NCBI GenBank assembly: GCA_023701005.1
Contig: JAMPXW010000002.1
Span: forward strand, 45,347-109,346
Direction: 5' to 3'
Source of the DNA: Burkholderiales bacterium
GTDB taxonomy: Bacteria > Patescibacteriota > Minisyncoccia > Phycocordibacterales > UBA9973
Length of the DNA stretch: 64,000 nucleotides
Below the pieces are notes generated by a model that worked only from the letters and a program-made list of their open reading frames with translations, was not told where the DNA came from and ran no database searches. The position numbers and the translations under genes are program-made. Within the stretch, counting starts at the first letter, position 1. Each line of letters begins with the position of its first letter. Below, piece by piece: positions 1 through 64,000 of the stretch.

Positions 1-798
1 AAAATAATCGACCCTTCCAAGAAAATTTTATCTACGGGGTCTATCTCTATTCCAAACCCATATTTCCCAGGACAAAATACAGTTTTTAAAGACTGGAAAG
101 CTCACGGCTGGACTGATATGCGTGAATCTATTGCTGTTTCTAGTGACGTGTATTTTTATGCCATAGGAGGAGGTTATGCAGATCAAAAAGGTTTAGGGAT
201 AGCAAATATTGAAAAATACGCAAGACTTTTTGGTATAGGTACAAAAACAGGAATAGATATTCCAGATGAAAAAGAAGGAGTGATCCCTAGCCCTGCATGG
301 AAATTGAAAAACTTTAAAGGAGAACCTTGGCGCATCGGAGATACTTATCATACAGCTATCGGCCAATATGGATTTCAAGTGACACCAATGGAAATGACAA
401 GGGCTGTGAGTGCGCTTGCAAATTATGGAACTCTAATAAATCCACATTATATTTTAGGTGATACTGAAAAAGAAAAAAATGTTTCAAAAATCAATTTAGA
501 AAAAGCATACATACAAGTAGCTCATGAAGGAATGAGGCAAAGTGTCTTGTCTGGTACATCTTCTCCTTTAAATGTTTCTTATGTTAAAGTAGCAGCTAAA
601 ACAGGTACAGCCCAAGTGGGGATAAGTAAGAGTAGGGTAAATTCTTGGATAATAGGTTTCTTTCCTTATGAAAATCCCAAATATGCCTTTACTATAATGA
701 TGGAATCAGGGCCATCCTCTAACGGTGTGGGGGCTTCCTCTATCATGCGTCAATTGTTAGATTGGATGTCTATTAATACCCCACAATATTTTAAATAA
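1..798 (+). CDS. Penicillin-binding protein transpeptidase domain (PBP2/FtsI-like), C-terminal part. The ORF is open from window position 1, so the gene is 5'-truncated by the window edge.
   Basis: Frame 1 is open from nt 1 with no stop. The protein carries a KTG motif ('AAKTGTAQV') and an SxN-like 'SSDVYFY', typical of the class B PBP transpeptidase C-terminus. Confidence 0.75.
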   Translation, partial: KIIDPSKKILSTGSISIPNPYFPGQNTVFKDWKAHGWTDMRESIAVSSDVYFYAIGGGYADQKGLGIANIEKYARLFGIGTKTGIDIPDEKEGVIPSPAWKLKNFKGEPWRIGDTYHTAIGQYGFQVTPMEMTRAVSALANYGTLINPHYILGDTEKEKNVSKINLEKAYIQVAHEGMRQSVLSGTSSPLNVSYVKVAAKTGTAQVGISKSRVNSWIIGFFPYENPKYAFTIMMESGPSSNGVGASSIMRQLLDWMSINTPQYFK

Positions 799-813
799 AT
801 CTACAAAAAATTC

Positions 814-843
814 TTGATTTTGTCTCAAGTATTACGGTATAAT
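814..843 (+). promoter_or_regulatory. Candidate sigma70-like promoter TTGATT-N18-TATAAT upstream of the small ORF and ctpA
   Basis: TTGATT at 814-819 and TATAAT at 838-843, with 18-nt spacing. The ATG at 850 is very close, which implies a leaderless or very short 5'UTR. Confidence 0.25.
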
Positions 844-849
844 AGATAG

Positions 850-1104
850 ATGAGTAAAATAAAAATACTTTTAGGATTAAGTTTTTGGGTAACAATACTT
901 CCATATTTAGGTTTCCCAATCACTTTAAAAAATCTTTTAATTTCCTTATCCGGATTAGGTTTAATTTTGATAACCTACTTAATATATAAAAAAGAAAAGG
1001 GGAGTAAGAAAGAAGGAAATAAATTCGATAATTTTTCAGAAAATCATAATTTTATTGAACGCGAAATACCAAAAGAGGAAAATATTAACCAAGCTGAATT
1101 TTAA
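850..1104 (+). CDS. Small hydrophobic hypothetical protein (84 aa, two predicted TM helices)
   Basis: ORF with a hydrophobic N-terminal half ('ILLGLSFWVTILPYLGFPITL', 'LISLSGLGLILITYLIY'). No recognisable family. Confidence 0.4.
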   Translation: MSKIKILLGLSFWVTILPYLGFPITLKNLLISLSGLGLILITYLIYKKEKGSKKEGNKFDNFSENHNFIEREIPKEENINQAEF

Positions 1105-1122
1105 TAATCATTAAACAATAAC

Positions 1123-2343
1123 ATGTTAGAATATTTTAGAATAAGGCGAGCATACGCCACCATACTACTTGTAGCCATTTTTTTTGGCTTAGGTACTTAT
1201 TTAGGATACAGTAGAAGACCAGAAATAAATAAGGTTGTCAATATATTAAATAAAGAAACCGCCGTCAAAACAGAAGCGGATTTTTCAATTTTTTGGAAAG
1301 CTTGGAATAATATAAATGAGAAATATCCAAATGCTTCAAAAATTACTGATCAAGATAAAATATATGGCGCAATTTCAGGTCTTACAAACTCATTAAATGA
1401 TCCATATAGTGTATTCTTTAATCCTGATGAAGCTAAAATGTTTGAGGATGATATTCAAGGTAATTTTGGTGGAGTTGGTATGGAGATAGGCATGAAAGAT
1501 AAGATTTTGACAGTTATTTCTCCCTTGAAAGATACTCCTGCCTATAAAGCAAATATTAAATCCGGTGATAAAATATTAAAGATTGACAATCTTGTCACCT
1601 CTAATTTATCAATAGAAAAAGCCATTAAATTGATACGCGGTGAAGCAGGTACGACAGTAAGATTAACTATATTCCGTGAAGGCGACAAAGAACCAAAAGA
1701 AATAAAAATAGTTAGAGGTATTATTAATATCCCAAACATAGACACCGAACTTACAAAAGATAATATATTTATAATTAAACTTTATAGTTTTTCTGCTAAT
1801 TCTCCAGAATTATTCCAAAATGCATTAAAAGAATTTAGTACTTCTAATTCAGACAAATTAGTATTAGATTTAAGAGGCAATCCTGGTGGATATTTAGATG
1901 CAGCTGTAAGCATGGCTAGTTGGTTTTTAGATAGTGGTAAAAATGTAGTCACAGAAGATTATGGAAATAATACGAAACCAAAAGTCTACAGAAGTCATGG
2001 ATACAATATTTTTAGTGATAATCTAAAATTTGTGATACTTATAGACAGCGGTTCAGCTTCAGCATCAGAAATATTAGCTGGTGCAATGCAAGATTACAAA
2101 AAAGCATTCTTAGTAGGAACAAAAAGCTTTGGTAAGGGTTCTGTGCAAGAAGTCGTCAAATTAACCCCAGATACGATTCTTAAAGTCACCGTAGCAAAAT
2201 GGTTAACCCCAAATGGTAATTCTATTTCTGAAAAAGGATTAAAACCTGATTACGAAGTTCCTTTTACCAAAAAAGATTTAGAGACAAATAATGACCCCCA
2301 ACTTAAAAAAGCTTTTGAATTATTAAATAATTGGCCAAAATAA
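1123..2343 (+). CDS. ctpA: Carboxy-terminal processing protease (S41 family, CtpA/Prc-like) with a PDZ domain
   Basis: N-terminal TM helix. PDZ region '[11 protein letters not shown]'. S41 signatures 'LDLRGNPGG' and '[13 protein letters not shown]...TKSFGKGS'. Confidence 0.85.
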
Positions 2344-2369
2344 CTACGAGTTTAACACCACATAAAATT

Positions 2370-2813
2370 ATGAAAGTAATATTTTTAAAAGACGTATCAA
2401 GAGTTGGTAAAAAAAATGATATAAAAGAGGTAAACGATGGATACGCTTTAAATCTTTTATTTCCCAAAAAATTAGCGACGCCAGCGACACCTAAAGCTAT
2501 AGCAGAATTAGAAAGAAGACAAAAAGAAATTAAAATTGAGAGGGAAGTACAAGAAGATCTTCTAAATAAAAATTTAGAAGAAATAAAAGGAAAAACCATC
2601 ACCATAAGAGCCAAATCTGATGATAAAGGTCATTTATTTTCTGCTATTCACCCTAAAATTTTAGTAGAATTGATGGAAAAAGAATGTCATATACAAATAG
2701 ATGAAAAATTTATTGTCTTAGAAAAACAAATTAAAGAAATAGGGGAATTTGAGATTCCAATTCTAATTAAAAATAAAAAATCTTTTTTCAAACTTATTGT
2801 AGAAAAGTTATAA
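2370..2813 (+). CDS. rplI: 50S ribosomal protein L9
   Basis: '[36 protein letters not shown]' matches the L9 N-terminal consensus. The true start is the internal ATG at 2370; the track ORF begins earlier, at 2331. Confidence 0.85.
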
Positions 2814-2815
2814 TA

Positions 2816-2850
2816 AAAAATCCCCAGTAAACAAACTGGGGATTTTTTTA
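2816..2850. terminator. Rho-independent terminator hairpin between convergent rplI and rpmA
   Basis: 'aaaaaTCCCCAGTaaacaaACTGGGGAttttttt' is a perfect 8-bp stem with A/T runs on both sides, so it is usable on both strands. Confidence 0.6.
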
Positions 2851-2867
2851 TATTTTAAATAGGGAAG

Positions 2868-3140
2868 TTAAATTACATTTACAACCTTTTTAACGACAGT
2901 TTTACCATTGAAAGATACTTTACGCTTAGAACCAAATTTAACAGTTCCAGATTTCAAAGCATAGATAGTGTGATCTTTACCCATAGATACATTATCACCA
3001 GCGGTAATAACAGTACCACGTTGACGAATTATTATTGATCCAGGTTGTGCTTTTTGACCATCAGCAAGCTTAGTACCTAGGTATTTTGGATTGGAATCTC
3101 TCAGGTTTTTCGCTGTCCCGCCAGCCTTTCTATGTGCCAT
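2868..3140 (-). CDS. rpmA: 50S ribosomal protein L27
   Basis: 'MAHRKAGGTAKNLRDSNPKYLGTK' is the canonical L27 N-terminus. Confidence 0.9.
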   Translation of the reverse strand: MAHRKAGGTAKNLRDSNPKYLGTKLADGQKAQPGSIIIRQRGTVITAGDNVSMGKDHTIYALKSGTVKFGSKRKVSFNGKTVVKKVVNVI

Positions 3141-3207
3141 ATATTTTTATACTATTTAATGTTAAAATTTACTTACAGATTAATTAGACTATAGTATATA
3201 CAACATT

Positions 3208-3603
3208 ATGCAAAAAATCAAGCTATTTATAGAAAGTGACACAGGAAAAGATATTATGATGATAATAATCATTATTTTAGTTGGTTTAGGAGCATTTGAG
3301 CTAGGTAGACTATCAAAAAATAGCCCTAAGGAAGGCATAAAAGTCGAATATGAGGGCCTAGAAGCCAATATAATAGACTCAATAAGCCAAAATGAGGCAA
3401 ATATAGCTAAAGTATCAAATAGTCTAAATAATACAAATCAAAAAATAAATTCTGAAAATTTTTTTGCATCAAACAGGGGAAGTAAATATTATTCTATAAG
3501 TTGTGGAGCTGGTAAAACAATTAAAGAAGAAAATAGAATATATTTCAAAACATCAAGAGAAGCAGAAGATGCGGGATACGAGCTTTCTTCATCGTGCAAA
3601 TAG
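3208..3603 (+). CDS. Small membrane-anchored protein with an Ada-like metal-binding ('sunset') domain at its C-terminus
   Basis: N-terminal TM helix. The C-terminus 'SKYYSISCGAGKTIKEENRIYFKTSREAEDAGYELSSSCK' fits the Ada_Zn-binding-like pattern Y..C......ENR..F.....A...GY....C. Confidence 0.45.
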   Translation: MQKIKLFIESDTGKDIMMIIIIILVGLGAFELGRLSKNSPKEGIKVEYEGLEANIIDSISQNEANIAKVSNSLNNTNQKINSENFFASNRGSKYYSISCGAGKTIKEENRIYFKTSREAEDAGYELSSSCK

Positions 3604-3686
3604 CTTTATTTTGTATATATATGTCGTAAAAGGTATATTGTGCGACGTAGTATCTTTTTTAGATATAATATAAAAAGTCCTCCCCT

Positions 3687-4034
3687 CTATCTATTAAAGG
3701 CAGGCGCAGCAGCTTCGTAATCAGTAGGCTTACCATCACGAATTCTTTCCATATTATTTATAAAAGATTTCCAAAAAATATCTACAAAAACATCATTCCA
3801 AAGATATGAAGCCGGTTGTTTTAAATACTTATTCCAAAAACTAACACTCCCTCCCCCGACATATGTTATGTTCTCTTGAGCCACAGGGCTTTCAACTACC
3901 TTTTTGACACTAATATTAAAATAACTTAAAACTAAGATCAAAATAAAACACAAAATTAAAATCCCAATCAAACTAATACCTTTATTTTCTTTTTTTGTTT
4001 TTAGCATAATATTTATATTTAACTTAGAGAACAC
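3687..4034 (-). CDS. Hypothetical membrane protein (115 aa, one TM, GTG start)
   Basis: The ORF starts with GTG. It has a hydrophobic segment 'ISLIGILILCFILILVLSYF'. No recognisable family. Confidence 0.35.
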   Translation of the reverse strand: MFSKLNINIMLKTKKENKGISLIGILILCFILILVLSYFNISVKKVVESPVAQENITYVGGGSVSFWNKYLKQPASYLWNDVFVDIFWKSFINNMERIRDGKPTDYEAAAPAFNR

Positions 4035-4167
4035 TATTAAATAAATTTTTTAGCCAATCTATTACATCTGATAAACTGATTTTAAAATATTTCATCAAAA
4101 AAAGAGCAATAACTATAAAAATAATTAATTTTAGGAATCCTCCTTTTTGATTAGTAAGATTATTCAT
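4024..4167 (-). CDS. Possible very small TM protein (47 aa), not in the ORF track
   Basis: My own translation gives ATG at 4167 and TAA at 4024-4026: MNNLTNQKGGFLKLIIFIVIALFLMKYFKISLSDVIDWLKNLFNSVL. A GGAGG-like 'aaaaggagga' sequence lies inside the ORF, not upstream. It overlaps the start of the 3687..4034 gene. Low support. Confidence 0.2.
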   Translation of the reverse strand: MNNLTNQKGGFLKLIIFIVIALFLMKYFKISLSDVIDWLKNLFNSVL

Positions 4168-4221
4168 TTTATTATTTTACCATTTTTATTTATATGTAGG
4201 CAAACCCGTCTTGACTCGTAT

Positions 4222-5514
4222 TTATAGACGAGGCAGATAATACATTGGATCTAAGTAAGCATTTATTGGAGCAATAGGCTGTGTCAAAACTCTTCCAGGG
4301 CATGATTTACTTGGTAATGTTTTTAAATTTACTGCATCTTTTGCATACATAGATACATGTAAATGTGGCCCTGTTGAATATCCAGTGTTGCCACTATAAC
4401 CTACGACGTCTCCTCTAGATACTTTTTGTCCATTATATACTTTTATCAATGACAAGTGCCCGTATGTACTAGCAAGCCCATTATCATATTTAATTAGAAT
4501 AAAACGCCCAAAAGACACCCCGGGGCATTGTTTGTCTGTGTCTCCTATCCCCGCAATCACACCATCTGCCATAGCTTTTATAGGTGTTCCTACTGGTGCA
4601 CGAAAATCTACGCCATTATGTGAACCAGAAGCATATAATCTTTTTGAATCTTTCGTCACTCCAAAAAGTTGAGTAATATAAACATAATCTACAGGCCAAC
4701 TCAAAACTCCTTTATTAGGAAGTTTCGAAGGATCAAGTATATATTTTAACTGTGACTCATAATCTCGTAATTCTTTTTCAAAAGTATCTTTTTTTGCCAA
4801 TCTATCTTTCAATAATTTTTGATAGCTTGATTCACTATTTTTTGTCTGCGCTAAAAGTTTCTTTTTTTCTGTTGTATTTTGATCAACAATCTTTTTTTGA
4901 TCAGCCAATTTACTTTTTAAAGACAAAAGCTCATTTTTAGCATCTGTCGTTTCTTTTCTTGTATCTTCTAACCCAACTTTTATTTCTTTTAATTGTAAAG
5001 TCGCTTCTCTTATTTTTTCTCCCACAGTGGCTATATTATCTATATCATTCCAAATCAAAGTAAAATCTTTTCCTGAAAGCAAAGTAGCAAGAGTGTCTTC
5101 TTGCTCAAATTCATTTACTTTTCTTATTTGCAAAGAAAGAGATTCTAAATTATTAGAAATAACACTTTGCTTATCATTAATTTGTAAACTTAATTCTTTT
5201 ATTTTTAAATTTGTCTTTTCTATTTTACTTTGTGTTATAGATATATCTGCTATCAATTTCTTTCTAGTTAGATCTAACTGCTTGATGGATGTGTTTAATG
5301 AGCTTTTTTGTTTACCCAAGCTATCTATTTCATTCTGATATTGTTTTATTTCTTGTTCTAATTTAGCTATATCTGTATTCTTTTGACTTATTTTCGCATT
5401 CAATTCCCCTATCGTTTGAGCATAAGAAAAAACCACAGGAACTACAATAAAAATTCCTAAAAATAATATAATTAAATATTTAAACAGCTTTTTGTAATCG
5501 TGATAAAGTTTCAT
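4222..5514 (-). CDS. M23 family metallopeptidase with an N-terminal coiled-coil (EnvC/LytM-like peptidoglycan hydrolase)
   Basis: Signal/TM helix, then a long coiled-coil (Q/K/E-rich heptads), then an M23 domain 'HNGVDFRAPVGTPIKAMADGVI...GYSGNTGYSTGPHLH'. Confidence 0.85.
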   Translation of the reverse strand: MKLYHDYKKLFKYLIILFLGIFIVVPVVFSYAQTIGELNAKISQKNTDIAKLEQEIKQYQNEIDSLGKQKSSLNTSIKQLDLTRKKLIADISITQSKIEKTNLKIKELSLQINDKQSVISNNLESLSLQIRKVNEFEQEDTLATLLSGKDFTLIWNDIDNIATVGEKIREATLQLKEIKVGLEDTRKETTDAKNELLSLKSKLADQKKIVDQNTTEKKKLLAQTKNSESSYQKLLKDRLAKKDTFEKELRDYESQLKYILDPSKLPNKGVLSWPVDYVYITQLFGVTKDSKRLYASGSHNGVDFRAPVGTPIKAMADGVIAGIGDTDKQCPGVSFGRFILIKYDNGLASTYGHLSLIKVYNGQKVSRGDVVGYSGNTGYSTGPHLHVSMYAKDAVNLKTLPSKSCPGRVLTQPIAPINAYLDPMYYLPRL

Positions 5515-6925
5515 TTTTACCTAAAATGTCTGCAATGACAAAAGGATCTGGCGACTTATCAAGCCCTGAAAGTGCGTATCTTATAGGATGCAAAAGCTCC
5601 CCCCTACTTTCTAAACTATTTGCTATCTGCATCAAAACATTTTTCACATTATCGGTTGTAAAATCTTTTTCATTTATTTTTTCTAATTCAAATATAGCTT
5701 TTGATATATTTTCAGAAACTTTTTCCAAAGAAGAATTTTTATAAATTAATTTCTCTTTTTCATATTCAGGTTCTTTATAAAAGAAATCCAACTCTCCTTT
5801 TTCTAACATATCATTTATATCACTCCATTTAGATACTCTTTCTCGAACTATAGAAATAATTTTTTCTGATTTTAATTCTTCTGGAAGATATTTAAAAATC
5901 TCTTCTTTCATATCTTCTAACGACAATTTTTTAATATGTTCTTTATTCATCCAATCAAGCTTCTCATCATTCCATTGCGCACCAGAATGTCCTATACGAG
6001 AAATATCAAAAACTTTTATAAGTTCTTCCATGGTAAATATCTCTCTATCATCTCCCGGATTCCAACCCAAAAGAGCCATAAAATTAATCATTGCTCCCGG
6101 CAAATATCCTTCATTTCTATATTCTAAAACATCTTTTGCCCCATCTCTCTTGCCAAGCTTCTTCTTTCCATCTTTGCCCATGATGGGAGGCAATGTAGCA
6201 TATAGAGGAGGTTTAATATCTAAAGCTTCATATATCGATAAAAATTTGGGAGTAGAAGAAATAAATTCTTGTCCTCTCATGACATGTGTCACCCCCATTT
6301 CTATATCATCTACAATGTGAGCAAAATTATAAGTAGGATAACCATCACTTTTTATTAAAATAAAATCATCTAACGCTTCAGGCCCTGCTGATAAATCTCC
6401 ATATACTAAATCATTCCAATGATAACTTTTAATTTCTGGTACTTTAAAACGAAGAGGCTTGCTGCCGTCCCATTTTTCAAAATTTTCAGGCCCGCCTAGA
6501 CTCACGCCAGTCGAGGCTGGCCTATGATCTCTAAATAAAAATGGTCTTTTCTCTGATTCTGCTTTAGTTCTAAAAGAATCTACTTCTTCTTCTGTATAAG
6601 GGTCAGGGTATGCTAAACCTTTATCAATTAAAATTTGAGCGTATTTTTTATATAAATCTAATCTTTGTGATTGTAAATATGGTTCATGAGAACCTCCAAT
6701 ATTTGGGCCTTCATCCCAATTAATATTTAACCATTTTAAAGATTCTATTATATGATCTATTGAACCTTCTACTTCCCTTTCTTTGTCAGTATCTTCTATA
6801 CGTAATATAAAAGTTCCGTTATTTTTCTTTGCCCATAAATATGCATATAAAGCTGTACGAATACCACCAACATGCATAAAACCTGTAGGTGAAGGGGCAA
6901 ATCTTGTAACTACTTTATTATCCAT
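5480..6925 (-). CDS. gltX: Glutamyl-tRNA synthetase
   Basis: HIGH-region 'RFAPSPTGFMHVGGIRTAL' and KMSKS-like 'KLGKRDG' (class I GluRS). Confidence 0.9.
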   Translation of the reverse strand: MDNKVVTRFAPSPTGFMHVGGIRTALYAYLWAKKNNGTFILRIEDTDKEREVEGSIDHIIESLKWLNINWDEGPNIGGSHEPYLQSQRLDLYKKYAQILIDKGLAYPDPYTEEEVDSFRTKAESEKRPFLFRDHRPASTGVSLGGPENFEKWDGSKPLRFKVPEIKSYHWNDLVYGDLSAGPEALDDFILIKSDGYPTYNFAHIVDDIEMGVTHVMRGQEFISSTPKFLSIYEALDIKPPLYATLPPIMGKDGKKKLGKRDGAKDVLEYRNEGYLPGAMINFMALLGWNPGDDREIFTMEELIKVFDISRIGHSGAQWNDEKLDWMNKEHIKKLSLEDMKEEIFKYLPEELKSEKIISIVRERVSKWSDINDMLEKGELDFFYKEPEYEKEKLIYKNSSLEKVSENISKAIFELEKINEKDFTTDNVKNVLMQIANSLESRGELLHPIRYALSGLDKSPDPFVIADILGKNETLSRLQKAV

Positions 6926-6958
6926 ATATCTATATTAACATTTTTTACCAAAAATAAG

Positions 6959-6986
6959 AAAAGCCCGACAATATTGTCAGGCTTTC
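6959..6986 (-). terminator. Probable terminator hairpin downstream of the cytidylyltransferase gene
   Basis: 'AAGCCCGACAAtatTTGTCAGGCTT' has one mismatch and is followed, on the minus strand, by a weak T-run. Confidence 0.4.
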
Positions 6987-6999
6987 TGTAAAAACATTT

Positions 7000-7500
7000 T
7001 TATCCTTCTTTTCTTATTAAATCAGTAGTATGAAATTCTGATTGAGCTGGTAATATCGTTATCTTTTTGATTAAACCATTCAAACATTTAACCACTGCTT
7101 TGGGAGAATAATCTTTGTCGGTTGTTGTCTCTGATAATACTAATATATCAGGATTCAATTTTTTTATGATGTTGTAATAAGACTTCTTATCTTTTATTTC
7201 AACAACATAATCTACATCTTGAAGAGCAGAAATTATTTTGACTCTTCCTTTGAATGGAATTAATGGACGATCTTTACCTTTTCTTTCTTTAGTAAGTTCA
7301 TCCGAATGAATTCCTACTATTAGTATATCTCCTTTCTGTGCAGCAATATGTATATAATCTACATGCCCAGGGTGAAGTGTATCAAAGACTCCATCAGTAT
7401 AAACAATTTTTCTTCCTCTTCTTTCTTTTAGATATAAAACTCTTAAAAATAACCATGGAATGGTTTTAAGTTTATTACTAATTTTTTTCTTCATTTTCAA
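7000..7500 (-). CDS. Cytidylyl/adenylyltransferase-like nucleotidyltransferase (HxGH family, RfaE-domain-II/TagD-like)
   Basis: 'YTDGVFDTLHPGHVDYIHIAAQKGDILIVGIHSDE' is the (T/H)xGH nucleotidyltransferase motif. Confidence 0.7.
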   Translation of the reverse strand: MKMKKKISNKLKTIPWLFLRVLYLKERRGRKIVYTDGVFDTLHPGHVDYIHIAAQKGDILIVGIHSDELTKERKGKDRPLIPFKGRVKIISALQDVDYVVEIKDKKSYYNIIKKLNPDILVLSETTTDKDYSPKAVVKCLNGLIKKITILPAQSEFHTTDLIRKEG

Positions 7501-7584
7501 CCTCTTAGTATTGTTTTTTAAATGAGCCTTTAGTTAAAAATATTATATCACATTTATCTTTTATGAGCAATAGCAAAAAATAAG

Positions 7585-7613
7585 AAAAGCCCAATATGTT
7601 TTTGGGCTTTTTA
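7585..7613 (-). terminator. Rho-independent terminator downstream of the 7631..7885 small gene
   Basis: 'AAAAGCCCAAtatgtttTTGGGCTTTTT' is a 9-bp stem. Its reverse complement is followed by a T-run. Confidence 0.55.
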
Positions 7614-7630
7614 TAAAAAAAAATTCATAC

Positions 7631-7885
7631 CTAAATTAATTCTGGAATTAGAATATCAAAAACTTCTTTTTCTGCCTTATCTTCAATCCAGACTAATTGG
7701 AACTCATTGTAATATTCAGGATTTCCATAAACTTCTACCGCTTCTTTTTTTAATTCAATGACTTTGTCTTGAGCTTTTTTTTTAGCTTCTTCTTTTTTAT
7801 CTTTATTCTCTTCAACGTCTAAAGAAAAAAAGTTATGTAATGAATTAAAATTATACTGCCCCGAAACATATTTTAATTTCCACAT
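7631..7885 (-). CDS. Small K/E-rich hypothetical protein (84 aa)
   Basis: Strong RBS: GGAGG lies 9 nt upstream of the ATG. No family recognised. Confidence 0.45.
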   Translation of the reverse strand: MWKLKYVSGQYNFNSLHNFFSLDVEENKDKKEEAKKKAQDKVIELKKEAVEVYGNPEYYNEFQLVWIEDKAEKEVFDILIPELI

Positions 7886-7926
7886 ACCTTGGTTCCTCCT
7901 TTTCTATTTATAAATTTTGGTTTCAA

Positions 7927-8121
7927 CTAGATATTACGATATTCTTTCCAAACTATCATAGCACCTGATGGCACTAATTCTTTTTGTTTTTCATTAATTT
8001 TTTTCATCTCTTTTTTTGCTTTTTCTCTAGCAATTTCATGGTCTTGCTGCCTAGGTATTTCTAAAAATAGAGAATGCAACCCAAGAGTAGTAAAATATTC
8101 TAGATGCCAACCATTTTTCAT
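7927..8121 (-). CDS. Small K/E-rich hypothetical protein (64 aa)
   Basis: Strong RBS: GGAGG lies about 8 nt upstream of the ATG. Similar in composition to the neighbouring 84-aa ORF. Confidence 0.45.
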   Translation of the reverse strand: MKNGWHLEYFTTLGLHSLFLEIPRQQDHEIAREKAKKEMKKINEKQKELVPSGAMIVWKEYRNI

Positions 8122-8204
8122 GGTAAGTTCCTCCTTTTTGAATAAAGAATTTAAAAAAAATTAGTTTTATCAATGAGCTAAATATTAACTATATTATATC
8201 ACAT

Positions 8205-9335
8205 TTATTTCTCGTGAGCAAGAGCTATATCAACTAACTCTTTTGCTATCTTCATAGCTGCGTCAGGTTTATTGTAAGCCTTTGCATTTTTAGACATAAA
8301 ATCCCAAACATTTTTATCATTCACTATTCTATCAATTTCTGAAATCAAGATATTGGCAGTCATATTTATTTCCACTATCACATTACAACCTCCCACATGA
8401 GCATAGCTAAATGCATTTTTCTTTTGATGATCTCCGTTAGAATTTGTTATTGGAACAAGAATAGAAGGCACGCCCCATGAAGATATTTCAAATAAAGCAG
8501 AGCCTGCCCTAGATACGATGATAGACGCCACTCCAGCTGCCATTTTCATCGCCAATGGATTAAGAAAAGGATATGGCATATACCTTGCTTTTTCTTCTTT
8601 ATCTCCCAAAACAACTTTAGATTGTGCTTCCACATTTTTAAAATTATTTACTCCTGTTTGGTGTATGATTTGATAATTATTTACGAGCCTAGGCAAAGCA
8701 TCCAAAACTACATTATTTATTAATTCTGCTCCCTGAGAGCCTCCTAGTATTAAAATAACTGGCAAATTAGATTCTAACTTAAAATATTCCAAAGCTTCTC
8801 CTCTCGGTGCTGATTTTTGTATTTCTTCTCTTATTGGATGTCCTGTCCAAGCTATTTTATCTAAAGGAAAATAATCTGCTGCTTCTTTAAAAGATATAGC
8901 AACTTTATTTGCAAATCTACCTGCCCATTTATTTACTCTACCTGGAACAGAATCAGATTCATGAATAATTACAGGAATTCTTAAAATTCTAGCAGCCAAT
9001 ATCGTAGGAAATGAAGCATAACCACCTTTCCCAAAAACAACATCTGGATAAATAGAAAACAATTTATATAATGCATTCAGAACACCAAAAAACATTTTAA
9101 AAATGTCAGTAAAATTTTTAAAAGAAAAATAAGTACGCATCTTGCCTGCTTTTACTTCTTCAAACAATAATCCATTTTCCACCAACATCTCTTTATCGTA
9201 TGGACTATCAGAAAAATAATAGAGCTTCGCTCCTAAAATATTATCTTTGTCTATTATTTCATTAACTTTTTGTACTACAGCGATTATTGGATAAAAATGA
9301 CCGCCTGTTCCCCCTCCAGTAAATACTATTTTCAT
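8205..9335 (-). CDS. murG: UDP-GlcNAc:lipid I N-acetylglucosaminyltransferase MurG
   Basis: 'KIVFTGGGTGGHFYPIIAV' is the MurG G-loop. The gene sits in ftsW-murG order. Confidence 0.9.
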   Translation of the reverse strand: MKIVFTGGGTGGHFYPIIAVVQKVNEIIDKDNILGAKLYYFSDSPYDKEMLVENGLLFEEVKAGKMRTYFSFKNFTDIFKMFFGVLNALYKLFSIYPDVVFGKGGYASFPTILAARILRIPVIIHESDSVPGRVNKWAGRFANKVAISFKEAADYFPLDKIAWTGHPIREEIQKSAPRGEALEYFKLESNLPVILILGGSQGAELINNVVLDALPRLVNNYQIIHQTGVNNFKNVEAQSKVVLGDKEEKARYMPYPFLNPLAMKMAAGVASIIVSRAGSALFEISSWGVPSILVPITNSNGDHQKKNAFSYAHVGGCNVIVEINMTANILISEIDRIVNDKNVWDFMSKNAKAYNKPDAAMKIAKELVDIALAHEK

Positions 9336-9368
9336 TTTTTTCTTTATGACTTTATAAACCTTATAACT

Positions 9369-10472
9369 TTATGAACTTTTTTGTTGGTATTTTGATATTT
9401 GGAAAATTATACCTATCGCTATCAGATCTATCATGAGTGAAGTCCCTCCATGACTCATAAAAACTAGAGGCACGCCAGTAAGTGGAAATACTCCAGTCAC
9501 AGAAGCTATATTCATGAAAGATTGAGCTGCAATCAGTATAACAATTCCAGAAACCAAAAGTCTACTAAATAAATCTGGAGAATTGTTGGCTATACGAAGA
9601 CCCCTCAATACAAAAAGCAAATATAATACTATTATGATGACTAAGCCCACAAAACCTAATTCTTCTCCCATAACAGCAAAGATAGAATCTCCTTGTGGTT
9701 CTGGTAAATAGCTAAATTTCTGGATACTTTGGCCATACCCTCTACCGAAAACACCCCCGGACCCTATAGCTATCATGGATTGTTGAATCTGATAAGAAGA
9801 ACCCTGAGGATCTTGAGATGGATCTAAAAAGGTCTTTACTCTTTCTTGTAGATATGGAGTAAAGAAAACGAGGAACCCTAACACGACAACAGCCCCAACT
9901 CCAACGACAGAAATCCATTTCATAGACGCACCAGATATAAAAAGCATGCACATTCCCGTAATCGCGATAAGAATGAAACTTTTTGTATCTGGCTGGTTAA
10001 ATAATATGACAGCTATCAAAGCCAGCAAAATTCCAAAAGGTAATATTCCAAATCTAAAATCTTCAACCTTATTTTTTGCCCATGAAAGCCAAGCTGCAAA
10101 ATATATTACAAAGCCAAATTTCAAAAGTTCTACTGGCTGAAATCTCATAAATACCAAATCTATCCATCTCGTTGCACCCAACCTACTCCAACCAATTCCA
10201 GGAATAAAAACAGCTGCAGTCAATAATATAGAACCAAGGAAAATATAAAAAGAATATTTCCTTAAAATTTTATAATTTGTTTTATAAGAAAAATACATCC
10301 CGACGAAACCCATCCCGAAACCAAGAATCAATTGACTAAAAAGTACAGAATAAAAAACAGATTCATTTCTAGCTAAAATACCTAAAGATGCAGACACAAA
10401 CATAGCTGCCCCTATGGCAATCATAATAAAAACTATTATCAAAAAAAATTTATCTATTTTTTTACCTTTCAT
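9369..10472 (-). CDS. ftsW: SEDS-family peptidoglycan polymerase FtsW/RodA
   Basis: Ten-TM SEDS protein with 'SQSFMNIASVTGVFPLTGVPLVFMSHGGTSL'. It lies between mraY and murG. Confidence 0.8.
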   Translation of the reverse strand: MKGKKIDKFFLIIVFIMIAIGAAMFVSASLGILARNESVFYSVLFSQLILGFGMGFVGMYFSYKTNYKILRKYSFYIFLGSILLTAAVFIPGIGWSRLGATRWIDLVFMRFQPVELLKFGFVIYFAAWLSWAKNKVEDFRFGILPFGILLALIAVILFNQPDTKSFILIAITGMCMLFISGASMKWISVVGVGAVVVLGFLVFFTPYLQERVKTFLDPSQDPQGSSYQIQQSMIAIGSGGVFGRGYGQSIQKFSYLPEPQGDSIFAVMGEELGFVGLVIIIVLYLLFVLRGLRIANNSPDLFSRLLVSGIVILIAAQSFMNIASVTGVFPLTGVPLVFMSHGGTSLMIDLIAIGIIFQISKYQQKSS

Positions 10473-10480
10473 TAAATTTA

Positions 10481-11533
10481 CTACCTACTTATAACCGCTA
10501 AAATTATTCCTATAATAGAAAAAGCGATAGAAAATACCCAGAAACGCATAACGACTTTATAAGAAGGCCAACCAAGAGCTTCAAAATGATGGTGTATGGG
10601 TGCTAAACGAAATACTTTTTTACCATTTCTAAATTTCTTTGACAAAATTTGCAAAATAACTGACCCAGAACTCACAACAAGTGGCATGGCTATTATTGGT
10701 AGAATAAAAATAGTATCAGTCAAAAAAGATACAGTAGCTAATGTGATAGTGAGACCTATCATTCCTGTCTCTCCCATATAAAATCTTGCTGGAGGAATAT
10801 TAAACCAAAGAAAAGCCAAAACAGCTCCCGCTGTTACTCCACAAAAAGTAGCTATGTCTATCTGATTATTTATAAATGCTATGACAGCATAAGCAGAAAA
10901 TATTGATGCCAAAACTCCTCCTGAAAGTCCATCCAATCCATCGATGACTCCTCCTGAGAAAGTAGCCAAAGCAACTAAAATAAAAAATGGGATAATCAAA
11001 ATTCCTAAATATAATTCTCCTCCAAATGGTATCTGAATCGAAACCATCCCCAATTTATAATAAAAATAAAGTCCTATTAAAAAAGATATTAATAAAACAA
11101 GAAAAGCTTTCCACTTACGCCAAGAATTATCATCATGAGCTATCTTTCCTTTCCCATATATTTGAATCAAATCATCCCATAAACCCAAGAAAGATCCAAA
11201 AAGTAAAACCAAAAGAGGTATTAATGTTTGATTTTTACTTAAGAAATTCATCTTTTCTGAAATATCTGATGGAAAAAATATAGATATAAAATAAAAAATA
11301 AATACAGAAAATAAAATAGAAACCCAAACTATAATTCCTCCGACACGTGGAGTCTTCAGCTCTTCTTCTTGATTATGAATCTTTTGAAATTCTGAAAATG
11401 TGGCTTCATTCCTAGAATATTTCTTCCACATTTTATATTTATAAAAAAAATGTGTAGCCAAAGGGGTAATAAATAAACCCACCAAAAAAGCTACAACTGT
11501 AGGCAAAAATATTTTAACTAAATTTAAAAGCAT
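10481..11533 (-). CDS. mraY: Phospho-N-acetylmuramoyl-pentapeptide transferase MraY
   Basis: 'LKTPRVGGIIVW', 'GLWDDLIQI', and the canonical 'APIHHHFE' motif. Confidence 0.9.
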   Translation of the reverse strand: MLLNLVKIFLPTVVAFLVGLFITPLATHFFYKYKMWKKYSRNEATFSEFQKIHNQEEELKTPRVGGIIVWVSILFSVFIFYFISIFFPSDISEKMNFLSKNQTLIPLLVLLFGSFLGLWDDLIQIYGKGKIAHDDNSWRKWKAFLVLLISFLIGLYFYYKLGMVSIQIPFGGELYLGILIIPFFILVALATFSGGVIDGLDGLSGGVLASIFSAYAVIAFINNQIDIATFCGVTAGAVLAFLWFNIPPARFYMGETGMIGLTITLATVSFLTDTIFILPIIAMPLVVSSGSVILQILSKKFRNGKKVFRLAPIHHHFEALGWPSYKVVMRFWVFSIAFSIIGIILAVISR

Positions 11534-11551
11534 ATAAACATTATAACATAT

Positions 11552-13270
11552 TTAATAAACCTCCCCATTATAACATTTCTCACAATACACAATTTCAAGT
11601 CGATCAGGAGAATAGGAAGTTTCAAATTCATTGGTACAACCTTCTTTCATGCATTTCCTATGCCATAAATCAACTGGATTTCGTGATTCAAACAATTCAA
11701 AATTTCTGGTATTAGGACATTTTCTTGGTAAAGGAATATTCCATCTTTTATAAACTTCAAGTTCATTTTTTGTAATTCTAAATGCTTTTGTACATTTATG
11801 TTCCTGTGCTTTATTTTTATTTTTATCCCATGCTTCGCAAAGAATTATTTCGTTTAATATTGAATCATCTACATTTTTTATTTCTACTAAATCTTTCCAA
11901 TCTTTTGTTGGAGTATAACTTTTATCTTCATTTTCAATCCATGGATAATTATTTTTACATGCTTCTTCTTTTGTAATTGGCAAATATTCTTGAGCAAGTG
12001 TTTCATTGTAAGCAAAAGGCGAATTTTCAATCGGAAATAATTCTCCGTAAAAATATTTTCTTCCACTCTTATCAATGAAAGGCATCTCTTTCATTTGTTG
12101 TTTTATTTTCTGTACTAATTCTTCATACTCTTCTTTTGTATATTGTTTATTTAAAATGCAATATTCTTTTTTACGTAAAGATATAGAACCAAATATATTT
12201 TTTACGTTAAATGAATCAGCGACATATTCTGTATTAAAATTATTTTCACCATTAACACTAAAAAAAATATCTGACGAAAAATCAACATTGTTTGAATCAT
12301 AGGCTAATTGTCCAGCGTTTACTCCAAAAATATCCATAGAATCTCTTTGTTTGAAACCCCTAACTACATATTTTGTATTTTCACCTTCGTAGGCAAGAAA
12401 AGAGTTATGTACATTTTTGCAATTATAAATAAAATTTCCAGAAACATTATAATTCTGTTCTCCGGCCATAAACTTATGAAAGGCTTTTTGTAAAATTATT
12501 TCTTTAAAAGTTTTTACAGCTTTTTTGAATAATTCATATGAACTAAAAGTTTCATTTTTTATTTTCTCATATTCTTCTTTAGATACTTGTTTGTTAAAAA
12601 CATAAAAATTTTTATTTCTAAGATTATAACTAAACATACAATTCTGACAATTGCGACAATCATACAAAAACATAGAACTGAGACAATTGGTACATTCTTG
12701 ACTGAAATGTACTTCATTACAATTTGTGCAATCTGTAGACGAAAAACAAAATTCACATTTTTTTATAAAAATACTATCCCAACAATCTTTACATTCTGAA
12801 AGAGTTTGCCCATAACCACAATTTTCTGAAAACCAACTACCAAATATTAAATAACTATCTTTCATATGGGCAGTATGATTGCAATATTCACTATTTGTAT
12901 TTGCAGATTCATACAAAGCAGGCTTGGGGACTATTTCTTGTAAAGACTTAAATTGTTGAAAGAATGATTTAGAAAAATCATAATCTCTACCATATTCTGT
13001 CGCATCCCACTTATCACTCCACCAACATTCATGACAATACACAGGAAAAACTGTATTTGGTTTATACATTGAAATTATATTATCTTTACATAAATCACAA
13101 TTCCTTTTATATAAAGATCTTTCATTTCTCCATGCAAGTCTACGAGCAAATCTACATTTCCAGCAAAATGTCGGTGGAGGGACTTTTATCTTTTCATAAA
13201 AATTAAAATCTTCTGGCTCTATGGTGAAGTCACATTTACAATTCTGACAATTTTTAGTTTCTTTTTGCAT
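11552..13270 (-). CDS. Cys-rich zinc-ribbon paralog family protein, copy A (572 aa), function unknown
   Basis: N-terminal 'CQNCKCDFTIEPEDFNFYEKIKVPPPTFCWKCR'. Two internal '...NKQ.SKEEYE' modules. C-terminal 'LWHRKCMKEGCTNEFETSYSPDRLEIVYCEKCY'. It is a paralog of the nine ORFs at 32393-58597. Confidence 0.85.
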   Translation of the reverse strand: MQKETKNCQNCKCDFTIEPEDFNFYEKIKVPPPTFCWKCRFARRLAWRNERSLYKRNCDLCKDNIISMYKPNTVFPVYCHECWWSDKWDATEYGRDYDFSKSFFQQFKSLQEIVPKPALYESANTNSEYCNHTAHMKDSYLIFGSWFSENCGYGQTLSECKDCWDSIFIKKCEFCFSSTDCTNCNEVHFSQECTNCLSSMFLYDCRNCQNCMFSYNLRNKNFYVFNKQVSKEEYEKIKNETFSSYELFKKAVKTFKEIILQKAFHKFMAGEQNYNVSGNFIYNCKNVHNSFLAYEGENTKYVVRGFKQRDSMDIFGVNAGQLAYDSNNVDFSSDIFFSVNGENNFNTEYVADSFNVKNIFGSISLRKKEYCILNKQYTKEEYEELVQKIKQQMKEMPFIDKSGRKYFYGELFPIENSPFAYNETLAQEYLPITKEEACKNNYPWIENEDKSYTPTKDWKDLVEIKNVDDSILNEIILCEAWDKNKNKAQEHKCTKAFRITKNELEVYKRWNIPLPRKCPNTRNFELFESRNPVDLWHRKCMKEGCTNEFETSYSPDRLEIVYCEKCYNGEVY

Positions 13271-13302
13271 TTTTTTAAAAGCTACAAGCTAAAACCTATA
13301 AG

Positions 13303-13863
13303 CTATCCCTCTTCTGCTTCTTTTACTAATTCTTCTTCCAAATTTTGAGAGGCGGATTCGATAGAATTATTAACTAAAGCATAATCTGGTAATTCTTCGA
13401 CAGAATTAACTCCCATATAAGAAAGCAATTCAAATGTAGGTTTATAAATATATCTTCTATTATCTGTAGGATCTATGCTTTTCTCTACCAAGCCACGGAT
13501 AGAAAGAGCTCTCAAAGTAAAACTAGAATTAACTCCTCTTATATAATCAATTAATGATCGGCTCACTCCATTTTTATATAAAACAATAGACAAAACTTCT
13601 AAACTAGCTTTTGAAAGTTCTTTATTTAATTCTTCTTTTTGTAATTTTTCTATTAATTCTGAAATTTCTTTATTTGCACCTAAGGTAATATCATTATCTT
13701 TTTCTTGCAATACTATTCCCCTATCTTTCAAATTTTCTTTTAATTTTTCTATTGCTTCATTCATTTCATTTTGACCAACTGCCAAAAATTCAGAAAGTTT
13801 CTTTCTAGACATTGGTTCTCCTTTAAAGAAAAGTATTGCTTCTATTTTTTGTTCTAAATTCAT
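13303..13863 (-). CDS. scpB: Segregation and condensation protein B
   Basis: 'IEAILFFKGEPMSRKKLSEFL' plus tandem winged-helix ScpB architecture, adjacent to scpA. Confidence 0.85.
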   Translation of the reverse strand: MNLEQKIEAILFFKGEPMSRKKLSEFLAVGQNEMNEAIEKLKENLKDRGIVLQEKDNDITLGANKEISELIEKLQKEELNKELSKASLEVLSIVLYKNGVSRSLIDYIRGVNSSFTLRALSIRGLVEKSIDPTDNRRYIYKPTFELLSYMGVNSVEELPDYALVNNSIESASQNLEEELVKEAEEG

Positions 13864-13923
13864 TGTTTTTTATCTTAAATTATGGAAATTAAAAATTTTA
13901 AGAGTCGTGTTGGTCCCCTGCCC

Positions 13924-14685
13924 TTATGACTCCGAGGGCGAAGGCTCAAAAATTTTTGAATTTTCATAATTTTGTTTTTCTATTATAATATCATCAAAGT
14001 TATTATCTTGCACCACATTAAGTATTCCTTGCCTTATGAGCTCGAGCATTGCAAGGAAGCCTATAATCACAACTACTTTTTCTTCTTTAGTTTTAGCAGT
14101 TCCGGTAAAGTCTCTAAAATTCATTTTGAGTGCTCCCTCTATTCTTTCAGTCAATTTATCTATCATTTCTTCTATACTTATAACTTTTTTTACTTCTACC
14201 TCTGGCAAGAAAGTTTTCTTTGGAATTTTATCTAAAGCACCATGAGCAAAAGACCTCATGCTTTCTTTTGTGATCTGTTCATCAGGCAAAAAAACCAAAA
14301 ACTCATTTTTCCTTTCAAGAGGAGCAAAGATTATTTTATCTCCAAATCTATCTTTGATATGTCCTGCTAATTTATTATAAAGTTCAAAAAGTTTTAATCT
14401 TTCTTCTAAATTATGAATATCGCTTTCTTCTTCTCCTGTTAAATTTAAATTTGGTAAAAGAGATTTTGATTTTATTAAAATAAGTGTAGCTGCAACTATT
14501 ATAAAACTAGATATTTCTGAATGATTTACTTTTTCTAAGTTATTTAAATATTTTAAATAATCTTCTGTGACTTGAGTAAGAGAAATCTCATTTATAAAAA
14601 GTTTACGCTCTTCAATCAAATTTAAAAGAACCCCAAATGGTCCTTCAAAATTGGCTGTTTTTACTTTATAGGCTTCATTTTCCAC
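13924..14685 (-). CDS. scpA: Segregation and condensation protein A (kleisin)
   Basis: 'FEGPFGVLLNLIEERKLFINEISLTQVTEDYLKYL' is the ScpA N-terminal consensus. Confidence 0.85.
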   Translation of the reverse strand: MENEAYKVKTANFEGPFGVLLNLIEERKLFINEISLTQVTEDYLKYLNNLEKVNHSEISSFIIVAATLILIKSKSLLPNLNLTGEEESDIHNLEERLKLFELYNKLAGHIKDRFGDKIIFAPLERKNEFLVFLPDEQITKESMRSFAHGALDKIPKKTFLPEVEVKKVISIEEMIDKLTERIEGALKMNFRDFTGTAKTKEEKVVVIIGFLAMLELIRQGILNVVQDNNFDDIIIEKQNYENSKIFEPSPSES

Positions 14686-14703
14686 CTATATATTATATCA
14701 TAT

Positions 14704-15639
14704 TTACTCCCAATTAAAACCCCTTCCAAAATGTCCCCAAGTGCATGTATCTTTATATTTTACTTCATTTAATTTTAGATTCTCATATATTCCCTTTGGG
14801 GTAAGATCATAACCAACAATTTCCATCTCTTTACCATCAACAACAGCGACAGCCATCACAGGATCTTTTTTCCCTATAGCATAAGCAAGCTTTGTATGCA
14901 CTTCTTTTGCATTATTTTTTTTCAAAAGATCTACCGCTATTTTGCGAGCCATATAAGCACCAGATCTATCTACTTTTGTATAATCTTTACCAGAAAAAGA
15001 ACCTCCACCTATTGTAATTTCTGGACCGTAATTATCTACTATCAATTTTCTTCCTGACAACCCTGTATCTGCATCAAAACCACCCAAGATCCATTCACCG
15101 GCAGGATTAATCAAATATTCTTCAGCTTCTATTATATTTTTTACAAGTTTTAATAAATCTTCGTTTTTTGTATTTTGAAAACTAGCAACAACTGTCAAAA
15201 TTTTATCACCATCTATCGTCACTTGAGTTTTGCCATCGTATGGATAAATTTCAAAAATCTTTTGACATAAATCTCTAGCCAATAAATATTCTAAAGGTAA
15301 AAATTCTCTAGTCTCATTTGTAGCGTAACCTTTCATAATACCCTGATCTCCAGCACCTCCTGTATCCACACCTTGAGCTATCTCAGAGCTTTGTAAAACA
15401 ATATTAGTAATCACTTTATAATCGTCTCCGACGATGTCCTGAACGATTTTCTCTATGTTTGGATTTGATTTTGATGTTACTTCTCCGTTTATTGTTATCA
15501 ATTTATGCCCTCCCATAACTTCGATAGCGACACGGCTTTCTTTATCATTATCAAGATAAGCATCCAAAATACTATCTGCTATAAAATCACAAATTTTATC
15601 TGGATGTTTCGGGCTTACAAATTCGGCTGTTCTTTTCAT
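14704..15639 (-). CDS. metK: S-adenosylmethionine synthetase, short form (311 aa)
   Basis: 'KHPDKICDFIADSILD', 'GAGDQGIMKGYATNET' and 'GGGSFSGKDYTKVDRSGAYMARKIA' are all MetK signature blocks. Confidence 0.8.
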   Translation of the reverse strand: MKRTAEFVSPKHPDKICDFIADSILDAYLDNDKESRVAIEVMGGHKLITINGEVTSKSNPNIEKIVQDIVGDDYKVITNIVLQSSEIAQGVDTGGAGDQGIMKGYATNETREFLPLEYLLARDLCQKIFEIYPYDGKTQVTIDGDKILTVVASFQNTKNEDLLKLVKNIIEAEEYLINPAGEWILGGFDADTGLSGRKLIVDNYGPEITIGGGSFSGKDYTKVDRSGAYMARKIAVDLLKKNNAKEVHTKLAYAIGKKDPVMAVAVVDGKEMEIVGYDLTPKGIYENLKLNEVKYKDTCTWGHFGRGFNWE

Positions 15640-15686
15640 ATAAAAATATATACTAATTTAGTAGTAAGAATACATTAACATATATT

Positions 15687-16085
15687 CTATTTATTTAAAA
15701 ATGTTATGGTAAATTGCAAAACAGTAGCAAACATAACCCATAATAAATAAGGTATGTTAATTAGAGCTACCCATTTCATATGTGGATATATAGCTATCAT
15801 AGCCCATGCCAATGTGATCAAAACAAAACTTATATCAATAGCTGCCAATATATTATTTTGCAAACCAAATTGAATTGGAGAAAAAGAAAAATTAAATATC
15901 AAATTTAAAGCAAAAGGTAATGCGATGATGGCTGGTAATTGTTTTGTAAAAACTTTTTGAAAAACTGATACGAAAGAGACAGCAATAATAAAATATAAAA
16001 CAGTCCAAACCGGACCAAAAAGATAAGAAGGAGGGGCCCACTCAGGCTTAACAAGTTCTTGATACCATGTAGTTTGTGTATTCAT
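15687..16085 (-). CDS. TspO/MBR (tryptophan-rich sensory protein) family membrane protein
   Basis: 'WYQELVKPEWAPPSYLFGPVWTVLYFIIAV' and W-rich TM helices. Confidence 0.7.
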   Translation of the reverse strand: MNTQTTWYQELVKPEWAPPSYLFGPVWTVLYFIIAVSFVSVFQKVFTKQLPAIIALPFALNLIFNFSFSPIQFGLQNNILAAIDISFVLITLAWAMIAIYPHMKWVALINIPYLLWVMFATVLQFTITFLNK

Positions 16086-16103
16086 ATATTTATTATACTA
16101 CTT

Positions 16104-16832
16104 TTATTTTAAAGTAATACTTTTTATCACTACAGGGTCTACGGGCCTATCTCCCGCAGCAGTTGGTACATTGTTGATGGCTTTTGCCACATCAGCACCT
16201 GACACTATTTTACCAAAAACTGTATGCTTGGAATCTAAATAATTGTTATCAGCTGCATTTATAAAAAATTGGCTACCATTAGAATTTGGCCCTGCATTAG
16301 CCATTGATATTGTATTTATATCATTTTTATTATCAGAAGTTATTTCATCATCAAACTTATATCCCGGACCACCCGTCCCCCAAGAAGACATTTTTGTATC
16401 ATCTTTTGAAAAAGGATCACCTCCCTGACTCATAAAACCTTTTATCACTCGATGAAATTTAGTCCCATCATAAAAACCATCTTTAGCTAATTTAACAAAA
16501 TTTGCCACTGTATTTGGTGTATTAGGATTAAATTCTATCATTATATCTCCTTTATTTGTATGTAATGTTGCTGTCATAATTTTTTTATTATCTTCTTCAT
16601 TATTAATAATTTTATTTTCATTCTGTGTTTGTATTTGTGTTTCTTGTTGCATCTGTTGTTCTGTTTGATTTTGTGTTTGATCTGTTTTTCCTTGTGAATT
16701 TTCTTCTTTAGAAAAAATATTTAAATTTTCTATCTCAGGACTTTTTTGTTGCTCATCAAATTTAGCGACAGACAACCAATAGCCCAAACCTAAAGTAGCC
16801 AATATTAATATTGTAATTCCAATTTTATTCAT
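16104..16832 (-). CDS. Cyclophilin-type peptidyl-prolyl cis-trans isomerase, membrane-anchored, with a Q/T-rich linker
   Basis: N-terminal TM helix and a low-complexity 'QTQNQTEQQMQQETQIQTQNENK' linker. Cyclophilin core 'GFYDGTKFHRVIKGFMSQGGDP...GSQFFI'. Confidence 0.85.
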   Translation of the reverse strand: MNKIGITILILATLGLGYWLSVAKFDEQQKSPEIENLNIFSKEENSQGKTDQTQNQTEQQMQQETQIQTQNENKIINNEEDNKKIMTATLHTNKGDIMIEFNPNTPNTVANFVKLAKDGFYDGTKFHRVIKGFMSQGGDPFSKDDTKMSSWGTGGPGYKFDDEITSDNKNDINTISMANAGPNSNGSQFFINAADNNYLDSKHTVFGKIVSGADVAKAINNVPTAAGDRPVDPVVIKSITLK

Positions 16833-16880
16833 AAATAAATTATATCAAACAAAAAATAATTTTACAAAATAAAAGATCAA

Positions 16881-16913
16881 AAAAAGGCCGACAAATAGTC
16901 GGTCTTTTTTTTT
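16881..16913. terminator. Bidirectional rho-independent terminator
   Basis: 'aaaaaaaGGCCGACaaataGTCGGTCttttttttt' is a stem flanked by A/T runs. It lies between the PPIase gene and the Cys-rich peptide gene. Confidence 0.5.
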
Positions 16914-16937
16914 GATCTAACATTTTTAAATAAATTT

Positions 16938-17270
16938 TTAACGATAAAGACCACATCCTGCATATCTATCTCCCCACTCATTGCCTGAACCAACATCATA
17001 ACCATAACCATTATCACACCATGTCCCCGCTCTTACTGCATCATTGGTTGGAAGACTTCCTCCATTCCAATACAAAACTGAATCAGTGTAACATGCATAA
17101 TCATGACAACCACAAGTACCTATTGAATAACGATTATAATCAAAACATCTTTCAGCTGCAAGCGCTGCTGAAGTTTCTTTTGGACTAAAAGATATTTGAG
17201 AAAAGATAGCTAATGCTATCAACCCCAATGAAAATGATAATGCTCCTAAAATTGACACTTTGCCTTTCAT
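16938..17270 (-). CDS. Small secreted Cys-rich protein (110 aa; signal peptide plus 8 Cys)
   Basis: Signal peptide 'MKGKVSILGALSFSLGLIALAIFS'. The mature part is G/Y/C/D/W-rich ('CGCHDYACYTD...WCDNGYGYDVGSGNEWGDRYAGCGLYR'). Confidence 0.5.
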   Translation of the reverse strand: MKGKVSILGALSFSLGLIALAIFSQISFSPKETSAALAAERCFDYNRYSIGTCGCHDYACYTDSVLYWNGGSLPTNDAVRAGTWCDNGYGYDVGSGNEWGDRYAGCGLYR

Positions 17271-17430
17271 AACGTATTTTTAATAAATTAAATTTATAAT
17301 AAAATTAAACTAACTAATTTTATATCCCAACAATTAGAGGGGGCCGACCTCTTGTAAAATTAGAAAAATTAACTTTTAAAAAGGTTATCAAAAGATAAAA
17401 AAATGTCAAGAAAACCTATTTTACAATATT

Positions 17431-18252
17431 TTATTTCTTTATAAACCCTTCAAGTGCTTTTAGAGCTTCCACAGGAACCATATAAACCACTGTATTACTC
17501 TGATCAGAAGACATATCATTTATAGATTGCAATGTTCTCAAATGCAAAGCTCCTGGTGTAGTCGCAAGCATCTCAGCTGCCTTTGCAATATTTTGAGAAG
17601 CAGCAAGTTCTCCTTCAGAATTTATTATGACAGCTCTCTTCTCTCTTTCTGCTTCTGCTTGTTTACCAATGGTTCTTTCCATTTCTGCAGGCAAACTAAC
17701 ATCTTTCAATTCTACATTTTGAACTTTCAAGCCCCAAGCGTCTGTTTCTTTATCAACTATTTCTCTTATTCTTTCTGCTATTTTATCTCTGCTAGAAAGT
17801 AATTCATCAAGAGTTACTTCTCCAACGATATTTCTCATAGTCGTCTGTGCATATTGAGAGATAGCATATCTAAAGTCTTCAACTTCAATAACAGCTTTAT
17901 CTGCATCAATCACTTTATAATAAATAACAGCATTGACTTTCACTGTGACGTTGTCTCTGGTGATTGCGTTTTGATCTGGAACATCTACAGCTTTAATACG
18001 AACATCTACTTTCTCATAAGTTTGAAAAACAGGCCAAACTATTCTCCAACCTGGAAGCATAATAGAAGAAAATTTACCAAGAGTAAATTTGACCCCCCTT
18101 TCATATTGATTTATCTGACGAATACTACTAAGCACCAAAACTACTAAAAAAATAACAACTATTTGATAAATTTCCATAAAATTATTTATTAAATTGATAA
18201 TATATTTACTATTATACCTCGTAATAAAAATCAAATCAAAAACCCTACTCAA
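17431..18252 (-). CDS. SPFH/Band-7 (stomatin/HflC-like) membrane protein
   Basis: N-terminal TM helix and an SPFH domain ('VFQTYEKVDVRIKAVDVPDQNAITRDNVTVKVNAVIYYKV', with a coiled-coil tail). Confidence 0.85.
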   Translation of the reverse strand: MSRVFDLIFITRYNSKYIINLINNFMEIYQIVVIFLVVLVLSSIRQINQYERGVKFTLGKFSSIMLPGWRIVWPVFQTYEKVDVRIKAVDVPDQNAITRDNVTVKVNAVIYYKVIDADKAVIEVEDFRYAISQYAQTTMRNIVGEVTLDELLSSRDKIAERIREIVDKETDAWGLKVQNVELKDVSLPAEMERTIGKQAEAEREKRAVIINSEGELAASQNIAKAAEMLATTPGALHLRTLQSINDMSSDQSNTVVYMVPVEALKALEGFIKK

Positions 18253-18288
18253 GGTAGGGTTTTTGATTTTTACTCAATAATCATTAAA

Positions 18289-18990
18289 TTATTGTAAACA
18301 AGTTGCTCTTGCTGTTGCAAAAGTAGTATCAGCTAGTGTTTTAGCATCTTTCATTGTTTTCAACGCTGCCTCTTTAGCAGTTTTACGTGCAGTTAAAGCT
18401 GTGTCTTTCACATCCTTACGAGCTTTCAAAGCTTCATTACTACCTGTTTTACGAGCTACTAATGCTGCATCCTTTGCGGTCTTACGTACAGTCAAAGCTG
18501 CATCTTTAGCCGTCTTGCGAGCTGTTAAAGCTGCATCCTTGGCAGACTTTTTCGCTGCAAGATCAGTCAAGGCATTGGCTGCGGTGATAGCTGTAGTATA
18601 AGTATCATTTGCTGTTTTCACTGAAGCTGCATATGTATCATTTGCTGTTTTAACAGCAGTCGCATATGTATCTCTTACAGTTTTTGTAGAAGTTGCATAT
18701 GTATCATTTGCAGTTTTGACAGTCGAAGCATAATTTTCATTAGCAACTTTTACAGCTGCAGCATAAGTTTCGTTTGCAGTTTTGACTGAAGCTTTCTTAA
18801 TTGCAGTCGCATCAGCAATACATTTCTTTTGTGTATCTGTTAATTTTACTTTTGAAGTAGTGGCTGTAGTAGATGTCACCACAGGCACGACTGTGGTATT
18901 TGTTGTATTTGTCTCTTCAGCTAAAGCAAAAGAAGATATAAACAACATACCAAACAACATAAAACCAGTTATTATTTTTGATTTTGTCAT
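18289..18990 (-). CDS. Secreted Ala/Thr/Lys-rich protein made of 11-residue tandem repeats
   Basis: Signal peptide, then about 8 copies of 'VKTANDTYA..' followed by about 6 copies of 'LTARKTAKDAA' (11-mer periodicity). Confidence 0.6.
   Translation of the reverse strand: MTKSKIITGFMLFGMLFISSFALAEETNTTNTTVVPVVTSTTATTSKVKLTDTQKKCIADATAIKKASVKTANETYAAAVKVANENYASTVKTANDTYATSTKTVRDTYATAVKTANDTYAASVKTANDTYTTAITAANALTDLAAKKSAKDAALTARKTAKDAALTVRKTAKDAALVARKTGSNEALKARKDVKDTALTARKTAKEAALKTMKDAKTLADTTFATARATCLQ
18401..18780. repeat. 33-nt-period tandem coding repeats inside the 18289..18990 gene
   Basis: Reiterated 'gctgcatc(t/c)ttagc(c/a)gt(c/t)ttacg...' units are visible in the nucleotide sequence. 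Confidence 0.5.
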
Positions 18991-19057
18991 ATTTTATATT
19001 TATTTTATTTAATAATCTCGACCCACGTCTTAATTATAGCATTTTTATCTCAAAAAT

Positions 19058-20458
19058 TTATTTATACTCTTCTATGAATTTATATAGAAGTCTAACAGGG
19101 GTGCCTAACGCACCACTTGCAAGATTTTCTCCTGCCATAGATGTCATACGAGGAGCCATATCAATATGGGCCCATTTTAATACTTTTCCATTTTTATCTT
19201 TTATAAATTGTTTTAAGAAAATAGCTCCGTGGGTGGCGCCACCATAACGAGAATCTTTATTGTGAACGTTTGTCCAGTCTCCCAAAGAACCTTTTATTTC
19301 ACTTTCATGTTCTTCCCACATTGGTAAACGCCAAAGATATTCTCCTGTTATTTCACCAGCTTTTTCTAAATCTTTTACAAGATTATCATCATCTGAAAAA
19401 ACAGCAGACATTCTCTCTCCTAACGCTACACATGCAGCTCCAGTCAAAGTAGCCACATCTATAATTACTTCAGGATTGTATTTTTGTGAATAAGTTAAAG
19501 CATCTGCCAAAATTACTCTACCTTCTGCGTCAGTATTTAAAATTTCGATAGTTTTACCAGACATCGAACGTACAACATCTCCCGGACGATAACTTTTACC
19601 AGATGCCATATTCTCAACTGATGGAATCAATGCTATTACATTTTTCTTTAATTTCATTTTTGCGACTAAGGCTATCGTATGCATGACGGCTGCACCACCA
19701 GACATGTCCATATTCATCCCAAGCAAACTATTTGAAGGTTTCAAATTTATACCACCTGTATCGAATGTGACTCCTTTGCCTACCAATACGATCGGTTTTT
19801 CATTTTTGGATGTACCCCAATATTCCATAATGATAAATTTTGATTCTTCATCAGAACCTTTACCTACTGAAAGTATCGCTTGCATTTTCTGTTTCTCCAT
19901 CTCCTTCTCACCTAAAATTGTCACTTTTACTGACAAATTCTTTACTGCTTCTTTTGCTTTATTGGCCAAAATGCTTGGTGTCATATCTCCGCCTGGAGTA
20001 TTGGAAAGTGTTCTAGTCTTATTTACTTCCGTGGCAATAGCATCACCCTTCAATATAAATTTTTCTAATTCTTTTTTAATATTCAAAATAAAAACTTCTT
20101 TTACAAAAGAAAAATCTTCTTTTGTACTTTTGTATTCTGTAAATTCATAATTTGCAAAAGAAAGCTGTGTCCCTATAATTTCAGCCAATTCTTCATCTGA
20201 AATAGCTACTTTGGAAAATTTAAAATCATTAAAATCAAAACAAATTTTTTCTGCTTTTATCCCTTTAGCACTCATTATCATTTTACGTATAAGTAAAAAT
20301 AGTTTTCTCAAAGTCATCTTTTCCTTTTCATCGCATTTCAAAAATAAAGTTTTTACACCATTTTCTTTGATAACTTCATCCTTATTTTTTGAATTGATAG
20401 AAACAAAAAGAACTTCTCCTTTTATATCTTTTATATTATTTTTGAATATTATTTTCAT
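19058..20458 (-). CDS. pepA: Leucyl aminopeptidase (M17 family)
   Basis: 'NTDAEGRVILADALTY' is the M17 signature, with the surrounding catalytic-domain blocks. Confidence 0.85.
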   Translation of the reverse strand: MKIIFKNNIKDIKGEVLFVSINSKNKDEVIKENGVKTLFLKCDEKEKMTLRKLFLLIRKMIMSAKGIKAEKICFDFNDFKFSKVAISDEELAEIIGTQLSFANYEFTEYKSTKEDFSFVKEVFILNIKKELEKFILKGDAIATEVNKTRTLSNTPGGDMTPSILANKAKEAVKNLSVKVTILGEKEMEKQKMQAILSVGKGSDEESKFIIMEYWGTSKNEKPIVLVGKGVTFDTGGINLKPSNSLLGMNMDMSGGAAVMHTIALVAKMKLKKNVIALIPSVENMASGKSYRPGDVVRSMSGKTIEILNTDAEGRVILADALTYSQKYNPEVIIDVATLTGAACVALGERMSAVFSDDDNLVKDLEKAGEITGEYLWRLPMWEEHESEIKGSLGDWTNVHNKDSRYGGATHGAIFLKQFIKDKNGKVLKWAHIDMAPRMTSMAGENLASGALGTPVRLLYKFIEEYK

Positions 20459-20461
20459 AAA

Positions 20462-21880
20462 TTATTTTTCTAACTTTATCCCTAATTCTTTTAGTTGTTT
20501 ACTGCCCAATTCTGAAGGAGAATTCATCATTAAATCTTTACCCTCCCCATTTTTGGGAAATGCCATAACTTCTCTTATGTTTGGTTCATTTTCTAATAAC
20601 ATCATCAATCTATCAAAACCCCAAGCTATTCCACCATGTGGAGGAGTTCCAGATCTAAATGCTTCAAGCATATAAAACAAATTCTTTTCTACTTCTTCCT
20701 TCTTCACTCCCATTATTTCATAAACAGCGAGTAATGCTTCGGGTTGATGATTTCTTATAGAACCGCCACCTATCTCATAACCATTCAAAACAATATCGTA
20801 TTGATTTGTTAAAATGTTTGGAATATTTTTTTTATTCAAAAGATCTTCGTGATATTCAGGCTGAGCAGCAGAAAAAGGATTATGAGTAAAAGTCCATTCT
20901 CCTTCTGCCCCTACATTATTATCTTTATCTGTTTTTTCAAAAAATGGAAAATCTATTATCCAACAAAAAGCTAAAAGATTTTTATCATCTTTGTCTTTTC
21001 TTAAATCAGGACGATCATTGCCATATTTTTCCATTGCATCTTTGTATGTAATCCTAGGAAATGGAATCTCTTGAATCGTCTTTTCAGGATAAAGTTTTTG
21101 AACAATTTCTATAAGTAAATTTTCATTAAGAGACATAACATCTTCTCTATCTACAAAACTCATTTCCATATCCAATTGTGTAAATTCTGGCTGACGGTCT
21201 CCTCTCAAATCTTCATCTCGCATACATTTTGCCATTTGAAAATATTTTTCCATACCAGAAGCCATCAATAATTGTTTATATTGTTGAGGAGCTTGAGGTA
21301 AAGCATAAAATTTACCTTGATCCAACCTTGAAGGAACAATAAAATCTCTAGCTCCTTCTGCTGTAGATTTAGAAAGTATTGGTGTCTCTATTTCTATAAA
21401 ATTTTCTTTTTCTATTAAATAATCACGAATCAATTTTGCAACCTTATTTCTGTTGCGAATATTTTTCTGCATTCTGGTACGACGAAGATCAAGATATCTG
21501 TATTTCAATCTATGTTCTTCTCCTATCTCATAACCTTCTGTAGTTAAATCAATTGGTGATGTCTCGGCTTTATTAAATACATCTATACCTGTAACTTCAA
21601 GTTCTACTTCTCCATTCAATACTCCTTCTTTTATATTTTTATCTGGACGTTTATTCACAATGCCAGAAATTTTTAAAACCCATTCAGGGCGAATTTCTTT
21701 CGCTTTTTCTATTACTTCTGTTTTGTTGGGTAAAGCTACAGCTTGAACCTTGCCTGTCATGTCTCTCATATCAAAAAACACCATTTTGCCTTGATCTCGA
21801 CGAACATCCACCCATCCAGCGATAATGACTTCTTTACCTATATTTTCTTTTAAATCTTTAATATAAATTCTATTTTTCAT
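20462..21880 (-). CDS. aspS: Aspartyl-tRNA synthetase (class II, short archaeal/bacterial type)
   Basis: OB-fold 'VFFDMRDMTGKVQAV'. Class II motifs 'FYALPQAPQQYKQLLMASGMEKYFQMAKCMRDEDLRGDRQPEFTQLDMEMSF' and 'GGGSIR'. The start is taken as ATG 21880; the track ORF starts at GTG 21988. Confidence 0.85.
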   Translation of the reverse strand: MKNRIYIKDLKENIGKEVIIAGWVDVRRDQGKMVFFDMRDMTGKVQAVALPNKTEVIEKAKEIRPEWVLKISGIVNKRPDKNIKEGVLNGEVELEVTGIDVFNKAETSPIDLTTEGYEIGEEHRLKYRYLDLRRTRMQKNIRNRNKVAKLIRDYLIEKENFIEIETPILSKSTAEGARDFIVPSRLDQGKFYALPQAPQQYKQLLMASGMEKYFQMAKCMRDEDLRGDRQPEFTQLDMEMSFVDREDVMSLNENLLIEIVQKLYPEKTIQEIPFPRITYKDAMEKYGNDRPDLRKDKDDKNLLAFCWIIDFPFFEKTDKDNNVGAEGEWTFTHNPFSAAQPEYHEDLLNKKNIPNILTNQYDIVLNGYEIGGGSIRNHQPEALLAVYEIMGVKKEEVEKNLFYMLEAFRSGTPPHGGIAWGFDRLMMLLENEPNIREVMAFPKNGEGKDLMMNSPSELGSKQLKELGIKLEK

Positions 21881-22053
21881 ATTGAAATATTTTACCACAA
21901 AATAAATAAAAAAACAGCGAAGAATTTTGTTCTCCACTGTTATATTTTGTCTTCCTTTTATGAGGAAAACAAAGTAAATATTTACCACTCATCGTCTCCG
22001 ACGGTGGTCCATGCTCCTCTCACTTTAACCACCTCCTTAAAAAAGAAAAATAT

Positions 22054-22260
22054 TTAACAAAAATGATCAACTAATTTGTTTGGCCTATCAATAGGACCAG
22101 CAAATTGTGGAATTTTATGATTTGAATTTTTAACTTCTTCTTTCTTCTCTTCTCCTGCCTTAGAGGGAGTAATAGGAAGAAAAATAATTTCATCATTTTC
22201 TGAGAAGAGAACAGGAAAACCATCTCCCCCAAAAAAATCACTTTTTGTTGTTTTTCTCAT
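22054..22260 (-). CDS. Small hypothetical protein (68 aa)
   Basis: GGAGG RBS about 9 nt upstream of the ATG. No family recognised. Confidence 0.35.
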   Translation of the reverse strand: MRKTTKSDFFGGDGFPVLFSENDEIIFLPITPSKAGEEKKEEVKNSNHKIPQFAGPIDRPNKLVDHFC

Positions 22261-22385
22261 AAAAAACCTCCTTAAATAATGTTAGCTATAGAAAGAACCA
22301 CCCACCCCTCAAAACATTTATTTGAGGCTGGTGTGTAAATTTTTAATAATTTAAAATTCACACACCAAACTCAAATCTTAGCTAA

Positions 22386-22432
22386 AACAAAAACTAGCTC
22401 CGTTTTTATTTCGGAGCTAGTTTTTGTTTTTT
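22386..22432. terminator. Strong bidirectional rho-independent terminator downstream of trpS
   Basis: 'CAAAAACTAGCTCCGtttttatttCGGAGCTAGTTTTTGttttttt' is a perfect 15-bp stem with T-runs on both strands. Confidence 0.65.
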
Positions 22433-22602
22433 TATATATTTTGGTTTGTATTGCCGTATTTTATATAAAAACAAATAGCTCCCTCTTAATCCAGAAGATA
22501 ATACCGAGAAGACTATTAATTTTTATATTATTTTGACCTTTCATGTTGAACTTTTATTATAGCACACAAAAACAAAACAACAATAATACCTGTGGAAAAC
22601 TA

Positions 22603-23559
22603 TTACAAAATAACCCCTATCTGAGCTTTCACCTCTTTCATTTTTTCTTCTGCTATTTTCTTTGCCTTAATTCCACCATCTTTCAATATCTTTAAAGCAG
22701 CTGGAATATCTTTCTCAAATTCTTTTCTTTTTTCTCGAAGTGGAGCAATAAAATTTTCTATATCTTCTATTAATAATTCTTTCAATTCTTTATACTTCCC
22801 TTCTTTCTCTTTATAAATTTTTTCTAATTCTTTTTCATTTCTAAAAAGTTTGTGTATTGCAAAAACATTCTGAGGCACTCCACCACTAGAATCAGTGACA
22901 ATACTCATAACACATTTCTTTATTTCTTCTTCAGTTGCAAAAAGAGGAATGTGATTGTTGTAGCTCTTTGACATTTTTTTACCATCGGTGCCAGGAACAA
23001 TAGCAACATTTTCTAATATCATAGGTTCTGGTAATTTAAAAATTTGATTTCCTTTACCAAATATTCTATTAAACTTTTCTGCTGTATCTCGAGCTATCTC
23101 TACATGCTGTTTTTGATCTTGGCCGACAGGGACTATGTCTGGGCTGTAAAGCAAAATATCTGCAGCCATGAGCATCGGATAATTAAAGGTACCTATACTT
23201 ATTTCTTTATTTTTTGCTTCTGCATCTTTAAAAGCATGAGCTCTCATAAGATATGGCATAGTGGTCAAAGTATCAAATATCCAAGCCAATTCTGTGTGCT
23301 CACTTATATCTGATTGTTTAAAAATAGTTATTTTGTTTGAATCTAAGCCTATCGCCAAATAATCCAATAAAACTCCGACGATATTTTTCTCCATTTCTTC
23401 TTTATTTTGGATAAAATTCAAAGCATGGTAATCAGCTATAAAAATATAACCTTCATGGTCTTTTTGTAATTCTACAAATTGCTTCATAGCACCAAAATAA
23501 TTGCCTATATGTGGTGAACCTGTTGGTTTTACGCCTGATAATAATATCTTTTTTGACAT
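22603..23559 (-). CDS. trpS: Tryptophanyl-tRNA synthetase
   Basis: 'LSGVKPTGSPHIGNYFGA' (HIGH region) and 'KMSKS'. Confidence 0.9.
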   Translation of the reverse strand: MSKKILLSGVKPTGSPHIGNYFGAMKQFVELQKDHEGYIFIADYHALNFIQNKEEMEKNIVGVLLDYLAIGLDSNKITIFKQSDISEHTELAWIFDTLTTMPYLMRAHAFKDAEAKNKEISIGTFNYPMLMAADILLYSPDIVPVGQDQKQHVEIARDTAEKFNRIFGKGNQIFKLPEPMILENVAIVPGTDGKKMSKSYNNHIPLFATEEEIKKCVMSIVTDSSGGVPQNVFAIHKLFRNEKELEKIYKEKEGKYKELKELLIEDIENFIAPLREKRKEFEKDIPAALKILKDGGIKAKKIAEEKMKEVKAQIGVIL

Positions 23560-23665
23560 AATAATATATTATCACACTTCAATTGTTTCAGCACAAGTAT
23601 TTCTCCACATTTTAATAACAGTTTTAATAACTTTCCTGCTTTGACTATTTTTTTACTATGCTAGA

Positions 23666-25066
23666 ATGACTTTAATGATAAAACAAAATAAAAATAATAT
23701 ACGCATTCCTCCCCAAAGTATTCCTTCAGAACAAGCTGTTTTGGGTTCTATAATGCTCAGAAAAGATGCTATACATGAAGTCGAAGATATAGTAAATTCA
23801 GATTCATTTTATGTAGAAAAACACAAAATTATTTTTCAAGCGATGCTCGATCTTTTCTTAAAGAATGAACCCATCGATATGCTTTCTCTTTCTACAAAAT
23901 TAAGTGAACAAAAAGTAATAGACGCAGTCGGTGGCAATCAATATTTAGCAGAAATAGTAAATACTGTTCCCTCTTCTACAAACATAAAACATTACGCTGA
24001 TATAGTTCAAAAAAAATATATATTAAGAAGTCTCATTGAAGCTGCTGATTATGTATCAGAACTCGCTTTCGAAGAAGGCGACGACCATATGGATGATATT
24101 TTAGATTTAGCAGAAAAGAAAATCTTTAGCGTTGTTTCTTCTCCTAAAAGTCAAAAATATACAAATCTAAAAGATGCTCTACCTGAAGCTTGGGAACGTC
24201 TAGAAAAATTACATGAACACAAAGGTGCACTAAGAGGCTTACCTACAGGATTCAAAGAATTAGACAACACACTCTCGGGATTACAAAAATCTGACTTAAT
24301 AATACTTGCAGCTCGTCCATCTATGGGTAAGACTACCCTAGCTCTAGACATAGCCCGCATGTCTTCTGTTACTCATGATAAATCAGTATTGATATTCTCT
24401 CTCGAGATGTCTTCTCAACAATTAGTAGATAGAATGTTGTCTGCTCAATCAAGAGTCAACGCTTGGAATTTACGCACAGGACATCTTTCTTCCGATAGAG
24501 ATTTTTCTCATTTACGAGATTCTTTAGATCGATTATCAAAAGCTAAAATTTATATAGATGATCAACCTGGAAATTCCATAGTGAGAATGAAAGCTCTTGC
24601 CCGCAGGCTTAAAGCAGAAAAAGGTCTTGATCTTATCGTAGTAGACTACTTACAACTTATGACAACCTCAAAGACTTATGATTCTATGGTTAATCAAGTG
24701 ACAGAGATATCTAGATCATTAAAAAGTTTAGCAAAAGAATTAGACGTTCCAGTATTAGCCCTATCACAGCTCTCTCGTGCCGTAGAATCTAGAGGAGGCA
24801 GACCAAGACTTTCCGATCTTCGTGATTCAGGATCTATCGAACAGGATGCCGATGTCGTTATGTTTATTCACAGAGAAGATAAAGGCAAGGACGAGTCAGA
24901 AAAAACAAATATCGCAGAAATATTAATTGAAAAACACAGAAATGGTCCTACGGGAAAAGTTGATTTGTATTTTGATGAGAAAACTACAACATTCTTAAAT
25001 CTTGAAAAGAGCAGTCTTAGTGATTTCAGTCCGGCAAAAGTAAGTGGTGAATTAGATGAATTTTAA
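23666..25066 (+). CDS. dnaB: Replicative DNA helicase DnaB
   Basis: N-terminal 'PPQSIPSEQAVLGSIML'. Walker A 'ARPSMGKTTLALD'. 'IVVDYLQLM' and 'ALSQLSRAVESR' (RecA-like helicase motifs). Confidence 0.9.
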   Translation: MTLMIKQNKNNIRIPPQSIPSEQAVLGSIMLRKDAIHEVEDIVNSDSFYVEKHKIIFQAMLDLFLKNEPIDMLSLSTKLSEQKVIDAVGGNQYLAEIVNTVPSSTNIKHYADIVQKKYILRSLIEAADYVSELAFEEGDDHMDDILDLAEKKIFSVVSSPKSQKYTNLKDALPEAWERLEKLHEHKGALRGLPTGFKELDNTLSGLQKSDLIILAARPSMGKTTLALDIARMSSVTHDKSVLIFSLEMSSQQLVDRMLSAQSRVNAWNLRTGHLSSDRDFSHLRDSLDRLSKAKIYIDDQPGNSIVRMKALARRLKAEKGLDLIVVDYLQLMTTSKTYDSMVNQVTEISRSLKSLAKELDVPVLALSQLSRAVESRGGRPRLSDLRDSGSIEQDADVVMFIHREDKGKDESEKTNIAEILIEKHRNGPTGKVDLYFDEKTTTFLNLEKSSLSDFSPAKVSGELDEF

Positions 25067-25682
25067 AATGAATACAGTAGAAAAATTAACAGAAGTATTT
25101 AAAGAATTCCCAGGTATAGGAGAAAGACAAGCAAAACGTTTTGTATATTTTTTAATGTCCAAAAATCCTGCTTATGCTGAGAATCTTTCTCTTTTGATAA
25201 AGGAATTAAAAAAAGATACTTCTCAATGTGAAGAATGTTTTAGATATTTCATTTCCGAATCTAAAAAAGAAAAAAGATGTGATATTTGTTTGAGTCAAAA
25301 CATAGATTCTTCGGAACTCATGATAATAGAAAAAGATTCAGATCTAGAAAGCATGCACAAAAGTAAAATTTATAATGGTAAATATTTTATTTTAGGAGGT
25401 TTAGTTCCAATTGTAGAAAAAAGCACTATCTCCAGAGTCAGAATAAATGAATTAGTAGAAAATATTAAAAGAAATAGTAATACTTTAAAAGAAATAATAC
25501 TCGCCTTCTCGTTAAATCCTCAAGGTAATCACACAGATTTATATATACGTAATCAATTGAAACCCATCACAGATCCTTTGAATATAAAAATATCTTCTTT
25601 GGGCAGAGGCCTTTCTACAGGCACAGAACTTGAATATTCAGACAACGACACTCTTAAAAACGCTCTAAAAAATAGACAATAA
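25056..25682 (+). CDS. recR: Recombination protein RecR
   Basis: HhH 'FPGIGERQAKRFVYFL'. C4 zinc finger 'CEEC...CDIC'. Toprim block 'MIIEKDSDLESM' and 'YFILGGLVPI'. Confidence 0.8.
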   Translation: MNFKMNTVEKLTEVFKEFPGIGERQAKRFVYFLMSKNPAYAENLSLLIKELKKDTSQCEECFRYFISESKKEKRCDICLSQNIDSSELMIIEKDSDLESMHKSKIYNGKYFILGGLVPIVEKSTISRVRINELVENIKRNSNTLKEIILAFSLNPQGNHTDLYIRNQLKPITDPLNIKISSLGRGLSTGTELEYSDNDTLKNALKNRQ

Positions 25683-25708
25683 AAAAACCACCTTGCGGTG
25701 GTTTTTTA
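25683..25708. terminator. Bidirectional terminator between recR and rplU
   Basis: 'aaaaaACCACCttgcGGTGGTttttt'. Confidence 0.6.
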
Positions 25709-25713
25709 GTTTA

Positions 25714-26031
25714 TTATTTTATATCTAAAACTTTTACTTTAAAGAATGGTTGACGGTGGCCGTTTCTCTTTAAATATCTGGATTTTTGTTTATATTTAAC
25801 AACCATGACTTTTCTAGTACGTCCTATTTGCATTAATTCTGCCTCTACAGTAGCTCCTTTTATATAAGGAGTTCCAATAGTAGTATTCTTTCCATCGTCT
25901 ACCAAAAGGACTTTATCAAAAGAGATCTTGTCTCCAACCTTGTATTCCCCTTTCAATATCTCAATAGAAACCAAGGTATCTTTTGATACTTTGTATTGTT
26001 TCCCGCCTGTTTGTATTACTGCAAATTTCAT
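25714..26031 (-). CDS. rplU: 50S ribosomal protein L21
   Basis: 'MKFAVIQTGGKQYKVSKDTL...KRNGHRQPFFKVKVLDI' matches L21. The start is taken at the internal ATG 26031; the track ORF extends to 26067. Confidence 0.85.
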   Translation of the reverse strand: MKFAVIQTGGKQYKVSKDTLVSIEILKGEYKVGDKISFDKVLLVDDGKNTTIGTPYIKGATVEAELMQIGRTRKVMVVKYKQKSRYLKRNGHRQPFFKVKVLDIK

Positions 26032-26146
26032 ATACCCCATATTATATGAAAAGAGCTTAAAAAGCAAGCTCTGGACATTTTAGACCTATTTAAGAACCTT
26101 AAATTATCTTGGTTCTGGGCTTTATTTCTGTTATAATTACACCTAT

Positions 26147-27163
26147 ATGCAAACAAAAATTATTGAAAGATATTTTTTCTTTATTTTATTATTTATAACT
26201 TTTGTCTTTTCTTTTTTAATTTTTAGACCTTTTTGGATGGTTTTAGTATTAGGTGGATCTTTCTCAGTTGTCTTATACCCCATCTACGAATGGCTAACTA
26301 ACAAAAAAGTCCCCAATTGGCTATCTGCTCTTTTGACTGTTTTATTTTTTGTAATAATAATAGGTATTCCACTTTTCGGAATCGGTGCGATAGTTTTCAA
26401 TCAAAGCCAGAATGCTTATGAAATGATAGTTTCAAATCAAAATTCTATATCTTTCATAGATTCAATAAATACTTCTATAAACAAAATATTACCGGAAGGA
26501 ATTTCTTTCGATTTGTACGGCAAGATTTCTGATTTGATTTCTTTAGTAACAAACAATATCGCAAGCATATTCTCTACGACTGTTTCTACTATACTTTCTC
26601 TAGTGTTAACATTACTTTCTATTTTCTATTTCCTAAAAGATGGAGCGCGTTTCAGAAAAGCCCTCATCATATTGAGTCCTCTCTCAGATGTTGATGATCA
26701 AAAGATAATAGCTCGTCTTGCTGTTTCAATAAATGGAATAATAAAAGGATATCTTTTTGTTGCCCTCATTCAAGGCATATTGATGGGTATCGGTCTCACT
26801 TTATTCGGCGTTCCAAATGCTGCATTATGGGCTGTTATAACAGTGATAACAGCATTGATACCTACGATAGGTACAGCTCTCATCTCTGTACCTGCAATAA
26901 TATTTCTTTTAGTTACAGGAAATACTGTACAAGCTATCGGTATGCTTTGTTGGGCTGTAGCAGTGGTTGGTATGATAGACAATTTATTAAGCCCTCTTAT
27001 TGTCGGCAGTAAAACAAAATTACCACCTTTCTTAATACTATTTTCTGTACTTGGTGGTATTTCCTTAGTGGGGCCTTTAGGTATATTAGTCGGTCCTTTA
27101 ACGATAAGTTTGCTTTACACTTTGATTTCTCTTTACAGAGATGAATTTCAAAATAATAATTAA
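26147..27163 (+). CDS. AI-2E family transporter (UPF0118/PerM-like permease)
   Basis: About 8 TM helices with 'VPNAALWAVITVITALIPTIGTALISVPAIIFLL' and 'MIDNLLSPLIVGSKTKLPPF', typical of AI-2E permeases. Confidence 0.8.
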   Translation: MQTKIIERYFFFILLFITFVFSFLIFRPFWMVLVLGGSFSVVLYPIYEWLTNKKVPNWLSALLTVLFFVIIIGIPLFGIGAIVFNQSQNAYEMIVSNQNSISFIDSINTSINKILPEGISFDLYGKISDLISLVTNNIASIFSTTVSTILSLVLTLLSIFYFLKDGARFRKALIILSPLSDVDDQKIIARLAVSINGIIKGYLFVALIQGILMGIGLTLFGVPNAALWAVITVITALIPTIGTALISVPAIIFLLVTGNTVQAIGMLCWAVAVVGMIDNLLSPLIVGSKTKLPPFLILFSVLGGISLVGPLGILVGPLTISLLYTLISLYRDEFQNNN

Positions 27164-27166
27164 TTT

Positions 27167-28546
27167 ATGTCATTAAAATTTTATAATACTCTCACAAAAC
27201 AGAAAGAAGAATTTACACCCATAGATAAAAATGATATCCGCATGTATACCTGCGGACCTACTGTATATTATTATGCTCATATAGCAAATCTACGTTCTTA
27301 TTTATTTGCTGATATATTACGTCGTACTCTTAAATACAGTGGACTAAAAGTAAAACAAGTTATGAATATTACCGACATTGGGCATCTTTCTAGTGATGGA
27401 GATTCTGGTGAAGATAAAATGACAAAAGGATTATTACGAGAAGGAAAAGAGCTTAGTCTCAAGAGTATGAGAGAGCTCGCTGAATTTTATACAGAAAGTT
27501 TTAAAAAAGATCTCACAACATTAAACATAGAAATGCCAGATGGAATGTATTTTGCTAGTGACTATATAAAAGAAGATGTGGAACTTATAAAAAAACTAGA
27601 AGATAAAGGCTATACTTATAAAACAAAAGATGGAATTTACTTTGATATATCAAAAATTTCTGATTATGGAGCACTTTGGGGTGGCAAAAGAGAATGGAAC
27701 AAAGAAGGTGCCAGAGTAGCTGAAAATTCTGAGAAGAAAAATCCAGAAGATTTTGCATTGTGGAAATTCAACGACAAAATAGGATTCGAATCCCCTTTCA
27801 GAAAAGGTTTTCCTGGTTGGCACATAGAATGTTCTGCATTAGGTATAAAATTTCTAGGAGAACAATTTGATATTCATACAGGAGGAATAGATTTGATACC
27901 TACTCATCATACAAATGAAATAGTTCAATCAGAATGTGCTACAGGCAAAAAACCCTTCGTCAAATTTTGGATGCATAGCGAGCATGTAGATATTGGTGGA
28001 GAAAAAATGGCAAAATCCTCTGGAAATTTTTTAAGAGTTGAAAATTTATTAGAAAAAAGAATAAATCCTTTAGCCTATCGTTTTTGGCTTTTAATGGCTA
28101 GTTATCGCACAAAAATAAACTTTAACTGGGATGCCCTAGAAGGGGCTGAAATAGCCCTAAAACGCCTTTATAAACTTTATATTGAGCTCGGAGACGAGAT
28201 AGGTGTACCAAACAAAGAATACCAACAAAGATTTAAAGACTACATAGAAGATGATCTAGATACACCGAGGGCTTTGCCTCTTTTGTGGGATTTAATGAAA
28301 GATAATGAAATATCCCCTGCCGACAAAAAAGCAACAATTTTAGATTTTGATAAAGTATTTGGACTTGGTTTTGAAAATATAAAAGAAGAAGAAATTCCAG
28401 AAGAAATTCAAAAATTATCAGAAGAAAGAGAGCAAGTTCGTAAAAATAAAGATTTCAAAAAATCAGATGAATTGAGAGATAAAATAATATCTCTAGGTTA
28501 TGAAATAAAAGATTCCTCAGAAGGTCCGATAATCCATAAAATTTAA
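27167..28546 (+). CDS. cysS: Cysteinyl-tRNA synthetase
   Basis: 'MYTCGPTVYYYAHIANLRSYL' (HIGH-like) and 'KMAKSSGNF' (KMSKS). Confidence 0.9.
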   Translation: MSLKFYNTLTKQKEEFTPIDKNDIRMYTCGPTVYYYAHIANLRSYLFADILRRTLKYSGLKVKQVMNITDIGHLSSDGDSGEDKMTKGLLREGKELSLKSMRELAEFYTESFKKDLTTLNIEMPDGMYFASDYIKEDVELIKKLEDKGYTYKTKDGIYFDISKISDYGALWGGKREWNKEGARVAENSEKKNPEDFALWKFNDKIGFESPFRKGFPGWHIECSALGIKFLGEQFDIHTGGIDLIPTHHTNEIVQSECATGKKPFVKFWMHSEHVDIGGEKMAKSSGNFLRVENLLEKRINPLAYRFWLLMASYRTKINFNWDALEGAEIALKRLYKLYIELGDEIGVPNKEYQQRFKDYIEDDLDTPRALPLLWDLMKDNEISPADKKATILDFDKVFGLGFENIKEEEIPEEIQKLSEEREQVRKNKDFKKSDELRDKIISLGYEIKDSSEGPIIHKI

Positions 28547-28657
28547 AATTACCGATACCTCTTGTTTTTTTATTTATTTGTTGTAATCTAAAAATAGATA
28601 AACAAAAGTCAAGGTGGCTTTTAATTAACTTCATTGAAATAATAAAGGGAGTGTTTT

Positions 28658-30151
28658 ATGGTACCAAGATATGAAAATCTAGATATTAAAAAGGTTTTCT
28701 CTGATAAGAGCAAACTAGATCTCTGGCAAAAAACGGAATTAGCTGTAATTGAAGCCATGGCTAAATTGGGATTGATTGATGTTATTTATTATAACGAAAT
28801 TAAAAATACGTTAATCAATATCCCAATTGATATCGAATGGTGTGAAAAAGAAGATAAAAAAATCCATCATGATTTGAATGCTTTTCTTCATGAGAGACTA
28901 AAAAATCTTGATTCAAGATTGCATCAATATTTTCACAAAAACATCACTTCATACGACACAGAAGAACCTGCTTTCGCTCGTTCTTTGTCTGACGCCAGTG
29001 AAATAATAAAGTTGTTAAATATAACTTTAGAAAATACACTGAAAAATCTGGCCGTTAAATACCGTTACGTTATAATGAACGCCAGAACGCATGGACAAGA
29101 AGCAGAAATGCAAAGTTTTGGTTCACGCGTTCTAACATGGCTATGCGATTACAAAATTGCCTATAATGCATTTCTGTATTCTTTAGATAATTTGAAATAC
29201 TCAAAATTATCTGGGGCAATTGGAAAGTATGGTAGCCTTGATCCAAAAATAGAAGAAGAGGCTTTAAGTATTTTAGGTTTTGTTCCATTTTATGGTTCTA
29301 CTCAAATAATGCCTAGAATTCTCTATGCACCAATTGCTCAAAGTTTATGTAATCTTCTATTAGTTATTCAAAAAATTGGATTAGATATACGTCTAGCTTC
29401 TAGAAGTGGTAAACCATTGATGCAAGAACCTTTCAAAAAGAAACAAACTGGTTCTTCTGCTATGCCTCATAAAAAAAATACAATCCGTACAGAACAATTG
29501 GAAGGCATGGCAAGAATGGCGAAAGGATATATGATTATGATTACAGATAACATTTCTACTTGGGAAGAAAGAGCAATAGAACAATCTTCTGTAGAAAGAG
29601 TTGCTTGGCAAGATCTTTTTCATGTAACTGCTCAATCTTTAAAAGTATTAAATGGTGTCTTGAATGGATTACAAGTTTATCAAGACAACATGTTACAAGA
29701 AATAGTTGAATCACGTGGAGTTTATGCTTCAAGTGAAGTAAAAGAATTCTTAAAAGAAAAACTTTCAGAAACTGGTTTAAGTTATGAAGATGTATATAAA
29801 ATTGTACAACTTGCTAGTTTTAACGTCTTTGAACCTAGTTCAAAGAAAAAAACAATAAGAGAAGCTAATTTTCTTAATCATGTTGAAAGCTATGCTTTTC
29901 TTATGCAAGTAGAAAATATGGAACCTCAAAAATATGTTTCAATTAGGGATCATATTTTTCAAGCAAAATTGCACATATCTGAAAACCTTGAAATAACTCA
30001 AGAAAAAATTGATATTTATAATGAAGCTTTAGTAAAATTGTTTTATAGTGGAACAAACAAGAATATCATAAATGAATGGGACAAATTATTTGATCCTACA
30101 TTCTTATTAAAAAATGAAAATTTCTTGTTTGAAAAAATTCTAAATATGTAA
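28658..30151 (+). CDS. purB: Adenylosuccinate lyase-like protein (fumarate lyase superfamily)
   Basis: N-terminal 'MVPRYENLDIKKVFSDKSKLDLWQKTELAVIEAMAKLG' resembles PurB. The superfamily signature 'GSSAMPHKKNTIRTE' is present. The C-terminus is longer than a typical PurB. Confidence 0.7.
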   Translation: MVPRYENLDIKKVFSDKSKLDLWQKTELAVIEAMAKLGLIDVIYYNEIKNTLINIPIDIEWCEKEDKKIHHDLNAFLHERLKNLDSRLHQYFHKNITSYDTEEPAFARSLSDASEIIKLLNITLENTLKNLAVKYRYVIMNARTHGQEAEMQSFGSRVLTWLCDYKIAYNAFLYSLDNLKYSKLSGAIGKYGSLDPKIEEEALSILGFVPFYGSTQIMPRILYAPIAQSLCNLLLVIQKIGLDIRLASRSGKPLMQEPFKKKQTGSSAMPHKKNTIRTEQLEGMARMAKGYMIMITDNISTWEERAIEQSSVERVAWQDLFHVTAQSLKVLNGVLNGLQVYQDNMLQEIVESRGVYASSEVKEFLKEKLSETGLSYEDVYKIVQLASFNVFEPSSKKKTIREANFLNHVESYAFLMQVENMEPQKYVSIRDHIFQAKLHISENLEITQEKIDIYNEALVKLFYSGTNKNIINEWDKLFDPTFLLKNENFLFEKILNM

Positions 30152-30163
30152 ATTAACAAAATT

Positions 30164-30200
30164 ATAGGCCTGTCGAATAATCGACAGGCCTATTTTTATT
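30164..30200. terminator. Rho-independent terminator after purB, shared with the convergent 30196 gene
   Basis: 'ATAGGCCTGTCGAataaTCGACAGGCCTATttttatt' is a 13-bp perfect stem. Confidence 0.65.
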
Positions 30201-30729
30201 CTGGAACTTCAAACGCAAATCCAATTTTATCAGTTCTTTGAGTCCATTCTTTTTCCATGCTTGCATTTAAAAAAAGATCTTCTCCGTGAGCATTTACAAC
30301 AAAACGCATTCTATCTTCTTCACTATCAACAATCGAAGAATGCATAATATAAACAACATCAAACCCCATTTGTCTAATATCTTTGCTCGTAAAATTTTGA
30401 CAAATTAAACAAGCAATCTCAGGATTTGGATGAATTAATCCGCGCTTAGATGCTCCAACAAGAATTTTCCAAACACTAATTTTATTACCTACTCCGCAAA
30501 GCTGAGAACCTCTTAGTAAAATAATTTTACTTTTTATTCCCTTTTTGCCTTCTGTAGAAAATAATTTTTTTGGAACTAATAAATCATAAGCACTTTCACC
30601 AACACCGATATCTCTTTTTTTAAGAGAATCAACCCATTCTTTTCCTTCTAACACCTTAAAAGTAACTCTAAAAAATACCTCATCATAGAATTCCTTCCAA
30701 GGATATGATACCGAAGATTGCATATCCAT
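30196..30729 (-). CDS. Hypothetical protein (177 aa)
   Basis: Long ORF with coding-like composition. No family recognised. Confidence 0.45.
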   Translation of the reverse strand: MDMQSSVSYPWKEFYDEVFFRVTFKVLEGKEWVDSLKKRDIGVGESAYDLLVPKKLFSTEGKKGIKSKIILLRGSQLCGVGNKISVWKILVGASKRGLIHPNPEIACLICQNFTSKDIRQMGFDVVYIMHSSIVDSEEDRMRFVVNAHGEDLFLNASMEKEWTQRTDKIGFAFEVPE

Positions 30730-30891
30730 TTTTTGTTCCTCCAGATTGTTTATTTAACAAAGTTATTTACTTTGAATGTACATATTTATTATAAAAACAT
30801 AATACCTAAAATAACGATATTGTCAATAAAATTATAAATTAACAATGTTAGTAATTTTGCAAAAAGGTTCACAATTTAGTACTATTAAAAA

Positions 30892-31779
30892 ATGATTGAT
30901 AGAATAATAAATACAAAAAATACAAAAGATGCAGAGGTAGTAATATTGAATGCTCCTTATGAGCACAGTGTTTCTTTTGGAGGTGGGACAATAAAAGGTC
31001 CACAAAAAATAATAGAATGCTTAGATAATTATCTAGAACTTTTTGATACTGAATTAAAATGTGAACCAGCTAAAAAAATTAAAACTGCAAAAAAAGAAAT
31101 AACTGGTTTAAAAAATATAAATGGAGAAAAAGCTTCAAAAAAAATAAGCACCGAATATCAAAAATTGTTTAACGATGACAAATTTATAATTATGCTCGGA
31201 GGAGAACATACAGTTTCCTACGGAGCATTAGAAGCTATATCTAAAAAAGAAAATCCTAAAGATATTACAATATTACAAATAGACGCTCACCAAGATTTAA
31301 GAAATGATAGTGGAGATTATAGCGAAAAAAAAGATAAATTTGCTCATTCTTGTGTCATGCGCAGAGCTCATGAACTAGGCTTCCCTATTGTTCAAGTAGG
31401 AATAAGAACATATTCCAAATACGAATACGAATATTGGCAAAATAATAAACAAACTATTACAGTTTTTGGTTGGAATGGAAAAGAAATACCTATAAATAAA
31501 ATTTTAGAATCAATTAAAACTAAAAAGGTTTATCTTACTTTAGATGTTGATGGCTTTGATCCTGCTTTTATGCCAGGCACAGGGACACCAGTGCAAGGTG
31601 GATTAGATTGGTATTATGGATTAAATTTAATAAATAAAATTGTAGATACTAAAAATTTGATTGGCGCAGATATTGTAGAAGTATCACCTCAAAAAGAATC
31701 AGCTCTAACAGAATTTGGAGCAGCTCTTATTTGTTATAAAATAATGGCTCACAAATTTAAAAATAAACTTATCTCTTAA
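30892..31779 (+). CDS. Arginase/agmatinase-family ureohydrolase
   Basis: 'GGEHTVSYGA', 'LQIDAHQDLR' and 'LDVDGFDPAFMPGTGTPVQGGL' are the Mn-binding ureohydrolase motifs. Confidence 0.8.
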   Translation: MIDRIINTKNTKDAEVVILNAPYEHSVSFGGGTIKGPQKIIECLDNYLELFDTELKCEPAKKIKTAKKEITGLKNINGEKASKKISTEYQKLFNDDKFIIMLGGEHTVSYGALEAISKKENPKDITILQIDAHQDLRNDSGDYSEKKDKFAHSCVMRRAHELGFPIVQVGIRTYSKYEYEYWQNNKQTITVFGWNGKEIPINKILESIKTKKVYLTLDVDGFDPAFMPGTGTPVQGGLDWYYGLNLINKIVDTKNLIGADIVEVSPQKESALTEFGAALICYKIMAHKFKNKLIS

Positions 31780-32359
31780 AAATTTTTTTGTGTAAGATAG
31801 AAAAGCTAATAATTGTATTAATTAATACAAAATATATACCCAAAGAGTAAATAGAAAAACTCCATTCTTTTATTATAAACAATCCTAAAATATTATTTAT
31901 AATTGCAAAAGCATAAATATAGACAGATTCTGTCTCTGGGAATTTCCAAGATTTAACAATAGTTGGAATAGCTGCCAATCCATCACTTAAAATAACAAAC
32001 AAAATAGATATCTCTAAATTATGTGTAAATATATAAAGTATTAATGCTAAAAAAGAAACAACTCCACAAATTGAATCAAAAAAAGTTATTTTCCAATAAG
32101 CATTTTTTTTGAATAAAGAATATATAATAACCAAAAATGGCCCAAACCCCGCCATAAAAACAGGCAGAACAGAAAGCCCTGCTCCTGCTTTTAGTTGGAA
32201 AAATACTCCAAGAAAAGGAGCCAACATCCAAATGAACCAAGAAACTAAATTTGGTTTTGTATGTCCTAAAAACATACTTCTTAAATAAAAGAATTCTCCT
32301 ATCAAATTAATCAAAACACCTATATAAATTATATTTTCTGACAACATAAATTTAATCAT
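31769..32359 (-). CDS. Polytopic membrane protein (196 aa, 'HTKP' motif), terminal gene of module 2
   Basis: About 6 TM helices. 'LGHTKPNLVSWFIWMLAPFLG' resembles 'LTHTKPRLGWMLFILAHLG' in the 46397..46945 protein. Confidence 0.5.
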   Translation of the reverse strand: MIKFMLSENIIYIGVLINLIGEFFYLRSMFLGHTKPNLVSWFIWMLAPFLGVFFQLKAGAGLSVLPVFMAGFGPFLVIIYSLFKKNAYWKITFFDSICGVVSFLALILYIFTHNLEISILFVILSDGLAAIPTIVKSWKFPETESVYIYAFAIINNILGLFIIKEWSFSIYSLGIYFVLINTIISFSILHKKIFKR

Positions 32360-32392
32360 CCCTGTGCATAACTAGAAAAGGTCGGACCTTTT

Positions 32393-34108
32393 CTAATACA
32401 CCTCCCCATTATAACATTTCTCACAATACACAATTTCAGGTCGATCAGGAGAATAAGAAGTTTCAAATTCATTAGTGCAGTTTTCTTTCATACATTTCCT
32501 ATGCCAGAGCTTAAGAGGGTTTCTTTGGGATAGTCTATTGTAATGTCTACAGTTAGGACATAAGTGTGGAATGGGTAGATTCATTCTTTTGTAGAATTGA
32601 AGTTCATTTGGAATGATTTTGAAGGCTTCAGTACATTGGTGGTTACATTCTTTATGTTCACATTCTATTACTTTGTTTAATATACTGTCATCTACATCTT
32701 TTATATCATTTGGTATATCTTCTGTTTTAATGTCTATATTGTAGTTTCTTTCTTCTTTGTCTTTCCACTTATATCCTTCCTTTATGGCTTCTTCTTTTGT
32801 TAATGGGAAGTATTCTTGAGCTATGGTTTCATTGTAGGCAAAGGGACTTAATTCTGGTGGGAAGAATTCTCCGTATCTGTATATTCTTCCTTTACTATCT
32901 ATATATGGCATATCATTCATGTGTTGTATTATCTTTGGTATTAGTTCTTCATATTCTTCTTTTGTGTATTGTTTGTTGAGGATGCAGTATTGTTTGTTGC
33001 GGAGAGCGACACAGCCGAAGAGATCATGAGAAGAAATAGAAAGAAACGAATATTTTATATCGTGAGAAGCACGATTTGTCATACCAAACAAAGATCCAGA
33101 TCCTTTAAAAGATGGAGCTACCCCTTCATAAGATGACTCTGTTTGAACTCCACCAAACATGTCCATCGTATCTTTGTTGCCTGCTGAACGAATCACATAT
33201 TTTACATCTTGAGAATTATTAACATTAAAAGAAAAAAGAGCATTCTTTGAATTCTCTATATTATTACCTGAATAATTTACACTATTTAAGGTTTGTATAT
33301 ATTTATGTAGAGTATTTTCTTTTTTTATTTTATTAAATTCTTTCAATAACGTACTTAACGATCTGAAATCACCTATTATAAAATTAGATTTCTTTTCTTC
33401 GTATTCTCCTTTAGAATATTGGACATTACGAATCATGTATTTTTTATTTCTTAAATTTGAAGATAAAAAACAATCTTGGCAATTTGAACAATCAAACAAA
33501 AAAGCTGAATCAATACAACCATTACAATTTTCAAGAAATATACTATTATAATTATTTACTGAATCAGTGTTCTCGTAACACCAAATTAATTTATTACAAA
33601 ATAAGGAATCTAAAACATTTTGACTTTTATCTAAAGCATAAGAATAATCAACATTTTCACAATCCAAAATAGAAGAAGAAAGATAACAATTTTTATCATC
33701 TGTAGAGAAATTAATATAATCAGAATTAATATTATTAAATTTCCAAAGTTGTATTAGTGGAACTTTTTTTACTAAACTTATCCATTGTTCAAAGAAAGGC
33801 TTGTTCCAATCATATTCTAAAAAATAATCTTGGGCATTCCAATCATCTCCCCACCAACATTTATCACAATAAATCTTTGCCTCAAAATCTTGACGATACA
33901 TTGATATAATACCCTTACCACATAAAGCACATTTATTTTTATGAAAGACTCTTTCATTTCTAAAGGTCATTCTCCTTATCATTCTACATTCCGGACAAAA
34001 AGTAGGTGGAGGGACTTTTATTTTCTCATAAAATTTAAAATCTTCAGGCTCTATGGTAAAGTCGCATTTACAATTCTGGCATATTCTTTTTTCATTTTTA
34101 TATTCCAT
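32393..34108 (-). CDS. Cys-rich zinc-ribbon paralog family protein, copy B (571 aa)
   Basis: 'CQNCKCDFTIEPEDFKFYEKIKVPPPTFCPECR' ... 'LRNKQYCILNKQYTKEEYEEL' ... 'LWHRKCMKENCTNEFETSYSPDRPEIVYCEKCYNGEVY'. Confidence 0.85.
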   Translation of the reverse strand: MEYKNEKRICQNCKCDFTIEPEDFKFYEKIKVPPPTFCPECRMIRRMTFRNERVFHKNKCALCGKGIISMYRQDFEAKIYCDKCWWGDDWNAQDYFLEYDWNKPFFEQWISLVKKVPLIQLWKFNNINSDYINFSTDDKNCYLSSSILDCENVDYSYALDKSQNVLDSLFCNKLIWCYENTDSVNNYNSIFLENCNGCIDSAFLFDCSNCQDCFLSSNLRNKKYMIRNVQYSKGEYEEKKSNFIIGDFRSLSTLLKEFNKIKKENTLHKYIQTLNSVNYSGNNIENSKNALFSFNVNNSQDVKYVIRSAGNKDTMDMFGGVQTESSYEGVAPSFKGSGSLFGMTNRASHDIKYSFLSISSHDLFGCVALRNKQYCILNKQYTKEEYEELIPKIIQHMNDMPYIDSKGRIYRYGEFFPPELSPFAYNETIAQEYFPLTKEEAIKEGYKWKDKEERNYNIDIKTEDIPNDIKDVDDSILNKVIECEHKECNHQCTEAFKIIPNELQFYKRMNLPIPHLCPNCRHYNRLSQRNPLKLWHRKCMKENCTNEFETSYSPDRPEIVYCEKCYNGEVY

Positions 34109-34148
34109 ATTTAATATTTACATATGTACACCATGGTTGATATGTGTA

Positions 34149-35867
34149 CTAATACACCTCCTGCTGATAACATTTCTCACAATATATTATTTCTAACCTT
34201 TCTGGAGAATAAGTTGTCTCAAATTCATTATTACATCCATTCTTCATACACTTGCGATGCCAAAGTTTTAATGGATTTCTTAAATTAATACGTTTATAAT
34301 GTCTACAGTTAGGACAAAGTCTAGGGAGAGGTAGATTCATCCTTTTGTAAAATTTTAACTCTTCTGAAACAATCTTAAAAGCTTCTGTGCATTGATCTTT
34401 GCATTTTCCGCCATGCTCACATGCTATAACTTTATTTAATATATCTTCTGAAATATTTTCTACATCGTTTGGTATATCTTCTGTTTTAATATTAATATCA
34501 TAATTTCTAATCTCAGATTCCTTCCAAATATACCCATGTTCTAAAATTTCTTCCTTACTCAAAGGAAAATATTCTTGAGCAATACTTTCATTATAAGCAA
34601 ATGGTGATGCTTCCTTAGGGAAAAATTCACCATACTTATAAACACATCCTTTATTATCAACAAAAGGAACTTCATTCATGTGTTTAATAATTTTAGGTAC
34701 TAATTTTTCATATTCTTCTTTTGTATACTGCCTATTTAAAATACAATATTCTTTCTTATATAAACCTTCACAACCAAAAATATTTAAACAATCATGGCAT
34801 TCTTCTGTATAACGTACGTTTTGATTCGAAAAATTTCTAACACCAAATGCACTATTTGATCCACCAAAACCATGAGCTATTTCATATAAAAATTCAGCAT
34901 TAAAACCCTGGAAAGATGTATCATAACTATCTTTTGTATTATTTCTACTAAAAAATAAATACTTTGAATTTTCAGCTTGTCTAGAACTAAAAGAATTATG
35001 TGTATTTCTAACTTCATACAAGTCATCTCCATCCGAATTAATAGATTTATAAATGTAAGCATATCTATGTGGAATACTAAGTTTTATTTTCTCGAGTTTA
35101 TTCAAAAACTCTTGATGTTTTTCAAAATTATCTAAACTACTTAATTTTATAAATTTTTCATATTCTTCTTTTGTTTTTTGCTCATTAAAAATACAATAAG
35201 ATTTATTAACAAGGCCTACACAACAAAAACAGTTAATACAATTTCTACAATCTATAAGATAACGACTTTCTACACAATCATTGCAATTACGACTAAAAAA
35301 TAAAAGATTTGATCTTGCACATTCAAAAAGTTCATAACTAAATTGAACTTTTTCAGAAAAAGCAACATCTAAAGAATCTTGTGAATCAAAAATTTGATTA
35401 CCAAAATAAACTCTTTCATTATTTATGCCACCAAACAAAAGATAGCACTCTTTCAAATCGAGCCCATAATTACAATACTCACTAGAAATAAAATTCGTTT
35501 GATAAAGATTAGATCTAGGAACTTTTAACTGCAAAGATTTAAATTGTTCAAAAAATGATTTAGAAAAATCATAATCTGTTCCATAATCTAATGGATTCCA
35601 CTTATCTGAAAGCCAACATTCTTTACAATAAACAATAAAAGGTTTTTCTTTGCTATATACGCTAAGTATATTTTTTTTACACAAAAAACACTCACGTCTA
35701 TAAAAAACACGATTATTCCTGAAAAGTAATCTCCTTTGGAATCTACATTCCGGACAAAATGTAGGTGGAGGGACTTTTATTTTCTCATAAAAATTAAAAT
35801 CTTCAGGCTCTATGGTAAAGTCACATTTACAATTCTGACAGTTTTTAATTTCTTGTTTATATTCCAT
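34149..35867 (-). CDS. Cys-rich zinc-ribbon paralog family protein, copy C (572 aa)
   Basis: Same N- and C-terminal modules as copies A and B. Internal 'CVGLVNKSYCIFNEQKTKEEYEK' and 'LYKKEYCILNRQYTKEEYEKL'. Confidence 0.85.
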   Translation of the reverse strand: MEYKQEIKNCQNCKCDFTIEPEDFNFYEKIKVPPPTFCPECRFQRRLLFRNNRVFYRRECFLCKKNILSVYSKEKPFIVYCKECWLSDKWNPLDYGTDYDFSKSFFEQFKSLQLKVPRSNLYQTNFISSEYCNYGLDLKECYLLFGGINNERVYFGNQIFDSQDSLDVAFSEKVQFSYELFECARSNLLFFSRNCNDCVESRYLIDCRNCINCFCCVGLVNKSYCIFNEQKTKEEYEKFIKLSSLDNFEKHQEFLNKLEKIKLSIPHRYAYIYKSINSDGDDLYEVRNTHNSFSSRQAENSKYLFFSRNNTKDSYDTSFQGFNAEFLYEIAHGFGGSNSAFGVRNFSNQNVRYTEECHDCLNIFGCEGLYKKEYCILNRQYTKEEYEKLVPKIIKHMNEVPFVDNKGCVYKYGEFFPKEASPFAYNESIAQEYFPLSKEEILEHGYIWKESEIRNYDINIKTEDIPNDVENISEDILNKVIACEHGGKCKDQCTEAFKIVSEELKFYKRMNLPLPRLCPNCRHYKRINLRNPLKLWHRKCMKNGCNNEFETTYSPERLEIIYCEKCYQQEVY

Positions 35868-35910
35868 TTATTACTTTATACTTTAGGAACTTTATAAACT
35901 TTCTACTATA

Positions 35911-36774
35911 TTATATCCCTTCCTTTTTAAGTTCTTCTAGAAGTTCTCGGGCTTTTTTGGAAATCTTAGTAGGTATCTTGATATTTATTTTTATATACAA
36001 ATCCCCCGTCTTGCCATTCTTAATAGCCTCGCCATACCCAGACATTTTTAAAGTTTGTCCATTCTGTATACCAGCTGGAACATTTATAGACACTTCTTCT
36101 TCCTGACGCAAGACTCCTTTGCCTTTACAATTTTCACATTTTTCTTTTGGAACAGAACCAGAACCTAAACATTCTTCGCAGATTCTTGTATTAGATATAT
36201 TTCCTAAAATCGTCCTTTTTATTTCGCGAATTTTTCCTTGACCATTACAATACCTACAAGTATCCATCTTTGTACCTGGCTTAGCGCCTGAATTATGACA
36301 AACAGAACAGCTCGAAGTCTTGGTGATTGCTAATTTCCTTGTCACACCTAAAACAGAATCAGACAAAGTTATTTGTATTTCTGTACTTATATCTCGTCCG
36401 CGTCTTTGTTTTACTCCACCACCTCCTCTGTTTCCTGTAAAAAAATCACTAAAAATATCATTCAAATTGCCAAAATCAAAATCACCTCCCTGGAATCCTC
36501 CAGAAAAACCACCAAAATCAAAACCTTCAAAGCCACCACGCCCTCCATAGCCCTGATTCATATTTTCAAAACCAGCCCCAAATTGATCATATTTTGCTCG
36601 TTTTCCGTCATCAGAAAGAACTTGGTAAGCTTCATTTACTTCTTTAAATTTCTTTTCATCCCCTTCTTTTTTGTCAGGATGATATTTATGAGCCAATTTA
36701 TAAAAGGCTTTTTTTATTTCGTCTTTAGATGCATTCTTAGCAACACCTAAAATGTCATAATAATCTTTATTCAT
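35911..36774 (-). CDS. dnaJ: Chaperone DnaJ, short form (287 aa; J-domain, G/F region, CxxCxGxG zinc fingers; lacks most of CTD-II and the dimerisation tail)
   Basis: '[33 protein letters not shown]'. G/F-rich '[21 protein letters not shown]'. Four CxxC(x)GxG motifs. The protein ends soon after 'GDLYIKINI'. Confidence 0.85.
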
Positions 36775-36790
36775 AAGGTTTATATAGCCA

Positions 36791-38260
36791 TTATATCATA
36801 GGTTCCGCTTCTTGAGAAGTTGTATTTTTTGAGCTTTCTTCTGCTAAAGATCCTTTACCTTTTCCTTCAATGATTGCTTTTTCTTCCGCGCTTCTTATGA
36901 TAGTAGCTTCTTCTTCTGCAATAAGTTTCTGAGCATCATCTTTTGAAATAGAATATTTCCTACGAGAAGCTTCTATTATTTCTTTGCGATAAGAAGGATG
37001 TGTAGGGGGCAAAACTCTTAATGTTTCAGCAGAAAATGGATCATAAGATTCACCATCAATCGTCATTTTAATATAAAATTCAGCTACAGCTAAATTAATC
37101 ATATCTTTAACTCCGAAAAGTGGTTCAAATTCTGGTTTTAATTTTACTGCATCTTCTCCACCAACTCTAAAACAAATTATACTTCCCGTGTTTCCAAGCA
37201 CAGCATGTTGAACTTGGGGTAATAATTGTCCTATATATTGATGAGCAATGGTTAAGTTCAGTGCATATTTTCTAGCCTCTGACAAAATGTTTTCAAAAGT
37301 ATGTGTGACTATGTTTTGAAACTCATCTATGTATAAATAAAAATCTCTACGATCTTTTTCTGGTATTGCTGCTCTTTCCATTCCAGCTTGTTTTATTTTT
37401 GTTAAGAACATTGAACCAAAGAAACTTGAATTTTCTTCTCCAATGCGTCCTTTTGAAAGATTAATAAAAATAATTTTACCTTCATTCATTAATTTACTAA
37501 TATCAATTTTATTTTGCTTTTGTCCAAATATATTTCGTAGAAGTGGATCAGACAAAAACTGTCCCAATTTGTTAACAAGAGGAATGATAGCATCTGTATC
37601 GAACTTTTCAGACCAATCAGCAAATTCGATAGCGAAGAATCTTTTAACCATGTCGTCAGTAATATATTCGACTACTTTCTGTCTATAATTTCTATCAGTC
37701 AACATCGATATCATTCCACGCATTGTGGCATGAGGATAATCCAAAAGTGCCAAACAAGTAAAACGAAAAACGTGTTCAAGGCGTGGTGTCCAGTTTGCCC
37801 CGAATTGTTTTTGCAAAACCTCAATCAAGCCTTGGGTCAATTGAAATTTGAAAAGCGGATCGACGTTGGCAAGAGGGTTGAAAGAAGCTGGAAAATCTAC
37901 ATCTCCAGGGTCAATAACACAAACATCTTCTATTCTCTCTTTTGGAATATAATCCAGCATCGCGTCGATAACATCTCCGTGTGGATCAATAAGACAAAGG
38001 CCATGATTGTATGTGACGTCTTGGCGAATAAACAATTCCATTAATTTAGTTTTACCAACACCAGACTTACCAACAATATACAAATGTCTTCTTCTATCTA
38101 TTCTTTTTAGACCAAAAATAAATTTCTTTTCTTCAAGTGAAGCTACATAATTTGTACGCCCGATGAAAGAAACCTCTTCGGGATCTACTTTTCCAAAAAC
38201 AGGAAGTTCTGGTGGAGGTGGCCCATATTTTATTATTTGCACTCGATTTGGCTTCGGCAT
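36791..38260 (-). CDS. VirD4/TraD/HerA-like P-loop ATPase (coupling-protein-like, no TM anchor), copy 1 (489 aa)
   Basis: Walker A '[14 protein letters not shown]'. 'LIDPHGD'. Walker B '[10 protein letters not shown]'. 'LNLTIAHQY'. Paralogous to the 42501..44579 protein. Confidence 0.8.
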
Positions 38261-38323
38261 ATATAGCTTAATATTACTACTAATTTATTGATTATTCAAT
38301 GGTAAAAGTATATTATAATAAAC

Positions 38324-39040
38324 ATGAAAATACATAGATTTATAGATAAATTTGATTTTTCAAAAAATAAAATAGAAATAACAAACCCTGAAATAATCAA
38401 CCAAATAAAGCTTGTTTTAAGGCTAAAAAAGGGAGAAATTATAATTTTATCTGACGGTAAAGGTAAAAGTATAGAAGTAACCCTAGATACAATAAATCCA
38501 AATAAAATTATATGTATTCCAAACAAAGGAAACTCTACTGTAAAGAATGATACTGAAAATAAAAAAGTAAATTTATATTTAGCTATATTGAAAAAAGAAA
38601 ATTTTGAATTATCTGTACAGAAAGCAGTAGAAGTCGGTGTATCAAAAATAATACCTGTAATAACAGAAAGAACTATTAAAACGGGTTTAAATGTAATTCG
38701 TTTAGAAAAAATAATCAAAGAAGCTAGTGAACAATGCGGAAGAGATATATTACCTACACTATCTAATATCTCTAAATTTGAAGACGCCCTAAAAGATGGA
38801 GAAAATTCTGAAGAGAAAATTATTTTTCATATAGACAAAAATATTAATAACAATTTCTATACTCCAAATAAAAAAGCAAAAACTTCAAGCATTTTTATAG
38901 GACCAGAAGGTGGTTTTACGGAGAATGAAATAAAACTAGCTAAAAATTTAAATTATAAAATCAGTTCTCTTGGCTCTCTAACCTTGCGTGGAGAAACAGC
39001 CGCCATAGTAGCTACTTATCGTGCAGTCGAAGGAATTTAA
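38324..39040 (+). CDS. rsmE: 16S rRNA (uracil1498-N3)-methyltransferase RsmE
   Basis: C-terminal SPOUT block 'FIGPEGGFTENEIKLAKNLNYKISSLGSLTLRGETAAIVA'. Confidence 0.8.
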   Translation: MKIHRFIDKFDFSKNKIEITNPEIINQIKLVLRLKKGEIIILSDGKGKSIEVTLDTINPNKIICIPNKGNSTVKNDTENKKVNLYLAILKKENFELSVQKAVEVGVSKIIPVITERTIKTGLNVIRLEKIIKEASEQCGRDILPTLSNISKFEDALKDGENSEEKIIFHIDKNINNNFYTPNKKAKTSSIFIGPEGGFTENEIKLAKNLNYKISSLGSLTLRGETAAIVATYRAVEGI

Positions 39041-40740
39041 TAGACCTCTTTGTTATAACAATTTTCACAATATACTATTTCAGGTCTGTCAGGGGCGTAA
39101 GAAGTTTCAAATTCATTATTACAACCTTCTTTCATGCATTTACGATGCCAGAGGTTACGTGGATTTCTCAACATAAATCTATCAGTACGACGACAAGCAA
39201 AACATTTTTCAGGTATGGGTAAATTTAATATTTTATATAAAGATAATTCTAAAGAAGTAATTTTAAAAGCTGTCGTGCATAGAGGATATTCATCTTTATA
39301 ATCATTTAATTTTTGAGATGAACATTGTATTGCTTCTTCTAAAATATTTTCTTTAATTTCTGAAAAAGTTTTGGGTATTTTTTCTGCAGGGATAAAAATC
39401 TTGTAATCTCTTTCTGGTCTATCGTACCATTTATAGCCCTTTCTTTTAGCTTCTTCTTTATTTAAAGGAAAATAATCTTGAGCCATAGATTCATTGTATG
39501 CAAATGGTGAAAAATTAGCTGGAAAATATTCACCCCACTCTTCTATGTCTATCATATGTTTGATTATTTTTTCTTTTAAAGAAAAATAATCTGATTTAGA
39601 ATATTGTTTATTTAAAATACAATAACTTTTTTTCTTTAAGCCAAAACATCCAAAACAATTTTCTACACCAAAACACATATCACAATAATACGAATCAGTA
39701 ATGGTACCAAAACAACTTCTAATAATCATAGATCTATGTGGTGCTTCAACACCTTGAGCTTCATAAGCTAGCTGTCCAGTAATTATTTCTGTACAATCGC
39801 GGCAATCTTCAGAATCCCATGCATCTTGCATATAAGCAGTATCTTTATTTTTATGACAATTAAAACCAAGTTTCATTCTTTGAGTATTTTCTATATAATC
39901 ACCATTAGACTGTTGAACTTGTACACCATGATAAAATTTTATAGGCATGCTAAGTCTTAATTTAAAAGCTTCTTCTTGTGATTTTTTTATAAAATCTCTA
40001 TCCCATTCAAAATTTTTAACTTTTTTTTCATATTCATCTTTTCCTATATTTTTATTAAAATAAAAATACTGTTTATTTCGAAGACCAACACAACCGAAAC
40101 AATCAGTGCATCCCTTGCAATCATTAGAAAAATAGACATTAACACAGTCAGAACAATCAGAAGACCAAAGACAATGAGAACACTTTTTAATATTAATACA
40201 CTCATAACAGTATTCGCTCTTTTCTGCTAAATAACAATCACTTAAAAAATAACAGCCCCACTGACACCAGCTTCCATACATACATTTTTCATTTGAACCA
40301 CTTGTAACAAGCATATAACAATCTTTATTGTTTTGAGATTGATTTGTATATTCGCTATTTACACTACTAGCATTAACCATAGCCAAATGTGGGACTATAT
40401 CGCGCAACTCTTCGTATTGTTCAAAAAAAGATTTATTAAAATCAAAATCTCTTCCATATTTTACAGCATCAAATTTATCTGATTTCCAATATTCTTGTTT
40501 ATAAACAGGGAAAGAAACATTTTCTCTGTAAATTGAAATTATACTTTCTCCAGTAGCATCACATTTTCTTTTATAAAAGTTATATTCATTTCTATCTAAA
40601 AGCCTACGAATATATCTGCATTCCGGGCAAAATGTCGGTGGAGGGACTTTTATTTTCTCATAAAAAGAGAAGTCATCAGGCTCTATAATAAAGTCACATT
40701 TGCAATTTTTACATATTTTGTTTTCACTTTTGTATTCCAT
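39037..40740 (-). CDS. Cys-rich zinc-ribbon paralog family protein, copy D (567 aa)
   Basis: 'CKNCKCDFIIEPDDFSFYEKIKVPPPTFCPECR' ... 'CVGLRNKQYFYFNKNIGKDEYEK' ... 'LWHRKCMKEGCNNEFETSYAPDRPEIVYCENCYNKEVY'. Confidence 0.85.
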   Translation of the reverse strand: MEYKSENKICKNCKCDFIIEPDDFSFYEKIKVPPPTFCPECRYIRRLLDRNEYNFYKRKCDATGESIISIYRENVSFPVYKQEYWKSDKFDAVKYGRDFDFNKSFFEQYEELRDIVPHLAMVNASSVNSEYTNQSQNNKDCYMLVTSGSNEKCMYGSWCQWGCYFLSDCYLAEKSEYCYECINIKKCSHCLWSSDCSDCVNVYFSNDCKGCTDCFGCVGLRNKQYFYFNKNIGKDEYEKKVKNFEWDRDFIKKSQEEAFKLRLSMPIKFYHGVQVQQSNGDYIENTQRMKLGFNCHKNKDTAYMQDAWDSEDCRDCTEIITGQLAYEAQGVEAPHRSMIIRSCFGTITDSYYCDMCFGVENCFGCFGLKKKSYCILNKQYSKSDYFSLKEKIIKHMIDIEEWGEYFPANFSPFAYNESMAQDYFPLNKEEAKRKGYKWYDRPERDYKIFIPAEKIPKTFSEIKENILEEAIQCSSQKLNDYKDEYPLCTTAFKITSLELSLYKILNLPIPEKCFACRRTDRFMLRNPRNLWHRKCMKEGCNNEFETSYAPDRPEIVYCENCYNKEVY

Positions 40741-40742
40741 GT

Positions 40743-42497
40743 TTAATACACTTCTTTATTATAACAATTTTCACAATATACTATTTCAGGTCTGTCGGGA
40801 GCGTAAGGCGTTTTGAAAGTAGCCAAACATTTACCTTGATGTCCATGACCCTCATTTTCACACATACATTCTCTACGCCAAAGTTTCATTGGATTACGTT
40901 TCTTCAACCTATTCTCATGACGACAATTAAAACAAAATCTCGGTAAAGGAACTCCTAATTTTCTATATAAATTAAATTCATCTAAGATTATTTTATAAGC
41001 TCCCCTACAATATCCACTTTCTGTATCTTTATTTTTACAACCAATAATTTCATTCAAAATTGATTCATCAACATCTCTTAAATCATCAGGCAAATCTACT
41101 GATTCAATAGTCGTCACATATTCACTCACCTTCTTGTCTCTCCACCTATAACCATTTTTTATAGCTTCTTCTTTATTTAAAGGAAAATAATCTTGAGCTT
41201 GAGTTTCGTTGTAACAAAAAGTAGACATTTCTGCAGGGAAAAATTCACCATATTTATAAATTAGACCCCTCTTGTCTATATATGGCATATCGTTCATGTG
41301 TTGTTTTATTTTTGGTATTAATTCTTCATATTCTTCTTTTGTGTATTGTTTATTTAAAATACAATATTTCTTCGTTCGAAGACCTATACATCCAAATATA
41401 TTGTCACAACCATGACAATTGAAAGAATATTCTACATTATTAGAACTATAAACAACACTAGTAAATAAATTACGAAAATTCCCTATTCCTGTATCAAAAG
41501 ACTCATACAATAATTCACCATCTCCAACTCCGGGGCCAGAATCATATGCATCTTTTAAGAAATAAGCTGCCCAATGAATAAATTTACAATCTTCTATTCT
41601 ATTTCCAACTGCATCAAAAGAATATCTACAATTTTTTACACCTTCTAAATTATCCCCCGTTGAATTCATTACTTTATTTTGGTTTGAAAAACGATGCAAA
41701 GATTTTGAATGAATTTCTTTAAATTTTTCTTTCAATTCTTCAACAACTTTATAACTTTTTAAATTTATTTCTGACAATCGGCTTAAATATTCATCCCTAG
41801 AAAGTTGCTCATTCCACATACAATACGATTTATTACGTAAATTTGTGCAACCAAAACAATTTATACAACCATGACAATCATATAGAAAATAAGAATCTAC
41901 ACAACTTTTACAATTGGTAGAGTACAAAGTCTGATAACAATCTGAACAAAATAAGTTTTCATAACAGAGTTCACATCTGTGTGCTACATAAACATCTGAG
42001 CATTCTTTTGTCATTGTTATTCTATTAGAATATAAAGTCCTATCTATTTGCCATGAACCAGAACACAAATAACTATCTTTGCTGCCCTCCGCCACATTAC
42101 AATAATCACTATTAGTGGCTTTTATATTAGAAAGACTTTGTAATGGAATTTTATCTCTCAATTCTTTCCATTGTGTAAAAAATGTTTTAGAAAAATCATA
42201 TTCTTTTCCAAAAGAAACTGCATTCCATTCATCTCCCCACCAATACTTACTATCACAAACGACAACCTCTTCAGAAGGATGAATAAAAGAAACAAGCATC
42301 TCGTTGTGACCTGGAGCATCACATTTTCTTTTAAATAGAGACATTTCATTTCTCCAGCACAGCCTTCTAATAGTCCTACATTCTGGGCAAAATGTCGGAG
42401 GAGGAACCTTTATTTTTTCATAAAATTTAAAATCTTCTGGCTTTAATACAAAGTCTATTTTACAATTCTGGCAAATAATTTTGACTTCGTTTTCCAT
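40743..42497 (-). CDS. Cys-rich zinc-ribbon paralog family protein, copy E (584 aa)
   Basis: 'CQNCKIDFVLKPEDFKFYEKIKVPPPTFCPECR' ... 'CTNLRNKSYCMWNEQLSRDEY' ... 'CIGLRTKKYCILNKQYTKEEYEEL' ... 'PEIVYCENCYNKEVY'. Confidence 0.85.
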   Translation of the reverse strand: MENEVKIICQNCKIDFVLKPEDFKFYEKIKVPPPTFCPECRTIRRLCWRNEMSLFKRKCDAPGHNEMLVSFIHPSEEVVVCDSKYWWGDEWNAVSFGKEYDFSKTFFTQWKELRDKIPLQSLSNIKATNSDYCNVAEGSKDSYLCSGSWQIDRTLYSNRITMTKECSDVYVAHRCELCYENLFCSDCYQTLYSTNCKSCVDSYFLYDCHGCINCFGCTNLRNKSYCMWNEQLSRDEYLSRLSEINLKSYKVVEELKEKFKEIHSKSLHRFSNQNKVMNSTGDNLEGVKNCRYSFDAVGNRIEDCKFIHWAAYFLKDAYDSGPGVGDGELLYESFDTGIGNFRNLFTSVVYSSNNVEYSFNCHGCDNIFGCIGLRTKKYCILNKQYTKEEYEELIPKIKQHMNDMPYIDKRGLIYKYGEFFPAEMSTFCYNETQAQDYFPLNKEEAIKNGYRWRDKKVSEYVTTIESVDLPDDLRDVDESILNEIIGCKNKDTESGYCRGAYKIILDEFNLYRKLGVPLPRFCFNCRHENRLKKRNPMKLWRRECMCENEGHGHQGKCLATFKTPYAPDRPEIVYCENCYNKEVY

Positions 42498-42500
42498 TTT

Positions 42501-44579
42501 TTATTCCAAAATCTTTTTTAAAACATCTTCAGAAACTTCTTTTGTCTCAGTTTTAGGAATATTTTTTACTAAATCATCAAGATTAGAAGGCTCAGGAACT
42601 TTTTCTTCAGAAATTTTGACTTCTTCTTTAATTACTTTATCAGATATAAAATTCTTTAATTTATTCATTTCATCTACACTGGCTGATCTGTCTTTTGTGG
42701 ATGTTGGATGAGTATTTGATTGAGTATTTTTTAATTCACTTAAAGATATCTGTTTTACTTGTACTGGTTTTTCTTTTACTATCTCCTTTTTTATAGCCTC
42801 TGGTTCTTTTTTAGCTAAAGTCTTGTCTAATATTTCTCTTAAAGCTAAATTCTCTTTTGGTTTTTCTTTTGTAAATACCTTCTTAAAAGCAGAAAATATT
42901 TTTGGCTTTACCGGAATAAATGGTTTCTGAATATTGGGCACATTAACATTTTTGATTTCTGCTTCATTGTGTATATTTTTATCTATCCTTTCTGGATACC
43001 TTTCAGCACTATTATTCATTCCATCTTTTTGTTTAAATTCTATACCCAGATCAGCCAATGGTTTATAAAATTTAGATTCATCTTGTTTTATTTGATTTAA
43101 TGAACCTTTTATAGGTTTAACTTCTCCTGATTTTATCTTTGCTATACAATCTCTACAATAGACAGCTCTACCTGCTTCTGGTTTAAAAGGAACAAAAGTA
43201 TCTTTTTTACAAACAGAACATTGTGCGGGAAATTTCTCTACTCCAAGGCCATTGGTATCATCACCCAAAGACATTCCACTCCAATTGTTTATTTCTCTTT
43301 CTACGACTTCTCTCGATCTACAATAAAGTTCACGTGATGATTTGATAACTTCCTCTTCGACTTCTTTATTACCAGATTTTGCCATAGGAGGTAAGGTTTT
43401 TGCCGAAAAAGGACGAGATGTTATACCGTCAATCATTAATTTCAAATAAATTTTAAAGTTAGGCAAACTGACAATATCTTGAGGTGTAAATTCTGGTTCA
43501 AATTCTTTTTCTAAAAATTCTGCATCGTCAGCACCTACTCTAAATATAATCATCGTTCCAACGTTACCAAAAATAGAATCTCTCACACTTGAATTTTTGT
43601 CTGAAACTAATTGTGCAGTATACTGATGCGCCACAGTAAGATTCAATCTGTATTTTCTAGCTTCAGATAATATAGAAGCGAAAGAATCTGTAACGAAATT
43701 TTGGAATTCGTCGACATATAAATAAAAATCTTTTCTTTCATCTTCGGGTATACGGACACGTTCCATGGCAGCAAGTTGAATTTTAGTGATGAGCATACCT
43801 CCCAACAAAGAAGAGTTATCTTCACCGATACGTCCCTTAGAAACATTCACAAGGAATATCTTCCCTTCGTTCATTATGTCAAAGACATTTATTGTACTTT
43901 TTGATTGCCCAACGACATTTCTTATGATTGAAGTAGACAAGAATTGTCCAACTTTATTTTGTATAGGAGCAATAGCTTCATTTCTAAACTTATCTTGCCA
44001 AGCTTCATATTCATGAACCCAAAAAGATTTGATGACTGGATCTTTTAAATTAGAAATTATTTTCTGACGATAGTCTTTATCTACCAACATTCTAGGAATA
44101 CCGAGCATTGTGGTGCCTGGAGTATCAAGTAAAGCCAAAATGGCATTATTCAAAATATATTCCATCCTGGCAGACCAAGCATTGGCCCATATCTTCGTAA
44201 AGATCCCCATAAGTCCAGACGCCACTAAGTGTTTATATTTTGGATCAACTAATTCAAGAACATTAAATCCAATATGATAATCAGGGTCACTAGGATTAAA
44301 ATAGACAACATCTTTCATTCGATGAGGAGGAATAGCACCTAAAACACTTTCGACTAATTCTCCATGCGGGTCGACAACACAAACACCAGAACCATTTTCA
44401 ATATTCTGAACTATCATATTAAACATCAATACAGACTTACCTGTACCAGATTTTCCAAGTATATAAACATGCTGACGTCTATCTTTGCGTTTTATGCCAA
44501 AAAGCTGATTTTTATCTCTATAAGTAGTGAGCCCAATGTATGTAAGATCCTTATTTTTTGGTATCTCTTTGATATCCAT
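42501..44579 (-). CDS. VirD4/TraD/HerA-like P-loop ATPase, copy 2 (692 aa), with a C-terminal zinc ribbon and a K/E-rich low-complexity tail
   Basis: Walker A 'YILGKSGTGKSVLM'. 'VVDPHGE'. Walker B 'FYLYVDEFQN'. 'LNLTVAHQY'. C-terminal 'CSVCKKDTFVPFKPEAGRAVYCRDC', then a K/E/P-rich tail. Confidence 0.8.
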   Translation of the reverse strand: MDIKEIPKNKDLTYIGLTTYRDKNQLFGIKRKDRRQHVYILGKSGTGKSVLMFNMIVQNIENGSGVCVVDPHGELVESVLGAIPPHRMKDVVYFNPSDPDYHIGFNVLELVDPKYKHLVASGLMGIFTKIWANAWSARMEYILNNAILALLDTPGTTMLGIPRMLVDKDYRQKIISNLKDPVIKSFWVHEYEAWQDKFRNEAIAPIQNKVGQFLSTSIIRNVVGQSKSTINVFDIMNEGKIFLVNVSKGRIGEDNSSLLGGMLITKIQLAAMERVRIPEDERKDFYLYVDEFQNFVTDSFASILSEARKYRLNLTVAHQYTAQLVSDKNSSVRDSIFGNVGTMIIFRVGADDAEFLEKEFEPEFTPQDIVSLPNFKIYLKLMIDGITSRPFSAKTLPPMAKSGNKEVEEEVIKSSRELYCRSREVVEREINNWSGMSLGDDTNGLGVEKFPAQCSVCKKDTFVPFKPEAGRAVYCRDCIAKIKSGEVKPIKGSLNQIKQDESKFYKPLADLGIEFKQKDGMNNSAERYPERIDKNIHNEAEIKNVNVPNIQKPFIPVKPKIFSAFKKVFTKEKPKENLALREILDKTLAKKEPEAIKKEIVKEKPVQVKQISLSELKNTQSNTHPTSTKDRSASVDEMNKLKNFISDKVIKEEVKISEEKVPEPSNLDDLVKNIPKTETKEVSEDVLKKILE

Positions 44580-44612
44580 ATATAATATTATACAAGAAAA
44601 AAAACGTTTTTA

Positions 44613-46301
44613 CTAATATATTTCTTTCTGATAACAAGCCTCACAATAAACTATCTCTGGTCTTTCGGGAGCATAAGAAGTCTCAAATTCATTATTACAA
44701 CCCTCTTTCATACATTTACGATGCCAAAGTCTTGGTGGATTACGTTTTTCTACTCTCTCAAAATATCTACAATTTGGACAAAGATGTGGGATAGGAATAT
44801 TTAATTTTTTATACAATCCCAATTCATTTTGCAAGACCCTAAAAGCAGTAGTGCAATTATGATTACATTTTCCATTGTGTCCACAGCTTATTATTTCTTG
44901 TATTATATTATCTTTTATATCATTTATATCCTCTGGTAATTGATCTATCGGTAAAGTAACTTTATAATCTCTTAAATCTGCATCACGCCAACAATATCCT
45001 TTATCTTCAACTTCTTTCTTTGTCAGTGGAAAAAGTTCCTGTGCCTCAGATTCATTGTAAGCAAAAGGGCTAATCCAATATGGGAAAAATTCTCCAAATT
45101 CCTTTGTCTTTTTCATATGTTCAATTATTTTTTCTTTCAAATTCTCATATTCTTCTTTGTTGTATTTCTTATTTAAAATTGAATAAGAACCTTTCTTCAT
45201 TCCGACACAACCAAAACAATTTTCAGCAGAAGGAGAAAACAAAGAATAGTAAATATCTCGACATTGAAAACAAAAAACTGAAAAATAATTTCTCTGAGAA
45301 TTATCTGCTACAACTACTTCATAACACTGCTCTGCTTTTCCACTCATTAAACTATCATAAGTGTCTTTTGTCGTATCGCTACCAAAAATAAATCTCTGAT
45401 TTTCTCCGTTAATTACCTGGAAAGCATATTTTACATTTTTACAATTTATCAAAAAATCACCAGTAGAAATTACGGATTTTTTGATATAAGAATATTTATG
45501 AGGGAAATTAGAACAAAAATCTTTAAATTCTTTTTTATATTTTTCTACAGAATAAAAATTACTTAAATTCATCTTTTTTAATTTTATTTCATATTCTTCT
45601 TTTGTATATTGTTTATTTTTTATACAATAGCTTTTATTTCTTAAGCCAATACACATAATACAATTCAAACATCCACTCAAATCATAACCCAAAAAACAAT
45701 CCTGGCATTCTGAACAATAGGTACAATACTTAGAACGTGCTATCTTATAGCACTGCAGACATTCATAAGCGAGCTCCGCTTCTCTCATGTGCATACAGTC
45801 AAGCATATCTTTGTTGTGTTCAATATGAAAAGAATATAAAACATTTTCCGCGTGCCAACCGGAAACACACATATAACAATTTTTACTAAAAAACCAATCA
45901 TATGTATATTCACAATTTACACTTGCTACTTCATTATCATTTGTAATCGAGAGAGCAGGAACTATTAATGACAACTCTTTTAGTTGCTCAAAAAAGTTTT
46001 TAGAAAAATCAAATTCTATCCCATATTGACATGGATCCCAATTATCACTCCACCAACATTTTTGACAATAAACTGGGAATGGTGCATTTGTTGGATAAAT
46101 AGAAATTATATTTTTCTTACACAAGTCACATTCTCTTTTATATAAGGTATGGCCATTTCGAAACATCATTCGTCTCTGCATTCTACATTCCGGGCAAAAA
46201 GTTGGTGGTGGAACAACTATTTTCTCATAAAAACCAAAATCATCCGGCTCTATTGTGAAGTCTTTTTTACAGTTTTGACAATTTTTAATTTCAGATTGCA
46301 T
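44613..46301 (-). CDS. Cys-rich zinc-ribbon paralog family protein, copy F (562 aa)
   Basis: 'CQNCKKDFTIEPDDFGFYEKIVVPPPTFCPECR' ... 'CIGLRNKSYCIKNKQYTKEEYE' ... 'LWHRKCMKEGCNNEFETSYAPERPEIVYCEACYQKEIY'. Confidence 0.85.
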   Translation of the reverse strand: MQSEIKNCQNCKKDFTIEPDDFGFYEKIVVPPPTFCPECRMQRRMMFRNGHTLYKRECDLCKKNIISIYPTNAPFPVYCQKCWWSDNWDPCQYGIEFDFSKNFFEQLKELSLIVPALSITNDNEVASVNCEYTYDWFFSKNCYMCVSGWHAENVLYSFHIEHNKDMLDCMHMREAELAYECLQCYKIARSKYCTYCSECQDCFLGYDLSGCLNCIMCIGLRNKSYCIKNKQYTKEEYEIKLKKMNLSNFYSVEKYKKEFKDFCSNFPHKYSYIKKSVISTGDFLINCKNVKYAFQVINGENQRFIFGSDTTKDTYDSLMSGKAEQCYEVVVADNSQRNYFSVFCFQCRDIYYSLFSPSAENCFGCVGMKKGSYSILNKKYNKEEYENLKEKIIEHMKKTKEFGEFFPYWISPFAYNESEAQELFPLTKKEVEDKGYCWRDADLRDYKVTLPIDQLPEDINDIKDNIIQEIISCGHNGKCNHNCTTAFRVLQNELGLYKKLNIPIPHLCPNCRYFERVEKRNPPRLWHRKCMKEGCNNEFETSYAPERPEIVYCEACYQKEIY

Positions 46302-46396
46302 AACTATATAATATGCTTTTTTACCTCCAAAATCAAAAGAATTATAAAACTTAATTTTATATCAAAAAAGAGTCTTTCAATGAAGAAAAACTCTTT

Positions 46397-46945
46397 TTAC
46401 TTTTGTTTTGGAAATAAAAATCCAACTATTGCAATGATACCTGAAGCAATTTGGAAAATTCCAAAAAAAATCTCTCCTTTTTTAAAACCAAGATAAGTAC
46501 TTCCCAAATGAGCTAATATAAACAACATCCATCCCAACCTGGGTTTTGTGTGAGTTAAATAATAAGTACCTAAAAGAAATGTCACAGAACTGAAAAATTC
46601 AATTACTGTTAAAATTCCATTAAACACAAAATACATAAAAACACACAACAGCCCAATTATAAAAAAATTAATAACTAGCTCTGTTTTAGGATTCTTCTGA
46701 CTATCATTCTTTTTGACAAGAAAACCATAAAACATTAATACAAAAACTCCAAATTCCATTATTACATAAATATGGAGCCCTATTATAAGAAAATAAAAAA
46801 TTGCCAAAAAACCAGCAAAGGAACCCACCAACCAAGCATATCTTTCTATACTTTTTTCTTTACCAATAAAAAGAAGTATTTTATTAATAAAAAAAATGAT
46901 AGAAACACTTACTCGTAAAAATGTTAAAAACATTTTTATCTCCAA
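46397..46945 (-). CDS. Polytopic membrane protein (182 aa, 'HTKP' motif), first gene of module 1
   Basis: About 6 TM helices. 'YLTHTKPRLGWMLFILAHLGSTYLG' shares the HTKP block with the 31769..32359 protein. Confidence 0.5.
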   Translation of the reverse strand: MEIKMFLTFLRVSVSIIFFINKILLFIGKEKSIERYAWLVGSFAGFLAIFYFLIIGLHIYVIMEFGVFVLMFYGFLVKKNDSQKNPKTELVINFFIIGLLCVFMYFVFNGILTVIEFFSSVTFLLGTYYLTHTKPRLGWMLFILAHLGSTYLGFKKGEIFFGIFQIASGIIAIVGFLFPKQK

Positions 46946-47025
46946 ATTTTATTTTAGAAACAATGAACTTTACTTTTTTATAATACTATTTAATTTAAAT
47001 TAAGTCAATATCTTAAATAATTAAC

Positions 47026-47057
47026 AAAAAGACGGAAGCAAGGCTTCCGTCTTTTTG
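47026..47057 (-). terminator. Rho-independent terminator of dnaK
   Basis: 'aaaaaGACGGAAGCaaggCTTCCGTCtttttg'. On the minus strand the stem is followed by a T-run immediately downstream of the dnaK stop. Confidence 0.6.
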
Positions 47058-47092
47058 TCTTCACCTACAAAATAAGTCTAAGGAGGCTATGT

Positions 47093-48985
47093 TTATTCTT
47101 TTGGCACTTCTCCTTCTTTATTATCCGCATCTCGAACTTCTGCATTTTGTTCTTCTGGTGCAGAAGCTGGAGGAGTTTCGGCTCCGGCTTTATTTAAAGC
47201 TTCACCTATTTTAGACATTTCATTTGAAAGTTCTTCTGTAGCTTTTTTAATAGCTTCAGAATCATTTCCATCTTTTACTCCACGTAATGCTGTTATTTTT
47301 GTATTAACGCCTTCTTTCACATCAGCTGGAATCTTGTCTTCATTATCCTTCAAAGCTTTCTCGGCTGTATAAATAATCATTTCTGCTGTATTTTTTATAT
47401 CAACCATCTCTCTTTTCTTTTTATCTTCTTCAGCATGAACTTCTGCATCTTGTTGCATCTTTTTGATATCTTCTTCCTTGAGTCCAGAACTTGCTTCGAT
47501 TTTAATTGATTGTGCTTTTCCTGAAGCTTTATCCATTGCTTTCACATTCAATATTCCATTAACATCAATATCAAAAGTCACTTCAACTTGAGGCATACCC
47601 CTAGGTGCTGGTGGAATTCCATCCAAAATAAATCTACCCAAAGATTTATTGTCAGAAGCCATTGGACGTTCTCCTTGCACTATATGGATTTCTACAGAAG
47701 TTTGATTATCAGCAGCAGTAGAAAATACTTGAGATTTTGAAGCTGGAATAGTAGTATTTCTTTCTATCAATTTTGTAGCTACTCCTCCTAATGTTTCAAT
47801 ACCAAGAGAAAGTGGAATGACATCCAAAAGCAAAACATCACGAACATCTCCAGCCAATACTCCTGCTTGCACAGCAGCACCCAAGGCTACAACTTCATCA
47901 GGATTAATAGACATATTTGGAGTTTTTCCGAAAAGATTCTTTACAGCCTCCACTATTGCTGGCATTCTAGTCTGACCTCCTACCATTATTATTTCATTTA
48001 TTTCATTCATTTTAAATGGAGAAGCTTCTAGGGCTCTTTTTGTAATAGCAATAGAACGATCTATGTATTCTTTTGCCAAAGATTCTAAAGTGGCACGAGA
48101 CATTTTCAAAAGTAAATGCTTAGGGCCATCTGAATCAGAAGTAATAAATGGAATATTTATCTCTGCTTCCATTGTTGTAGAAAGTTCATGTTTTGCTTTT
48201 TCTGCAGCTTCTTTTAATCTTTGGTGCGCCAATGGATCTTTCCTCACATCTACTCCAGATTCTTTTTTATATTCTTCGGCGATCCAAGTGATTATTTTTC
48301 TATCTATATCTCCACCACCCATATGACTATCTCCATCTGTAGATTTAACTTCTATGACATCATCACCTATCTCTAAAACAGAAACATCAAAAGTTCCTCC
48401 CCCAAAGTCATACACAACTATCTTTTCATTTTTCTTTTTATTAAATCCATAAGCGAGAGCTGCTGCGGTAGGTTCATTTATAATTCTTTTTACATCAAGT
48501 CCAGCTATTTGTCCTGCATCTTTTGTGGCTTTTCTTTGAGCATCATTAAAATAAGCTGGAACAGTGATCACTGCTTCTGTTATTTTTTCTCCGAGCTTTG
48601 CTTCTACGTCTGTTTTTATTTTTTGTAATATCATCGCAGATATTTCTTCTGGACGATAAAACTTTTCAGACATTTTTACTTTTACTCCACCATCTTCTCC
48701 CGTCTCTATTTTAAATGGAGCTGTAGTTTTATCTTTCTGAACTTCTGGATCATCAAATCTATGACCCATATATCTTTTTATTTCAGAAATTGTATTTTCT
48801 GGATTTGTCACAGCTTGTCTTTTAGCCAACAAACCTACAATGCGATCACCGTTTTTTGCTGTTGCTATGACAGAAGGAGTCGTACGATTTCCTTCTACGT
48901 TTTCAATAATCTTTGGTGCCCCTCCCTCTACGAAAGCGACTGCAGAATTTGTTGTACCCAAATCTATACCTATTATTTTTGACAT
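47093..48985 (-). CDS. dnaK: Chaperone DnaK (Hsp70)
   Basis: '[13 protein letters not shown]', '[10 protein letters not shown]' and 'VGGQTRMP' with a full Hsp70 architecture. Confidence 0.95.
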
Positions 48986-49055
48986 ATATTTTATTTAAAT
49001 TAAGCTTATAATGTTTTTGTTAATTATATCTATATTATATATAGATTTTATCTTT

Positions 49056-49089
49056 TTGCAAGTATTTTGTGGTCACGAAATACTTGCAA
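49056..49089. promoter_or_regulatory. Perfect 12-bp inverted repeat TTGCAAGTATTT-N10-AAATACTTGCAA in the divergent dnaK / PaaX-like intergenic region (candidate operator)
   Basis: Read directly from the sequence. It lies about 70 bp upstream of the dnaK start and about 30 bp upstream of the + strand regulator gene. It is not a CIRCE, HAIR or CtsR consensus. Confidence 0.4.
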
Positions 49090-49117
49090 AATACAGTATA
49101 TAGTATAATATATAAGT

Positions 49118-49630
49118 ATGTCAAGCAAACAAGAATATTCCAATAAAATACTTAAAATATTAGCTGAAAAACCAGCTGTACCTTTAGAGGCAATAAAGGA
49201 AAATAAGGATTCAAAGACAGGATATGCCCTTAATCGTTCAATAAAAAATCTTATAGAGTCTGGCTGTATCGAAATATTAAAATCAGATAATAGAGATTAT
49301 CTCAAATTAACAAAAAAAGGTAAAAATAAATTGAATTCTTTAAAACTTGAGGCCGATGGAGTACTAGTCTCTACTCATTGGGATGGATTATGGAGAATAA
49401 TTATTCTAGATATCCCAGAACAAAGAAAAAGTGAGCGAGAGGCTTTGAGATACCTACTAAAAAAAGCAAATTTCGTTTGTGTAAAAAACACTGTATGGAT
49501 ATCCCCTTTCCCTTATGAAAATCTTTTCACTAATATTAAAAAAGATTTAAACTTAGGCACAGAATTAATGATAATCGTCACAAATAAATTAGACGAAGAA
49601 ACAGCAAAAGCATTTAAATCAAGTTTTTAA
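49118..49630 (+). CDS. PaaX-like winged-helix transcriptional regulator (170 aa)
   Basis: 'HWDGLWRIIILDIPEQRKSEREALRYLLKKANFVCVKNTVWISPFP' fits the PaaX C-domain pattern WdGxW..V...iPE..R..R..LR..L...gF..l...vWisP. The N-terminus is wHTH-like. Confidence 0.55.
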   Translation: MSSKQEYSNKILKILAEKPAVPLEAIKENKDSKTGYALNRSIKNLIESGCIEILKSDNRDYLKLTKKGKNKLNSLKLEADGVLVSTHWDGLWRIIILDIPEQRKSEREALRYLLKKANFVCVKNTVWISPFPYENLFTNIKKDLNLGTELMIIVTNKLDEETAKAFKSSF

Positions 49631-51395
49631 AACCACCAGCTTGAAGATCCCAAAGTTTTTTATACAAACCATTTTCTTTCTTAGAAAGTTCTTCATGTTT
49701 TCCATCTTCTATTATTTTTCCTTTATCTAAAACAATTATTCTGTCCATCTGTCTTATCGTGGAAAGTCTATGAGCTATGACTATCGTCGTCTTCCCTTCT
49801 ATTAATTTATGCAACGCATCTTGAATCAAAGATTCTGAATGTGAATCCAAAGATGAAGTAGCCTCATCTAAAATGAGAATCGGTGCATCCTTTAATATCG
49901 CACGAGCTATAGCTACACGTTGTCTTTCTCCACCAGAAAGTTTTATTCCTCTTTCTCCGACATATGTCTCATAACCTTGTGGTAATTTATCTATAAAATC
50001 ATCACAATGGGCTAAGTGAGCGGCTTTTAAGACTTCTTCGTCAGTCGCATCTCTTCTTCCATAACGAATATTCTCCATCAAAGTACGATGAAATAAAACA
50101 GGATCTTGCGGTACGAAAGCAATCTGTTCTCTTAAATTCTCTTGAGATATTTTACTTATATCTACTCCATCGATTGTTATCTCTCCTTCTGTAAGATTAA
50201 ATAATCTCATTAAAAGACGTACGAAAGTCGTTTTACCTGCCCCTGAAGAGCCTACAATAGCTATCTTTTGTCCAGCTGGAACAATAAGCGAAAAATCATC
50301 CAACACCTTACTATTGTTATTTTTATAAACATAAGTGACTTTATTAAAAATCACTTCTCCTTTTGCATTGCTAATTTTTTTCTCAGTATTGTCTATTATT
50401 TCATAAGGAGTGCCTAAGATCAGAGCCATCTCTTGAGCATCTGCAAAACTATCGTAAAAAGTACGGACGATCATACCAAAGCTCCATAAATTTTCCAACA
50501 AACGAAGTAAATAGCTTTGTAATAAAACCATAACTGGCAAAGTAATCAAACCTAGTTTCCAGTCTCCAATAGCCAGCCAAAAAACTATAAACTCAATTAT
50601 TATCGAATAAAAACTTTGAATGGCGCCCAAGCCCTCCCATAAATACCAATTAAAAACTGTAGCTTTTCTTTGTTTTTCTATTGTTTCTCCTGTACGCTTT
50701 TCTTCAAATCTATGCCCTGTAAATATCTGGATAGAAGAGTGATTTGTAATAGCATCAGCCAATACTCCATTGGTCTTTGTATCAGCAAGAGCTGCTATGA
50801 CATCATATTTTAATTTATATCTAATATAAATAAAAGCTGTCAATAAAAATATTACACAAAAAATAGCTAACACAAGAGAATATTTAGGAAACAAAGTATA
50901 TATAGCCACCACCGTACCTACTCCTCTTATTAACAAAGGTAAACCATCCGCTATCATTCTGTCTGTTAATTTTTCAAAAGCTACTGCATATTTACTTATT
51001 TTTCTAGTTAAAGAACCACTAAAATTATTTGCAAAAAAAGAATTTGAATGCCCAATCATATAAGAAAAAGCCTGTTGCCTGAGTCCTGCCATAACCCCAG
51101 ATTCAAAATATGAAAGAGAAAACCCAGACAATCTCCTTACTCCCCAGCGAATTAAATTTAAAACTAAAATAAATATAATAATAGATTTAGCTACAGGAAC
51201 AACAGTAAAATCATTAACGCTTAAAACGTTCCATAACTTTAAAAATTGCAAAGGAATATATACATCTAAAATAGATGAAATCGTGGTAAATATGACTACA
51301 GAGAAAAAAGACACCTTAAAGTGTTTTATTACCTTCCAAAAATATTTAAGCACCAAACTTATGTGCAAATTTGAATAGTCTTTTTCCTTTTCCAT
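49614..51395 (-). CDS. ABC transporter permease/ATP-binding fusion protein (type I exporter, MsbA-like)
   Basis: Six-TM N-terminal domain. Walker A 'GSSGAGKTT'. Signature 'LSGGERQRVAIARA'. Walker B 'ILILDEATSSLD'. Confidence 0.85.
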   Translation of the reverse strand: MEKEKDYSNLHISLVLKYFWKVIKHFKVSFFSVVIFTTISSILDVYIPLQFLKLWNVLSVNDFTVVPVAKSIIIFILVLNLIRWGVRRLSGFSLSYFESGVMAGLRQQAFSYMIGHSNSFFANNFSGSLTRKISKYAVAFEKLTDRMIADGLPLLIRGVGTVVAIYTLFPKYSLVLAIFCVIFLLTAFIYIRYKLKYDVIAALADTKTNGVLADAITNHSSIQIFTGHRFEEKRTGETIEKQRKATVFNWYLWEGLGAIQSFYSIIIEFIVFWLAIGDWKLGLITLPVMVLLQSYLLRLLENLWSFGMIVRTFYDSFADAQEMALILGTPYEIIDNTEKKISNAKGEVIFNKVTYVYKNNNSKVLDDFSLIVPAGQKIAIVGSSGAGKTTFVRLLMRLFNLTEGEITIDGVDISKISQENLREQIAFVPQDPVLFHRTLMENIRYGRRDATDEEVLKAAHLAHCDDFIDKLPQGYETYVGERGIKLSGGERQRVAIARAILKDAPILILDEATSSLDSHSESLIQDALHKLIEGKTTIVIAHRLSTIRQMDRIIVLDKGKIIEDGKHEELSKKENGLYKKLWDLQAGGFKNLI

Positions 51396-51455
51396 AAAAA
51401 CAAAAATTCGGCATTTTCTGCCTTATTTTTACTATACCATATTAAATTATATTTT

Positions 51456-51492
51456 CCACTTTTCCCGGGCACCTGGTGTCCGGGAAAAGTGG
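51456..51492. other. GC-rich near-perfect 18-bp hairpin (CCACTTTTCCCGGGCACC-t-GGTGTCCGGGAAAAGTGG) between paralog copy G and the ABC exporter gene
   Basis: Seen in the sequence, with one mismatch. There is no flanking T-run on either strand, so it is not a canonical intrinsic terminator. Confidence 0.4.
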
Positions 51493-51532
51493 TGTGTTAT
51501 AATAAATACAAAACTAGTATCCTATCTAAGAG

Positions 51533-53275
51533 TTAATAAACTTCTTGTTGATAACAACGTTCACAATAGACTATTTCTTTTCTCTCGGGGGCATAAGAAG
51601 TCTCAAATTCATTATCACATCCCTCTTTCATGCATTTTCTTTTATATAATTTGATTCCATTTCGCATTTTTATGCGTTCGAAATGCCTACAATTAGGACA
51701 AAGTCTAGGAATTGGTATATTCATTCTTTTATAAAAAGAAAGTTCTGTCTCAGTTATTTTAAAAGCTTCTGTACAAGAACCATCACAATTCGATTCAAAA
51801 TGATTATTTTTACTATGATGTAAGCATTCAATGACCTTTCCTATTATACTAGAATCAATGCTTAAAATATCATCAGCTATATCTTCCTGTTTTATATCTA
51901 TTAAATAATTTCTTTTTTCTTCTTCTCTCCATTTATAACCCTTTTCTAAAATCTCACCTTTCATTAAAGGAAAATAATCCTGAGCCAAAGATTCATTGTA
52001 ACAAAAAGGAGACAAGTCAGATGGTAAAAACTCACCATATTTATAAATTACTCCTCTCTTATCTACATACGGAAGATCATTCATATGCTGTTTTATTTTT
52101 GGCAATAATTCTTCATATGCTTCTTTTGTATATTGTTTATTTAAAATACAATATTGTTTATTTCTAAGTCCAGAACAACCAAAAATGTTTGTACATCCAG
52201 TACAACTAAATGAATATTCACAATTTTGACAACCTTTGCTGCAACGATAGTTAAATTTATTATTAAAACAATCAGAACCTACAGAAGAACATTCATAACA
52301 TAATTCAGAATTCTCCCCCCATAAAGTACAATCATAACAATCTTTAAAATTTCGTGTAAAAAAAACTTGTATATATTTACTATCTTCTCCCCCAATTACA
52401 TAATAACTTTGATGAACATTTTTAGAATTATTTATGTATTCACCAGAAACATTATTATTATATCGACCTTCTAAAAATTTTCTTATATTTTTATTTAAAA
52501 TAATATCAGTCTTCCGCTTTGTTTTTTCTAATGCTTCATAAGAACCTAAATTGAAATCCCTAATAAATTTTTCATACTCTCCCTTAGAATATTGTTTATT
52601 AAAAACAAAATACTGCTTATTTCTTAAATTAGTACAACCAAAACAAGAATTACAACCAATTAAATCTCTGGAAAACCACACATCCATGCAGTTTTCACAG
52701 TGAGAAGAAAATAAAGTTCTATAACATTTAGTAAGGGCAAAGGATTGATAACATAATTCAGATGATTCAATTCTAGTTACATCTATTGAATTTTTTGTTC
52801 TATTAATTTCAGCACTATACATTGAATCTTCTGAAATCGCTGCAACAAACACTAAATAACAATTTTTTAAATCATGAGCCCCACTACAATAATCGCTGTT
52901 AACCATATCCCAAGAAGTTTGGCTAGGAATAGGAACATCTAAAAATAATTCTTTTAATTGGATAAAAAAATTTTTATTAAAGTCATATTCTCTACCATAA
53001 TCCAAGCTATTTAATTCATCAGACCACCAAATATCTCTCTCCCAAACTTTAAAGGGTGATTCTTGTGGAACGATAGAAAAAATAGTTTTTCCTGTTTTAT
53101 CACTTATTCTCTTATATAAAACACGATAATCACGAAAAGCCATTCTCCTAATCATCCTACACTCCGGGCAAAATGTAGGTGGAGGAACCTTTATTTTTTC
53201 ATAAAATTTAAAATCTTCTTGCTCGATTATGAAGTCTTTTTTACAATTCTGACATTGTCGGGTTTCGTTTTTCAT
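51533..53275 (-). CDS. Cys-rich zinc-ribbon paralog family protein, copy G (580 aa)
   Basis: 'CQNCKKDFIIEQEDFKFYEKIKVPPPTFCPECR' ... 'CTNLRNKQYFVFNKQYSKGEYEK' ... 'CSGLRNKQYCILNKQYTKEAYEEL' ... 'EIVYCERCYQQEVY'. Confidence 0.85.
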   Translation of the reverse strand: MKNETRQCQNCKKDFIIEQEDFKFYEKIKVPPPTFCPECRMIRRMAFRDYRVLYKRISDKTGKTIFSIVPQESPFKVWERDIWWSDELNSLDYGREYDFNKNFFIQLKELFLDVPIPSQTSWDMVNSDYCSGAHDLKNCYLVFVAAISEDSMYSAEINRTKNSIDVTRIESSELCYQSFALTKCYRTLFSSHCENCMDVWFSRDLIGCNSCFGCTNLRNKQYFVFNKQYSKGEYEKFIRDFNLGSYEALEKTKRKTDIILNKNIRKFLEGRYNNNVSGEYINNSKNVHQSYYVIGGEDSKYIQVFFTRNFKDCYDCTLWGENSELCYECSSVGSDCFNNKFNYRCSKGCQNCEYSFSCTGCTNIFGCSGLRNKQYCILNKQYTKEAYEELLPKIKQHMNDLPYVDKRGVIYKYGEFLPSDLSPFCYNESLAQDYFPLMKGEILEKGYKWREEEKRNYLIDIKQEDIADDILSIDSSIIGKVIECLHHSKNNHFESNCDGSCTEAFKITETELSFYKRMNIPIPRLCPNCRHFERIKMRNGIKLYKRKCMKEGCDNEFETSYAPERKEIVYCERCYQQEVY

Positions 53276-53276
53276 A

Positions 53277-54974
53277 TTAATAAACTTCTTGCTGATAACA
53301 CTTCTCGCAATAAACTATCTCAGGGCGTTCGGGGGCATAAGAAGTCTCAAATTCGTTATCACATCCCTCTTTCATGCATTTCCTATGCCAAAGCTTCATT
53401 GGGTTTTTAAGACTAAGCCTCATTTTATATCTTTCATCTTGATGAATTCTAGGTAATGGAATATCCATACGACGATAAAATTCTAATTCAAAAGGAGTAA
53501 TTTTAAAAGCTTTTTTTGTTATCAAACATTCTATAACTTCATTTAGAATAGAATGATCTACATCTTTTATATCATCTGGAATTTCTTCAGCTTTTTTTGT
53601 TATCACATATTTATTGTCGATCTTCTCTTTATATGAATATCCATTTTTTAATATTTCTTCTTTTGTAAGCAAAAAATGATCATTTGCAACTGTTTCATTA
53701 TATCCAAATGGAGAAAACTCAAAAGGAAAAAATTCACCATATTTATAAATATTACCAATACTATCTATGTAAGGCATCTCATCCATTTGTTTTTTTATTT
53801 TTCCTACTAATTCAAAGTATTCTTCCTTTGTATATTCTTTATTTAAAATACAATATTCTTTATTTCTTAAACCAACACAACCGAAAATATAACTAGAAGA
53901 TCCACAATAATCACTATATTCAACATGGCTTAAAGCTGGATAACCAGTAGTTATAAATTTTAAATTTTGACTATTTGTTGCACCACCAGAACTAAACTCA
54001 TAGACCAATTCTCCACTTAAATGACAAGTATCCATTACATCTTTTGAATTAACATCCCTATATGTATATTTTGAATTTTCAGTACCATAAGAATTAAAAA
54101 TGAAATTAGAAGATTTACAATTTCTTATATCATCCCCTTTTGAATTTATACAATTTGTTGTTCTAGCATATTTTCTTGGAAATTTTAATGAAAAATCCCA
54201 AAATTTATCAAAATTTTCTTTAAAAAATTTATAACTTCCAATATTTAAATTTTTTATTTTTTCAAAATATTCGTCTTTATCATATTCTTTATTCCAAATA
54301 CAATATTTTTTATTTCGTAAATTTACACAACCAAAACAATTCTGACAATTGACACAATCTAAAACGAAATTGGAATCAATACACGAAGAAGACCAATAAC
54401 AATATTTACAATTATAATTTTTTGTACATCCAATATTTTGATATATTAATTCACTTTCAGTTATATTATAAGAATCTACTACTAATTTTGAATTATCGAT
54501 ATTGCTTGAATAATAAACATTTTCTGAGCCAAATATAACAGAATATGAGAGATAAGCATTTTTTGCACCATCAACAAAATTAGCATATTCTACATTCAAA
54601 CAATTGCCAACTTGCCTAATAGCTGGACGAGGCACCTTATTAAACAATTCTCTCCATTGCACAAAAAAAGATTTTTTAAAATCATATTCTTGACTATATT
54701 TTAATGAATCCCAATCATCACTTTTCCAACATTCTGCACAATATACTGGGAAAACAACATTGGCATCATATACTGCAATTATTTTCTTATTACATAGGTC
54801 ACAACTGCGTTTATATAGAGAGCGCTCATTTCTCCAAATTAATCTACGAACAAGTCGACACTCCGGGCAAAATGTAGGTGGAGGAACCTTTATTTTTTCA
54901 TAAAATTTAAAATCTTCTTGCTCTATCTGAAAGTCTTTTTTACAATTCTGACATTGTCTTATCTCATTTTTCAT
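53277..54974 (-). CDS. Cys-rich zinc-ribbon paralog family protein, copy H (565 aa)
   Basis: 'CQNCKKDFQIEQEDFKFYEKIKVPPPTFCPECR' ... 'CVNLRNKKYCIWNKEYDKDEY' ... 'CVGLRNKEYCILNKEYTKEEYFEL' ... 'LWHRKCMKEGCDNEFETSYAPERPEIVYCEKCYQQEVY'. It lies 1 nt from copy G. Confidence 0.85.
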   Translation of the reverse strand: MKNEIRQCQNCKKDFQIEQEDFKFYEKIKVPPPTFCPECRLVRRLIWRNERSLYKRSCDLCNKKIIAVYDANVVFPVYCAECWKSDDWDSLKYSQEYDFKKSFFVQWRELFNKVPRPAIRQVGNCLNVEYANFVDGAKNAYLSYSVIFGSENVYYSSNIDNSKLVVDSYNITESELIYQNIGCTKNYNCKYCYWSSSCIDSNFVLDCVNCQNCFGCVNLRNKKYCIWNKEYDKDEYFEKIKNLNIGSYKFFKENFDKFWDFSLKFPRKYARTTNCINSKGDDIRNCKSSNFIFNSYGTENSKYTYRDVNSKDVMDTCHLSGELVYEFSSGGATNSQNLKFITTGYPALSHVEYSDYCGSSSYIFGCVGLRNKEYCILNKEYTKEEYFELVGKIKKQMDEMPYIDSIGNIYKYGEFFPFEFSPFGYNETVANDHFLLTKEEILKNGYSYKEKIDNKYVITKKAEEIPDDIKDVDHSILNEVIECLITKKAFKITPFELEFYRRMDIPLPRIHQDERYKMRLSLKNPMKLWHRKCMKEGCDNEFETSYAPERPEIVYCEKCYQQEVY

Positions 54975-55087
54975 ATAATTTAAAAATTCTTATGAAACCA
55001 TATTTTTACCCTAAATTTAATAGTCTGAAAAATCATCGGTAATATTTGTTTCAAATATTCTATTTTATTTTTAAATTTTTTCATCTT

Positions 55088-56869
55088 TTATATAAATTCT
55101 GCTTGATAACATTTTTCACAATATACTATTTCTTTTCTCTCGTCACTTATCGCTGTTTTAAATTCATTCTGACATGGGTTATCTCCATGGTCATGTTTTA
55201 TTGTATTTTTATATTCTTTATTACTTGATTCTACACCATTACACATACATTTTCTATACCAAAGTTTGGGTGGATTCTTTATCTTTAAACGCTCTCCGTA
55301 ACGACAATTTGGGCACAATCTTGAAAGAGCTACTTTCATTTGTCGATGAAAAGATAACTCATTTGGTAAAATACGAAATGCATTTGTGCATTGTTGATTA
55401 CATTCTCCTTTATGTGCGCACTCAAAAACCTCATTTAATATATCATCAGACACAATATCTATATCATCTGGCATGTCTTCTGATTTTTTGGTTATTTTAT
55501 AATCTCTTTCTTTTTCATCATACCATTTAAAACCTTTCTTAATTGCTTCTTCTTTCGTCAATGGAAAATAATTTTGAGCCTGCGTCTCATTATAAGACCA
55601 AGAGGATAATTCATAAGGAAAAAATTCTCCGTATTTATATACTCTTCCTTTACTATCTATATATGGCATATCATTCATATGCTTTGTTATCTTAAAGACT
55701 AGCTCTTCATATTCTTCTTTTGTGTATTGTTTATTCAAAATACAATAAGATTTATTTCTTAATTTAGTACAACCAAAAAGATTATTACAAAAATAAACTC
55801 TATCGGAATAAATGATATCTGTTGATTCATTACAACCACGACTTAAAAAACATCTTTGCGAATGTTCAACCCCATTAACTTCATATAATAAATTCGAAAC
55901 GTCTCCTCCAAAAGTAACATCAATACTATCTTTTAAGAGCAAACCTCCTAAAAAAATAAATTTACAATCTTCTACTCCTCTTAAAACAGAAAAACAATTC
56001 TTACAATTCTTAGTATTTTGAATATCATCACCAGATATATTTACAGAATTTTTTATATAAGCAAATTTCCTTGGAATTTGATAATAAAATTTCCAAAACT
56101 CTTCTTTTGCTTTTTGTAAAATCTTGTAATTACCCAAGTTCCATCTTTCTATCTCTTTTTTATATTCTTCTTTTGTATATTGTTTGTTAAAAATACAATA
56201 TTTTTGATTTCTTAAGTTCACACAACCGAAACAGTTAGAACAACCTACACAATTAAAAAGAAAGGCTGAATCAATACATTCATCTGAAAAATAAATAAAT
56301 TTTGTATTATATCCAGAATTAGAATTCAAATTTTCGTATACATGATCTACATTTAAAACACCATCCGAATCTATTGAATCCTTAGAAAAAACAGGAACCT
56401 GGCAATTATAACAATTTATAGATTCATACCCATCAAAACAAAGTACACAATTTTTAGATCGTGTGTTCCCATTAGAATAGAAACAGTCAATAGACCCTTT
56501 TTGAAAAATCGACTGAAAAGGTACAACCTTTAATAAGTCTTTAAATTGTTCAAAAAATGACCTAGAGAAATCATAATCCCTGCCATAATCCGTAGCATCC
56601 CAAGAATCTTTCCACCAACAATCTGAACAATAAACTAAAAAAGAATTTTCCTTGTTATATATACTTATTATTTCTTTTTTACAACTATCACAATTTATTT
56701 TATACAGAGATCTATTCTCTCTATAACATAAACGTCTCACGAGTCTGCACTCTGGACACCAAGTTGGCGGAGGGACTTTTATTTTTTCATAAAATTTAAA
56801 ATCTTCTGGCTCGATTATGAAGTCTTGTTTACAATTTTGGCATATCTTGTTTTCACTTTTATATTCCAT
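55088..56869 (-). CDS. Cys-rich zinc-ribbon paralog family protein, copy I (593 aa)
   Basis: 'CQNCKQDFIIEPEDFKFYEKIKVPPPTWCPECR' ... 'CVNLRNQKYCIFNKQYTKEEYKKE' ... 'CTKLRNKSYCILNKQYTKEEYEEL'. There is a C-terminal insertion before 'EIVYCEKCYQAEFI'. Confidence 0.85.
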   Translation of the reverse strand: MEYKSENKICQNCKQDFIIEPEDFKFYEKIKVPPPTWCPECRLVRRLCYRENRSLYKINCDSCKKEIISIYNKENSFLVYCSDCWWKDSWDATDYGRDYDFSRSFFEQFKDLLKVVPFQSIFQKGSIDCFYSNGNTRSKNCVLCFDGYESINCYNCQVPVFSKDSIDSDGVLNVDHVYENLNSNSGYNTKFIYFSDECIDSAFLFNCVGCSNCFGCVNLRNQKYCIFNKQYTKEEYKKEIERWNLGNYKILQKAKEEFWKFYYQIPRKFAYIKNSVNISGDDIQNTKNCKNCFSVLRGVEDCKFIFLGGLLLKDSIDVTFGGDVSNLLYEVNGVEHSQRCFLSRGCNESTDIIYSDRVYFCNNLFGCTKLRNKSYCILNKQYTKEEYEELVFKITKHMNDMPYIDSKGRVYKYGEFFPYELSSWSYNETQAQNYFPLTKEEAIKKGFKWYDEKERDYKITKKSEDMPDDIDIVSDDILNEVFECAHKGECNQQCTNAFRILPNELSFHRQMKVALSRLCPNCRYGERLKIKNPPKLWYRKCMCNGVESSNKEYKNTIKHDHGDNPCQNEFKTAISDERKEIVYCEKCYQAEFI

Positions 56870-56914
56870 AATTTTTTCTTAACACTTTTGGACGACCGTC
56901 TGAACCTGATAACA

Positions 56915-58597
56915 TCAATTTATGTTTTGTTTATAACATTCTTCACAAGCAATTTTCTTGTAATTCCACTCTGGTAAATAATAAGCCTTTCTATCTTTTT
57001 TACAATAACAACAAACATAATCATATGATTGAAGTACCGTTAGAGTCTTCAGGCTTTCTTTGATTCGTACATCAAAATGATATCTAGGAAGTGGGATTCC
57101 ATTTTCTCTGTAAAAAGAAAGTTCATTTCTGGCAATATTAAAACGCCAACCAGTCAAAGGACATATTAAAGCTTGGGTAATAATAGTATCGGGAACATCT
57201 TTTATATCATCAGGTAATTTGTCTGTGCTCATTCCTTCGATATTGCTTTCATTTATATCTTCCCAATAACCACCAAATTTTAAAATATCTTCTTTTTTAG
57301 TATCTGGAAAATATGTAAAACTAGTAGAAAAATTAAAAGGCCCAGCGCTCATAGAATATGGTAAAAATTTACCATACTCTCCTCTTTTTTTCATATCAGA
57401 AATTATTTTATTTTTTAGTTCTTCGTATTCAACTTTTCCATATTTTTTATTTAAAATACAATATTTTTTCTTTTTTAAACCCACACAACCAAAACAATAT
57501 TCACATTCAATACATAGATCTAAATATTCAGAGTATCTAGAAGACGACCAAGAAGAATATTTCAAAGCATAACCATTAACACAGCAACTACAGTTACCTA
57601 ATAATTCAGTATACCAACAACCATCTGCATCAATATCTGATTTATGTCTCATTCCTCTAATACAATTGAAACAATCTTCTGATTCACTGATCGTATTGCA
57701 ATTATGACAATTTTTACAATCTAAAAGATAATCACCGTCAGAATCATATATTTTAAGGTTAAAATTAAGCCTATGAACAACTTCATCTTCCATAATTTCC
57801 TCAAAACGTTTTTTAAAAGATTGAATGGCTTGATATGAACCTAAATTATAAGATTTTATTTTTTCTAGATATTCTTCCCTGCTATATTCTACATTTTCGA
57901 TACAATAAGATTTGCCTCTTAAATTCCAGCACATAAAACAATTTTGACAATTTCGACAGTCATAAAGAAAATAAGAATCGATACAATCACGAGAATGTTT
58001 TGAATAAAATAACTTATAAGAATGATGGCACTCTGCAGAGTCGTAACATTTTTCTGAATTATAACAAATAGCTACATCAATAGAATTTTTAACTTTCAAA
58101 TTCCTGTATGAATACATTAAATCTTCACATTCTTCCATTGATCGTGCTAAATAACAATTTTTAGAATTCCAAACATCATCACAATAATCGCAATTAGTGT
58201 TCTTTATACCATTCTGGTGTGGACGAGGAACTTTTTTTTGAAGTTTTTGTAATTGTTCAAAAAATGGTTTATTTTCATCATAATCTTGACCATAATTCAT
58301 AGCATCCCATTTATCGCTATACCATTCTGTAGATGTATAAATAGGGTAACGATTTTTCTCTGGTAATACTGTAATCAAATTCTCTCCAGATAAATCTGAC
58401 TTACCTTTGCGAAATTTTCCAAACATCCAAAAAGATAGATGTTGTTTTATACGACAAAAATTACAAATAGTTGGTAATTCTATATCAACTTTTTTATACA
58501 AAGAAAGTTCTCCATCCGTAATGGTAAATTCATTTTTGCAGTGCTCACATTCTCTATTTCTCTGTAATCGATTCTGATTCATTATATTCAAAAACAT
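56915..58597 (-). CDS. Cys-rich zinc-ribbon paralog family protein, copy J (560 aa), the most divergent member
   Basis: 'CEHCKNEFTITDGELSLYKKVDIELPTICNFCR' ... 'CWNLRGKSYCIENVEYSREEYLEK' ... 'CVGLKKKKYCILNKKYGKVEYEEL' ... C-terminal 'ACEECYKQNIN'. Its start overlaps the end of grpE. Confidence 0.8.
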   Translation of the reverse strand: MFLNIMNQNRLQRNRECEHCKNEFTITDGELSLYKKVDIELPTICNFCRIKQHLSFWMFGKFRKGKSDLSGENLITVLPEKNRYPIYTSTEWYSDKWDAMNYGQDYDENKPFFEQLQKLQKKVPRPHQNGIKNTNCDYCDDVWNSKNCYLARSMEECEDLMYSYRNLKVKNSIDVAICYNSEKCYDSAECHHSYKLFYSKHSRDCIDSYFLYDCRNCQNCFMCWNLRGKSYCIENVEYSREEYLEKIKSYNLGSYQAIQSFKKRFEEIMEDEVVHRLNFNLKIYDSDGDYLLDCKNCHNCNTISESEDCFNCIRGMRHKSDIDADGCWYTELLGNCSCCVNGYALKYSSWSSSRYSEYLDLCIECEYCFGCVGLKKKKYCILNKKYGKVEYEELKNKIISDMKKRGEYGKFLPYSMSAGPFNFSTSFTYFPDTKKEDILKFGGYWEDINESNIEGMSTDKLPDDIKDVPDTIITQALICPLTGWRFNIARNELSFYRENGIPLPRYHFDVRIKESLKTLTVLQSYDYVCCYCKKDRKAYYLPEWNYKKIACEECYKQNIN

Positions 58598-59165
58598 TAA
58601 CCCTGGCAGCTCGTATTACTCTATCGCCTAATTTATATCCCTTTTGAATAACCTCAGATATTTTATGATTATTTTCTTTCACATCCGTCTTTGTCATATC
58701 GATAGACTGATGAATATTTGGGTCAAAATCTTCTCCTTCTTCCCCGACCTCTTTTACATCATATTCTTCAAATATTGTATTGAGTTGAGCATAAATATAT
58801 TCTACTCCTTTTCTCCAATTTTCATCCACCTTATTCCAAGATTCTTTATTTGCAAAGGCCATATTAAAACTATCTAATACCGTCAAAAATCTAGTGAGAA
58901 TGCGTTCACGTACTGATTCTGAGAAATTAGATCTTCTATCGTCTTCTTGTTTACGATAATTAACGAAGTCAGCTCTTTCTTTCTGCCAACCATTTAAATA
59001 TTCTTCTTTTTCTTTTTTGCAAATTTTTAAATCAGCTCTTAATTTCTTAATAGTTTTCTTTAAATCTTCTTCTCCATCTTCGTTAAATTCAAATTCAAGA
59101 ACTTCCGACTCAGTAGAGTCGTCCCGAGTAGAGTCGATAGATATTTCTTTTTCTTCATCTTTCAT
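58554..59165 (-). CDS. grpE: Nucleotide exchange factor GrpE
   Basis: 'ERADFVNYRKQ', 'ILTRFLTVLDSFNMA', 'DFDPNIHQSI' and 'QKGYKLGDRVIRAARVNVFEY' are the GrpE blocks. Confidence 0.8.
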   Translation of the reverse strand: MKDEEKEISIDSTRDDSTESEVLEFEFNEDGEEDLKKTIKKLRADLKICKKEKEEYLNGWQKERADFVNYRKQEDDRRSNFSESVRERILTRFLTVLDSFNMAFANKESWNKVDENWRKGVEYIYAQLNTIFEEYDVKEVGEEGEDFDPNIHQSIDMTKTDVKENNHKISEVIQKGYKLGDRVIRAARVNVFEYNESESITEK

Positions 59166-59181
59166 ATTTCCATAATAACAA

Positions 59182-59210
59182 AAAATACCCCTATTTTCAA
59201 GGGGTATTTT
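59182..59210. terminator. Palindromic hairpin AAAATACCCCT-attttca-AGGGGTATTTT, a terminator downstream of fic. An identical copy lies at 60396..60424.
   Basis: An 11-bp perfect stem with T-runs on both strands. A sigma70-like TTGAAA-N17-TATTAT can be read through it on the minus strand just upstream of grpE. Confidence 0.55.
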
Positions 59211-59229
59211 AATTACTATCTATTCATTT

Positions 59230-60414
59230 TTACTTAAGAAGTTTTATTAGTTCTGGGTTATAAAAAAGTACTTCTTTCTTAACTTTATCTTTCTTTAACA
59301 TACCATCTTTTGCAAGTAAGTTTAGATACTTTTGCGCTGTATTAAGATGAATTCCAGTACTATTCGCTAAATCTTTGTAAGTATAATAAGATTTTGAAAA
59401 AAGATAATCAATAAATCTAGCCTCAGATGGTAACTTAGTCCCTTTAATTTTAAATTTATAATCAAGTATTAATTGTCTTATACTTAGAATAATTTTATTT
59501 GTTTCATTTGCCTGTTTTATTACTCCATTTAAAACATAAATTATCCAATCTTTCCATTTTTCTTTTTCAGTTACTTCTCTTAAGAGCTTATAATAGATAT
59601 CTTTTGAACCTAAAATATATCCACTCATAAACAAAAAAGGTAAATCTAATCTTTTAACAAGGACAAGATAAAGAACCATCAAAATTCTACCTGTTCTACC
59701 ATTGCCATCCCTAAATGGATGAATAGCCTCAAATTGATAATGTAAAATTGCCATTTTTACAAGAAGGTCTGGCTCTTGTGAATCATTGTCATTATAAAAA
59801 TCTTCAAAATTTTTAAGAAAAACCCTAATAAGTTCTTCTCCTTCTGGAGGGGTATAAATCACTTCATGGGTAATACCATTTTCTATTCTAACAGGTTCTT
59901 TTGTTTGTGAAATATTTCTAATACCTGATTTTTCAGGTTCTAATATTTTCTGAAGAATTATAAAATCATTTGTATTTAAAAATCCTCGGTCTAAAATTAA
60001 TTTAACACCTTTCCATAATGCTTCTTTATAATGAAGTGTTTCTTTTCTTGGATCAGTAAAAGATAAAGTCTCTTTATTAAGCACATCTGCTTTAAAAACT
60101 TCTGCTACTGTGGTGTGAATATTTTCTACACCACTACTAGCAACAGCTTCTCTTATTGCTAAAGGATTAAAAACTAAATCTCTATTTGGTAATGTTCTTG
60201 CTGTTCCATTTAATTCTGAAAGAGCTATATTTGCTCTATTAGTTAACTTTAATATATCTATATCATCAAAATTAAAATCTGGAGGCAAAATTGGCAAGTT
60301 ATTATAAGGTTTTTGGGGGTCATTCTTCATACACAAAATTGTATCAAATTTGTGTTTATTAAGCAAGTCAGACACAACCGGTGTATTTAACCAAAAAAAT
60401 ACCCCTATTTTCAA
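59230..60414 (-). CDS. Fic/Doc family protein (probable AMPylase) with a C-terminal wHTH
   Basis: Canonical Fic motif 'HPFRDGNGRTGRILM'. The start is either TTG 60414 (SD 'AAGAGGA' upstream, inside the hairpin) or the internal ATG at 60330. Confidence 0.75.
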   Translation of the reverse strand: MKIGVFFWLNTPVVSDLLNKHKFDTILCMKNDPQKPYNNLPILPPDFNFDDIDILKLTNRANIALSELNGTARTLPNRDLVFNPLAIREAVASSGVENIHTTVAEVFKADVLNKETLSFTDPRKETLHYKEALWKGVKLILDRGFLNTNDFIILQKILEPEKSGIRNISQTKEPVRIENGITHEVIYTPPEGEELIRVFLKNFEDFYNDNDSQEPDLLVKMAILHYQFEAIHPFRDGNGRTGRILMVLYLVLVKRLDLPFLFMSGYILGSKDIYYKLLREVTEKEKWKDWIIYVLNGVIKQANETNKIILSIRQLILDYKFKIKGTKLPSEARFIDYLFSKSYYTYKDLANSTGIHLNTAQKYLNLLAKDGMLKKDKVKKEVLFYNPELIKLLK

Positions 60415-60424
60415 GGGGTATTTT
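60396..60424. terminator. Second identical copy of the AAAATACCCCTattttcaAGGGGTATTTT hairpin, a terminator after rpsI
   Basis: Identical 29-nt palindrome, with about 33 nt of identical flanking context ('caaaaaaatacccctattttcaaggggtatttt'). Confidence 0.55.
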
Positions 60425-60434
60425 CCTCTTTATT

Positions 60435-60857
60435 TTAACGTTTTGACCATTGTGGAGCTTTACGAGCCTTCTTGAGTCCGAATTTTCTTCTTTCTTTAGC
60501 TCTAGGGTCACGTTTAAGATATCCTAAAGTTTTCATTTTGCCACGTAATTCTTTATCAAATAAAACCAAAGCGCGAGCGAGTCCATGACGCACTGCCTCT
60601 GCTTGAGAATGCACTCCGCCTCCAGAAACCTTGGCTTCTACCTTCCATTTGTTATCTTTATTTTCTCCTTCTATTCCTTTTATAAATGGATCTGAAATCA
60701 AACGACGTTCTTCTTCTGTTTGAAAGTATTCTTTAGCATCTTTATCGTTAACTACAAAACTATTCTTACCTGCTTCCCAGATACGCACTCTGGCTGTTGA
60801 AGTTTTTCTTCTTCCTATAGCTTCGATATATGTTTCTTTTGTTATTTTCTTTTCCAT
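60435..60857 (-). CDS. rpsI: 30S ribosomal protein S9
   Basis: 'GGGVHSQAEAVRHGLARAL' and the C-terminal '...QWSKR'. Confidence 0.9.
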   Translation of the reverse strand: MEKKITKETYIEAIGRRKTSTARVRIWEAGKNSFVVNDKDAKEYFQTEEERRLISDPFIKGIEGENKDNKWKVEAKVSGGGVHSQAEAVRHGLARALVLFDKELRGKMKTLGYLKRDPRAKERRKFGLKKARKAPQWSKR

Positions 60858-60865
60858 ATTATTTA

Positions 60866-61222
60866 TTAATCTTCAACTACTAAATTTTTCATCATATCTC
60901 TTCTTAATTTATTACCTGGAAGCATTTGATACACAGCTAATTTAACTAATTCTTTCATTCCTCTTTTTTCTTTCGTTTCTGTGCCTTTCAATATTCTAAG
61001 ACCTCCTCTGTAGCCTGAATATCTAGTGTGATAAATCTCGTCTAATTTTTTAGCAGTAATTTTAATTTTTGAAGCATTTTTTACTGTAACTTTAGAACCA
61101 GAGTAAATATTCCTAACATAAGAAGCATCTGTCTTGCCCATGAGTGCATAAGCCGCTTCACTAGATACTCTTCCTAATGTTCTTCCTTCTGCATTTATTA
61201 TTTTTGGTTCATTTTTTTTCAT
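60866..61222 (-). CDS. rplM: 50S ribosomal protein L13 (short form)
   Basis: 'HTRYSGYRGGLRI' and 'MLPGNKLRRDMMKNLVV' are L13 signatures. It is adjacent to rpsI. Confidence 0.8.
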   Translation of the reverse strand: MKKNEPKIINAEGRTLGRVSSEAAYALMGKTDASYVRNIYSGSKVTVKNASKIKITAKKLDEIYHTRYSGYRGGLRILKGTETKEKRGMKELVKLAVYQMLPGNKLRRDMMKNLVVED

Positions 61223-61259
61223 ATTTTTTATACTAAATCATTTACTAAAATAACACAAA

Positions 61260-61613
61260 TTATACCAATTCTATTTGAGCCATCTTAGCTCCATCTGATT
61301 TTCTAACTCCTAATTTCAAAACTCTTGTATATCCTCCTTTCTTATCAGTATATTTAGGAGCGATAACTTCAAAAAGTTTCTTTACTTCCTTTCTACGATT
61401 AGATAACTTTGAAATAACGACTCTTCTCGTAGCCATATCTCCCTTTTTTGCTTTAGTGATCAATTTCTCCATGAAAGGACGCAATTCTTTTGCCTTAGGT
61501 TCTGTCGTCTTTATCTTTTCTCTAACAATAAGGTTTAAAGCTAAAGAATTCAACAAAGCTTTTCTTTGATTCTTGTCTCTTCCAAATTTTCTTTTACTAT
61601 TATGGTGTCGCAT
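61260..61613 (-). CDS. rplQ: 50S ribosomal protein L17
   Basis: 'MRHHNSKRKFGRDKNQRKALLNSLALNLIVREKIKTTEPKAKELRPFMEKLIT' is the L17 consensus. Confidence 0.9.
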   Translation of the reverse strand: MRHHNSKRKFGRDKNQRKALLNSLALNLIVREKIKTTEPKAKELRPFMEKLITKAKKGDMATRRVVISKLSNRRKEVKKLFEVIAPKYTDKKGGYTRVLKLGVRKSDGAKMAQIELV

Positions 61614-61632
61614 ATAATTATTCTGAATTATC

Positions 61633-62616
61633 TTATTCTTTTAAATTCAAACCAAACTTGCCTAAAACTTTTTTAATTTCATTGATACCTTTTTCTCCTA
61701 TTCCTTCAACTTCCAACAAATCTTCTCTTTTCTTTCTTGCAAGTCCTCCAAGAGTTCTGATATTTGCTGCAGTGAGAGCATTCAAGGTTCTTGTAGAAAG
61801 ATCTAGAGTATCAGTACGGGTCTTCAAAACATCAGTAAAATCATCTGAGGTTTTATTTTCCTCTTCTTTGTCTTCTTTTGAAACTGGAGCTTTCGCTTTC
61901 TTTTCTTCTTTTATTTCTTCTTCTGGCTCTTTAAAATCAATAACTGACTTTAATTGATTAATCATTATTTCAATAGATTTTAAGAAAGCTTCTCTTGGTG
62001 TAAGAGTTCCGTCTGTCTCAATTGAAATCCTCAATCTGTTATAATTTGTATTATCTCCTACGCGCATATTTTCAACTTCATAAGCCACTCTACGAATAGG
62101 TGTAAATATGCCATCCACTGCGATGGTTCCGATATCTACTTTATCTTTTTGTAAAACTTCTTTAGAAATAAATCCTAAACCTTTTTCTATCTTTAATTCT
62201 ATATCTAAATTAACTTTACCTGTAACTTCTGCTATGTATGAATCAGGATTTAATATTTCCACTTGTCCTCCTGTCTTTATGTCTTTAGCTAATACTTCTT
62301 TTGGGCCTTTTACAGAAAGAGTCACTGTTTGTGGTTCGTCAGAAAGCATTTTGAAACGTATCTTTTTTAAATTTAAAATCATTACAATGACATCTTCTTT
62401 GATGCCATCCATTGTCTGAAATTCATGAGAAATGCCATCTATTTTTATAGATACGATACTAGCACCTGGTAAAGAGGAGAGAATTATTCTTCTCAAACTA
62501 TTGCCTAGAGTGTGGCCATATCCAGGATAAAGACCATCTATTTCAAATACTCCTTTATTATTTTCTTCTAAAACGATACGAGGCTTAGAAGGCATAATTA
62601 TTTTATATTCAGGCAT
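61633..62616 (-). CDS. rpoA: DNA-directed RNA polymerase alpha subunit
   Basis: N-terminal domain 'GHTLGNSLRRIILSSLPGASI' and C-terminal alphaCTD 'LDLSTRTLNALTAANIRTLGGLA'. Confidence 0.9.
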   Translation of the reverse strand: MPEYKIIMPSKPRIVLEENNKGVFEIDGLYPGYGHTLGNSLRRIILSSLPGASIVSIKIDGISHEFQTMDGIKEDVIVMILNLKKIRFKMLSDEPQTVTLSVKGPKEVLAKDIKTGGQVEILNPDSYIAEVTGKVNLDIELKIEKGLGFISKEVLQKDKVDIGTIAVDGIFTPIRRVAYEVENMRVGDNTNYNRLRISIETDGTLTPREAFLKSIEIMINQLKSVIDFKEPEEEIKEEKKAKAPVSKEDKEEENKTSDDFTDVLKTRTDTLDLSTRTLNALTAANIRTLGGLARKKREDLLEVEGIGEKGINEIKKVLGKFGLNLKE

Positions 62617-62684
62617 AATTTTTTATAAAAAGTTATTTTTAAATCTAATAATGTTCATCCGCTTTAAAAGCGGCAAAAAATAAA

Positions 62685-63290
62685 TTAACGACTGTAGAAC
62701 TCAAGAACGGCATTTAAGTCTAAGAAGGTTTCTACATTTTTAGGCTTAGCTAGCATCTTGCCTTCCATTTTACTTGCATCAAAAGACAACCATGCTGGAC
62801 AATTATATTCTTTCAATCTGTCTATCAAATTATCAAAAATTTTCTTTGTTTTAGACCCTTCACGGATTTTGATCACATCTCCTACTTTTACTTCATAAGA
62901 AGGAATAGTAACTTTGTGATTATTTACTATAAAATGTCCATGAGAAACCATTTGTCTAGCGGCTCTTCTACTATTAGTCAAACCCATTCTATATACAATA
63001 TTATCCAAACGAGATTCTAAATTCTCATAAAACTTTTCTGCAGTACCAGAACCCTTCACCAAAGAAGCTTTCTTAACATAGTTTGAAAGTTGACGTTCTG
63101 TAATACCATAAGAAAAACGAATCTTCTGCTTTTCGATAAGCTGTGCTCCATATTCTGTAAGAGCTTTAGGGCGACGTGCGTTTGGTCCTGCAAATTTACC
63201 AGAAGAAGCAGAAAATTTGGCAGTCTGACATTTATCATAAACTCCAGCTCCTAATCTTCTTCCTATTTTAAATTTTGGTTTTGATATCAT
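62685..63290 (-). CDS. rpsD: 30S ribosomal protein S4
   Basis: 'MISKPKFKIGRRLGAGVYDKC...', an S4 domain near the C-terminus, and the rpsK-rpsD-rpoA gene order. Confidence 0.9.
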   Translation of the reverse strand: MISKPKFKIGRRLGAGVYDKCQTAKFSASSGKFAGPNARRPKALTEYGAQLIEKQKIRFSYGITERQLSNYVKKASLVKGSGTAEKFYENLESRLDNIVYRMGLTNSRRAARQMVSHGHFIVNNHKVTIPSYEVKVGDVIKIREGSKTKKIFDNLIDRLKEYNCPAWLSFDASKMEGKMLAKPKNVETFLDLNAVLEFYSR

Positions 63291-63325
63291 AATTTTTAAC
63301 TTTACGAACTTTATAACTTTTTACT

Positions 63326-63766
63326 TTATACTCTACGAGGCTTCTTAGCTTTTGGACCATTGTGTGGAACAGGAGTAGCGTCTTTGATAGAAGTTATATC
63401 TATACCATGAGCCATAAAAGCTCTGATAGCAGGCTCACGCCCAGAACCAACTCCTCTCACTACTACATCTGAATCTTTTACACCTAAAACAGCAGCTTTT
63501 TCGCCAATAAGATCTCCTACCTTAGAAGCTGCAAATGGTGTACCCTTTTTTGCTCCTCTAAAACCTAAAGATCCTGCACTTGACCAAAATAAAGTATTAC
63601 CCAACTTATCACCAAAAAGAACCTTAGTGTTGTTAAAAGTAGCATCAATAAACAAAATACCAGAAGTTATTTTCTTTTTTGGAGTCTTCGCAGTAGAAAT
63701 CTTAGCTTCCACTTCTTGTGTATCTTTTTCTTCTACTATTTCTTTTTCGTTTTTTGTCTTTACCAT
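63326..63766 (-). CDS. rpsK: 30S ribosomal protein S11 (with a K/E-rich N-terminal extension)
   Basis: 'FNNTKVLFGDKLGNTLFWSSAGSLGFRGAKKGTPFAA...TPVPHNGPKAKKPRRV'. Confidence 0.9.
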   Translation of the reverse strand: MVKTKNEKEIVEEKDTQEVEAKISTAKTPKKKITSGILFIDATFNNTKVLFGDKLGNTLFWSSAGSLGFRGAKKGTPFAASKVGDLIGEKAAVLGVKDSDVVVRGVGSGREPAIRAFMAHGIDITSIKDATPVPHNGPKAKKPRRV

Positions 63767-63777
63767 GTTTTTATTAA

Positions 63778-64000
63778 TTATGTTTTACTTTCTTTTCTTT
63801 TACCTGAAGCCATCGTTCTTCTGACATTTCCTCTGACTGTACGAGAGTTTGTCTTTGTTCTTTGTCCTCTCACAGGCAATCTCTTTATGTGTCTGATGCC
63901 TCTGTATGTTTTGATATCTTTTAATCTTTTTATATTTCCAGAAATTTCTCTTTTTAGATTACCTTCTATCTTCATACCTTCTATTATTGAACGAATTTTA
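63778..64000 (-). CDS. rpsM: 30S ribosomal protein S13, C-terminal part. The N-terminus lies beyond the window end.
   Basis: '[43 protein letters not shown]'. The reading frame stays open through nt 64000. Confidence 0.85.

Follow-up and report, generated by a model that had tools for sequence, protein, structure and literature searches.

Background

The C-terminal extension of the F-plasmid motor TraD binds TraM, and C-terminal recognition by FtsK is carried out by its gamma domain. Some DEAD-box helicases bear C-terminal fingers of the TIGR04272 type, which are mentioned here as background and are not used as evidence. The CxxC-x17-CxxC domain is described by Pfam (PF23477, zf_Tbcl_2) as a 'probable treble clef zinc finger', and zinc binding has been measured for small proteins of M. 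mazei that contain it (PMC12704099). The system described below was not encountered in literature searches on the accession of the domain, on zf_Tbcl, or on VirD4/TraD and dnaK in Patescibacteria or Parcubacteria. In the 64-kb stretch of DNA analyzed here (the window), a finger of this type was located on a TraD/TrwB-like ATPase (ATPase-2), and predicted fingers of the same family were recognized at both ends of a family of neighboring paralogous proteins (the paralogs).

Gene content and chromosomal context

The features of the window are listed in Table 1. ATPase-2 belongs to a chromosomal string, grpE - dnaK - ATPase-2 - ATPase-1 - dnaJ, with variable numbers of paralogs interleaved; this synteny was recognized in 81 loci, all from close relatives, so that common inheritance, and not selection, may account for it. 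The remainder of the window is occupied by housekeeping genes (aminoacyl-tRNA synthetases, DnaB, ScpA/B, cell-wall genes, RpoA and GrpE/DnaK/DnaJ), and no T4SS or relaxase genes were found in its 64 kb. Given these surroundings, a conjugative element was rejected. Anti-phage defence was also rejected; a defence island is not what the conserved core-genome surroundings suggest. In PADLOC, the ATPases matched mad8 (57 and 40 bits) and, weakly, HerA, as any FtsK/HerA-type P-loop would, and the PADLOC models gave no match to the paralogs.

Table 1. Positions of the two ATPases, the chaperone genes and the ten paralogs in the window
Feature	Coordinates	Strand	Evidence or remarks
ATPase-2, soluble TraD/TrwB-like P-loop ATPase with predicted C-terminal zinc finger and tail, 692 aa	42501..44579	(-)	ORF
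ATPase-2 NTPase region, aa 10-430, common with ATPase-1	43290..44552	(-)	BLASTP
ATPase-2 predicted CxxC-x17-CxxC treble-clef zinc finger, aa 449-481	43137..43235	(-)	PF23477, TIGR04272
ATPase-2 K/E-rich tail, aa 482-692, short conserved islands	42504..43136	(-)	Composition, ortholog alignment
ATPase-1, paralogous soluble TraD/TrwB-like ATPase, 489 aa, finger and long tail absent	36791..38260	(-)	ORF, Pfam, BLASTP
DnaK	47093..48985	(-)	Sequence; synteny (ATPase-2 comes after dnaK in almost every related locus)
DnaJ, follows ATPase-1	35911..36774	(-)	PF00226 89.4 bits, PF00684 53.3 bits; synteny
GrpE, head of conserved gene string	58554..59165	(-)	PF01025 130 bits; synteny
Paralog, 572 aa	11552..13270	(-)	Outside dnaK region, adjoins ScpB/ScpA; N-proximal x17 finger 13025-13099; C-terminal finger 11555-11653
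Paralog, 571 aa	32393..34108	(-)	N-proximal x17 finger 33857-33931; C-terminal finger 32396-32494
Paralog, 572 aa	34149..35867	(-)	N-proximal x17 finger 35616-35690; C-terminal finger 34152-34250
Paralog, 567 aa	39037..40740	(-)	C-terminal x17 finger 39040-39138 (C-x4-C); N-proximal finger degenerate
Paralog, 584 aa	40743..42497	(-)	C-terminal x17 finger 40746-40862, His-rich insert in first knuckle; N-proximal finger without its cysteines
Paralog, 562 aa	44613..46301	(-)	zf_Tbcl finger 46185-46280; intact N-proximal x17 finger 46056-46130; C-terminal x17 finger 44616-44714 (C-x4-C first knuckle)
Paralog, 580 aa	51533..53275	(-)	C-terminal finger 51536-51634; N-proximal finger degenerate
Paralog, 565 aa	53277..54974	(-)	N-proximal x17 finger 54729-54803; C-terminal finger 53280-53378
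Paralog, 593 aa	55088..56869	(-)	N-proximal x17 finger 56618-56692; C-terminal finger 55091-55243, 22-residue His-containing insert in first knuckle
Paralog, 560 aa, most divergent	56915..58597	(-)	C-terminal finger 56918-57010, 18-residue loop; N-proximal finger degenerate

Two soluble ATPases, one with a C-terminal extension

ATPase-2 matched three Pfam families above their cut-offs, PF10412 (41.2 bits; cut-off 20.5), PF12696 (29.4; 22) and PF01935 (38.6; 23.2), the first two through its nucleotide-binding and all-alpha regions, and its Walker A motif starts at about aa 42. More than 8000 homologues exist, the best 120 of which are 69-83% identical to it. ATPase-1 shows 45% identity over 428 aa (BLASTP E-value = 8e-135; aa 10-430 of ATPase-2). 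No hydrophobic segment was found in either protein, the maximal 19-residue Kyte-Doolittle mean being 1.06 in ATPase-2 and 0.96 in ATPase-1; when scan windows above 1.6 were counted, an ABC transporter control gave 48 and both ATPases gave 0. By the same hydropathy scan, transmembrane segments are absent from the ATPases and from the paralogs. As an earlier note on this DNA had stated, ATPase-1 lacks the extension formed by finger and tail: it ends about 40 residues past the region aligned by BLASTP, without a finger, and no CxxC-x17-CxxC motif exists in the ATPase-1 orthologues found across the 81 related loci.

The tail of ATPase-2 (211 aa) had been called K/E/P-rich and disordered. Its richness in K (18.5%) and E (11.8%) was confirmed, whereas P is only mildly enriched (6.6%); together, the three residues make up 37% of the tail versus 18% of the NTPase domain. 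Because invariant islands are present at about aa 504-515, 566-568, 630-645 and 681-691 in an alignment of 20 ATPase-2 orthologues, the tail is not pure low complexity. Blocks of the AF2 model beyond aa ~500 have mean pLDDT values of 25-59, most of them below 50, and the tail is probably disordered; since the model as a whole is poor (overall pLDDT 46, from a shallow alignment of 20 sequences), it lends little weight to either the tail disorder or the finger fold, and it was left out of the fold search.

The finger of ATPase-2

The motif CSVCKKDTFVPFKPEAGRAVYCRDC, which the earlier note had placed after the NTPase domain, occupies aa 454-478 of ATPase-2 (nt 43146-43220). Its two CxxC knuckles, CSVC and CRDC, are separated by exactly 17 residues, and it scored above the cut-offs of both families that define this domain: PF23477 with 40.5 bits for the full protein and 47.9 bits for the finger alone (cut-off 27), and TIGR04272 with 42.9 bits (cut-off 36). 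Judged by sequence, the motif is thus a canonical CxxC-x17-CxxC treble-clef zinc finger. The AF2 model predicts a strand, a knuckle, a second strand and a helix beginning after Cys3 (pLDDT 60-75), a secondary structure compatible with a treble clef, in which four cysteines would bind one zinc ion. A search of PDB sequences with the finger yielded only chance-level matches to RING and other zinc fingers (E >= 0.36). The finger was kept in all of the 120 orthologues examined (the best 120 of the more than 8000 homologues) and in 81 of 81 genome loci, and a more distant ATPase of 886 aa has one at the equivalent position. NCBI names the orthologues 'CxxC-x17-CxxC domain-containing protein'. The 27-column core of the ATPase-2 finger is basic, with a net charge of +3.9 +/- 0.8.

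Architecture and fingers of the paralogs

The paralogs are cytoplasmic, cysteine-rich beta-solenoid proteins (AF2 model of the 44613-46301 paralog, pLDDT 90.9) of a very large Patescibacteria family with more than 6800 homologues; among the matches listed, no homologue carried a precomputed Pfam domain. Identity among the window copies is only 33-47% (33%, for example, between the 56915-58597 and 44613-46301 paralogs), whereas with orthologues from other loci it reaches 78%. Each end of a paralog bears a duplicated two-finger module, in which an x17 finger comes after a finger of the zf_Tbcl type. In the 44613-46301 paralog, the N- and C-terminal modules aligned as duplicates with a Smith-Waterman score of 133.5, versus 33.5 +/- 6.9 for shuffled sequences, and the zf_Tbcl-type duplicate that precedes the C-terminal x17 finger matched its N-terminal counterpart (T1 vs T2) with an hhalign probability of 98.9%. 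Scans of the full-length paralogs against Pfam and NCBIfam gave no match, and only the isolated termini did so.

In nine of the ten paralogs of the window, exactly 17 residues precede the final CxxC, and this loop length is invariant in 258 distinct C-termini of the family. The first knuckle is more variable: it is C-x4-C (CMKEGC, CMKENC or CMKNGC) in seven of the ten, has a His-rich insert (10 or 22 residues) in two, and reads C-x-C in one divergent copy, the loop of which has 18 residues. Exact CxxC-x17-CxxC C-termini exist in 39 distinct related family members. The C-terminal signature, NEFETSYAPDRPEIVYCExCY, has an acidic surface, and the net charge over the 27 columns common with the ATPase-2 finger is -3.4 +/- 1.5. 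When the C-termini of the window paralogs were scanned in isolation, PF23477 was the only or the best Pfam family, at 16-18 bits (cut-off 27; E ~0.002); examples are the 40743-42497 (18.4 bits, E-value = 0.0018) and 39037-40740 (17.9 bits, E-value = 0.0026) paralogs. Across 48 C-termini of the family, PF23477 matched 37 at E <= 0.01 (best, 6.4e-8) and TIGR04272 matched 29. Family members of related genomes whose C-terminal finger retains its first CxxC did reach the PF23477 cut-off (27.0-27.6 bits).

The match that the earlier note had drawn between the ATPase-2 finger and these C-termini is confirmed: their sequence is as quoted, and the 17-residue loop and the second CxxC are shared. The first knuckle in the window is mostly C-x4-C, and the HMM scores of the window copies remain below cut-off. 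A second x17 finger, absent from that account, is located near the N-terminus of the paralogs. It has the exact CxxC-x17-CxxC form in six of the ten window copies and in 118 of 124 aligned family members, and its PF23477 scores are 12-20 bits, below 27.

Likeness beyond cysteine spacing

In hhalign comparisons, the ATPase fingers matched the paralog C-terminal fingers with intact CxxC at a probability of 95.5% (E-value = 1.4e-8), all paralog C-terminal fingers at 90%, and the N-proximal fingers slightly better than the C-terminal ones (96.5%, E-value = 7.5e-10, z = 7.2). A short finger might match any CxxC...CxxC zinc ribbon of similar spacing by chance or convergence, and such an explanation could appeal to the scores of the window paralog fingers below curated cut-offs and to the weak matches that LIM and further zinc-finger models also gave. 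It could likewise appeal to our first, small test, a marginal one, in which window-type C-termini were compared with 98 near-identical ATPase fingers: the probability was 66%, and 3 of 200 shuffles scored at least as high as the real alignment. That test was superseded by larger alignments, with which all 100 column shuffles that preserved the cysteines stayed below the real score in each of the three ATPase-paralog comparisons (z = 5.2-7.2; for the C-terminal fingers, 5.2-5.5) and, indeed, in each of all five comparisons (z = 5.2-11.8). The zf_Tbcl fingers of the same paralogs, which are also of the CxxC...CxxC type, stayed at baseline against the ATPase finger (2-6% probability). Moreover, PF23477 and TIGR04272 are the top families for the paralog C-termini by member count and by E-value, some family members pass the Pfam cut-off, and the 17-residue loop is all but constant. 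In the AF2 models, all three fingers have strand, knuckle, strand and helix at the same distances from their cysteines. The likeness that the earlier note had proposed to examine with HHalign thus exceeds generic CxxC spacing, and chance or convergence is very improbable.

By sequence comparison, then, both x17 fingers of the paralogs are classed as diverged members of the family to which the ATPase-2 finger belongs. We regard the identity of the ATPase-2 finger and its homology to the paralog fingers as highly probable.

Origin of the likeness

The earlier note had offered domain shuffling within the locus as one source of the likeness. The genes are indeed adjacent, lie on the same strand and have a finger type in common, as would be expected if recent shuffling or gene conversion had passed the finger between a paralog and ATPase-2. 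However, the aligned ATPase-2 and window paralog fingers have only 4-5 non-cysteine identities, and the hhalign scores point elsewhere: the ATPase-2 finger scored 68.9 (E-value = 6e-20) against the generic family, far above the 25-37 obtained against the paralog fingers. The generic family in turn scored 23-31 against the paralog fingers (probability of 89-96% for the C-terminal ones), which suggests that the ATPase-2 finger is no nearer kin to them than generic members are. The fusion is, in addition, invariant in all orthologues examined, including the more distant 886-aa ATPase. Recent exchange within the locus is hence scarcely credible.

Most probably, the likeness instead goes back to a small mobile zinc-finger module from which all these fingers descend, and it is old and family-wide. 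Old family membership rather than local shuffling is favored because the ATPase-2 finger is nearer to generic fingers and is kept in every one of the 81 loci, including seven in which no paralog lies nearby. Both the finger fusion and the paralogs appear to be old, since the fusion is fixed in the orthologues and the paralogs are nearer to orthologues elsewhere than to each other.

Possible functions

In ATPase-2, the basic finger and the motif-bearing tail probably serve as an arm that is tethered to a ring ATPase and recruits a ligand, either an acidic partner or nucleic acid. The C-terminal finger of the paralogs, which is acidic, presents a different surface and probably has a different ligand. 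This adaptor arm is proposed by analogy with the TraD extension and the FtsK gamma domain and from composition, and as a functional assignment it is tentative. The explanation as a whole (finger identity, old shared descent and adaptor-arm function) is nevertheless the best that we can offer, and we consider it probable.

The earlier note had also suggested a recognition or homotypic role for the fingers shared by a putative motor and its putative substrates. Because the surface charges differ so strongly, a symmetric homotypic contact is argued against and a heterotypic one is allowed, in which the basic ATPase-2 finger would dock on the acidic C-terminal finger, or on the whole two-finger module, of the paralogs and so mark them as clients of the ATPase ring. 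Besides the consistently opposite charges, it agrees with such docking that the finger occurs on ATPase-2 and not on ATPase-1, that ATPase-2 has paralogs beside it on its own strand in the window and in 63 of the 81 related loci, a co-location by which a functional link between them stays conceivable, and that paralogs are again located near a TrwB-like ATPase in a distant lineage (L083). The L083 ATPase, however, has no finger; seven loci with full 10-kb flanks retain the finger without a nearby paralog; and a Sungbacteria paralog has rpoC on one side and ATP synthase genes on the other, without an ATPase of this kind within 10 kb. Membership in a common fold family is no evidence of mutual binding, and the 63 loci share the reservation about inherited synteny made above. 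Docking of this kind is accordingly rather unlikely. Slightly more doubtful still is the wider idea of a Patescibacteria-specific cytoplasmic machine, comprising the grpE-dnaK-ATPase-2-ATPase-1-dnaJ string and the paralogs, in which the two soluble TraD-like ATPases would act with Hsp70 on the paralogs while ATPase-2, through its basic x17 finger and its tail, would grip their acidic C-terminal x17 finger.

The finger of ATPase-2 adds nothing new, since it is already annotated in public records. What is new, if modest, is a description of the paralog family: a beta-solenoid with a duplicated zinc-finger pair as a cap at either end, one finger of each pair being of the CxxC-x17-CxxC type. This provides an entry point to two gene sets of small-genome bacteria that are highly conserved but uncharacterized, one comprising the paralogs and the other the pair of soluble TraD-like ATPases in the dnaK operon, and the idea of a motor and its substrates has become a concrete, testable pairing of a basic with an acidic finger.

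Comparison with known systems

Among CxxC-x17-CxxC proteins, ATPase-2 shows the exact spacing and the VPFKP...RPVYCxxC signature. The closest non-ATPase proteins found differ from it in bearing tandem arrays of 2-5 copies, whereas ATPase-2 has a single copy on a TrwB-like ATPase; the paralog copies differ in being diverged and acidic, with a first knuckle that is often C-x4-C or interrupted by a His-rich insert, and in scoring below the cut-offs. The N-terminal finger of the paralogs (CxxC-x24-CxxC, FYEKIxVPPPTxCPxCR) has zf_Tbcl (PF13451) as its sole Pfam match (E-value = 0.0016), although its score of 18.8 is below the cut-off of 24, and this is not the finger type of ATPase-2. The paralogs resemble the Tenebrio antifreeze protein, curli CsgA and left-handed beta-helix enzymes in fold only: their identity to these cysteine-rich beta-solenoids is 3-13%, they have no signal peptide, and their termini carry zinc-finger modules.

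Like TraD, TrwB and VirD4, to which its nucleotide-binding domain is homologous, ATPase-2 would be a ring ATPase whose C-terminal extension possibly selects a partner. This situation is different from that of the conjugative proteins in that ATPase-2 and ATPase-1 lack an N-terminal membrane anchor and are encoded in a chromosomal chaperone string, in a window devoid of T4SS and relaxase genes. The best NCBIfam scores are also far below the equivalog or subfamily cut-offs (49.4 bits versus 250 for the CD1115 family, and 48.1 versus 366 for SXT TraD), and the extension of ATPase-2 is a predicted zinc finger with a basic tail and not an acidic peptide as in TraD. With FtsK and HerA, ATPase-2 shares the superfamily (PF01935 and the PADLOC HerA match) and a small C-terminal module tethered to the motor by a linker; yet PF01580 (FtsK_SpoIIIE) matched it only at E = 0.21, and the module is a predicted zinc finger in ATPase-2 and a winged helix in FtsK.

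The C-terminal extension of ATPase-2

The P-loop NTPase domain of ATPase-2 (aa 1–440) is of the TraD/TrwB/HerA kind (PF10412, 41.2 bits; PF12696, 29.4 bits; PF01935, 38.6 bits; all above the cut-offs). It is followed, as an earlier note on this DNA had said, by a zinc finger, which matches PF23477 (zf_Tbcl_2) with 40.5 bits (cut-off 27; 47.9 bits when scanned alone) and TIGR04272 ('CxxC-x17-CxxC domain') with 42.9 bits (cut-off 36). More than 8000 homologues of ATPase-2 were found; the best 120 are 69–83% identical, and the finger is present in all 120 with nearly invariant sequence. 'CxxC-x17-CxxC domain-containing protein' is the existing NCBI and JGI name for many homologues, and neither the finger domain nor its fusion to the ATPase is new. 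The paralogous ATPase-1 lacks the extension, also as noted, and ends about 40 residues past the common region with no finger there. The tail beyond the finger, described earlier as K/E/P-rich, is indeed rich in K and E, but not markedly in P. It has short islands without variation in 20 orthologues, for example F504–F515 (KFYKPLADLGIEF), K566–V568, D630–I645 and the C-terminal E681–L691, which suggest docking motifs in a disordered region.

Features of the window discussed in the text
Feature	Position	Strand	Remark
ATPase-2 ORF, 692 aa	42501–44579	-	last 249 codons, 42501–43250, are the interval of the earlier note
x17 finger of ATPase-2, aa 449–481	43137–43235	-	PF23477 and TIGR04272 matches
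Cysteines C454, C457, C475, C478 of this finger	43146–43220		
Tail of ATPase-2, aa 482–692	42504–43136	-	K 18.5%, E 11.8%, P 6.6%
ATPase-1, 489 aa, without finger	36791–38260	-	45% identity to ATPase-2 over aa 10–430
N-proximal x17 finger of a paralog, e.g. CDLCKKNIISIYPTNAPFPVYCQKC	aa 58–82 of 44613–46301	-	exact CxxC-x17-CxxC
Paralogs with cysteine-less N-proximal finger (about aa 55–85)	39037–40740, 40743–42497, 51533–53275, 56915–58597		flanking sequence kept, e.g. CDATGESIISIYRENVSFPVYKQEY
His-rich first-knuckle inserts, 10–12 or 22 residues, e.g. CMCENEGHGHQGKC	40746–40862, 55091–55243		also in many family members
Heat-shock gene string	35911–59165	-	
PaaX-like protein	49118–49630	+	PF20803
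grpE	58554–59165		3' end overlapped by ORF 56915–58597 at 58554–58597 (44 nt)
Fic-domain protein	59230–60414	-	Fic_N, Fic and SoFic-like C-terminal domains

Fingers of the paralogs

A likeness between this finger and the C-termini of the paralogs, ten cysteine-rich proteins of one family in the window, had been proposed from the sequence, and it was borne out by curated models, spacing, profile comparison and predicted structure. PF23477 is the only or best Pfam match of the isolated window C-termini, below the cut-off (E about 0.002, 18 bits). Among 48 C-termini of the paralog family, 37 match PF23477 at E ≤ 0.01 (best 6.4e-8) and 29 match TIGR04272 (best 2.4e-7), these being the top families of their libraries, and members with an intact first-knuckle CxxC attain the Pfam cut-off (27.0, 27.6 and 27.6 bits). 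Exactly 17 residues stand ahead of the final CxxC in nine of the ten window paralogs and in 258 distinct family C-termini. The first knuckle is variable (CxxC, C-x4-C or His-rich inserts), and the inserts could form an extra metal site.

When 158 distinct ATPase-2 fingers were compared with the paralog fingers by hhalign, the intact-CxxC C-termini gave a probability of 95.5% (E 1.4e-8, score 33.7) and the full set of C-termini, starting at the second cysteine, 90%. The real score was attained by none of 100 column shuffles with the cysteine columns fixed (z 5.2–5.5), so that the similarity exceeds the generic CxxC...CxxC spacing; an earlier, smaller test was weaker (3 of 200 shuffles). As a specificity control, fingers of the other type in the same paralogs (zf_Tbcl, PF13451) stayed at the baseline (probability 2–6%).

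A second x17 finger, overlooked in the earlier note, directly follows the N-terminal zf_Tbcl finger of the paralogs, with exact CxxC-x17-CxxC in 118 of 124 aligned family members. Six of those in the window are intact, and the four without their cysteines are probably degenerate, metal-free versions. The N-proximal finger matches that of ATPase-2 slightly better than the C-terminal one does (probability 96.5%, E 7.5e-10, z 7.2), and the two paralog fingers are closer to each other (probability 98.3%, z 11.8) than either is to ATPase-2. All three have the same predicted layout, namely a strand ending just ahead of Cys1, a strand from three residues past Cys2 and a helix right after Cys3, which in these AF2 models is a treble-clef pattern (the model of paralog 44613–46301 is confident, pLDDT 90.9; that of ATPase-2 is low-confidence, finger pLDDT 60–75). 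The ATPase-2 finger and the paralog x17 fingers are very probably homologous.

Within paralog 44613–46301, the N-terminal module (aa 3–83) aligned with the C-terminal module (aa 468–557) at a score of 133.5 (shuffles, 33.5 ± 6.9), and therefore the architecture is zf_Tbcl, x17 finger, core, zf_Tbcl, x17 finger. Each paralog is a cysteine-rich beta-solenoid core with an internally duplicated two-finger module at both ends. With more than 6800 homologues, this uncharacterised family is large; the 120 that were listed are without precomputed Pfam domains or informative names, and what is new here is the unannotated, diverged copies of the x17 finger in it. The ten copies are 33–47% identical mutually and up to 78% identical to proteins of other genomes, and are therefore old, individually conserved paralogs. 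The most divergent one (56915–58597) overlaps grpE as called, and may really start six codons further down, at an internal ATG (MNQNR...).

Shuffling of the finger within the locus had been put forward as one origin of the likeness. The ATPase-2 finger was the query of an exhaustive search, which gave 902 cluster representatives at E ≤ 0.001, and 190 fingers from multi-copy CxxC-x17-CxxC proteins found with it were taken as a generic set. These scored 68.9 in hhalign against the ATPase-2 finger (probability 99.2%, E 6e-20) and 22.9–31.5 against the paralog fingers, whereas ATPase-2 against the paralog fingers scored 25.5–37.3. Thus the ATPase-2 finger is an ordinary, near-consensus family member, and the paralog fingers appear to be diverged members, about equally distant from all else. 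Because the fusion is also invariant in every orthologue examined, and recurs in a more distant 886-aa ATPase, the sequences argue against recent shuffling inside the locus.

Genomic context

All close homologues of ATPase-2 and the paralogs are from Patescibacteria (Paceibacterota, Nomurabacteria and Minisyncoccia). The NCBI record with these exact proteins (locus tag NDI62_02015) is labelled 'Burkholderiales bacterium', probably a taxonomic misassignment, given a GC content of about 30% and close homologues that are patescibacterial without exception.

The window has the gene order of 81 loci with ATPase-2 orthologues: GrpE, 0–4 paralogs, PaaX-like protein (opposite strand), DnaK, ATPase-2, 0–4 paralogs (sometimes RsmE or an ABC transporter), ATPase-1, DnaJ and paralogs. 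The order grpE–dnaK–ATPase-2–ATPase-1–dnaJ is kept in essentially all 81 Paceibacterota/Nomurabacteria loci, and paralogs are inserted in variable number at four positions; this synteny may be partly inherited, because the loci are close relatives. A candidate regulator of the string is the PaaX-like gene, which adjoins dnaK on its upstream side in divergent orientation, both in the window and in most related loci. A Fic-domain protein lies immediately upstream of grpE. No description of two soluble TraD/TrwB-like ATPases within a heat-shock gene string was found in the literature searched. A dnaK operon with two such ATPases and an expanding set of zinc-finger beta-solenoid paralogs is a more intriguing lead than the finger itself.

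At least one paralog occurs in 63 of the 81 loci, within the locus DNA examined. The association with ATPase-2 is frequent in the clade, and neither obligatory nor linked to the finger, and this bears on the proposal that the paralogs themselves are the ligand of the ATPase-2 finger, as substrates of a motor. Over the 27 columns common to the fingers, the net charge is +3.9 ± 0.8 in ATPase-2 and -3.4 ± 1.5 in the paralog C-terminal finger; generic fingers have +1.4 and the N-proximal finger of the paralogs +0.7. The consistent opposition of the first two keeps a heterotypic form of such recognition alive, and argues against the two binding one common ligand by the same surface. However, the finger is kept in all 18 paralog-less loci, seven of them with full 10-kb flanks. 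A Sungbacteria paralog has rpoC on one side and ATP synthase genes on the other, and none of these ATPases is nearby. In L083, a locus of a more distant patescibacterial genome, the TrwB-like ATPase (495 aa, 5559–7046) that precedes a paralog by 3 kb has no finger. Recognition of the paralogs is improbable. One window paralog also stands elsewhere, adjoining ScpB/ScpA. In the L083 stretch 10001–16046, the paralog is followed by two ORFs of about 545 aa that may be further paralogs.

Possible function and comparison with known systems

Zinc binding has been measured for the family of the ATPase-2 finger (PMC12704099). The finger sits on a soluble ring-type ATPase and is followed by the charged tail with its conserved islands. 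Finger and tail together would form a tethered arm that brings a ligand to the ATPase, and, because both are basic, this ligand would be acidic or a nucleic acid; we offer this reading tentatively. Parallels for such an arm are the TraM-binding C-terminal extension of TraD and the FtsK gamma domain. Scores against the NCBIfam equivalogs of type IV coupling proteins were far below cut-off, a PADLOC scan gave generic P-loop matches only, and there are no T4SS or relaxase genes in the window. ATPase-2 works like type IV coupling proteins, whose NTPase domain it matches (PF10412, PF12696), yet it is not a member; unlike them, it has no N-terminal membrane anchor.

Follow-up and report, generated by a model that had tools for sequence, protein, structure and literature searches.

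The stretch of DNA analyzed, 64 kb in length and referred to below as the window, includes a dnaK gene and, divergent from it, a gene for a protein of 170 residues that is termed the regulator here (Table 1). Translation of dnaK starts with an ATG at 48985 (minus strand) and that of the regulator gene with an ATG at 49118 (plus strand), leaving 132 bp between them. The regulator gene is neighbored by dnaK, an ABC transporter and grpE, and paa genes are absent nearby. Within the window grpE occupies 58554-59165 and dnaJ 35911-36774.

Table 1. Genes, repeats and predicted promoter elements at the dnaK-regulator locus, in window coordinates.
Feature	Position	Strand	Description
Terminator-like hairpin 3' of dnaK	47023..47059	-	17 pairs followed by a T-rich tail
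dnaK (630 aa)	47093..48985	-	ORF; predicted target; monocistronic within the window
dnaK P2 (predicted promoter)	49034..49061	-	TTGCAA 49061-49056 in left arm, 16-nt spacer, TATAAT 49039-49034; 10/12 matches
Full inverted repeat	49054..49091 (49054-49067 / 49078-49091)		Perfect 14-bp arms TTTTGCAAGTATTT / AAATACTTGCAAAA around TGTGGTCACG
Conserved 28-bp palindrome (predicted operator)	49059..49086		CAAGTATTTTGTGGTCACGAAATACTTG; family consensus CAAGTATTTCGYGRYCRCGAAATACTTG; PWM 44.2 bits
Inner core	49065..49080		TTTTGTGGTCACGAAA; consensus TTTCGYGRYCRCGAAA; most conserved block, by column counts
Regulator promoter (predicted)	49084..49117	+	-35 TTGCAA 49084-49089 in right arm; -10 TAATAT 49106-49111 or TATAAT 49104-49109
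dnaK P1 (predicted promoter)	49095..49124	-	TTGACA 49124-49119, 18-nt spacer, TATACT 49100-49095; 11/12 matches
Regulator gene (170 aa)	49118..49630	+	Winged helix residues ~1-79, linker, PaaX_M ~86-163

The divergent region contains the inverted repeat TTGCAAGTATTT-TGTGGTCACG-AAATACTTGCAA at 49056-49089. A preceding sequence-only reading had described perfect 12-bp arms at this place in the 132-bp region; its coordinates and sequence were borne out, and the perfect arms even extend to 14 bp. When one mismatch is allowed the arms lengthen to 18 nt, are 94% complementary and enclose a gap of 2 nt. The full pattern with up to three mismatches occurred once in the window versus none in 100 shuffles, and single arms with two mismatches were at chance level (17 in the window versus 21.7 expected). 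Perfect inverted repeats of at least 12 nt are commonplace in the window, where four others were listed, and the case for this element therefore rests on its conservation and not on the repeat alone. Three of those four are G+C-richer stems that abut runs of T or A. A weight matrix (PWM) was derived from the palindrome sites described below, and in a scan of the 64-kb window it returned a single site above 0 bits, at 49059 (44.2 bits).

Homologues of the regulator numbered 1639 at E ≤ 1e-3. The best 120 of these 1639 were 63-84% identical, and the named ones among them belong to Paceibacterota, Nomurabacteria or Patescibacteria. Related loci were collected through the protein and through the repeat. 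The protein led to 57 loci in a scan with one genome per species, and dnaK lay directly upstream on the opposite strand in nearly all of these that were sufficiently long. When metagenomes were scanned for the degenerate pattern CAANNNTTTYGYGNNCRCRAAANNNTTG, at least 120 contigs matched; ~82 of the 120 listed were dnaK/regulator loci, mostly with the divergent pair, the others ending at a contig edge. The remaining 38 matches were mostly unrelated, mostly on G+C-richer contigs, or long hairpins, and three of the 38 (L130, L131 and L135) adjoin other PaaX_M genes. Essentially every related locus had the palindrome: overall it was found between dnaK and the regulator orthologue at 136 loci of related Paceibacteria, with a single copy at each. 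The arrangement is kept in no fewer than 55 species-level genomes and in many contigs from metagenomes. PWM scores of the 136 sites ranged from 24.9 to 49.1 bits with a median of 43.7, and no second site above 12 bits was detected in any related locus (0.95 Mb). The divergent pairing is kept down to ~45% regulator identity, and the DnaK genes that adjoin the operator in related loci are 71-95% identical. A lack of the repeat in relatives had been named beforehand as a refutation of its regulatory role; it is instead conserved beside dnaK. The palindrome is genuine and is not a chance match. Moreover, in 37 of 94 loci grpE is found no more than 3 kb past the regulator gene, invariably on the strand of dnaK, and dnaJ follows dnaK in 13 of 67. 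As grpE and dnaJ are near in part of the loci, the regulator gene is situated within a loosened grpE/dnaK/dnaJ neighborhood.

Among the columns of the site, little or no variation is seen at T7-T9, G11, G13, C16, C18 and A20-A21, with positions 1-3, 7-9, 11 and 13 and their mirrors having been preset by the metagenome pattern. The TTTCGYG half-sites have their centers ~9 bp apart. The arms vary at positions 4-6 and 23-25. The 10 bp that had previously been viewed as a spacer between the arms are actually the most conserved part, and G13, C16 and C18 within them are fully invariant. Loci anchored on the protein, in which the center was unconstrained, gave the same center as those retrieved with the metagenome pattern. 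An upstream alignment anchored on the ATG, intended to provide an unbiased conservation profile, had columns blurred by 1-nt jitter. The central dinucleotide is GT or AC, in either orientation, and is never self-complementary; the very center is thus not palindromic.

Three promoter-like elements, predicted as consensus matches in A+T-rich DNA, stand in fixed register with the palindrome. The predicted P1 start is near 49088, which would set the operator at about +3 to +30 of the dnaK transcript, and the P1 -35 overlaps the start codon of the regulator gene. A P1-type pair 3-10 nt before the site, with at least 11 of 12 matches, was present in 80 of 115 distinct loci compared with 1 of 1150 shuffled flanks. 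Part of the conservation of the P1 -35 may derive from the first codons of the regulator (ATG TCA A..). This coding constraint is not the full explanation, because P1 persists as TTGACA-N16-TATAAT where the regulator start codon lies farther off. The putative P2 -35 combines the outer TTG of the left arm with three flanking bases (TTGTCA, TTGCAA or TTGCTA), and is followed by a spacer of 17 nt in 81 of 115 loci; in the window, P2 transcription would begin near 49027. Its -10 is an exact TATAAT in 60 of 115 loci versus 2% of shuffles, and matches at five or more of six positions in 97 of 115 versus 19% of shuffles. On the regulator side, 31-33 nt separate the end of the site from the ATG in most loci; in L013, L047 and L177 dnaK starts 32 nt from the site and so mirrors this arrangement. 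In 55 loci the ATG of the regulator follows the -10 after 6-8 nt (counted without a shuffle control), which implies a leaderless mRNA for the regulator, with a predicted start at 49118 in the window. A predicted -35 box is the better interpretation of the outer TTG/CAA in each arm. The center of the site falls near -45.5 relative to both P2 and the regulator promoter, and the site overlaps 3 bp of each -35. A mirror image of P1, placed on the side of dnaK and directed across the repeat toward the regulator, was also considered and was rejected as it was not conserved above shuffles.

The 170-residue protein had been assigned to the PaaX type with a wHTH-like N-terminus. The type assignment stands insofar as residues 86-163 match Pfam PaaX_M (PF20803) with E = 1e-18, but orthology with PaaX does not: the score against the PaaX equivalog TIGR02277 was 29.7 bits, below the cut-off of 264.55 bits, and PaaX_C (PF08223) gave no match, the protein of 170 residues ending 7 residues after the middle domain. 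The 28 orthologues that were aligned are all 160-205 aa. The regulator is PaaX-like, is devoid of the effector domain, and is not a PaaX orthologue. An AF2 model of moderate quality (pLDDT 78, pTM 0.47) agrees with the proposed N-terminus in that the N-terminal half folds as a winged helix, consisting of three helices and a two-strand wing at residues 4-64, and the strand order of the C-terminal domain is beta-alpha-beta-beta-alpha-beta. The model built from orthologues only had a pLDDT of 67, which rose to 78 when paralogues were added. The best Foldseek matches were the PaaX structures 8a39, 3kfw and 3l09. A profile search of PDB sequences produced weak HxlR/MarR matches and did not reach PaaX, no Pfam winged-helix family exceeded its cut-off for the N-terminus, and Pfam Cas2 (PF09827) was not matched by the regulator at E ≤ 1. 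The helix modeled at residues 32-47 is almost invariant among the 28 orthologues, with Y36, A37, R40, S41, K43, N44 and L45 as its invariant residues; this segment is taken as the putative recognition helix.

When 1.8 billion representative proteins were searched with a profile, 860 clusters were recovered at E ≤ 1e-10, of which a mere 18 reached E ≤ 1e-30. The dnaK-linked group therefore is one branch of a large family with a typical length of ~180-200 aa, as seen in most of the listed clusters among the 860. Some of the paralogues are named Cas2 by NCBI. One paralogous branch, ~36% identical, co-exists in the same genome with the dnaK-linked branch (Ga0265292_1000033 holds L127 and L180) and is flanked by gyrA on one side and a methyltransferase / solute-binding / T4SS-pilin operon on the other. 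The palindrome of this branch has the same outer TTGCAA arms around a different core (…ATTACGCAGGGGCGTAAT…), and in L178 and L180 it is found once before the ATG of the paralogue itself and again before the downstream operon. In L131 and L135, where dnaK is absent nearby, a TTTYGCGAYCGCRAAA-type site lies 32-33 nt before the start codon of the paralogue. A cognate palindrome at a similar distance before the start codon looks like a trait of the family, and this lends support to the assignment of the site in the window to the adjacent protein. A grouping of short PaaX-like regulators of Patescibacteria, defined by a winged helix plus PF20803 only, is proposed here as a candidate family that is uncurated. 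The two domains, a length of ~170-200 aa and a palindrome set a short, constant distance upstream of the protein's own start codon were all found in it.

The palindrome is probably bound by a dimer of the adjacent protein, which would thereby repress both dnaK and its own gene. The sequence-only reading had put the protein forward as a candidate repressor acting at the repeat, and this proposal gains support from the conserved pairing and the conserved site, from which we infer binding and repression. A regulator dimer would engage the symmetric core TTTCGYGRYCRCGAAA with the winged helix as the likely DNA-binding part and the Cas2-like domain, which is the dimer-forming domain in PaaX, as the likely dimer interface. 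When bound, the dimer would cover the P1 start and the upstream half of the P2 -35 and so block dnaK transcription from both elements, and the same dimer would cover the -35 of the leaderless regulator promoter and thereby bring about autoregulation. Repression is favored because the promoters are near consensus, because the site lies over the predicted P1 start, and because of the mode of action of PaaX.

An inverted repeat may also denote a nucleic-acid hairpin, for example a 5'-terminal stem-loop of the P1 dnaK mRNA that acts as a stabilizer or thermometer and is no protein site. If P1 is used, the dnaK mRNA would indeed begin with the repeat, over ~30 nt, and CIRCE is reported to act also at the RNA level. 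However, one-sided changes dominate over compensatory ones at each variable pair (42 versus 6 at 6/23, 34 versus 1 at 5/24, and 23 versus 2 at 4/25). Among 99 distinct sites 86.7% of paired cells were complementary compared with 86.3% for shuffled partners, a difference such that 112 of 500 shuffles reached the observed value, and the covariation score was reached by 41 of 500; no covariation above shuffles is therefore present. The half-sites vary independently, what is invariant is specific bases rather than pairing, the central dinucleotide never pairs with itself, and the site is accompanied by the gene of a DNA-binding protein, the paralogues of which have palindromes of their own. The symmetry arises because both halves are held to one sequence, which is expected of a site for a dimeric protein and unlike a stem under selection. 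The hairpin reading was rejected on these grounds as very improbable. It is also unlikely, albeit to a lesser degree, that the palindrome is purely autoregulatory for the PaaX-like gene and that dnaK is an uncontrolled neighbor. The fixed distance of 31-33 nt to the regulator, set against 32 to more than 1000 nt to dnaK, fits this explanation, as do paralogues L131 and L135 which possess a similar site in a setting without dnaK. Several observations argue the other way: the pairing persists to ~45% regulator identity; the two promoter-like elements on the dnaK strand keep their register with the site far above shuffles; and, in most of the loci with an ORF listing, any genes that intervene between the site and dnaK share the orientation of dnaK, for example the DUF3467 gene of L019, L033, L042 and L045. 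Furthermore, where a gene for a membrane protein has come between the two partners, in L050 and L055, the site stays with dnaK, at 59 and 35 nt from it (24.9 and 39.6 bits, respectively), away from the regulator gene, which is preceded by no comparable site in these two loci.

The position of the site bears on the direction of control. A regulator of LysR-like behavior, which represses its own gene but activates dnaK from a position preceding the P2 -35, would be accommodated by a site centered at about -45.5 relative to P2 and upstream of most of the -35 hexamer, and a divergent layout of regulator and target is typical of LysR-type activators. A center at -45.5 is no classic repressor position, and it leaves some room for a dual regulator of this kind. 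Nevertheless, it differs from the usual activator positions, e.g., -41.5 or -61.5, the predicted P1 start is covered by the site, and both candidate dnaK promoters approach consensus in -35, spacer and -10, as is typical of promoters under repression and not of those that depend on an activator. PaaX itself also is a repressor. Activation of dnaK is accordingly viewed as improbable, and repression of both genes by the adjacent protein is retained as the preferred reading.

Further copies of the repeat, for example upstream of grpE, had been envisaged. The PWM scan detected none in the window and the related loci, and in the window neither grpE nor dnaJ has a site. The possibility of a wider regulon was rejected as no second site was evident in the window and the related loci of ~7 kb; the check spanned the 120 metagenome contigs listed, searched with the strict pattern, and these ~7-kb loci. 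The regulon appears to consist of one site that serves dnaK, any genes co-transcribed with it, and the regulator gene. As to the signal, the missing effector domain and the tie of the gene to dnaK, often with grpE and dnaJ, prompt the speculation that free DnaK might feed back on the repressor or that the repressor might be intrinsically heat labile.

Literature searches on PaaX-like/dnaK pairing, on HrcA/CIRCE in CPR or Parcubacteria and on leaderless promoters in Patescibacteria retrieved nothing on this regulation, and searches on PaaX structure and operators likewise brought up no report of it. A broader interpretation is offered tentatively. The orthologous group might constitute the proteostasis (heat-shock) repressor of the class Paceibacteria, taking the place of HrcA/CIRCE or HspR/HAIR, with no ligand domain and with an activity that depends on free DnaK or on how heat-stable the protein itself is. 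It would then be a further family of bacterial heat-shock regulators and would also exemplify a more general scheme: small winged-helix/Cas2-like repressors, encoded by leaderless mRNAs, that each watch over one palindrome. Such a scheme might even be a major form of transcription control in the tiny genomes of Paceibacteria. Confirmation of the proposed control at the present locus would add a new protein family to the few bacterial heat-shock repressors and would show the PaaX scaffold to be workable without its effector domain. It would also supply a template of outer -35 arms, a specific inner core and a leaderless autoregulated gene from which the operators of hundreds of paralogues could be predicted. 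Very few Patescibacteria (CPR) have been cultivated, so that hardly anything is known of how they regulate their genes. The locus offers a testable triple of regulator, operator and target for a core stress gene, comprising a protein of 170 aa and a site of 34 bp.

PaaX, the repressor of phenylacetate catabolism in E. coli W (PDB 8A39; also 3L09 and 3KFW), likewise has a winged helix followed by a Cas2-like dimerization domain. It also has a five-helix C-terminal domain which the regulator lacks. PaaX acts as a repressor at its own promoter, where it impedes RNA polymerase, and the inducer, phenylacetyl-CoA, is bound by the C-terminal domain (PMC9493321). Its operator, TGATTC-N27-GAATCA, contrasts with the contiguous 28-bp palindrome of different sequence at the present locus, where the linkage is to dnaK instead of paa genes. 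With Cas2 the regulator shares the beta-alpha-beta-beta-alpha-beta order and a YDI-like strand motif (LDIPE), but differs in the fusion to a winged helix, in the failure to match PF09827, and in that no cas-like gene is among the ORFs neighboring the regulator.

The sequence-only reading had reported that CIRCE, HAIR and CtsR sites were absent. In agreement, CIRCE was not found at up to three mismatches in the window or in the 947,513 bases of the 136 related loci, and the window contains no HAIR and one CtsR-like match at chance level, in coding sequence at ~41018. HAIR and CtsR matches with two mismatches were scattered through the related loci, none of them between dnaK and the regulator gene. 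That reading held that an hrcA gene and a CIRCE site elsewhere would weaken the regulatory interpretation; neither was found in the window or in the 0.95 Mb of related dnaK loci. A tblastn search of dnaK neighborhoods with B. subtilis HrcA gave no match at 1e-5. Equivalent searches of these neighborhoods with HspR, CtsR, GroEL, GroES, ClpB and IbpA disclosed nothing relevant; for the divergent proteins among all these queries, such a negative is weak.

Given use of P1, the locus resembles HrcA/CIRCE systems in the placement of a palindrome between a vegetative-type promoter and dnaK; the operator would then be at about +1 to +30, and CIRCE lies similarly at the dnaK and groE promoters of B. 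subtilis. A further likeness is the location of the regulator gene in the grpE-dnaK-dnaJ neighborhood. In contrast, CIRCE (TTAGCACTC-N9-GAGTGCTAA) has no sequence likeness to the palindrome, HrcA is a different kind of protein, and the regulator gene is divergent from dnaK rather than first in its operon. HrcA depends on GroEL, and, unlike in HrcA/CIRCE systems, groESL was not seen in the related loci. The HspR/HAIR system is similar in having a repressor that is mainly dedicated, and genetically linked, to the dnaK operon. DnaK is the co-repressor of HspR, and the feedback suggested above is modeled on this relationship. However, HspR belongs to the MerR type and its gene comes last in the dnaK operon, and no HAIR (CTTGAGT-N7-ACTCAAG) or hspR homologue was found in the related dnaK loci. 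Phr of Pyrococcus is a small autoregulated winged-helix dimer that occupies a ~29-bp palindrome at heat-shock promoters and works without a small-molecule effector domain. The regulator is alike in being a small winged-helix protein with a palindromic site and no effector domain, and is distinguished by its Cas2-like domain, whereas Phr dimerizes through a C-terminal helix, is archaeal, and targets hsp20 and an AAA+ ATPase gene. Control of dnaK by a repressor and its operator is thus already known; it is the regulator family, the operator and the two-domain build that are new for such control.

The dnaK locus is flanked by a set of cysteine-rich paralogous proteins of 560-593 aa, which also stand between this locus and grpE. 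Ten members are encoded in the window, all on the minus strand, with pairwise identities of 29-52% and with CxxC motifs common to their N- and C-terminal ends. The single member that was tested against Pfam (44613-46301) produced no match. A separate pair of paralogous proteins, sharing 45% identity across 428 aa, is encoded at 36791-38260 and 42501-44579 (both minus), and a P-loop motif (GKSGTGKS) was recognized by eye in the translation of the latter.

The 3' end of the ABC-transporter gene shares 17 nt (49614-49630) with the end of the gene for the PaaX-like regulator. The transporter is positioned between the regulator and grpE in many relatives. The stretch from the start of the transporter gene to the end of a cysteine-rich gene contains an inverted repeat whose G+C content is unusually high for the window. 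This repeat is possibly a terminator.

Features in the window and in related loci (L-numbers, each with its own coordinates)
Feature	Location	Coordinates	Strand	Remarks
Cysteine-rich paralogue	window	11552-13270	minus	
Cysteine-rich paralogue	window	32393-34108	minus	
Cysteine-rich paralogue	window	34149-35867	minus	
Cysteine-rich paralogue	window	39037-40740	minus	
Cysteine-rich paralogue	window	40743-42497	minus	
Cysteine-rich paralogue	window	44613-46301	minus	
Cysteine-rich paralogue	window	51533-53275	minus	
Cysteine-rich paralogue	window	53277-54974	minus	
Cysteine-rich paralogue	window	55088-56869	minus	
Cysteine-rich paralogue	window	56915-58597	minus	
ABC-transporter gene	window	49614-51395	convergent to regulator	ABC_tran and ABC_membrane matches
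Inverted repeat	window	51456-51492		near-perfect, 18-nt; arms CCACTTTTCCCGGGCACC / GGTGTCCGGGAAAAGTGG
91-92-aa gene	L019	3061-3339	minus	
91-92-aa gene	L033	3041-3319	minus	
91-92-aa gene	L042, L045	3062-3337	minus	
IS200-like (Y1 transposase) gene	L029	2791-3480	regulator's strand	
IS200-like (Y1 transposase) gene	L030	2769-3488	regulator's strand	
Paralogue palindrome copies	L178	3930-3966; ~4630-4665		
Paralogue palindrome copies	L180/L181	~3945-3985; just after 4579		

Genes are inserted beside the operator in several relatives. Four loci possess a gene of 91-92 aa between the operator and dnaK, and as it is on the strand of dnaK it would be co-regulated with the latter; the L019 copy elicited a weak DUF3467 match of 23.9 bits, just below the 25-bit cut-off. 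An IS200-like insertion separates the operator from the regulator gene in L029 and L030, and the same gap of ~750-800 nt is present in L078, L090, and L108. Three small ORFs are located between the operator and dnaK in L015. Frameshifts or assembly errors are suggested by the tblastn matches to dnaK in L015 (468-2164) and L053 (1583-3364), which were broken into two or three pieces.

A protein identical to the regulator (P0001; window 49118-49630) is deposited under a 'Burkholderiales bacterium' MAG, on a 267,744-bp contig, and the named close relatives of P0001 are all Paceibacterota, Nomurabacteria or Patescibacteria. This source label is probably wrong.

A paralogous PaaX_M regulator of 192-195 aa is encoded in L178 and L180/L181, with gyrA and a methyltransferase/solute-binding protein/T4SS-pilin operon on either side. 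Its own palindrome occurs in two copies, the first 5' of the regulator gene and the second 5' of the operon. This palindrome shares its outer TTGCAA arms with the dnaK operator but differs from it in the core.

Follow-up and report, generated by a model that had tools for sequence, protein, structure and literature searches.

The window, a stretch of 64,000 nucleotides, contains ten minus-strand paralogs (A to J) that encode proteins of 560-593 amino acids (Table 1), in agreement with the number of paralogous genes given in a preliminary description of this DNA. Each is an intact ORF running from a start to a stop codon; all lie in one orientation with spacings of 1-110 nt, packed as tightly as 1-2 nt in a layout like that of an operon, and there is no truncated silent cassette among them. 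J is the most diverged of the ten and bears no sign of conversion. An ORF of similar size, at 49614-51395, was considered as an eleventh paralog and is not counted because it encodes an ABC transporter. Scans of the window for tRNAs and Rfam families gave no matches. The paralogs are accompanied by chaperone genes and two ATPase genes in the conserved order dnaK-ATPase-paralogs-ATPase-dnaJ, the contig carrying the foreign ortholog P0005 having been compared by gene order alone.

Table 1. Paralogs, neighbouring genes and regions of terminal DNA similarity in the window.
Feature	Coordinates	Strand	Details
Paralog A	11552..13270	-	572 aa
Paralog B	32393..34108	-	571 aa
Paralog C	34149..35867	-	572 aa
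Paralog D	39037..40740	-	567 aa
Paralog E	40743..42497	-	584 aa
Paralog F	44613..46301	-	562 aa
Paralog G	51533..53275	-	580 aa; N zinc module, 2 homologous beta-solenoid halves, C zinc module
Paralog H	53277..54974	-	565 aa; 1 nt upstream of G
Paralog I	55088..56869	-	593 aa
Paralog J	56915..58597	-	560 aa; ORF start overlaps grpE end
dnaJ	35911-36774		frames arrays
Second VirD4/HerA-like ATPase	36791..38260	-	conserved array neighbour
TraD/VirD4/HerA-like ATPase	42501..44579	-	zf_Tbcl_2 finger, residues 449-481; conserved array neighbour
dnaK	47093..48985	-	frames arrays together with grpE and dnaJ
grpE	58554-59165		frames arrays
A-B C-end tract, A side	11552..11636	-	85 nt, 6 mismatches
A-B C-end tract, B side	32393..32477	-	
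B-C N-ribbon tract, B side	33983..34078	-	96 nt, 3 mismatches
B-C N-ribbon tract, C side	35742..35837	-	
D-E exact 37-mer at C-end, D side	39054..39090	-	probably copied from E
D-E exact 37-mer at C-end, E side	40760..40796	-	
G-H C-end match, G side	51586..51637	-	52 nt, 1 mismatch
G-H C-end match, H side	53330..53381	-	
G-H N-ribbon tract, G side	53159..53257	-	99 nt, 5 mismatches, 66 nt exact run
G-H N-ribbon tract, H side	54858..54956	-	

All ten genes belong to a single large, uncharacterised protein family that is typical of Paceibacterota, a lineage of the candidate phyla radiation (CPR), and are ancient tandem paralogs. In each protein, a zinc-finger module at the N-terminus is followed by two beta-solenoid halves that are homologous to each other and are each closed by a YCILNKQYTKEE motif; a second zinc-finger module, homologous to the first, forms the C-terminus. 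The proteins are Cys-rich and look cytoplasmic and zinc-binding, and a signal peptide is absent from all ten. The family matched no fewer than 7,977 clusters defined at 90% identity, and G is the sole member, from one contig, of its own cluster. Scans of the ten paralogs against Pfam, NCBIfam, PADLOC and PHROGs gave no family match, except for one weak match of J to a PHROG of unknown function; the window proteins fall below every Pfam and NCBIfam threshold and have no Pfam match even at E = 10. Literature searches found no account of the family or of its operon.

PF13451 (zf_Tbcl) and PF23477 (zf_Tbcl_2) represent probable treble-clef zinc fingers, and TIGR04272 represents the pattern CxxC-x17-CxxC. 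The C-end finger of one homolog, P0022, reaches the PF23477 cut-off (28.0 bits, cut-off 27), and its N ribbon matches PF13451 weakly (17.5, threshold 24). Unlike these models, however, the N ribbon of the family has a 24-residue spacer with a conserved FYEKIKVPPPT motif. In a sequence-profile search of the PDB, the only matches were marginal ones of the C-end fingers to LIM domains (E of 0.012 or above), and Foldseek gave no significant match (best E = 0.05, TM 0.1-0.2). Among known beta-solenoids, the ice-binding protein 3ult, the curli protein CsgA (8c50), phi29 gp12 and the left-handed beta-helix acyltransferases were compared; identity to them is 2-15%, and the present proteins differ in their Cys-rich coils and in a core that is flanked by zinc fingers. 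Neither that best Foldseek score nor the Pfam scans, which found no hexapeptide repeat or other match, place them among the left-handed beta-helices.

The preliminary description had noted near-identical gene ends and diverged middles, and had attributed this mosaic to gene conversion or to the diversification of cassettes. The sequence matches that it quoted are all in place: the 3′ ends of A and B agree at 79 of 85 positions, D and E have an exact 37-mer in common, and G and H have in common a 52-mer with one wildcard. In addition, the 5′ motif recurs with at most one mismatch in A, B, C, E, G, H and I and with five in D, while the internal block recurs as a 34-mer in eight places, two of them in gene I.

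Most of the mosaic pattern is nevertheless domain constraint combined with AT-biased codons. In pairwise comparisons of the ten paralogs, pS stays at 0.54-0.69 in every region, a flat profile of the kind that the preliminary description had itself named as speaking against conversion, and for the general pattern it is what was found. By contrast, pN lies at 0.13-0.22 in the mid motif, the C-end and the N ribbon (0.13 in the last) and rises to 0.47-0.51 in the centre. In every region, identical residues use the same codon as often as expected from codon usage. Likewise, synonymous identity at the ends, averaged over the 45 pairs, equals that expectation with no excess, and conversion is therefore limited to a minority of pairs. 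The finger modules and the YCILNKQYTKEE motif are under far stronger purifying selection than the remaining protein and consist of residues that have only two, AT-biased codons; for this reason DNA in these parts is 70-85% identical despite synonymous sites that are saturated everywhere. Thus, for conserved ends and diverged middles over all ten genes, amino-acid constraint replaces gene conversion as the explanation.

It could be asked whether constraint of this kind, without any exchange of DNA, accounts for terminal identity as a whole. The flat pS and the average same-codon fraction agree with such a reading, but some individual pairs do not. Pairs were compared with sequences resampled under a null that keeps the protein sequence and the codon usage of this genome (135 tests, 4,200 resamplings, Bonferroni threshold 0.00037). 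The A-B C-end and the B-C N-end beat all resamplings (p = 0.00024, the floor of the test), and pS falls to 0.24 in the former and 0.20 in the latter, against about 0.6 elsewhere. The G-H N-end gave p = 0.0012, and the 3′ matches of D-E (p = 0.08) and G-H stay inside the null by codon resampling alone. The claim of terminal identity beyond amino-acid constraint thus holds for the A-B C-end and the B-C N-end, with the G-H N-end as further support, and fails, by this test, for the D-E and G-H 3′ matches. The edges of the tracts are sharp, with 3-7% mismatch inside and 38-60% in the flanking 60 nt (48-55% for the G-H N-ribbon tract), and similarity does not continue into flanking non-coding DNA.

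Amino-acid motifs and trees also set co-resident paralogs apart from the rest of the family. For A, B, C, D, E, G and H (seven of the ten), the nearest N-ribbon neighbour at the DNA level is a paralog in the window, and all 194 foreign members are more distant in this region from each of these seven genes than its in-window partner is. Among 206 family members, CxxCKCDF is confined to A-D, IEQEDFK to G and H, the ending YNGEVY to A and B, and CDNEFETSYAPE, at the C-end, to G and H, while CENCYNKEVY occurs in E, two E orthologs and D only. The K-to-C change of CKCDF is also present in one foreign G ortholog, P0005, so that individual sites may have changed in parallel. In N-ribbon trees, (B,C) and (G,H) have bootstrap values of 84% and 85%, whereas (G,H) has 0% in the body tree; in the C-end tree, (A,B) reaches 100%. 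Conversion is also probable for the C-end tracts of D-E and of G-H, the diagnostic motifs being the evidence for these two. Such motifs, common to co-resident paralogs alone, and the incongruence between end and body trees are not expected from constraint by itself, which is quite unlikely to be the full explanation.

A bias toward the ends is also found across the family. When within-locus pairs were compared with the between-genome 99.5th percentile, 19 of 238 pairs exceeded it in the N ribbon (p = 1e-15) and 12 of 243 in the C-end (p = 4e-8). In the mid motif, which served as a control for codon bias common to one genome, the figure was 2 of 244 and not significant. Constraint alone does not predict an excess at both ends and none in an equally conserved motif. 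Genome-wide codon bias is also rejected as a cause of the similarity of ends within a genome, because the mid motif lacks an excess and because the resampling null already uses the codon usage of this genome. As a separate observation, the mid motif is conserved about as strongly as the ends yet is not homogenised; consequently, a simple model in which exchange needs an identical seed does not fully explain the pattern.

The middles of the genes behave differently. In the body, seven paralogs (C, D, E, G, H, I and J) are 63-80% identical in amino acids to orthologs from other Paceibacterota and only 35-46% identical to any paralog in the window; for instance, G is 64-74% identical to its orthologs and 44-49% to its in-window paralogs. 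The sample of orthologs was incidental, and A and F are without clear orthologs in it. Orthogroup clades in body trees have 100% NJ bootstrap, and between orthologs pN is 0.11-0.29 (0.11-0.27 in the centre) with saturated pS, mostly 0.5-0.9. Whole genes have therefore not evolved in concert, since bodies group with orthologs rather than with in-window paralogs. The paralogs are of great age, their ends and bodies are incongruent, and the middles are stable old orthogroups kept across species under purifying selection, neither shuffled nor diversified cassettes.

These middles bear directly on the cassette interpretation, in which the ends would be recombination handles for swapping variable middles. 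Cassette antigenic variation occurs at Borrelia vlsE/vls, Neisseria pilE/pilS and Treponema tprK. The array of ten tandem copies resembles those systems in its conserved flanks and diverged centre, a superficial likeness of layout. Unlike them, however, it has no single expression site with truncated silent copies but ten intact, full-length, operon-like ORFs, and its middles have conserved orthologs in other species. In addition, the products are Cys-rich, predicted zinc-binding proteins that look cytoplasmic and lack signal peptides, and no known defence or phage family was recognised when the paralogs were scanned. The variable-cassette reading advanced in the preliminary description is thus very unlikely to be correct.

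The adjacency of B to C and of G to H might instead suggest that these pairs are young tandem duplicates in which only the ends still show identity because the middles changed very rapidly. Yet B, C, G and H are each closer in body to their own foreign orthologs than to the neighbour, body pS is saturated between B and C and between G and H, and tracts are also common to A-B, which lie 21 kb apart, and to A-C. Recent duplication is accordingly a highly improbable origin. The source being a MAG contig, with exact runs of up to 66 nt common to partners, a metagenome assembler could in principle have switched paralogs at common k-mers and produced chimeric ends. Against this, both partners of each pair are intact and in frame on one contig, mismatches are scattered inside the tracts, and the same end-specific excess is found in many independent assemblies, so that an assembly artefact is hardly credible.

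The account that combines old, constrained paralogs, short conversion restricted to the ends of some pairs and stable middles is likely to be right as a whole. Homologous recombination would have copied segments of ~40-100 nt between co-resident paralogs, inside the finger-coding ends only: in the N ribbon between B and C, between G and H and among A, C and D, and at the C-end between A and B, between G and H and from E to D. It is for these short tracts that the gene conversion proposed earlier stands. The tracts would end where the sequences diverge too far for recombination. We infer both this mechanism and the reason for the preference for ends.

Bacterial paralogs are known to undergo segmental gene conversion or concerted evolution, as in tufA/tufB and in the PE/PPE and outer-membrane protein families. 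The present case is like these in its short, sharp-edged tracts between co-resident paralogs, its incongruent regional trees and, within tracts, a likeness inside the genome that exceeds the likeness to orthologs. It differs in that the paralogs are very old (35-46% amino-acid identity in the body), in that tracts of ~40-100 nt are confined to the two zinc-finger ends, and in that the end bias recurs in many Paceibacterota genomes. A further paper on this subject is PMC13061034.

The neighbourhood offers one speculative reason for the end bias. The finger of the TraD/VirD4/HerA-like ATPase matches PF23477 and TIGR04272, and hhalign links it weakly to the C-end of the paralog family. The arrays could be part of a conserved, undescribed Paceibacterota machine comprising dnaK, this HerA/VirD4-like ATPase with its zf_Tbcl_2 finger, n paralogs, the second ATPase and dnaJ. 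The paralogs would be alternative clients or adaptors docking by their finger ends, and selection would keep the ends homogenised. This proposal is tentative and on balance rather unlikely, but if it were true, homogenisation of the ends only would be kept since all copies in a cell must fit one partner.

The analysis removes a tempting but wrong variable-cassette reading of a CPR genome and replaces it with a clean example of recombination that persists, between very old paralogs, only where constraint keeps DNA similar. As a by-product, a very large family of hypothetical proteins is described in its architecture and its conserved gene neighbourhood. The grpE-dnaK-dnaJ region with its two HerA/VirD4-like ATPases provides a concrete starting point for CPR-specific functional work.

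The window, with a GC content of about 30% and coding almost wholly on its minus strand, contains ten paralogous ORFs of 560–593 amino acids, designated A–J (see table). All are intact and show operon-like packing, with only 1 nt between G and H, 2 nt between D and E, and J overlapping grpE. For J, the longest ORF shares 44 nt (58554–58597) with the 3′ end of grpE, and an internal Met six codons downstream provides an alternative start. The paralogs share pairwise 41–52% of their amino acids and 55–62% of their nucleotides, J being an outlier at 28–34% amino acid identity. An ORF of similar size (49614–51395) was excluded from the family; it is an ABC transporter.

Positions in the window of the paralogs, of the tracts shared between their ends and of example C-ends with the Cys loop
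Feature	Position	Strand	Details
Paralog A	11552–13270	−	
Paralog B	32393–34108	−	
Paralog C	34149–35867	−	
Paralog D	39037–40740	−	
Paralog E	40743–42497	−	
Paralog F	44613–46301	−	
Paralog G	51533–53275	−	
Paralog H	53277–54974	−	
Paralog I	55088–56869	−	
Paralog J	56915–58597	−	
B–C N ribbon tract	33983–34078 / 35742–35837		96 nt, 3 mismatches
G–H N ribbon tract	53159–53257 / 54858–54956		99 nt, 5 mismatches, exact run of 66 nt
A–B C-end tract	11552–11636 / 32393–32477		85 nt, 6 mismatches
C-end with Cys loop, E	40743–40850		
C-end with Cys loop, I	55088–55230		

No Pfam or NCBIfam model matched A–J, and the C-end of P0022, a homolog from outside the window, just attains zf_Tbcl_2. The paralogs matched no defence families; among phage families, the sole match was that of J, weakly, to a PHROG of unknown function. 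For G, an AlphaFold2 model made with a 73-sequence alignment reached a pLDDT of 83.7 and a pTM of 0.85. In hhalign profile self-comparison of G, the zinc-finger N ribbon (residues 9–55) is homologous to the C ribbon (499–545; probability 98.6%), the solenoid half 123–241 to the half 274–395 (99.9%), and residues 52–85 to the C-end finger 547–580 (85%). Internal duplication was noted for G and all paralogs.

The preliminary description, whose coordinates span G and H, had read near-identical ends and divergent middles as gene conversion or cassette diversification. Its observations are accurate: each quoted string was found in place, the 3′ ends of A and B agree at 79 of 85 positions, and the recurring internal 34-mer, which codes for YCI(L/F)NKQYTKEE, is present at eight places, two of them in I, as both of the protein's homologous halves are closed by this motif. 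The middles, however, are not cassettes. G is identical to the MAG protein NDI62_02040, and its orthologs in other Paceibacterota are 64–74% identical to it, against 44–49% for its in-window paralogs. Among 206 full-length members from 82 loci, foreign orthologs of C, D, E, G, H, I and J share 63–80% of amino acids in the body (residues 41–504), compared with 35–46% for any in-window paralog, and body NJ trees place each of these genes with its own orthologs at 100% bootstrap. Between orthologs, the interior proportion of differing nonsynonymous sites (pN) is 0.11–0.29, with a synonymous proportion (pS) mostly of 0.5–0.9. Thus, the divergent interiors are old and under purifying selection rather than hypervariable, and cassette diversification is rejected.

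NDI62_02040 carries the NCBI label 'Burkholderiales bacterium'. This label is probably wrong, given the window's GC content of 30% and relatives that all belong to Paceibacterota, Staskawiczbacteria or Nomurabacteria. Two further members, P0047 and P0097, are labelled Aenigmarchaeota (DPANN archaea) and are 51–57% identical to G, which could reflect CPR–DPANN transfer or mis-binning.

Along the genes, Nei–Gojobori estimates per region gave a pN of 0.13 in the N ribbon, 0.18 in the C-end, 0.22 in the conserved mid motif and 0.47–0.51 in the centre, and a flat pS of 0.54–0.69, which is saturated at this composition. Where residues are identical, the codon is also the same as often as codon usage predicts, in all regions (for instance, 0.634 versus 0.608 in the N ribbon and 0.582 versus 0.595 in the C-end). 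Averaged over the family, the mosaic does not exceed constraint; the alternative of uniform synonymous divergence, with constraint accounting for terminal identity, therefore describes the family-wide pattern, and gene conversion stands for short tracts in the finger-coding ends of some pairs.

These tracts were assessed by resampling synonymous codons from the family's own usage in 135 pair-by-region tests. The A–B C-end and the B–C N-end lie above all 4,200 resamplings (p = 0.00024), and the G–H N-end gave p = 0.0012; the corresponding pS is 0.20 for B–C and 0.24 for A–B. The adjoining 60 nt differ at 38–60% of positions, and no similarity was found in the non-coding flanks. For the N ribbon DNA of A, B, C, D, E, G and H, the nearest neighbour is an in-window paralog, with none of 194 foreign members equally close. 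Among the 206 members, CxxCKCDF is confined to A, B, C and D, IEQEDFK and CDNEFETSYAPE to G and H, and the ending YNGEVY to A and B. CENCYNKEVY is restricted to E, D and two orthologs of E; this suggests that D acquired it from the adjacent E by copying. End trees group (B,C) at 84%, (G,H) at 85% and (A,B,C,D) at 64% for the N ribbon and (A,B) at 100% for the C-end, with 0% support for orthogroup clades. Conversion is real yet minor, and limited to the finger-coding ends.

Codon bias could also produce such similarity. Pairs from different orthogroups (body below 50% amino acid identity) were therefore compared with the 99.5th percentile of between-genome nucleotide identity, Fisher tests setting other within-locus against between-genome pairs. 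In the N ribbon, 9/45 window pairs and 19/238 other within-locus pairs exceeded it (p = 1e-15), as did 6/45 and 12/243 in the C-end (p = 4e-8) and 2/45 and 2/244 in the mid motif (p = 0.68). As the excess is present at both ends and absent from the mid motif, end-specific homogenisation is recurrent in these arrays and not a codon-bias artefact. The mid motif (G residues 372–440; e.g., 51956–52162) is conserved to about the same degree as the ends, without within-genome homogenisation. Constraint alone would give longer identical runs in the N ribbon, with a null mean of about 38, than in the mid motif (12–35), which may be relevant to the latter's escape. The C-end Cys loop has either 4 residues or 12–24 His/Cys-rich residues; its type switches inside orthogroups, with 19 of 93 ortholog pairs discordant for it (foreign examples at L060, L075 and L043). 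This is consistent with module exchange, independent indels also being possible.

In the window, the gene order is grpE, J, I, H, G, ABC, PaaX_M (+), dnaK, an NMN-transporter-like gene, F, a TraD-like ATPase with zf_Tbcl_2, E, D, rsmE (+), a second, VirD4-like ATPase, dnaJ, C and B. This order recurs widely: of 56 loci that span at least 12 kb, 28 have the ATPases adjoining the array, and about ten have dnaK and dnaJ too. The conserved neighbourhood (35911–59165; foreign loci L006–L068) runs (grpE), family member, ABC, PaaX_M, dnaK, TraD-like ATPase (zf_Tbcl_2), a variable number of family members, VirD4-like ATPase, dnaJ and family member. The TraD/VirD4-like ATPase at 42501–44579 lacks an N-terminal membrane segment, with a P-loop from about residue 40 and, past the zinc finger, a long terminal tail rich in Lys and Glu; it looks like a soluble HerA/FtsK-type enzyme and not a classical coupling protein.

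As a phenomenon, gene conversion between paralogs is of a kind already known. For the gene family and for its operon context, the literature searched contained no description. Given the finger common to ATPase and family, and the end-specific homogenisation, it might be hypothesised that the finger ends dock to the ATPases.

Follow-up and report, generated by a model that had tools for sequence, protein, structure and literature searches.

SoFic is a known single-gene anti-phage system, and the published target of the model SoFic enzyme is EF-Tu. AMPylation of EF-Tu, toxicity, and phage protection have been established for the Shewanella and E. coli enzymes only. Class II Fic proteins are characterized by an internal inhibitory helix motif, (S/T)xxxE(G/N), which lies N-terminal to the Fic core (PMC3667792). 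According to one report, SoFic binds the promoter of its own gene (bioRxiv 10.64898/2026.07.09.737422), and EcSofic is accompanied by a small antitoxin gene, AS1, downstream (PMC12249575).

Here, we describe a SoFic-type fic gene between rpsI and grpE in a 64-kb window, the whole stretch of DNA that was analysed, from a genome of Candidatus Nomurabacteria (Paceibacterota/CPR). The gene is enclosed by two copies of a 31-nt hairpin. We are confident in the combined reading that fic was inserted, that the native hairpin was duplicated, and that the product is of the SoFic type, a judgement that leaves the mechanism of insertion aside.

Results

The Fic protein

The fic product has the domain order Fic_N, Fic, and a SoFic-like C-terminal wHTH, as does SoFic of Shewanella oneidensis, and all three Pfam domains score above their gathering thresholds (PF13784, 4.3e-20; PF02661, 5.5e-17; PF21248, 5.4e-08). 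It aligns over its full length with the SoFic structures in the PDB (E = 1.9e-61) and is recognized by the PADLOC SoFic model with 320.7 bits (E = 3.5e-96). The score against the NCBIfam SoFic equivalog NF046030 is 296.9 bits versus a cut-off of 550, which makes the protein a distant member of the SoFic family. The Fic motif named in the preliminary description, HPFRDGNGRTGR, is present; it conforms to HxFx(D/E)GNGRxxR and aligns with HPFIDGNGRTGR of SoFic. Likewise, the inhibitory motif SSGVEN aligns column by column with SSEIEN of SoFic, which contains Glu73. Judged by its sequence, the product is thus a full-length class II SoFic homologue and a predicted auto-inhibited AMP-transferase. Unlike SoFic, it is encoded by a CPR bacterium, in which SoFic-like activity and a role in defence are predicted.

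As the inhibitory helix is internal, an antitoxin is neither needed nor expected, and the earlier notion of a toxin lacking its antitoxin does not apply to this enzyme. No small gene was found beside fic, and no credible small ORF in the 19-nt tail that follows it. In contrast to EcSofic, there is no AS1-like gene downstream; the tail is too short to hold one, and the next gene is grpE. A class I Fic toxin–antitoxin module of the VbhT/VbhA type was rejected because no small gene is adjacent and the inhibitory motif is intramolecular.

Organization of the locus

The gene order on the minus strand, rplQ-rplM-rpsI, hairpin, fic, hairpin, grpE, was confirmed. The features of the locus, in the direction of transcription, are as follows.

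60435 to 60857, minus strand: rpsI (ribosomal protein S9; Pfam Ribosomal_S9, 1.3e-37), final gene of the rplQ-rplM-rpsI run, whose synteny is kept in about 48 relatives; stop codon TAA at 60437-60435
60394 to 60424, minus strand: hairpin copy 2, AAAATACCCCT-TGAAAAT-AGGGGTATTTT followed by a U-tract (T7 counting 60393); predicted native rpsI terminator, 10 nt past the rpsI stop, retaining the rpsI-side flank of the ancestral spacer
60331 to 60393, minus strand: fic 5' regulatory region, which arrived with fic and is conserved in eight fic loci
60377-60372, minus strand: TTGTGT; the promoter region contains the palindrome ACAC-N-GTGT
60366-60361, minus strand: predicted fic -35 element, TTGCTT
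60355-60350, minus strand: ACACAA in the fic promoter region
60346-60345 and 60343-60338, minus strand: TG and TACAAT of the predicted fic extended -10 element
60336-60331, minus strand: TTGTGT, directly abutting the fic ATG
59230 to 60330, minus strand: fic, 366-aa SoFic-type class II Fic AMP-transferase (predicted)
59211 to 59229, minus strand: insert tail, the 19 nt between the fic stop and hairpin copy 1
59180 to 59210, minus strand: hairpin copy 1, the same 31 nt as copy 2 with a U6 tail; now the predicted fic terminator, retaining the grpE-side flank of the ancestral spacer, with its loop TTGAAA (59200-59195) at the -35 position of the grpE promoter
59166 to 59180, minus strand: predicted grpE extended -10 promoter, with TGT at 59180-59178, TATTAT at 59177-59172, and the 6 nt GGAAAT before the ATG
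58554 to 59165, minus strand: grpE (Hsp70 nucleotide-exchange factor; Pfam GrpE, 8.6e-38)

The insert comprises 1183 unique nt, made up of about 62 nt of promoter and palindromes, the 366-codon ORF, and the 19-nt tail. Its sole ORF is fic, and no recombinase, transposase, or terminal inverted repeats were found in or beside it.

The duplicated hairpin

The sequence at 59180-59210 is repeated exactly and in direct orientation at 60394-60424, with a start-to-start spacing of 1214, and the pair encloses exactly one gene, fic. The preliminary description of two identical hairpins flanking fic therefore stands as to the two copies and the single enclosed gene, but the identity extends over 31 nt rather than 33. 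The 33-mer quoted there occurs exactly only at 60392-60424 in the window; its best ungapped match at the other copy, 59178-59210, has two mismatches because the A-run is A6 there versus A7. Over the 23 nt past the hairpin, identity between the two copies drops to about 52%, close to what chance gives in such T-rich DNA. None of 100 shuffles of the window contained a match to the 33-mer. Moreover, the core CCCCT-N-AGGGG occurs twice in the 64 kb against an expectation of 0.06, and both occurrences are the repeat copies.

On the transcribed minus strand, each copy has a perfect 11-bp stem, a 7-nt loop, and a U6 or U7 tail. With their flanking context, the minus strands fold at -17.3 and -19.9 kcal/mol (z = -4.2 and -4.9, respectively), and both copies were detected as terminator-like sites in the search for terminator and promoter sites. 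The repeat starts right at the base of the stem and finishes within the U-tract. The stem-loop and U-tract lie 10 nt 3' of the rpsI stop and 19 nt 3' of the fic stop, and each copy is a predicted classical intrinsic terminator. The suggestion that these terminators are bidirectional was not borne out, since the U-tract follows the stem on the minus strand only and no plus-strand gene converges on them.

The copy next to grpE also overlaps a predicted promoter. The promoter search returned TTGAAA, a 17-nt spacer, and TATTAT with an upstream TG before grpE, and 35 of 49 relatives have exactly 6 nt between the end of a TGnTAnnnT motif and the grpE ATG. In three relatives with a decayed 5' arm (L001, L049, and L032), TTGAAA and the 3' arm are invariant. 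The loop TTGAAA thus apparently serves as the -35 element of a conserved, predicted grpE promoter, and the grpE mRNA is probably leaderless. The grpE promoter may not need this -35 element, since promoters with an extended -10 often function without one; in relatives that have other hairpins, the -35 matches are poor.

Empty sites in related genomes

Loci of relatives were collected by a genome scan with GrpE and a metagenome scan with the 21-nt hairpin core. In about 48 related Nomurabacteria loci from the genome scan, rplQ-rplM-rpsI and grpE are adjacent and fic is absent. The metagenome scan gave 12 exact matches, 11 of which are empty sites with the order rpsI-hairpin-grpE and one hairpin each. 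The twelfth lies outside the rpsI-grpE spacer and is compatible with chance, as by our rough estimate about one chance match to a 21-mer is expected in a metagenome collection of such size. In viral contigs, the 21-nt core had no matches. The identical 29-mer is single-copy in two relatives (L005 and L007), the identical hairpin occurs once in each of the empty sites L089-L099, and the variants in L001, L049, L032, L011, and L021 are invariably at the rpsI-grpE spacer and on the same strand. Since relatives have rpsI and grpE without fic between them, fic is an insertion, as had been proposed; this junction was found in all of the approximately 48 loci and the 11 metagenome contigs.

The empty sites also reveal where the second hairpin came from. 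In alignments to single-copy sites, copy 2 continues the rpsI flank and copy 1 continues the grpE flank. A similar hairpin, or a repeat of it, was not found downstream of fic in the homologous fic loci L081-L088 and L101-L104, and a cassette-borne terminator is therefore ruled out. As the relatives that have the hairpin possess one copy, always at this spacer, the native hairpin was copied and not brought in by the cassette. The earlier alternative that the cassette had carried or copied the terminator thus survives in its second half only.

The hairpin is maintained as a structure in orthologues. The stem shows compensatory changes in two relatives: two C-G pairs have become U-A in L011, and one pair has changed in L021. 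In more distant relatives, unrelated GC-rich hairpins with U-tracts occupy the same place, so that the terminator structure rather than its sequence is kept. The exact hairpin sequence is nevertheless shared across species with 73-88% GrpE identity, whereas the spacer flanks vary. The element resembles a Rho-independent terminator that overlaps the next promoter, in that a GC-rich stem and U-tract come immediately after an operon's last gene, orthologues show covariation of the stem, and the -35 element and spacer of the next, predicted promoter fall on the loop and 3' arm. It differs in being present in two identical copies, owing to the insertion, and in an exact cross-species conservation that is stronger than usual for terminators.

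We also weighed whether the flanking of fic is coincidental, with the 29-mer a common terminator or REP/MITE-like motif that happens to follow both rpsI and fic. Both copies do stand in terminator position, as they would if this were so. However, no copies beyond these two were found in the 64-kb window, even with three mismatches or a degenerate core, and about 100 related loci, 865 kb in all, contained the motif (up to five mismatches) nowhere but in the rpsI-grpE spacer. Taken with the metagenome and viral results above, this restriction to one spacer makes a coincidence very improbable, and the genome-wide distribution that the preliminary description had named as a refutation was not seen. 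With REP/BIME or MITE elements the hairpin shares its short length, its perfect extragenic palindrome, and its occurrence more than once, but it has two copies at one locus, is single at the orthologous site in relatives, and is not dispersed in the sequence available, and a dispersed repeat of this kind was rejected. A dif site was likewise rejected, because unrelated terminator hairpins replace the element in other Nomurabacteria. A CIRCE/HAIR-like heat-shock operator is unlikely, given that no second copy lies near other genes in the available sequence; in addition, decay of the 5' arm with an invariant loop and 3' arm suits a promoter constraint better. To our knowledge, the inverted repeat upstream of grpE does not match CIRCE/HAIR-like consensus sequences. 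A search of ten related loci at Rfam gathering thresholds returned only a tRNA in L082, and no spacer element corresponded to a known RNA family.

The fic start and promoter

The longest fic ORF opens at TTG 60414, within the hairpin, and ATG 60330 lies 63 nt downstream of the hairpin and yields 366 aa. An identical database protein (P0001) has 366 aa, matching ATG 60330, and this start aligns with the N termini of homologues, among which the 28 extra codons from the TTG have no counterpart. The predicted start of fic is therefore ATG 60330, with TTG 60414 an extension of the ORF.

A promoter block consisting of the -35 element, the extended -10 element, and the palindromes is common to eight fic loci (the window and seven homologues) in different contexts. 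As this conserved block ends 7 nt upstream of ATG 60330, the fic mRNA is probably leaderless, and as the block lies between the hairpin and the ATG, the hairpin is upstream of the predicted transcription start. The palindromes agree with the report that SoFic binds its promoter, and fic is probably auto-repressed through its C-terminal wHTH. The preliminary description had suggested that the upstream hairpin controls translation of fic by sequestering its RBS and TTG start, for which the position of the TTG inside the hairpin would speak. The start at ATG 60330, the conserved promoter in between, and the presence of the hairpin in genomes that lack fic leave this suggestion with hardly any credibility.

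Homologues of fic and their contexts

The two nearest homologues of fic, at 77% and 74% identity, are found in L081 and L082. In L081, the homologue is directly downstream of an Xer-like tyrosine recombinase gene, and in L082 only a degraded remnant of an Xer-like recombinase is present, beside a tRNA. Further homologues adjoin an IS1595 transposase, have a large serine recombinase nearby, or stand singly amid housekeeping genes. We conclude that fic was horizontally acquired. No homologue of the L081 Xer-like fragment was detected in the 64-kb window (tblastn, E ≤ 10). The GC3 of fic (13.7%) is the lowest of 19 genes sampled, and its codon usage is within the host range, which means that the insertion need not be recent; as a test of foreignness, composition is not decisive. 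Because the hairpin is exactly conserved across species, selection may have kept the two copies identical.

Two other insertions occupy the rpsI-grpE spacer in relatives, hicAB in L036 and that in L051. No flanking duplication was found at either, and a duplication is therefore no rule at this hot spot. An independent fic cassette in L104 encodes a protein with 61% identity and has different flanks. It is bracketed by a 32-nt direct repeat (31 of 32 positions matching) of unrelated, non-palindromic sequence that is not a hairpin and begins 8 nt past the stop of the upstream gene. The window and L104 share no conserved insert ends, and neither insert has terminal inverted repeats.

Discussion

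Route of insertion

Among the routes considered, we tentatively rank highest the integration of a circular fic element by a single crossover at the hairpin, either att-like or through short homology. A single crossover would place a copy of the exchange site at either end of the insert, and the recombinase could since have been lost or could have acted in trans, as in CIME-like integrase-less elements. Flanking direct repeats of the target core are present and the empty site has a single copy, as in attL/attR-type islets; no integrase gene or remnant was found in the 1183-nt insert. The locus shares with CIME-type islets, a comparison that draws partly on general knowledge of CIMEs, a short cargo-only insert within direct repeats of about 30 nt of target sequence, a conserved target of dyad symmetry, and close cargo homologues beside tyrosine or serine recombinases. 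It differs in that neither a recombinase nor a remnant is present here, the repeat is a terminator/promoter hairpin and not the 3' end of a tRNA or other gene, and this core does not recur at other fic insertions. An integron gene cassette was rejected, because the repeat belongs to the target as its native terminator and is no cassette-borne attC, and because the search with the L081 fragment found no tyrosine recombinase in the window. A transposon or IS with a target-site duplication of 2-15 bp was rejected as well, there being no inverted repeats at the ends, no transposase ORF, and a duplication of 31 nt.

Next in rank, and somewhat unlikely in our estimate, is that the 31-nt repeat is a target-site duplication produced by a staggered break of about 31-32 nt and fill-in, whether by an undescribed integrase of fixed stagger or by nicks at both bases of an extruded cruciform. 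The limits of the repeat, from the stem base into the U-tract, would suit such a break, and so would the independent L104 cassette with its 32-nt repeat of unrelated sequence. The differing insert ends without terminal inverted repeats also fit, and they argue against end-recognizing transposases. On the other hand, no candidate enzyme is present, we know of no 31-32-nt target duplications by bacterial transposases, and two cases are too few to exclude a coincident repeat length. Moreover, the L104 repeat is not a hairpin, so that the cruciform version cannot be general. We regard as improbable a further possibility, in which the hairpin itself is a dif/lox-like recombination site and a trans-acting Xer-like recombinase used it to insert a circular fic cassette with its own copy of that site. 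The 11-7-11 geometry of the hairpin, two perfectly inverted arms of 11 bp around an asymmetric centre of 7 bp, is like the core of dif/lox sites of tyrosine recombinases, identical complete palindromes as direct repeats around a cassette are the product of lox-type integration, the two closest fic homologues come right after an Xer-like tyrosine recombinase gene or its remnant, and the exact cross-species conservation would make the hairpin a dependable target. However, no recombinase was found in the insert or the 64-kb window, and in relatives the element behaves like a terminator, its stems covarying or being replaced by unrelated U-tract hairpins. It is always single in the 11 metagenome and seven genome loci and never flanks other cargo, HicAB and the L051 insertion having entered the same spacer without such repeats, and the direct repeat around the L104 fic is unrelated and non-palindromic. 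If the hairpin were nonetheless such a site, there would be two directly repeated sites and the cassette would still be excisable. We give the same low standing to an undescribed process that moves recombinase-free SoFic cassettes of CPR bacteria and duplicates about 31-32 nt of the target, as seen twice, in the window and in L104. Such a process would involve an integrase of fixed long stagger or a trans-acting recombinase directed to hairpins or att sites, and would make a defence gene precisely excisable. A literature search on terminator duplication at cassette insertions returned nothing specific.

Present working of the locus and its meaning

In our reading, a self-contained SoFic-type unit entered the short rpsI-grpE spacer exactly at the native hairpin. 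To judge from the anatomy of the locus, copy 2 would still end the ribosomal-protein transcript and shield fic from read-through, and the extended -10 promoter of fic itself would give rise to an mRNA with little or no leader. Copy 1 would terminate fic and restore the ancestral context of the leaderless grpE promoter with its hairpin-loop -35 element. These terminator, promoter, leaderless, and auto-repression assignments are all predictions from sequence. It is possible that the two 31-nt repeats permit precise loss of the cassette; if this occurs, the circle would have the junction …GATAGTAATT-hairpin-TGGTTAAATACACC….

The duplicated-hairpin locus is a clear but fairly ordinary scar of gene insertion, and the origin of the long flanking repeat is the sole part of it with real discovery potential. 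The annotation of fic is corrected to a start at ATG 60330 and a predicted class II auto-inhibited enzyme for which an antitoxin is unnecessary. ACAC-N-GTGT and CACAAA-N11-TTTGTG, situated around the putative leaderless promoter, are candidate SoFic operator sequences that complement the report of promoter binding. The rpsI-grpE spacer is a recurrent insertion hot spot, with HicAB and other cargo in relatives, and at this locus one duplicated 31-nt terminator/promoter element would keep three transcription units insulated after the insertion. Overall, the locus offers a clean, comparatively dated case of an ultra-small CPR bacterium whose core genome took in a predicted single-gene defence system, SoFic.

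The fic gene lies between identical hairpins

The window is AT-rich (GC = 30.6%), and all genes surrounding fic are on the minus strand, where they are transcribed in the order rpoA, rplQ, rplM, rpsI, hairpin, fic, the same hairpin, grpE, and two large Cys-rich ORFs.

60857-60435, minus strand: rpsI
60424-60394, minus strand: hairpin copy 2 (rpsI side)
59210-59180, minus strand: hairpin copy 1 (grpE side)
59165-58554, minus strand: grpE

The exact repeat is 31 nt long (59180-59210 and 60394-60424, spaced by 1214 nt), and its limits are those of the hairpin plus its U-tract. A preliminary description had given 33 identical nucleotides; these are exact at 60392-60424, but the other copy has A6 rather than A7, which reduces the exact identity to 31 nt; with small corrections of this kind the observation holds. 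The 33-mer had no match in any shuffle of the window, and the core CCCCT-N-AGGGG occurs at only two places within the window, both of them hairpin copies. On the minus strand, each copy reads AAAATACCCCT-TGAAAAT-AGGGGTATTTT followed by further U, with an 11-bp stem, a 7-nt loop, and a U6/U7 tract, beginning 10 nt past the rpsI stop codon (copy 2) or 19 nt past that of fic (copy 1). Folding with flanking context gave −17.3 and −19.9 kcal/mol (z = −4.2 and −4.9), and a terminator scan detected both copies. Because the plus strand of copy 1 has neither a U-rich run after the stem nor a converging gene, the earlier term "bidirectional" is unwarranted.

Relatives carry the hairpin without fic

A GrpE scan at one genome per species returned 80 loci, about 48 of which belong to Candidatus Nomurabacteria/Paceibacterota (GrpE identity 65-90%). 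Wherever the contig extends far enough, all of these ~48 show the order rplQ-rplM-rpsI-grpE with no fic between rpsI and grpE, and their rpsI-grpE spacers measure 20-260 nt, except in L036 and L051. The identical hairpin is present as a single copy in the 58-nt spacer of L005 and is also found in L007, while L001, L049, and L032 carry variants altered in the 5' arm alone and L011 and L021 carry variants with compensatory changes in both arms. With up to five mismatches allowed, the 29-mer was confined to the rpsI-grpE spacer, on this strand, across 865 kb of related loci and the window, occurring once per genome in the relatives and twice in the window; it is thus not the common genome-wide motif that would have made the flanking coincidental. 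A search of a metagenome collection for the exact 21-nt hairpin core retrieved 12 contigs, 11 of which are single-copy rpsI-hairpin-grpE empty sites. The remaining contig (L100) has the core in an unrelated, higher-GC context, and by a rough estimate about one chance 21-mer match is expected in a collection of that size. A viral collection gave no match to the core. In an alignment with the single-copy sites, copy 2 carried on their rpsI-side flank and copy 1 their grpE-side flank. The single-copy hairpin at empty sites and this flank continuity show that fic is an insertion and that the hairpin belongs to the target and was duplicated by the insertion. The preliminary description had fic arriving as a cassette that carried, or copied, the terminator of rpsI, and the second of these readings is right.

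In Nomurabacteria, insertions recur in the rpsI-grpE spacer, a hot spot at which two related loci carry other cargo.

L036:4218-5285, rpsI-grpE spacer: HicB/HicA toxin-antitoxin pair and a 115-aa ORF
L051:3336-4262, rpsI-grpE spacer: 245-aa ORF with a weak, below-threshold SLT-like match

The spacers of L001-L049 also contain structured elements of 80-110 nt, which fall into at least four families (elA-elD) in different lineages, with elC in both orientations; neither the spacer cargo nor elA-elD of the related loci matched an Rfam family. A ~75-nt elB copy at 13891-13964 (minus strand) of the window is 88% identical to L009:5884-5977. In L002, L009, and L037 the element occupies the rpsI-grpE spacer, and in L001, L003, and L005 it is found elsewhere; it may represent a small RNA gene or a MITE. 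Much of the window is occupied by at least 12 paralogous Cys-rich ORFs of ~560-690 aa (11552-13270, 32393-35867, 39037-46301, and 49614-58597), two of which were tested against Pfam without a match. Most relatives conserve the copy beside grpE (51-83% identity) downstream of that gene, and further paralogues often follow it. Six to seven tandem 33-nt repeats (18573-18803, 62-73% identical) lie inside ORF 18289-18990 (minus strand), and the encoded protein therefore has an 11-residue repeat.

The hairpin as predicted rpsI terminator and part of a predicted grpE promoter

The hairpin is in terminator position, where more distant relatives have unrelated GC-rich hairpins with U-tracts; structure kept while sequence is replaced is the usual way terminators evolve. 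It also appears to overlap the grpE promoter, predicted by a promoter scan as TTGAAA (in the hairpin loop), 17 nt, and TATTAT preceded by TG. In 35 of 49 related loci, an extended -10 TGnTAnnnT stops exactly 6 nt short of the grpE ATG, and no Shine-Dalgarno sequence was found upstream of grpE. With TGnTAnnnT only 6 nt from the ATG, the grpE mRNA would be leaderless, and the pattern suggests that leaderless mRNAs from extended -10 promoters are common in the lineage. The loop and 3' arm are unchanged even where the 5' arm has decayed, and L001 and L049 have another hairpin element with a U-tract upstream, which points to a promoter constraint on the loop/3' arm half. After the insertion, copy 2 would retain the rpsI terminator role, while copy 1 would retain the grpE promoter context and terminate fic.

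The insert is close to one SoFic-type unit

The fic gene starts at ATG 60330 and encodes 366 aa, the same length as the identical database protein P0001; TTG 60414 is a mere upstream ORF extension into the hairpin. NCBI lists P0001 as "MAG: Burkholderiales bacterium", on a contig of 267,744 bp; since the gene neighbourhood is clearly that of Nomurabacteria/Paceibacterota, this label probably reflects an error in binning or taxonomy. The 62 nt before the ATG (within 60331-60393) make up a block that is shared by eight fic loci with 58-77% protein identity and all in different neighbourhoods (the window, L081, L082, L083, L088, L101, L103, and L104). The block comprises, in order, an ACAC-N5/6-GTGT palindrome, a -35 TTGC, CACAAA, an extended -10 TGnTAnnAT, and TTTGTG, which abuts the start codon 7 nt past the -10. 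CACAAA-N11-TTTGTG surrounds TGnTAnnAT and is symmetrically changed to TACAAA…TTTGTA in L104. The block is best read as a putative leaderless promoter with auto-regulatory operators, implying leaderless fic translation, and the wHTH domain of the protein is a candidate to bind it. As the block begins no more than 9 nt from the repeat end, the insert corresponds almost precisely to a single functional fic unit. The predicted fic transcription start falls between the hairpin and the ATG, and hence the hairpin cannot gate fic translation as had been suggested.

Fic_N, Fic, and a SoFic-like C-terminal wHTH are the domains of the protein. Solved SoFic structures align with it over its full length (E = 1.9e-61), placing its catalytic HPFRDGNGRTGR over HPFIDGNGRTGR and its SSGVEN over the inhibitory SSEIEN of SoFic. 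By this alignment it is a class II, auto-inhibited Fic enzyme with an internal inhibitory motif, for which no separate antitoxin is expected, and the idea of a missing antitoxin is not supported. It matched the PADLOC SoFic model at 3.5e-96 and scored 296.9 bits against the NCBIfam SoFic equivalog, below the cut-off of 550. It adds a distant member, from a CPR host, to the known SoFic family. According to published work, EF-Tu is both AMPylated and de-AMPylated by SoFic, which also binds the 100-bp region preceding its own gene (bioRxiv 10.64898/2026.07.09.737422). SoFic acts as an abortive-infection defence protein, and in E. coli a 47-aa antitoxin, AS1, is encoded downstream (PMC12249575). 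In contrast, the window fic has no AS1, since just 19 nt follow its stop codon.

Origin of fic and of the flanking repeat

The closest fic homologues, 77% and 74% identical, are those of L081 and L082. In L081, the homologue comes immediately after a gene for a Xer-like tyrosine recombinase, and in L082 this recombinase gene has shrunk to a remnant beside a tRNA. The L101 homologue adjoins an IS1595 transposase, and in L083-L087 the gene belongs to a region that also has direct repeats of 71-75 nt and a large serine recombinase. Others are singletons amid housekeeping genes, as in a Kaiserbacteria genome where fic sits between ruvC and ruvB. The GC3 of fic is the lowest among 19 window genes sampled, and its codon usage is unremarkable. 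From these contexts and values, fic is typical mobile defence cargo whose insertion is not datable. In L084, the direct repeats (4212-4307 and 6437-6521, 92-94% identical) flank fic and a 226-aa gene, and a 32-nt part recurs 3 kb downstream (9567-9598) inside the 3' end of the large serine recombinase gene; these are possibly nested att sites.

Two further direct repeats bear on how the hairpin was duplicated.

L104:128-159 and 1392-1423: 32-nt direct repeat (31/32 identical, spacing 1264) flanking fic and its promoter block
Window 7513-7574 and 8164-8225, among minus-strand genes: 62-nt direct repeat (76% identical) bracketing 651 nt

The L104 repeat, which flanks the gene for a SoFic-type protein (P0004, 61% identical), starts 8 nt past the stop codon of the upstream gene and is non-hairpin and unrelated to that of the window. 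The 62-nt repeat consists of the last seven codons of murG (3' end) and a TGTGATATAAT promoter, and the segment between holds a terminator and two small genes of 64 and 84 aa, which have Shine-Dalgarno sites but matched nothing in Pfam; it looks like another insertion that duplicated target regulatory sequence.

The mechanism of the duplication step is inferred. The insert itself has no terminal inverted repeats, recombinase, or transposase, a homologue of the L081 recombinase was not found in the window, and the ends of the insert are not conserved in L104. No flanking repeats were found around the other insertions into this spacer (L036 and L051). Ranked first, at somewhat less than an even chance, is a circular element that integrated by one crossover at the repeat, either att-like or through short homology, its recombinase having been lost or having acted in trans. 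Filling-in of a staggered break comes second and is less likely. What probability remains goes to multi-step histories, such as illegitimate recombination, facilitated by homology, from a related donor, or an earlier tandem duplication. With its terminator/promoter in duplicate, the locus bears a neat scar of insertion at a hot spot, and only in the mechanism that produced the long flanking repeat could there be something new; the L104 and murG repeats leave room for a more interesting duplication mechanism.
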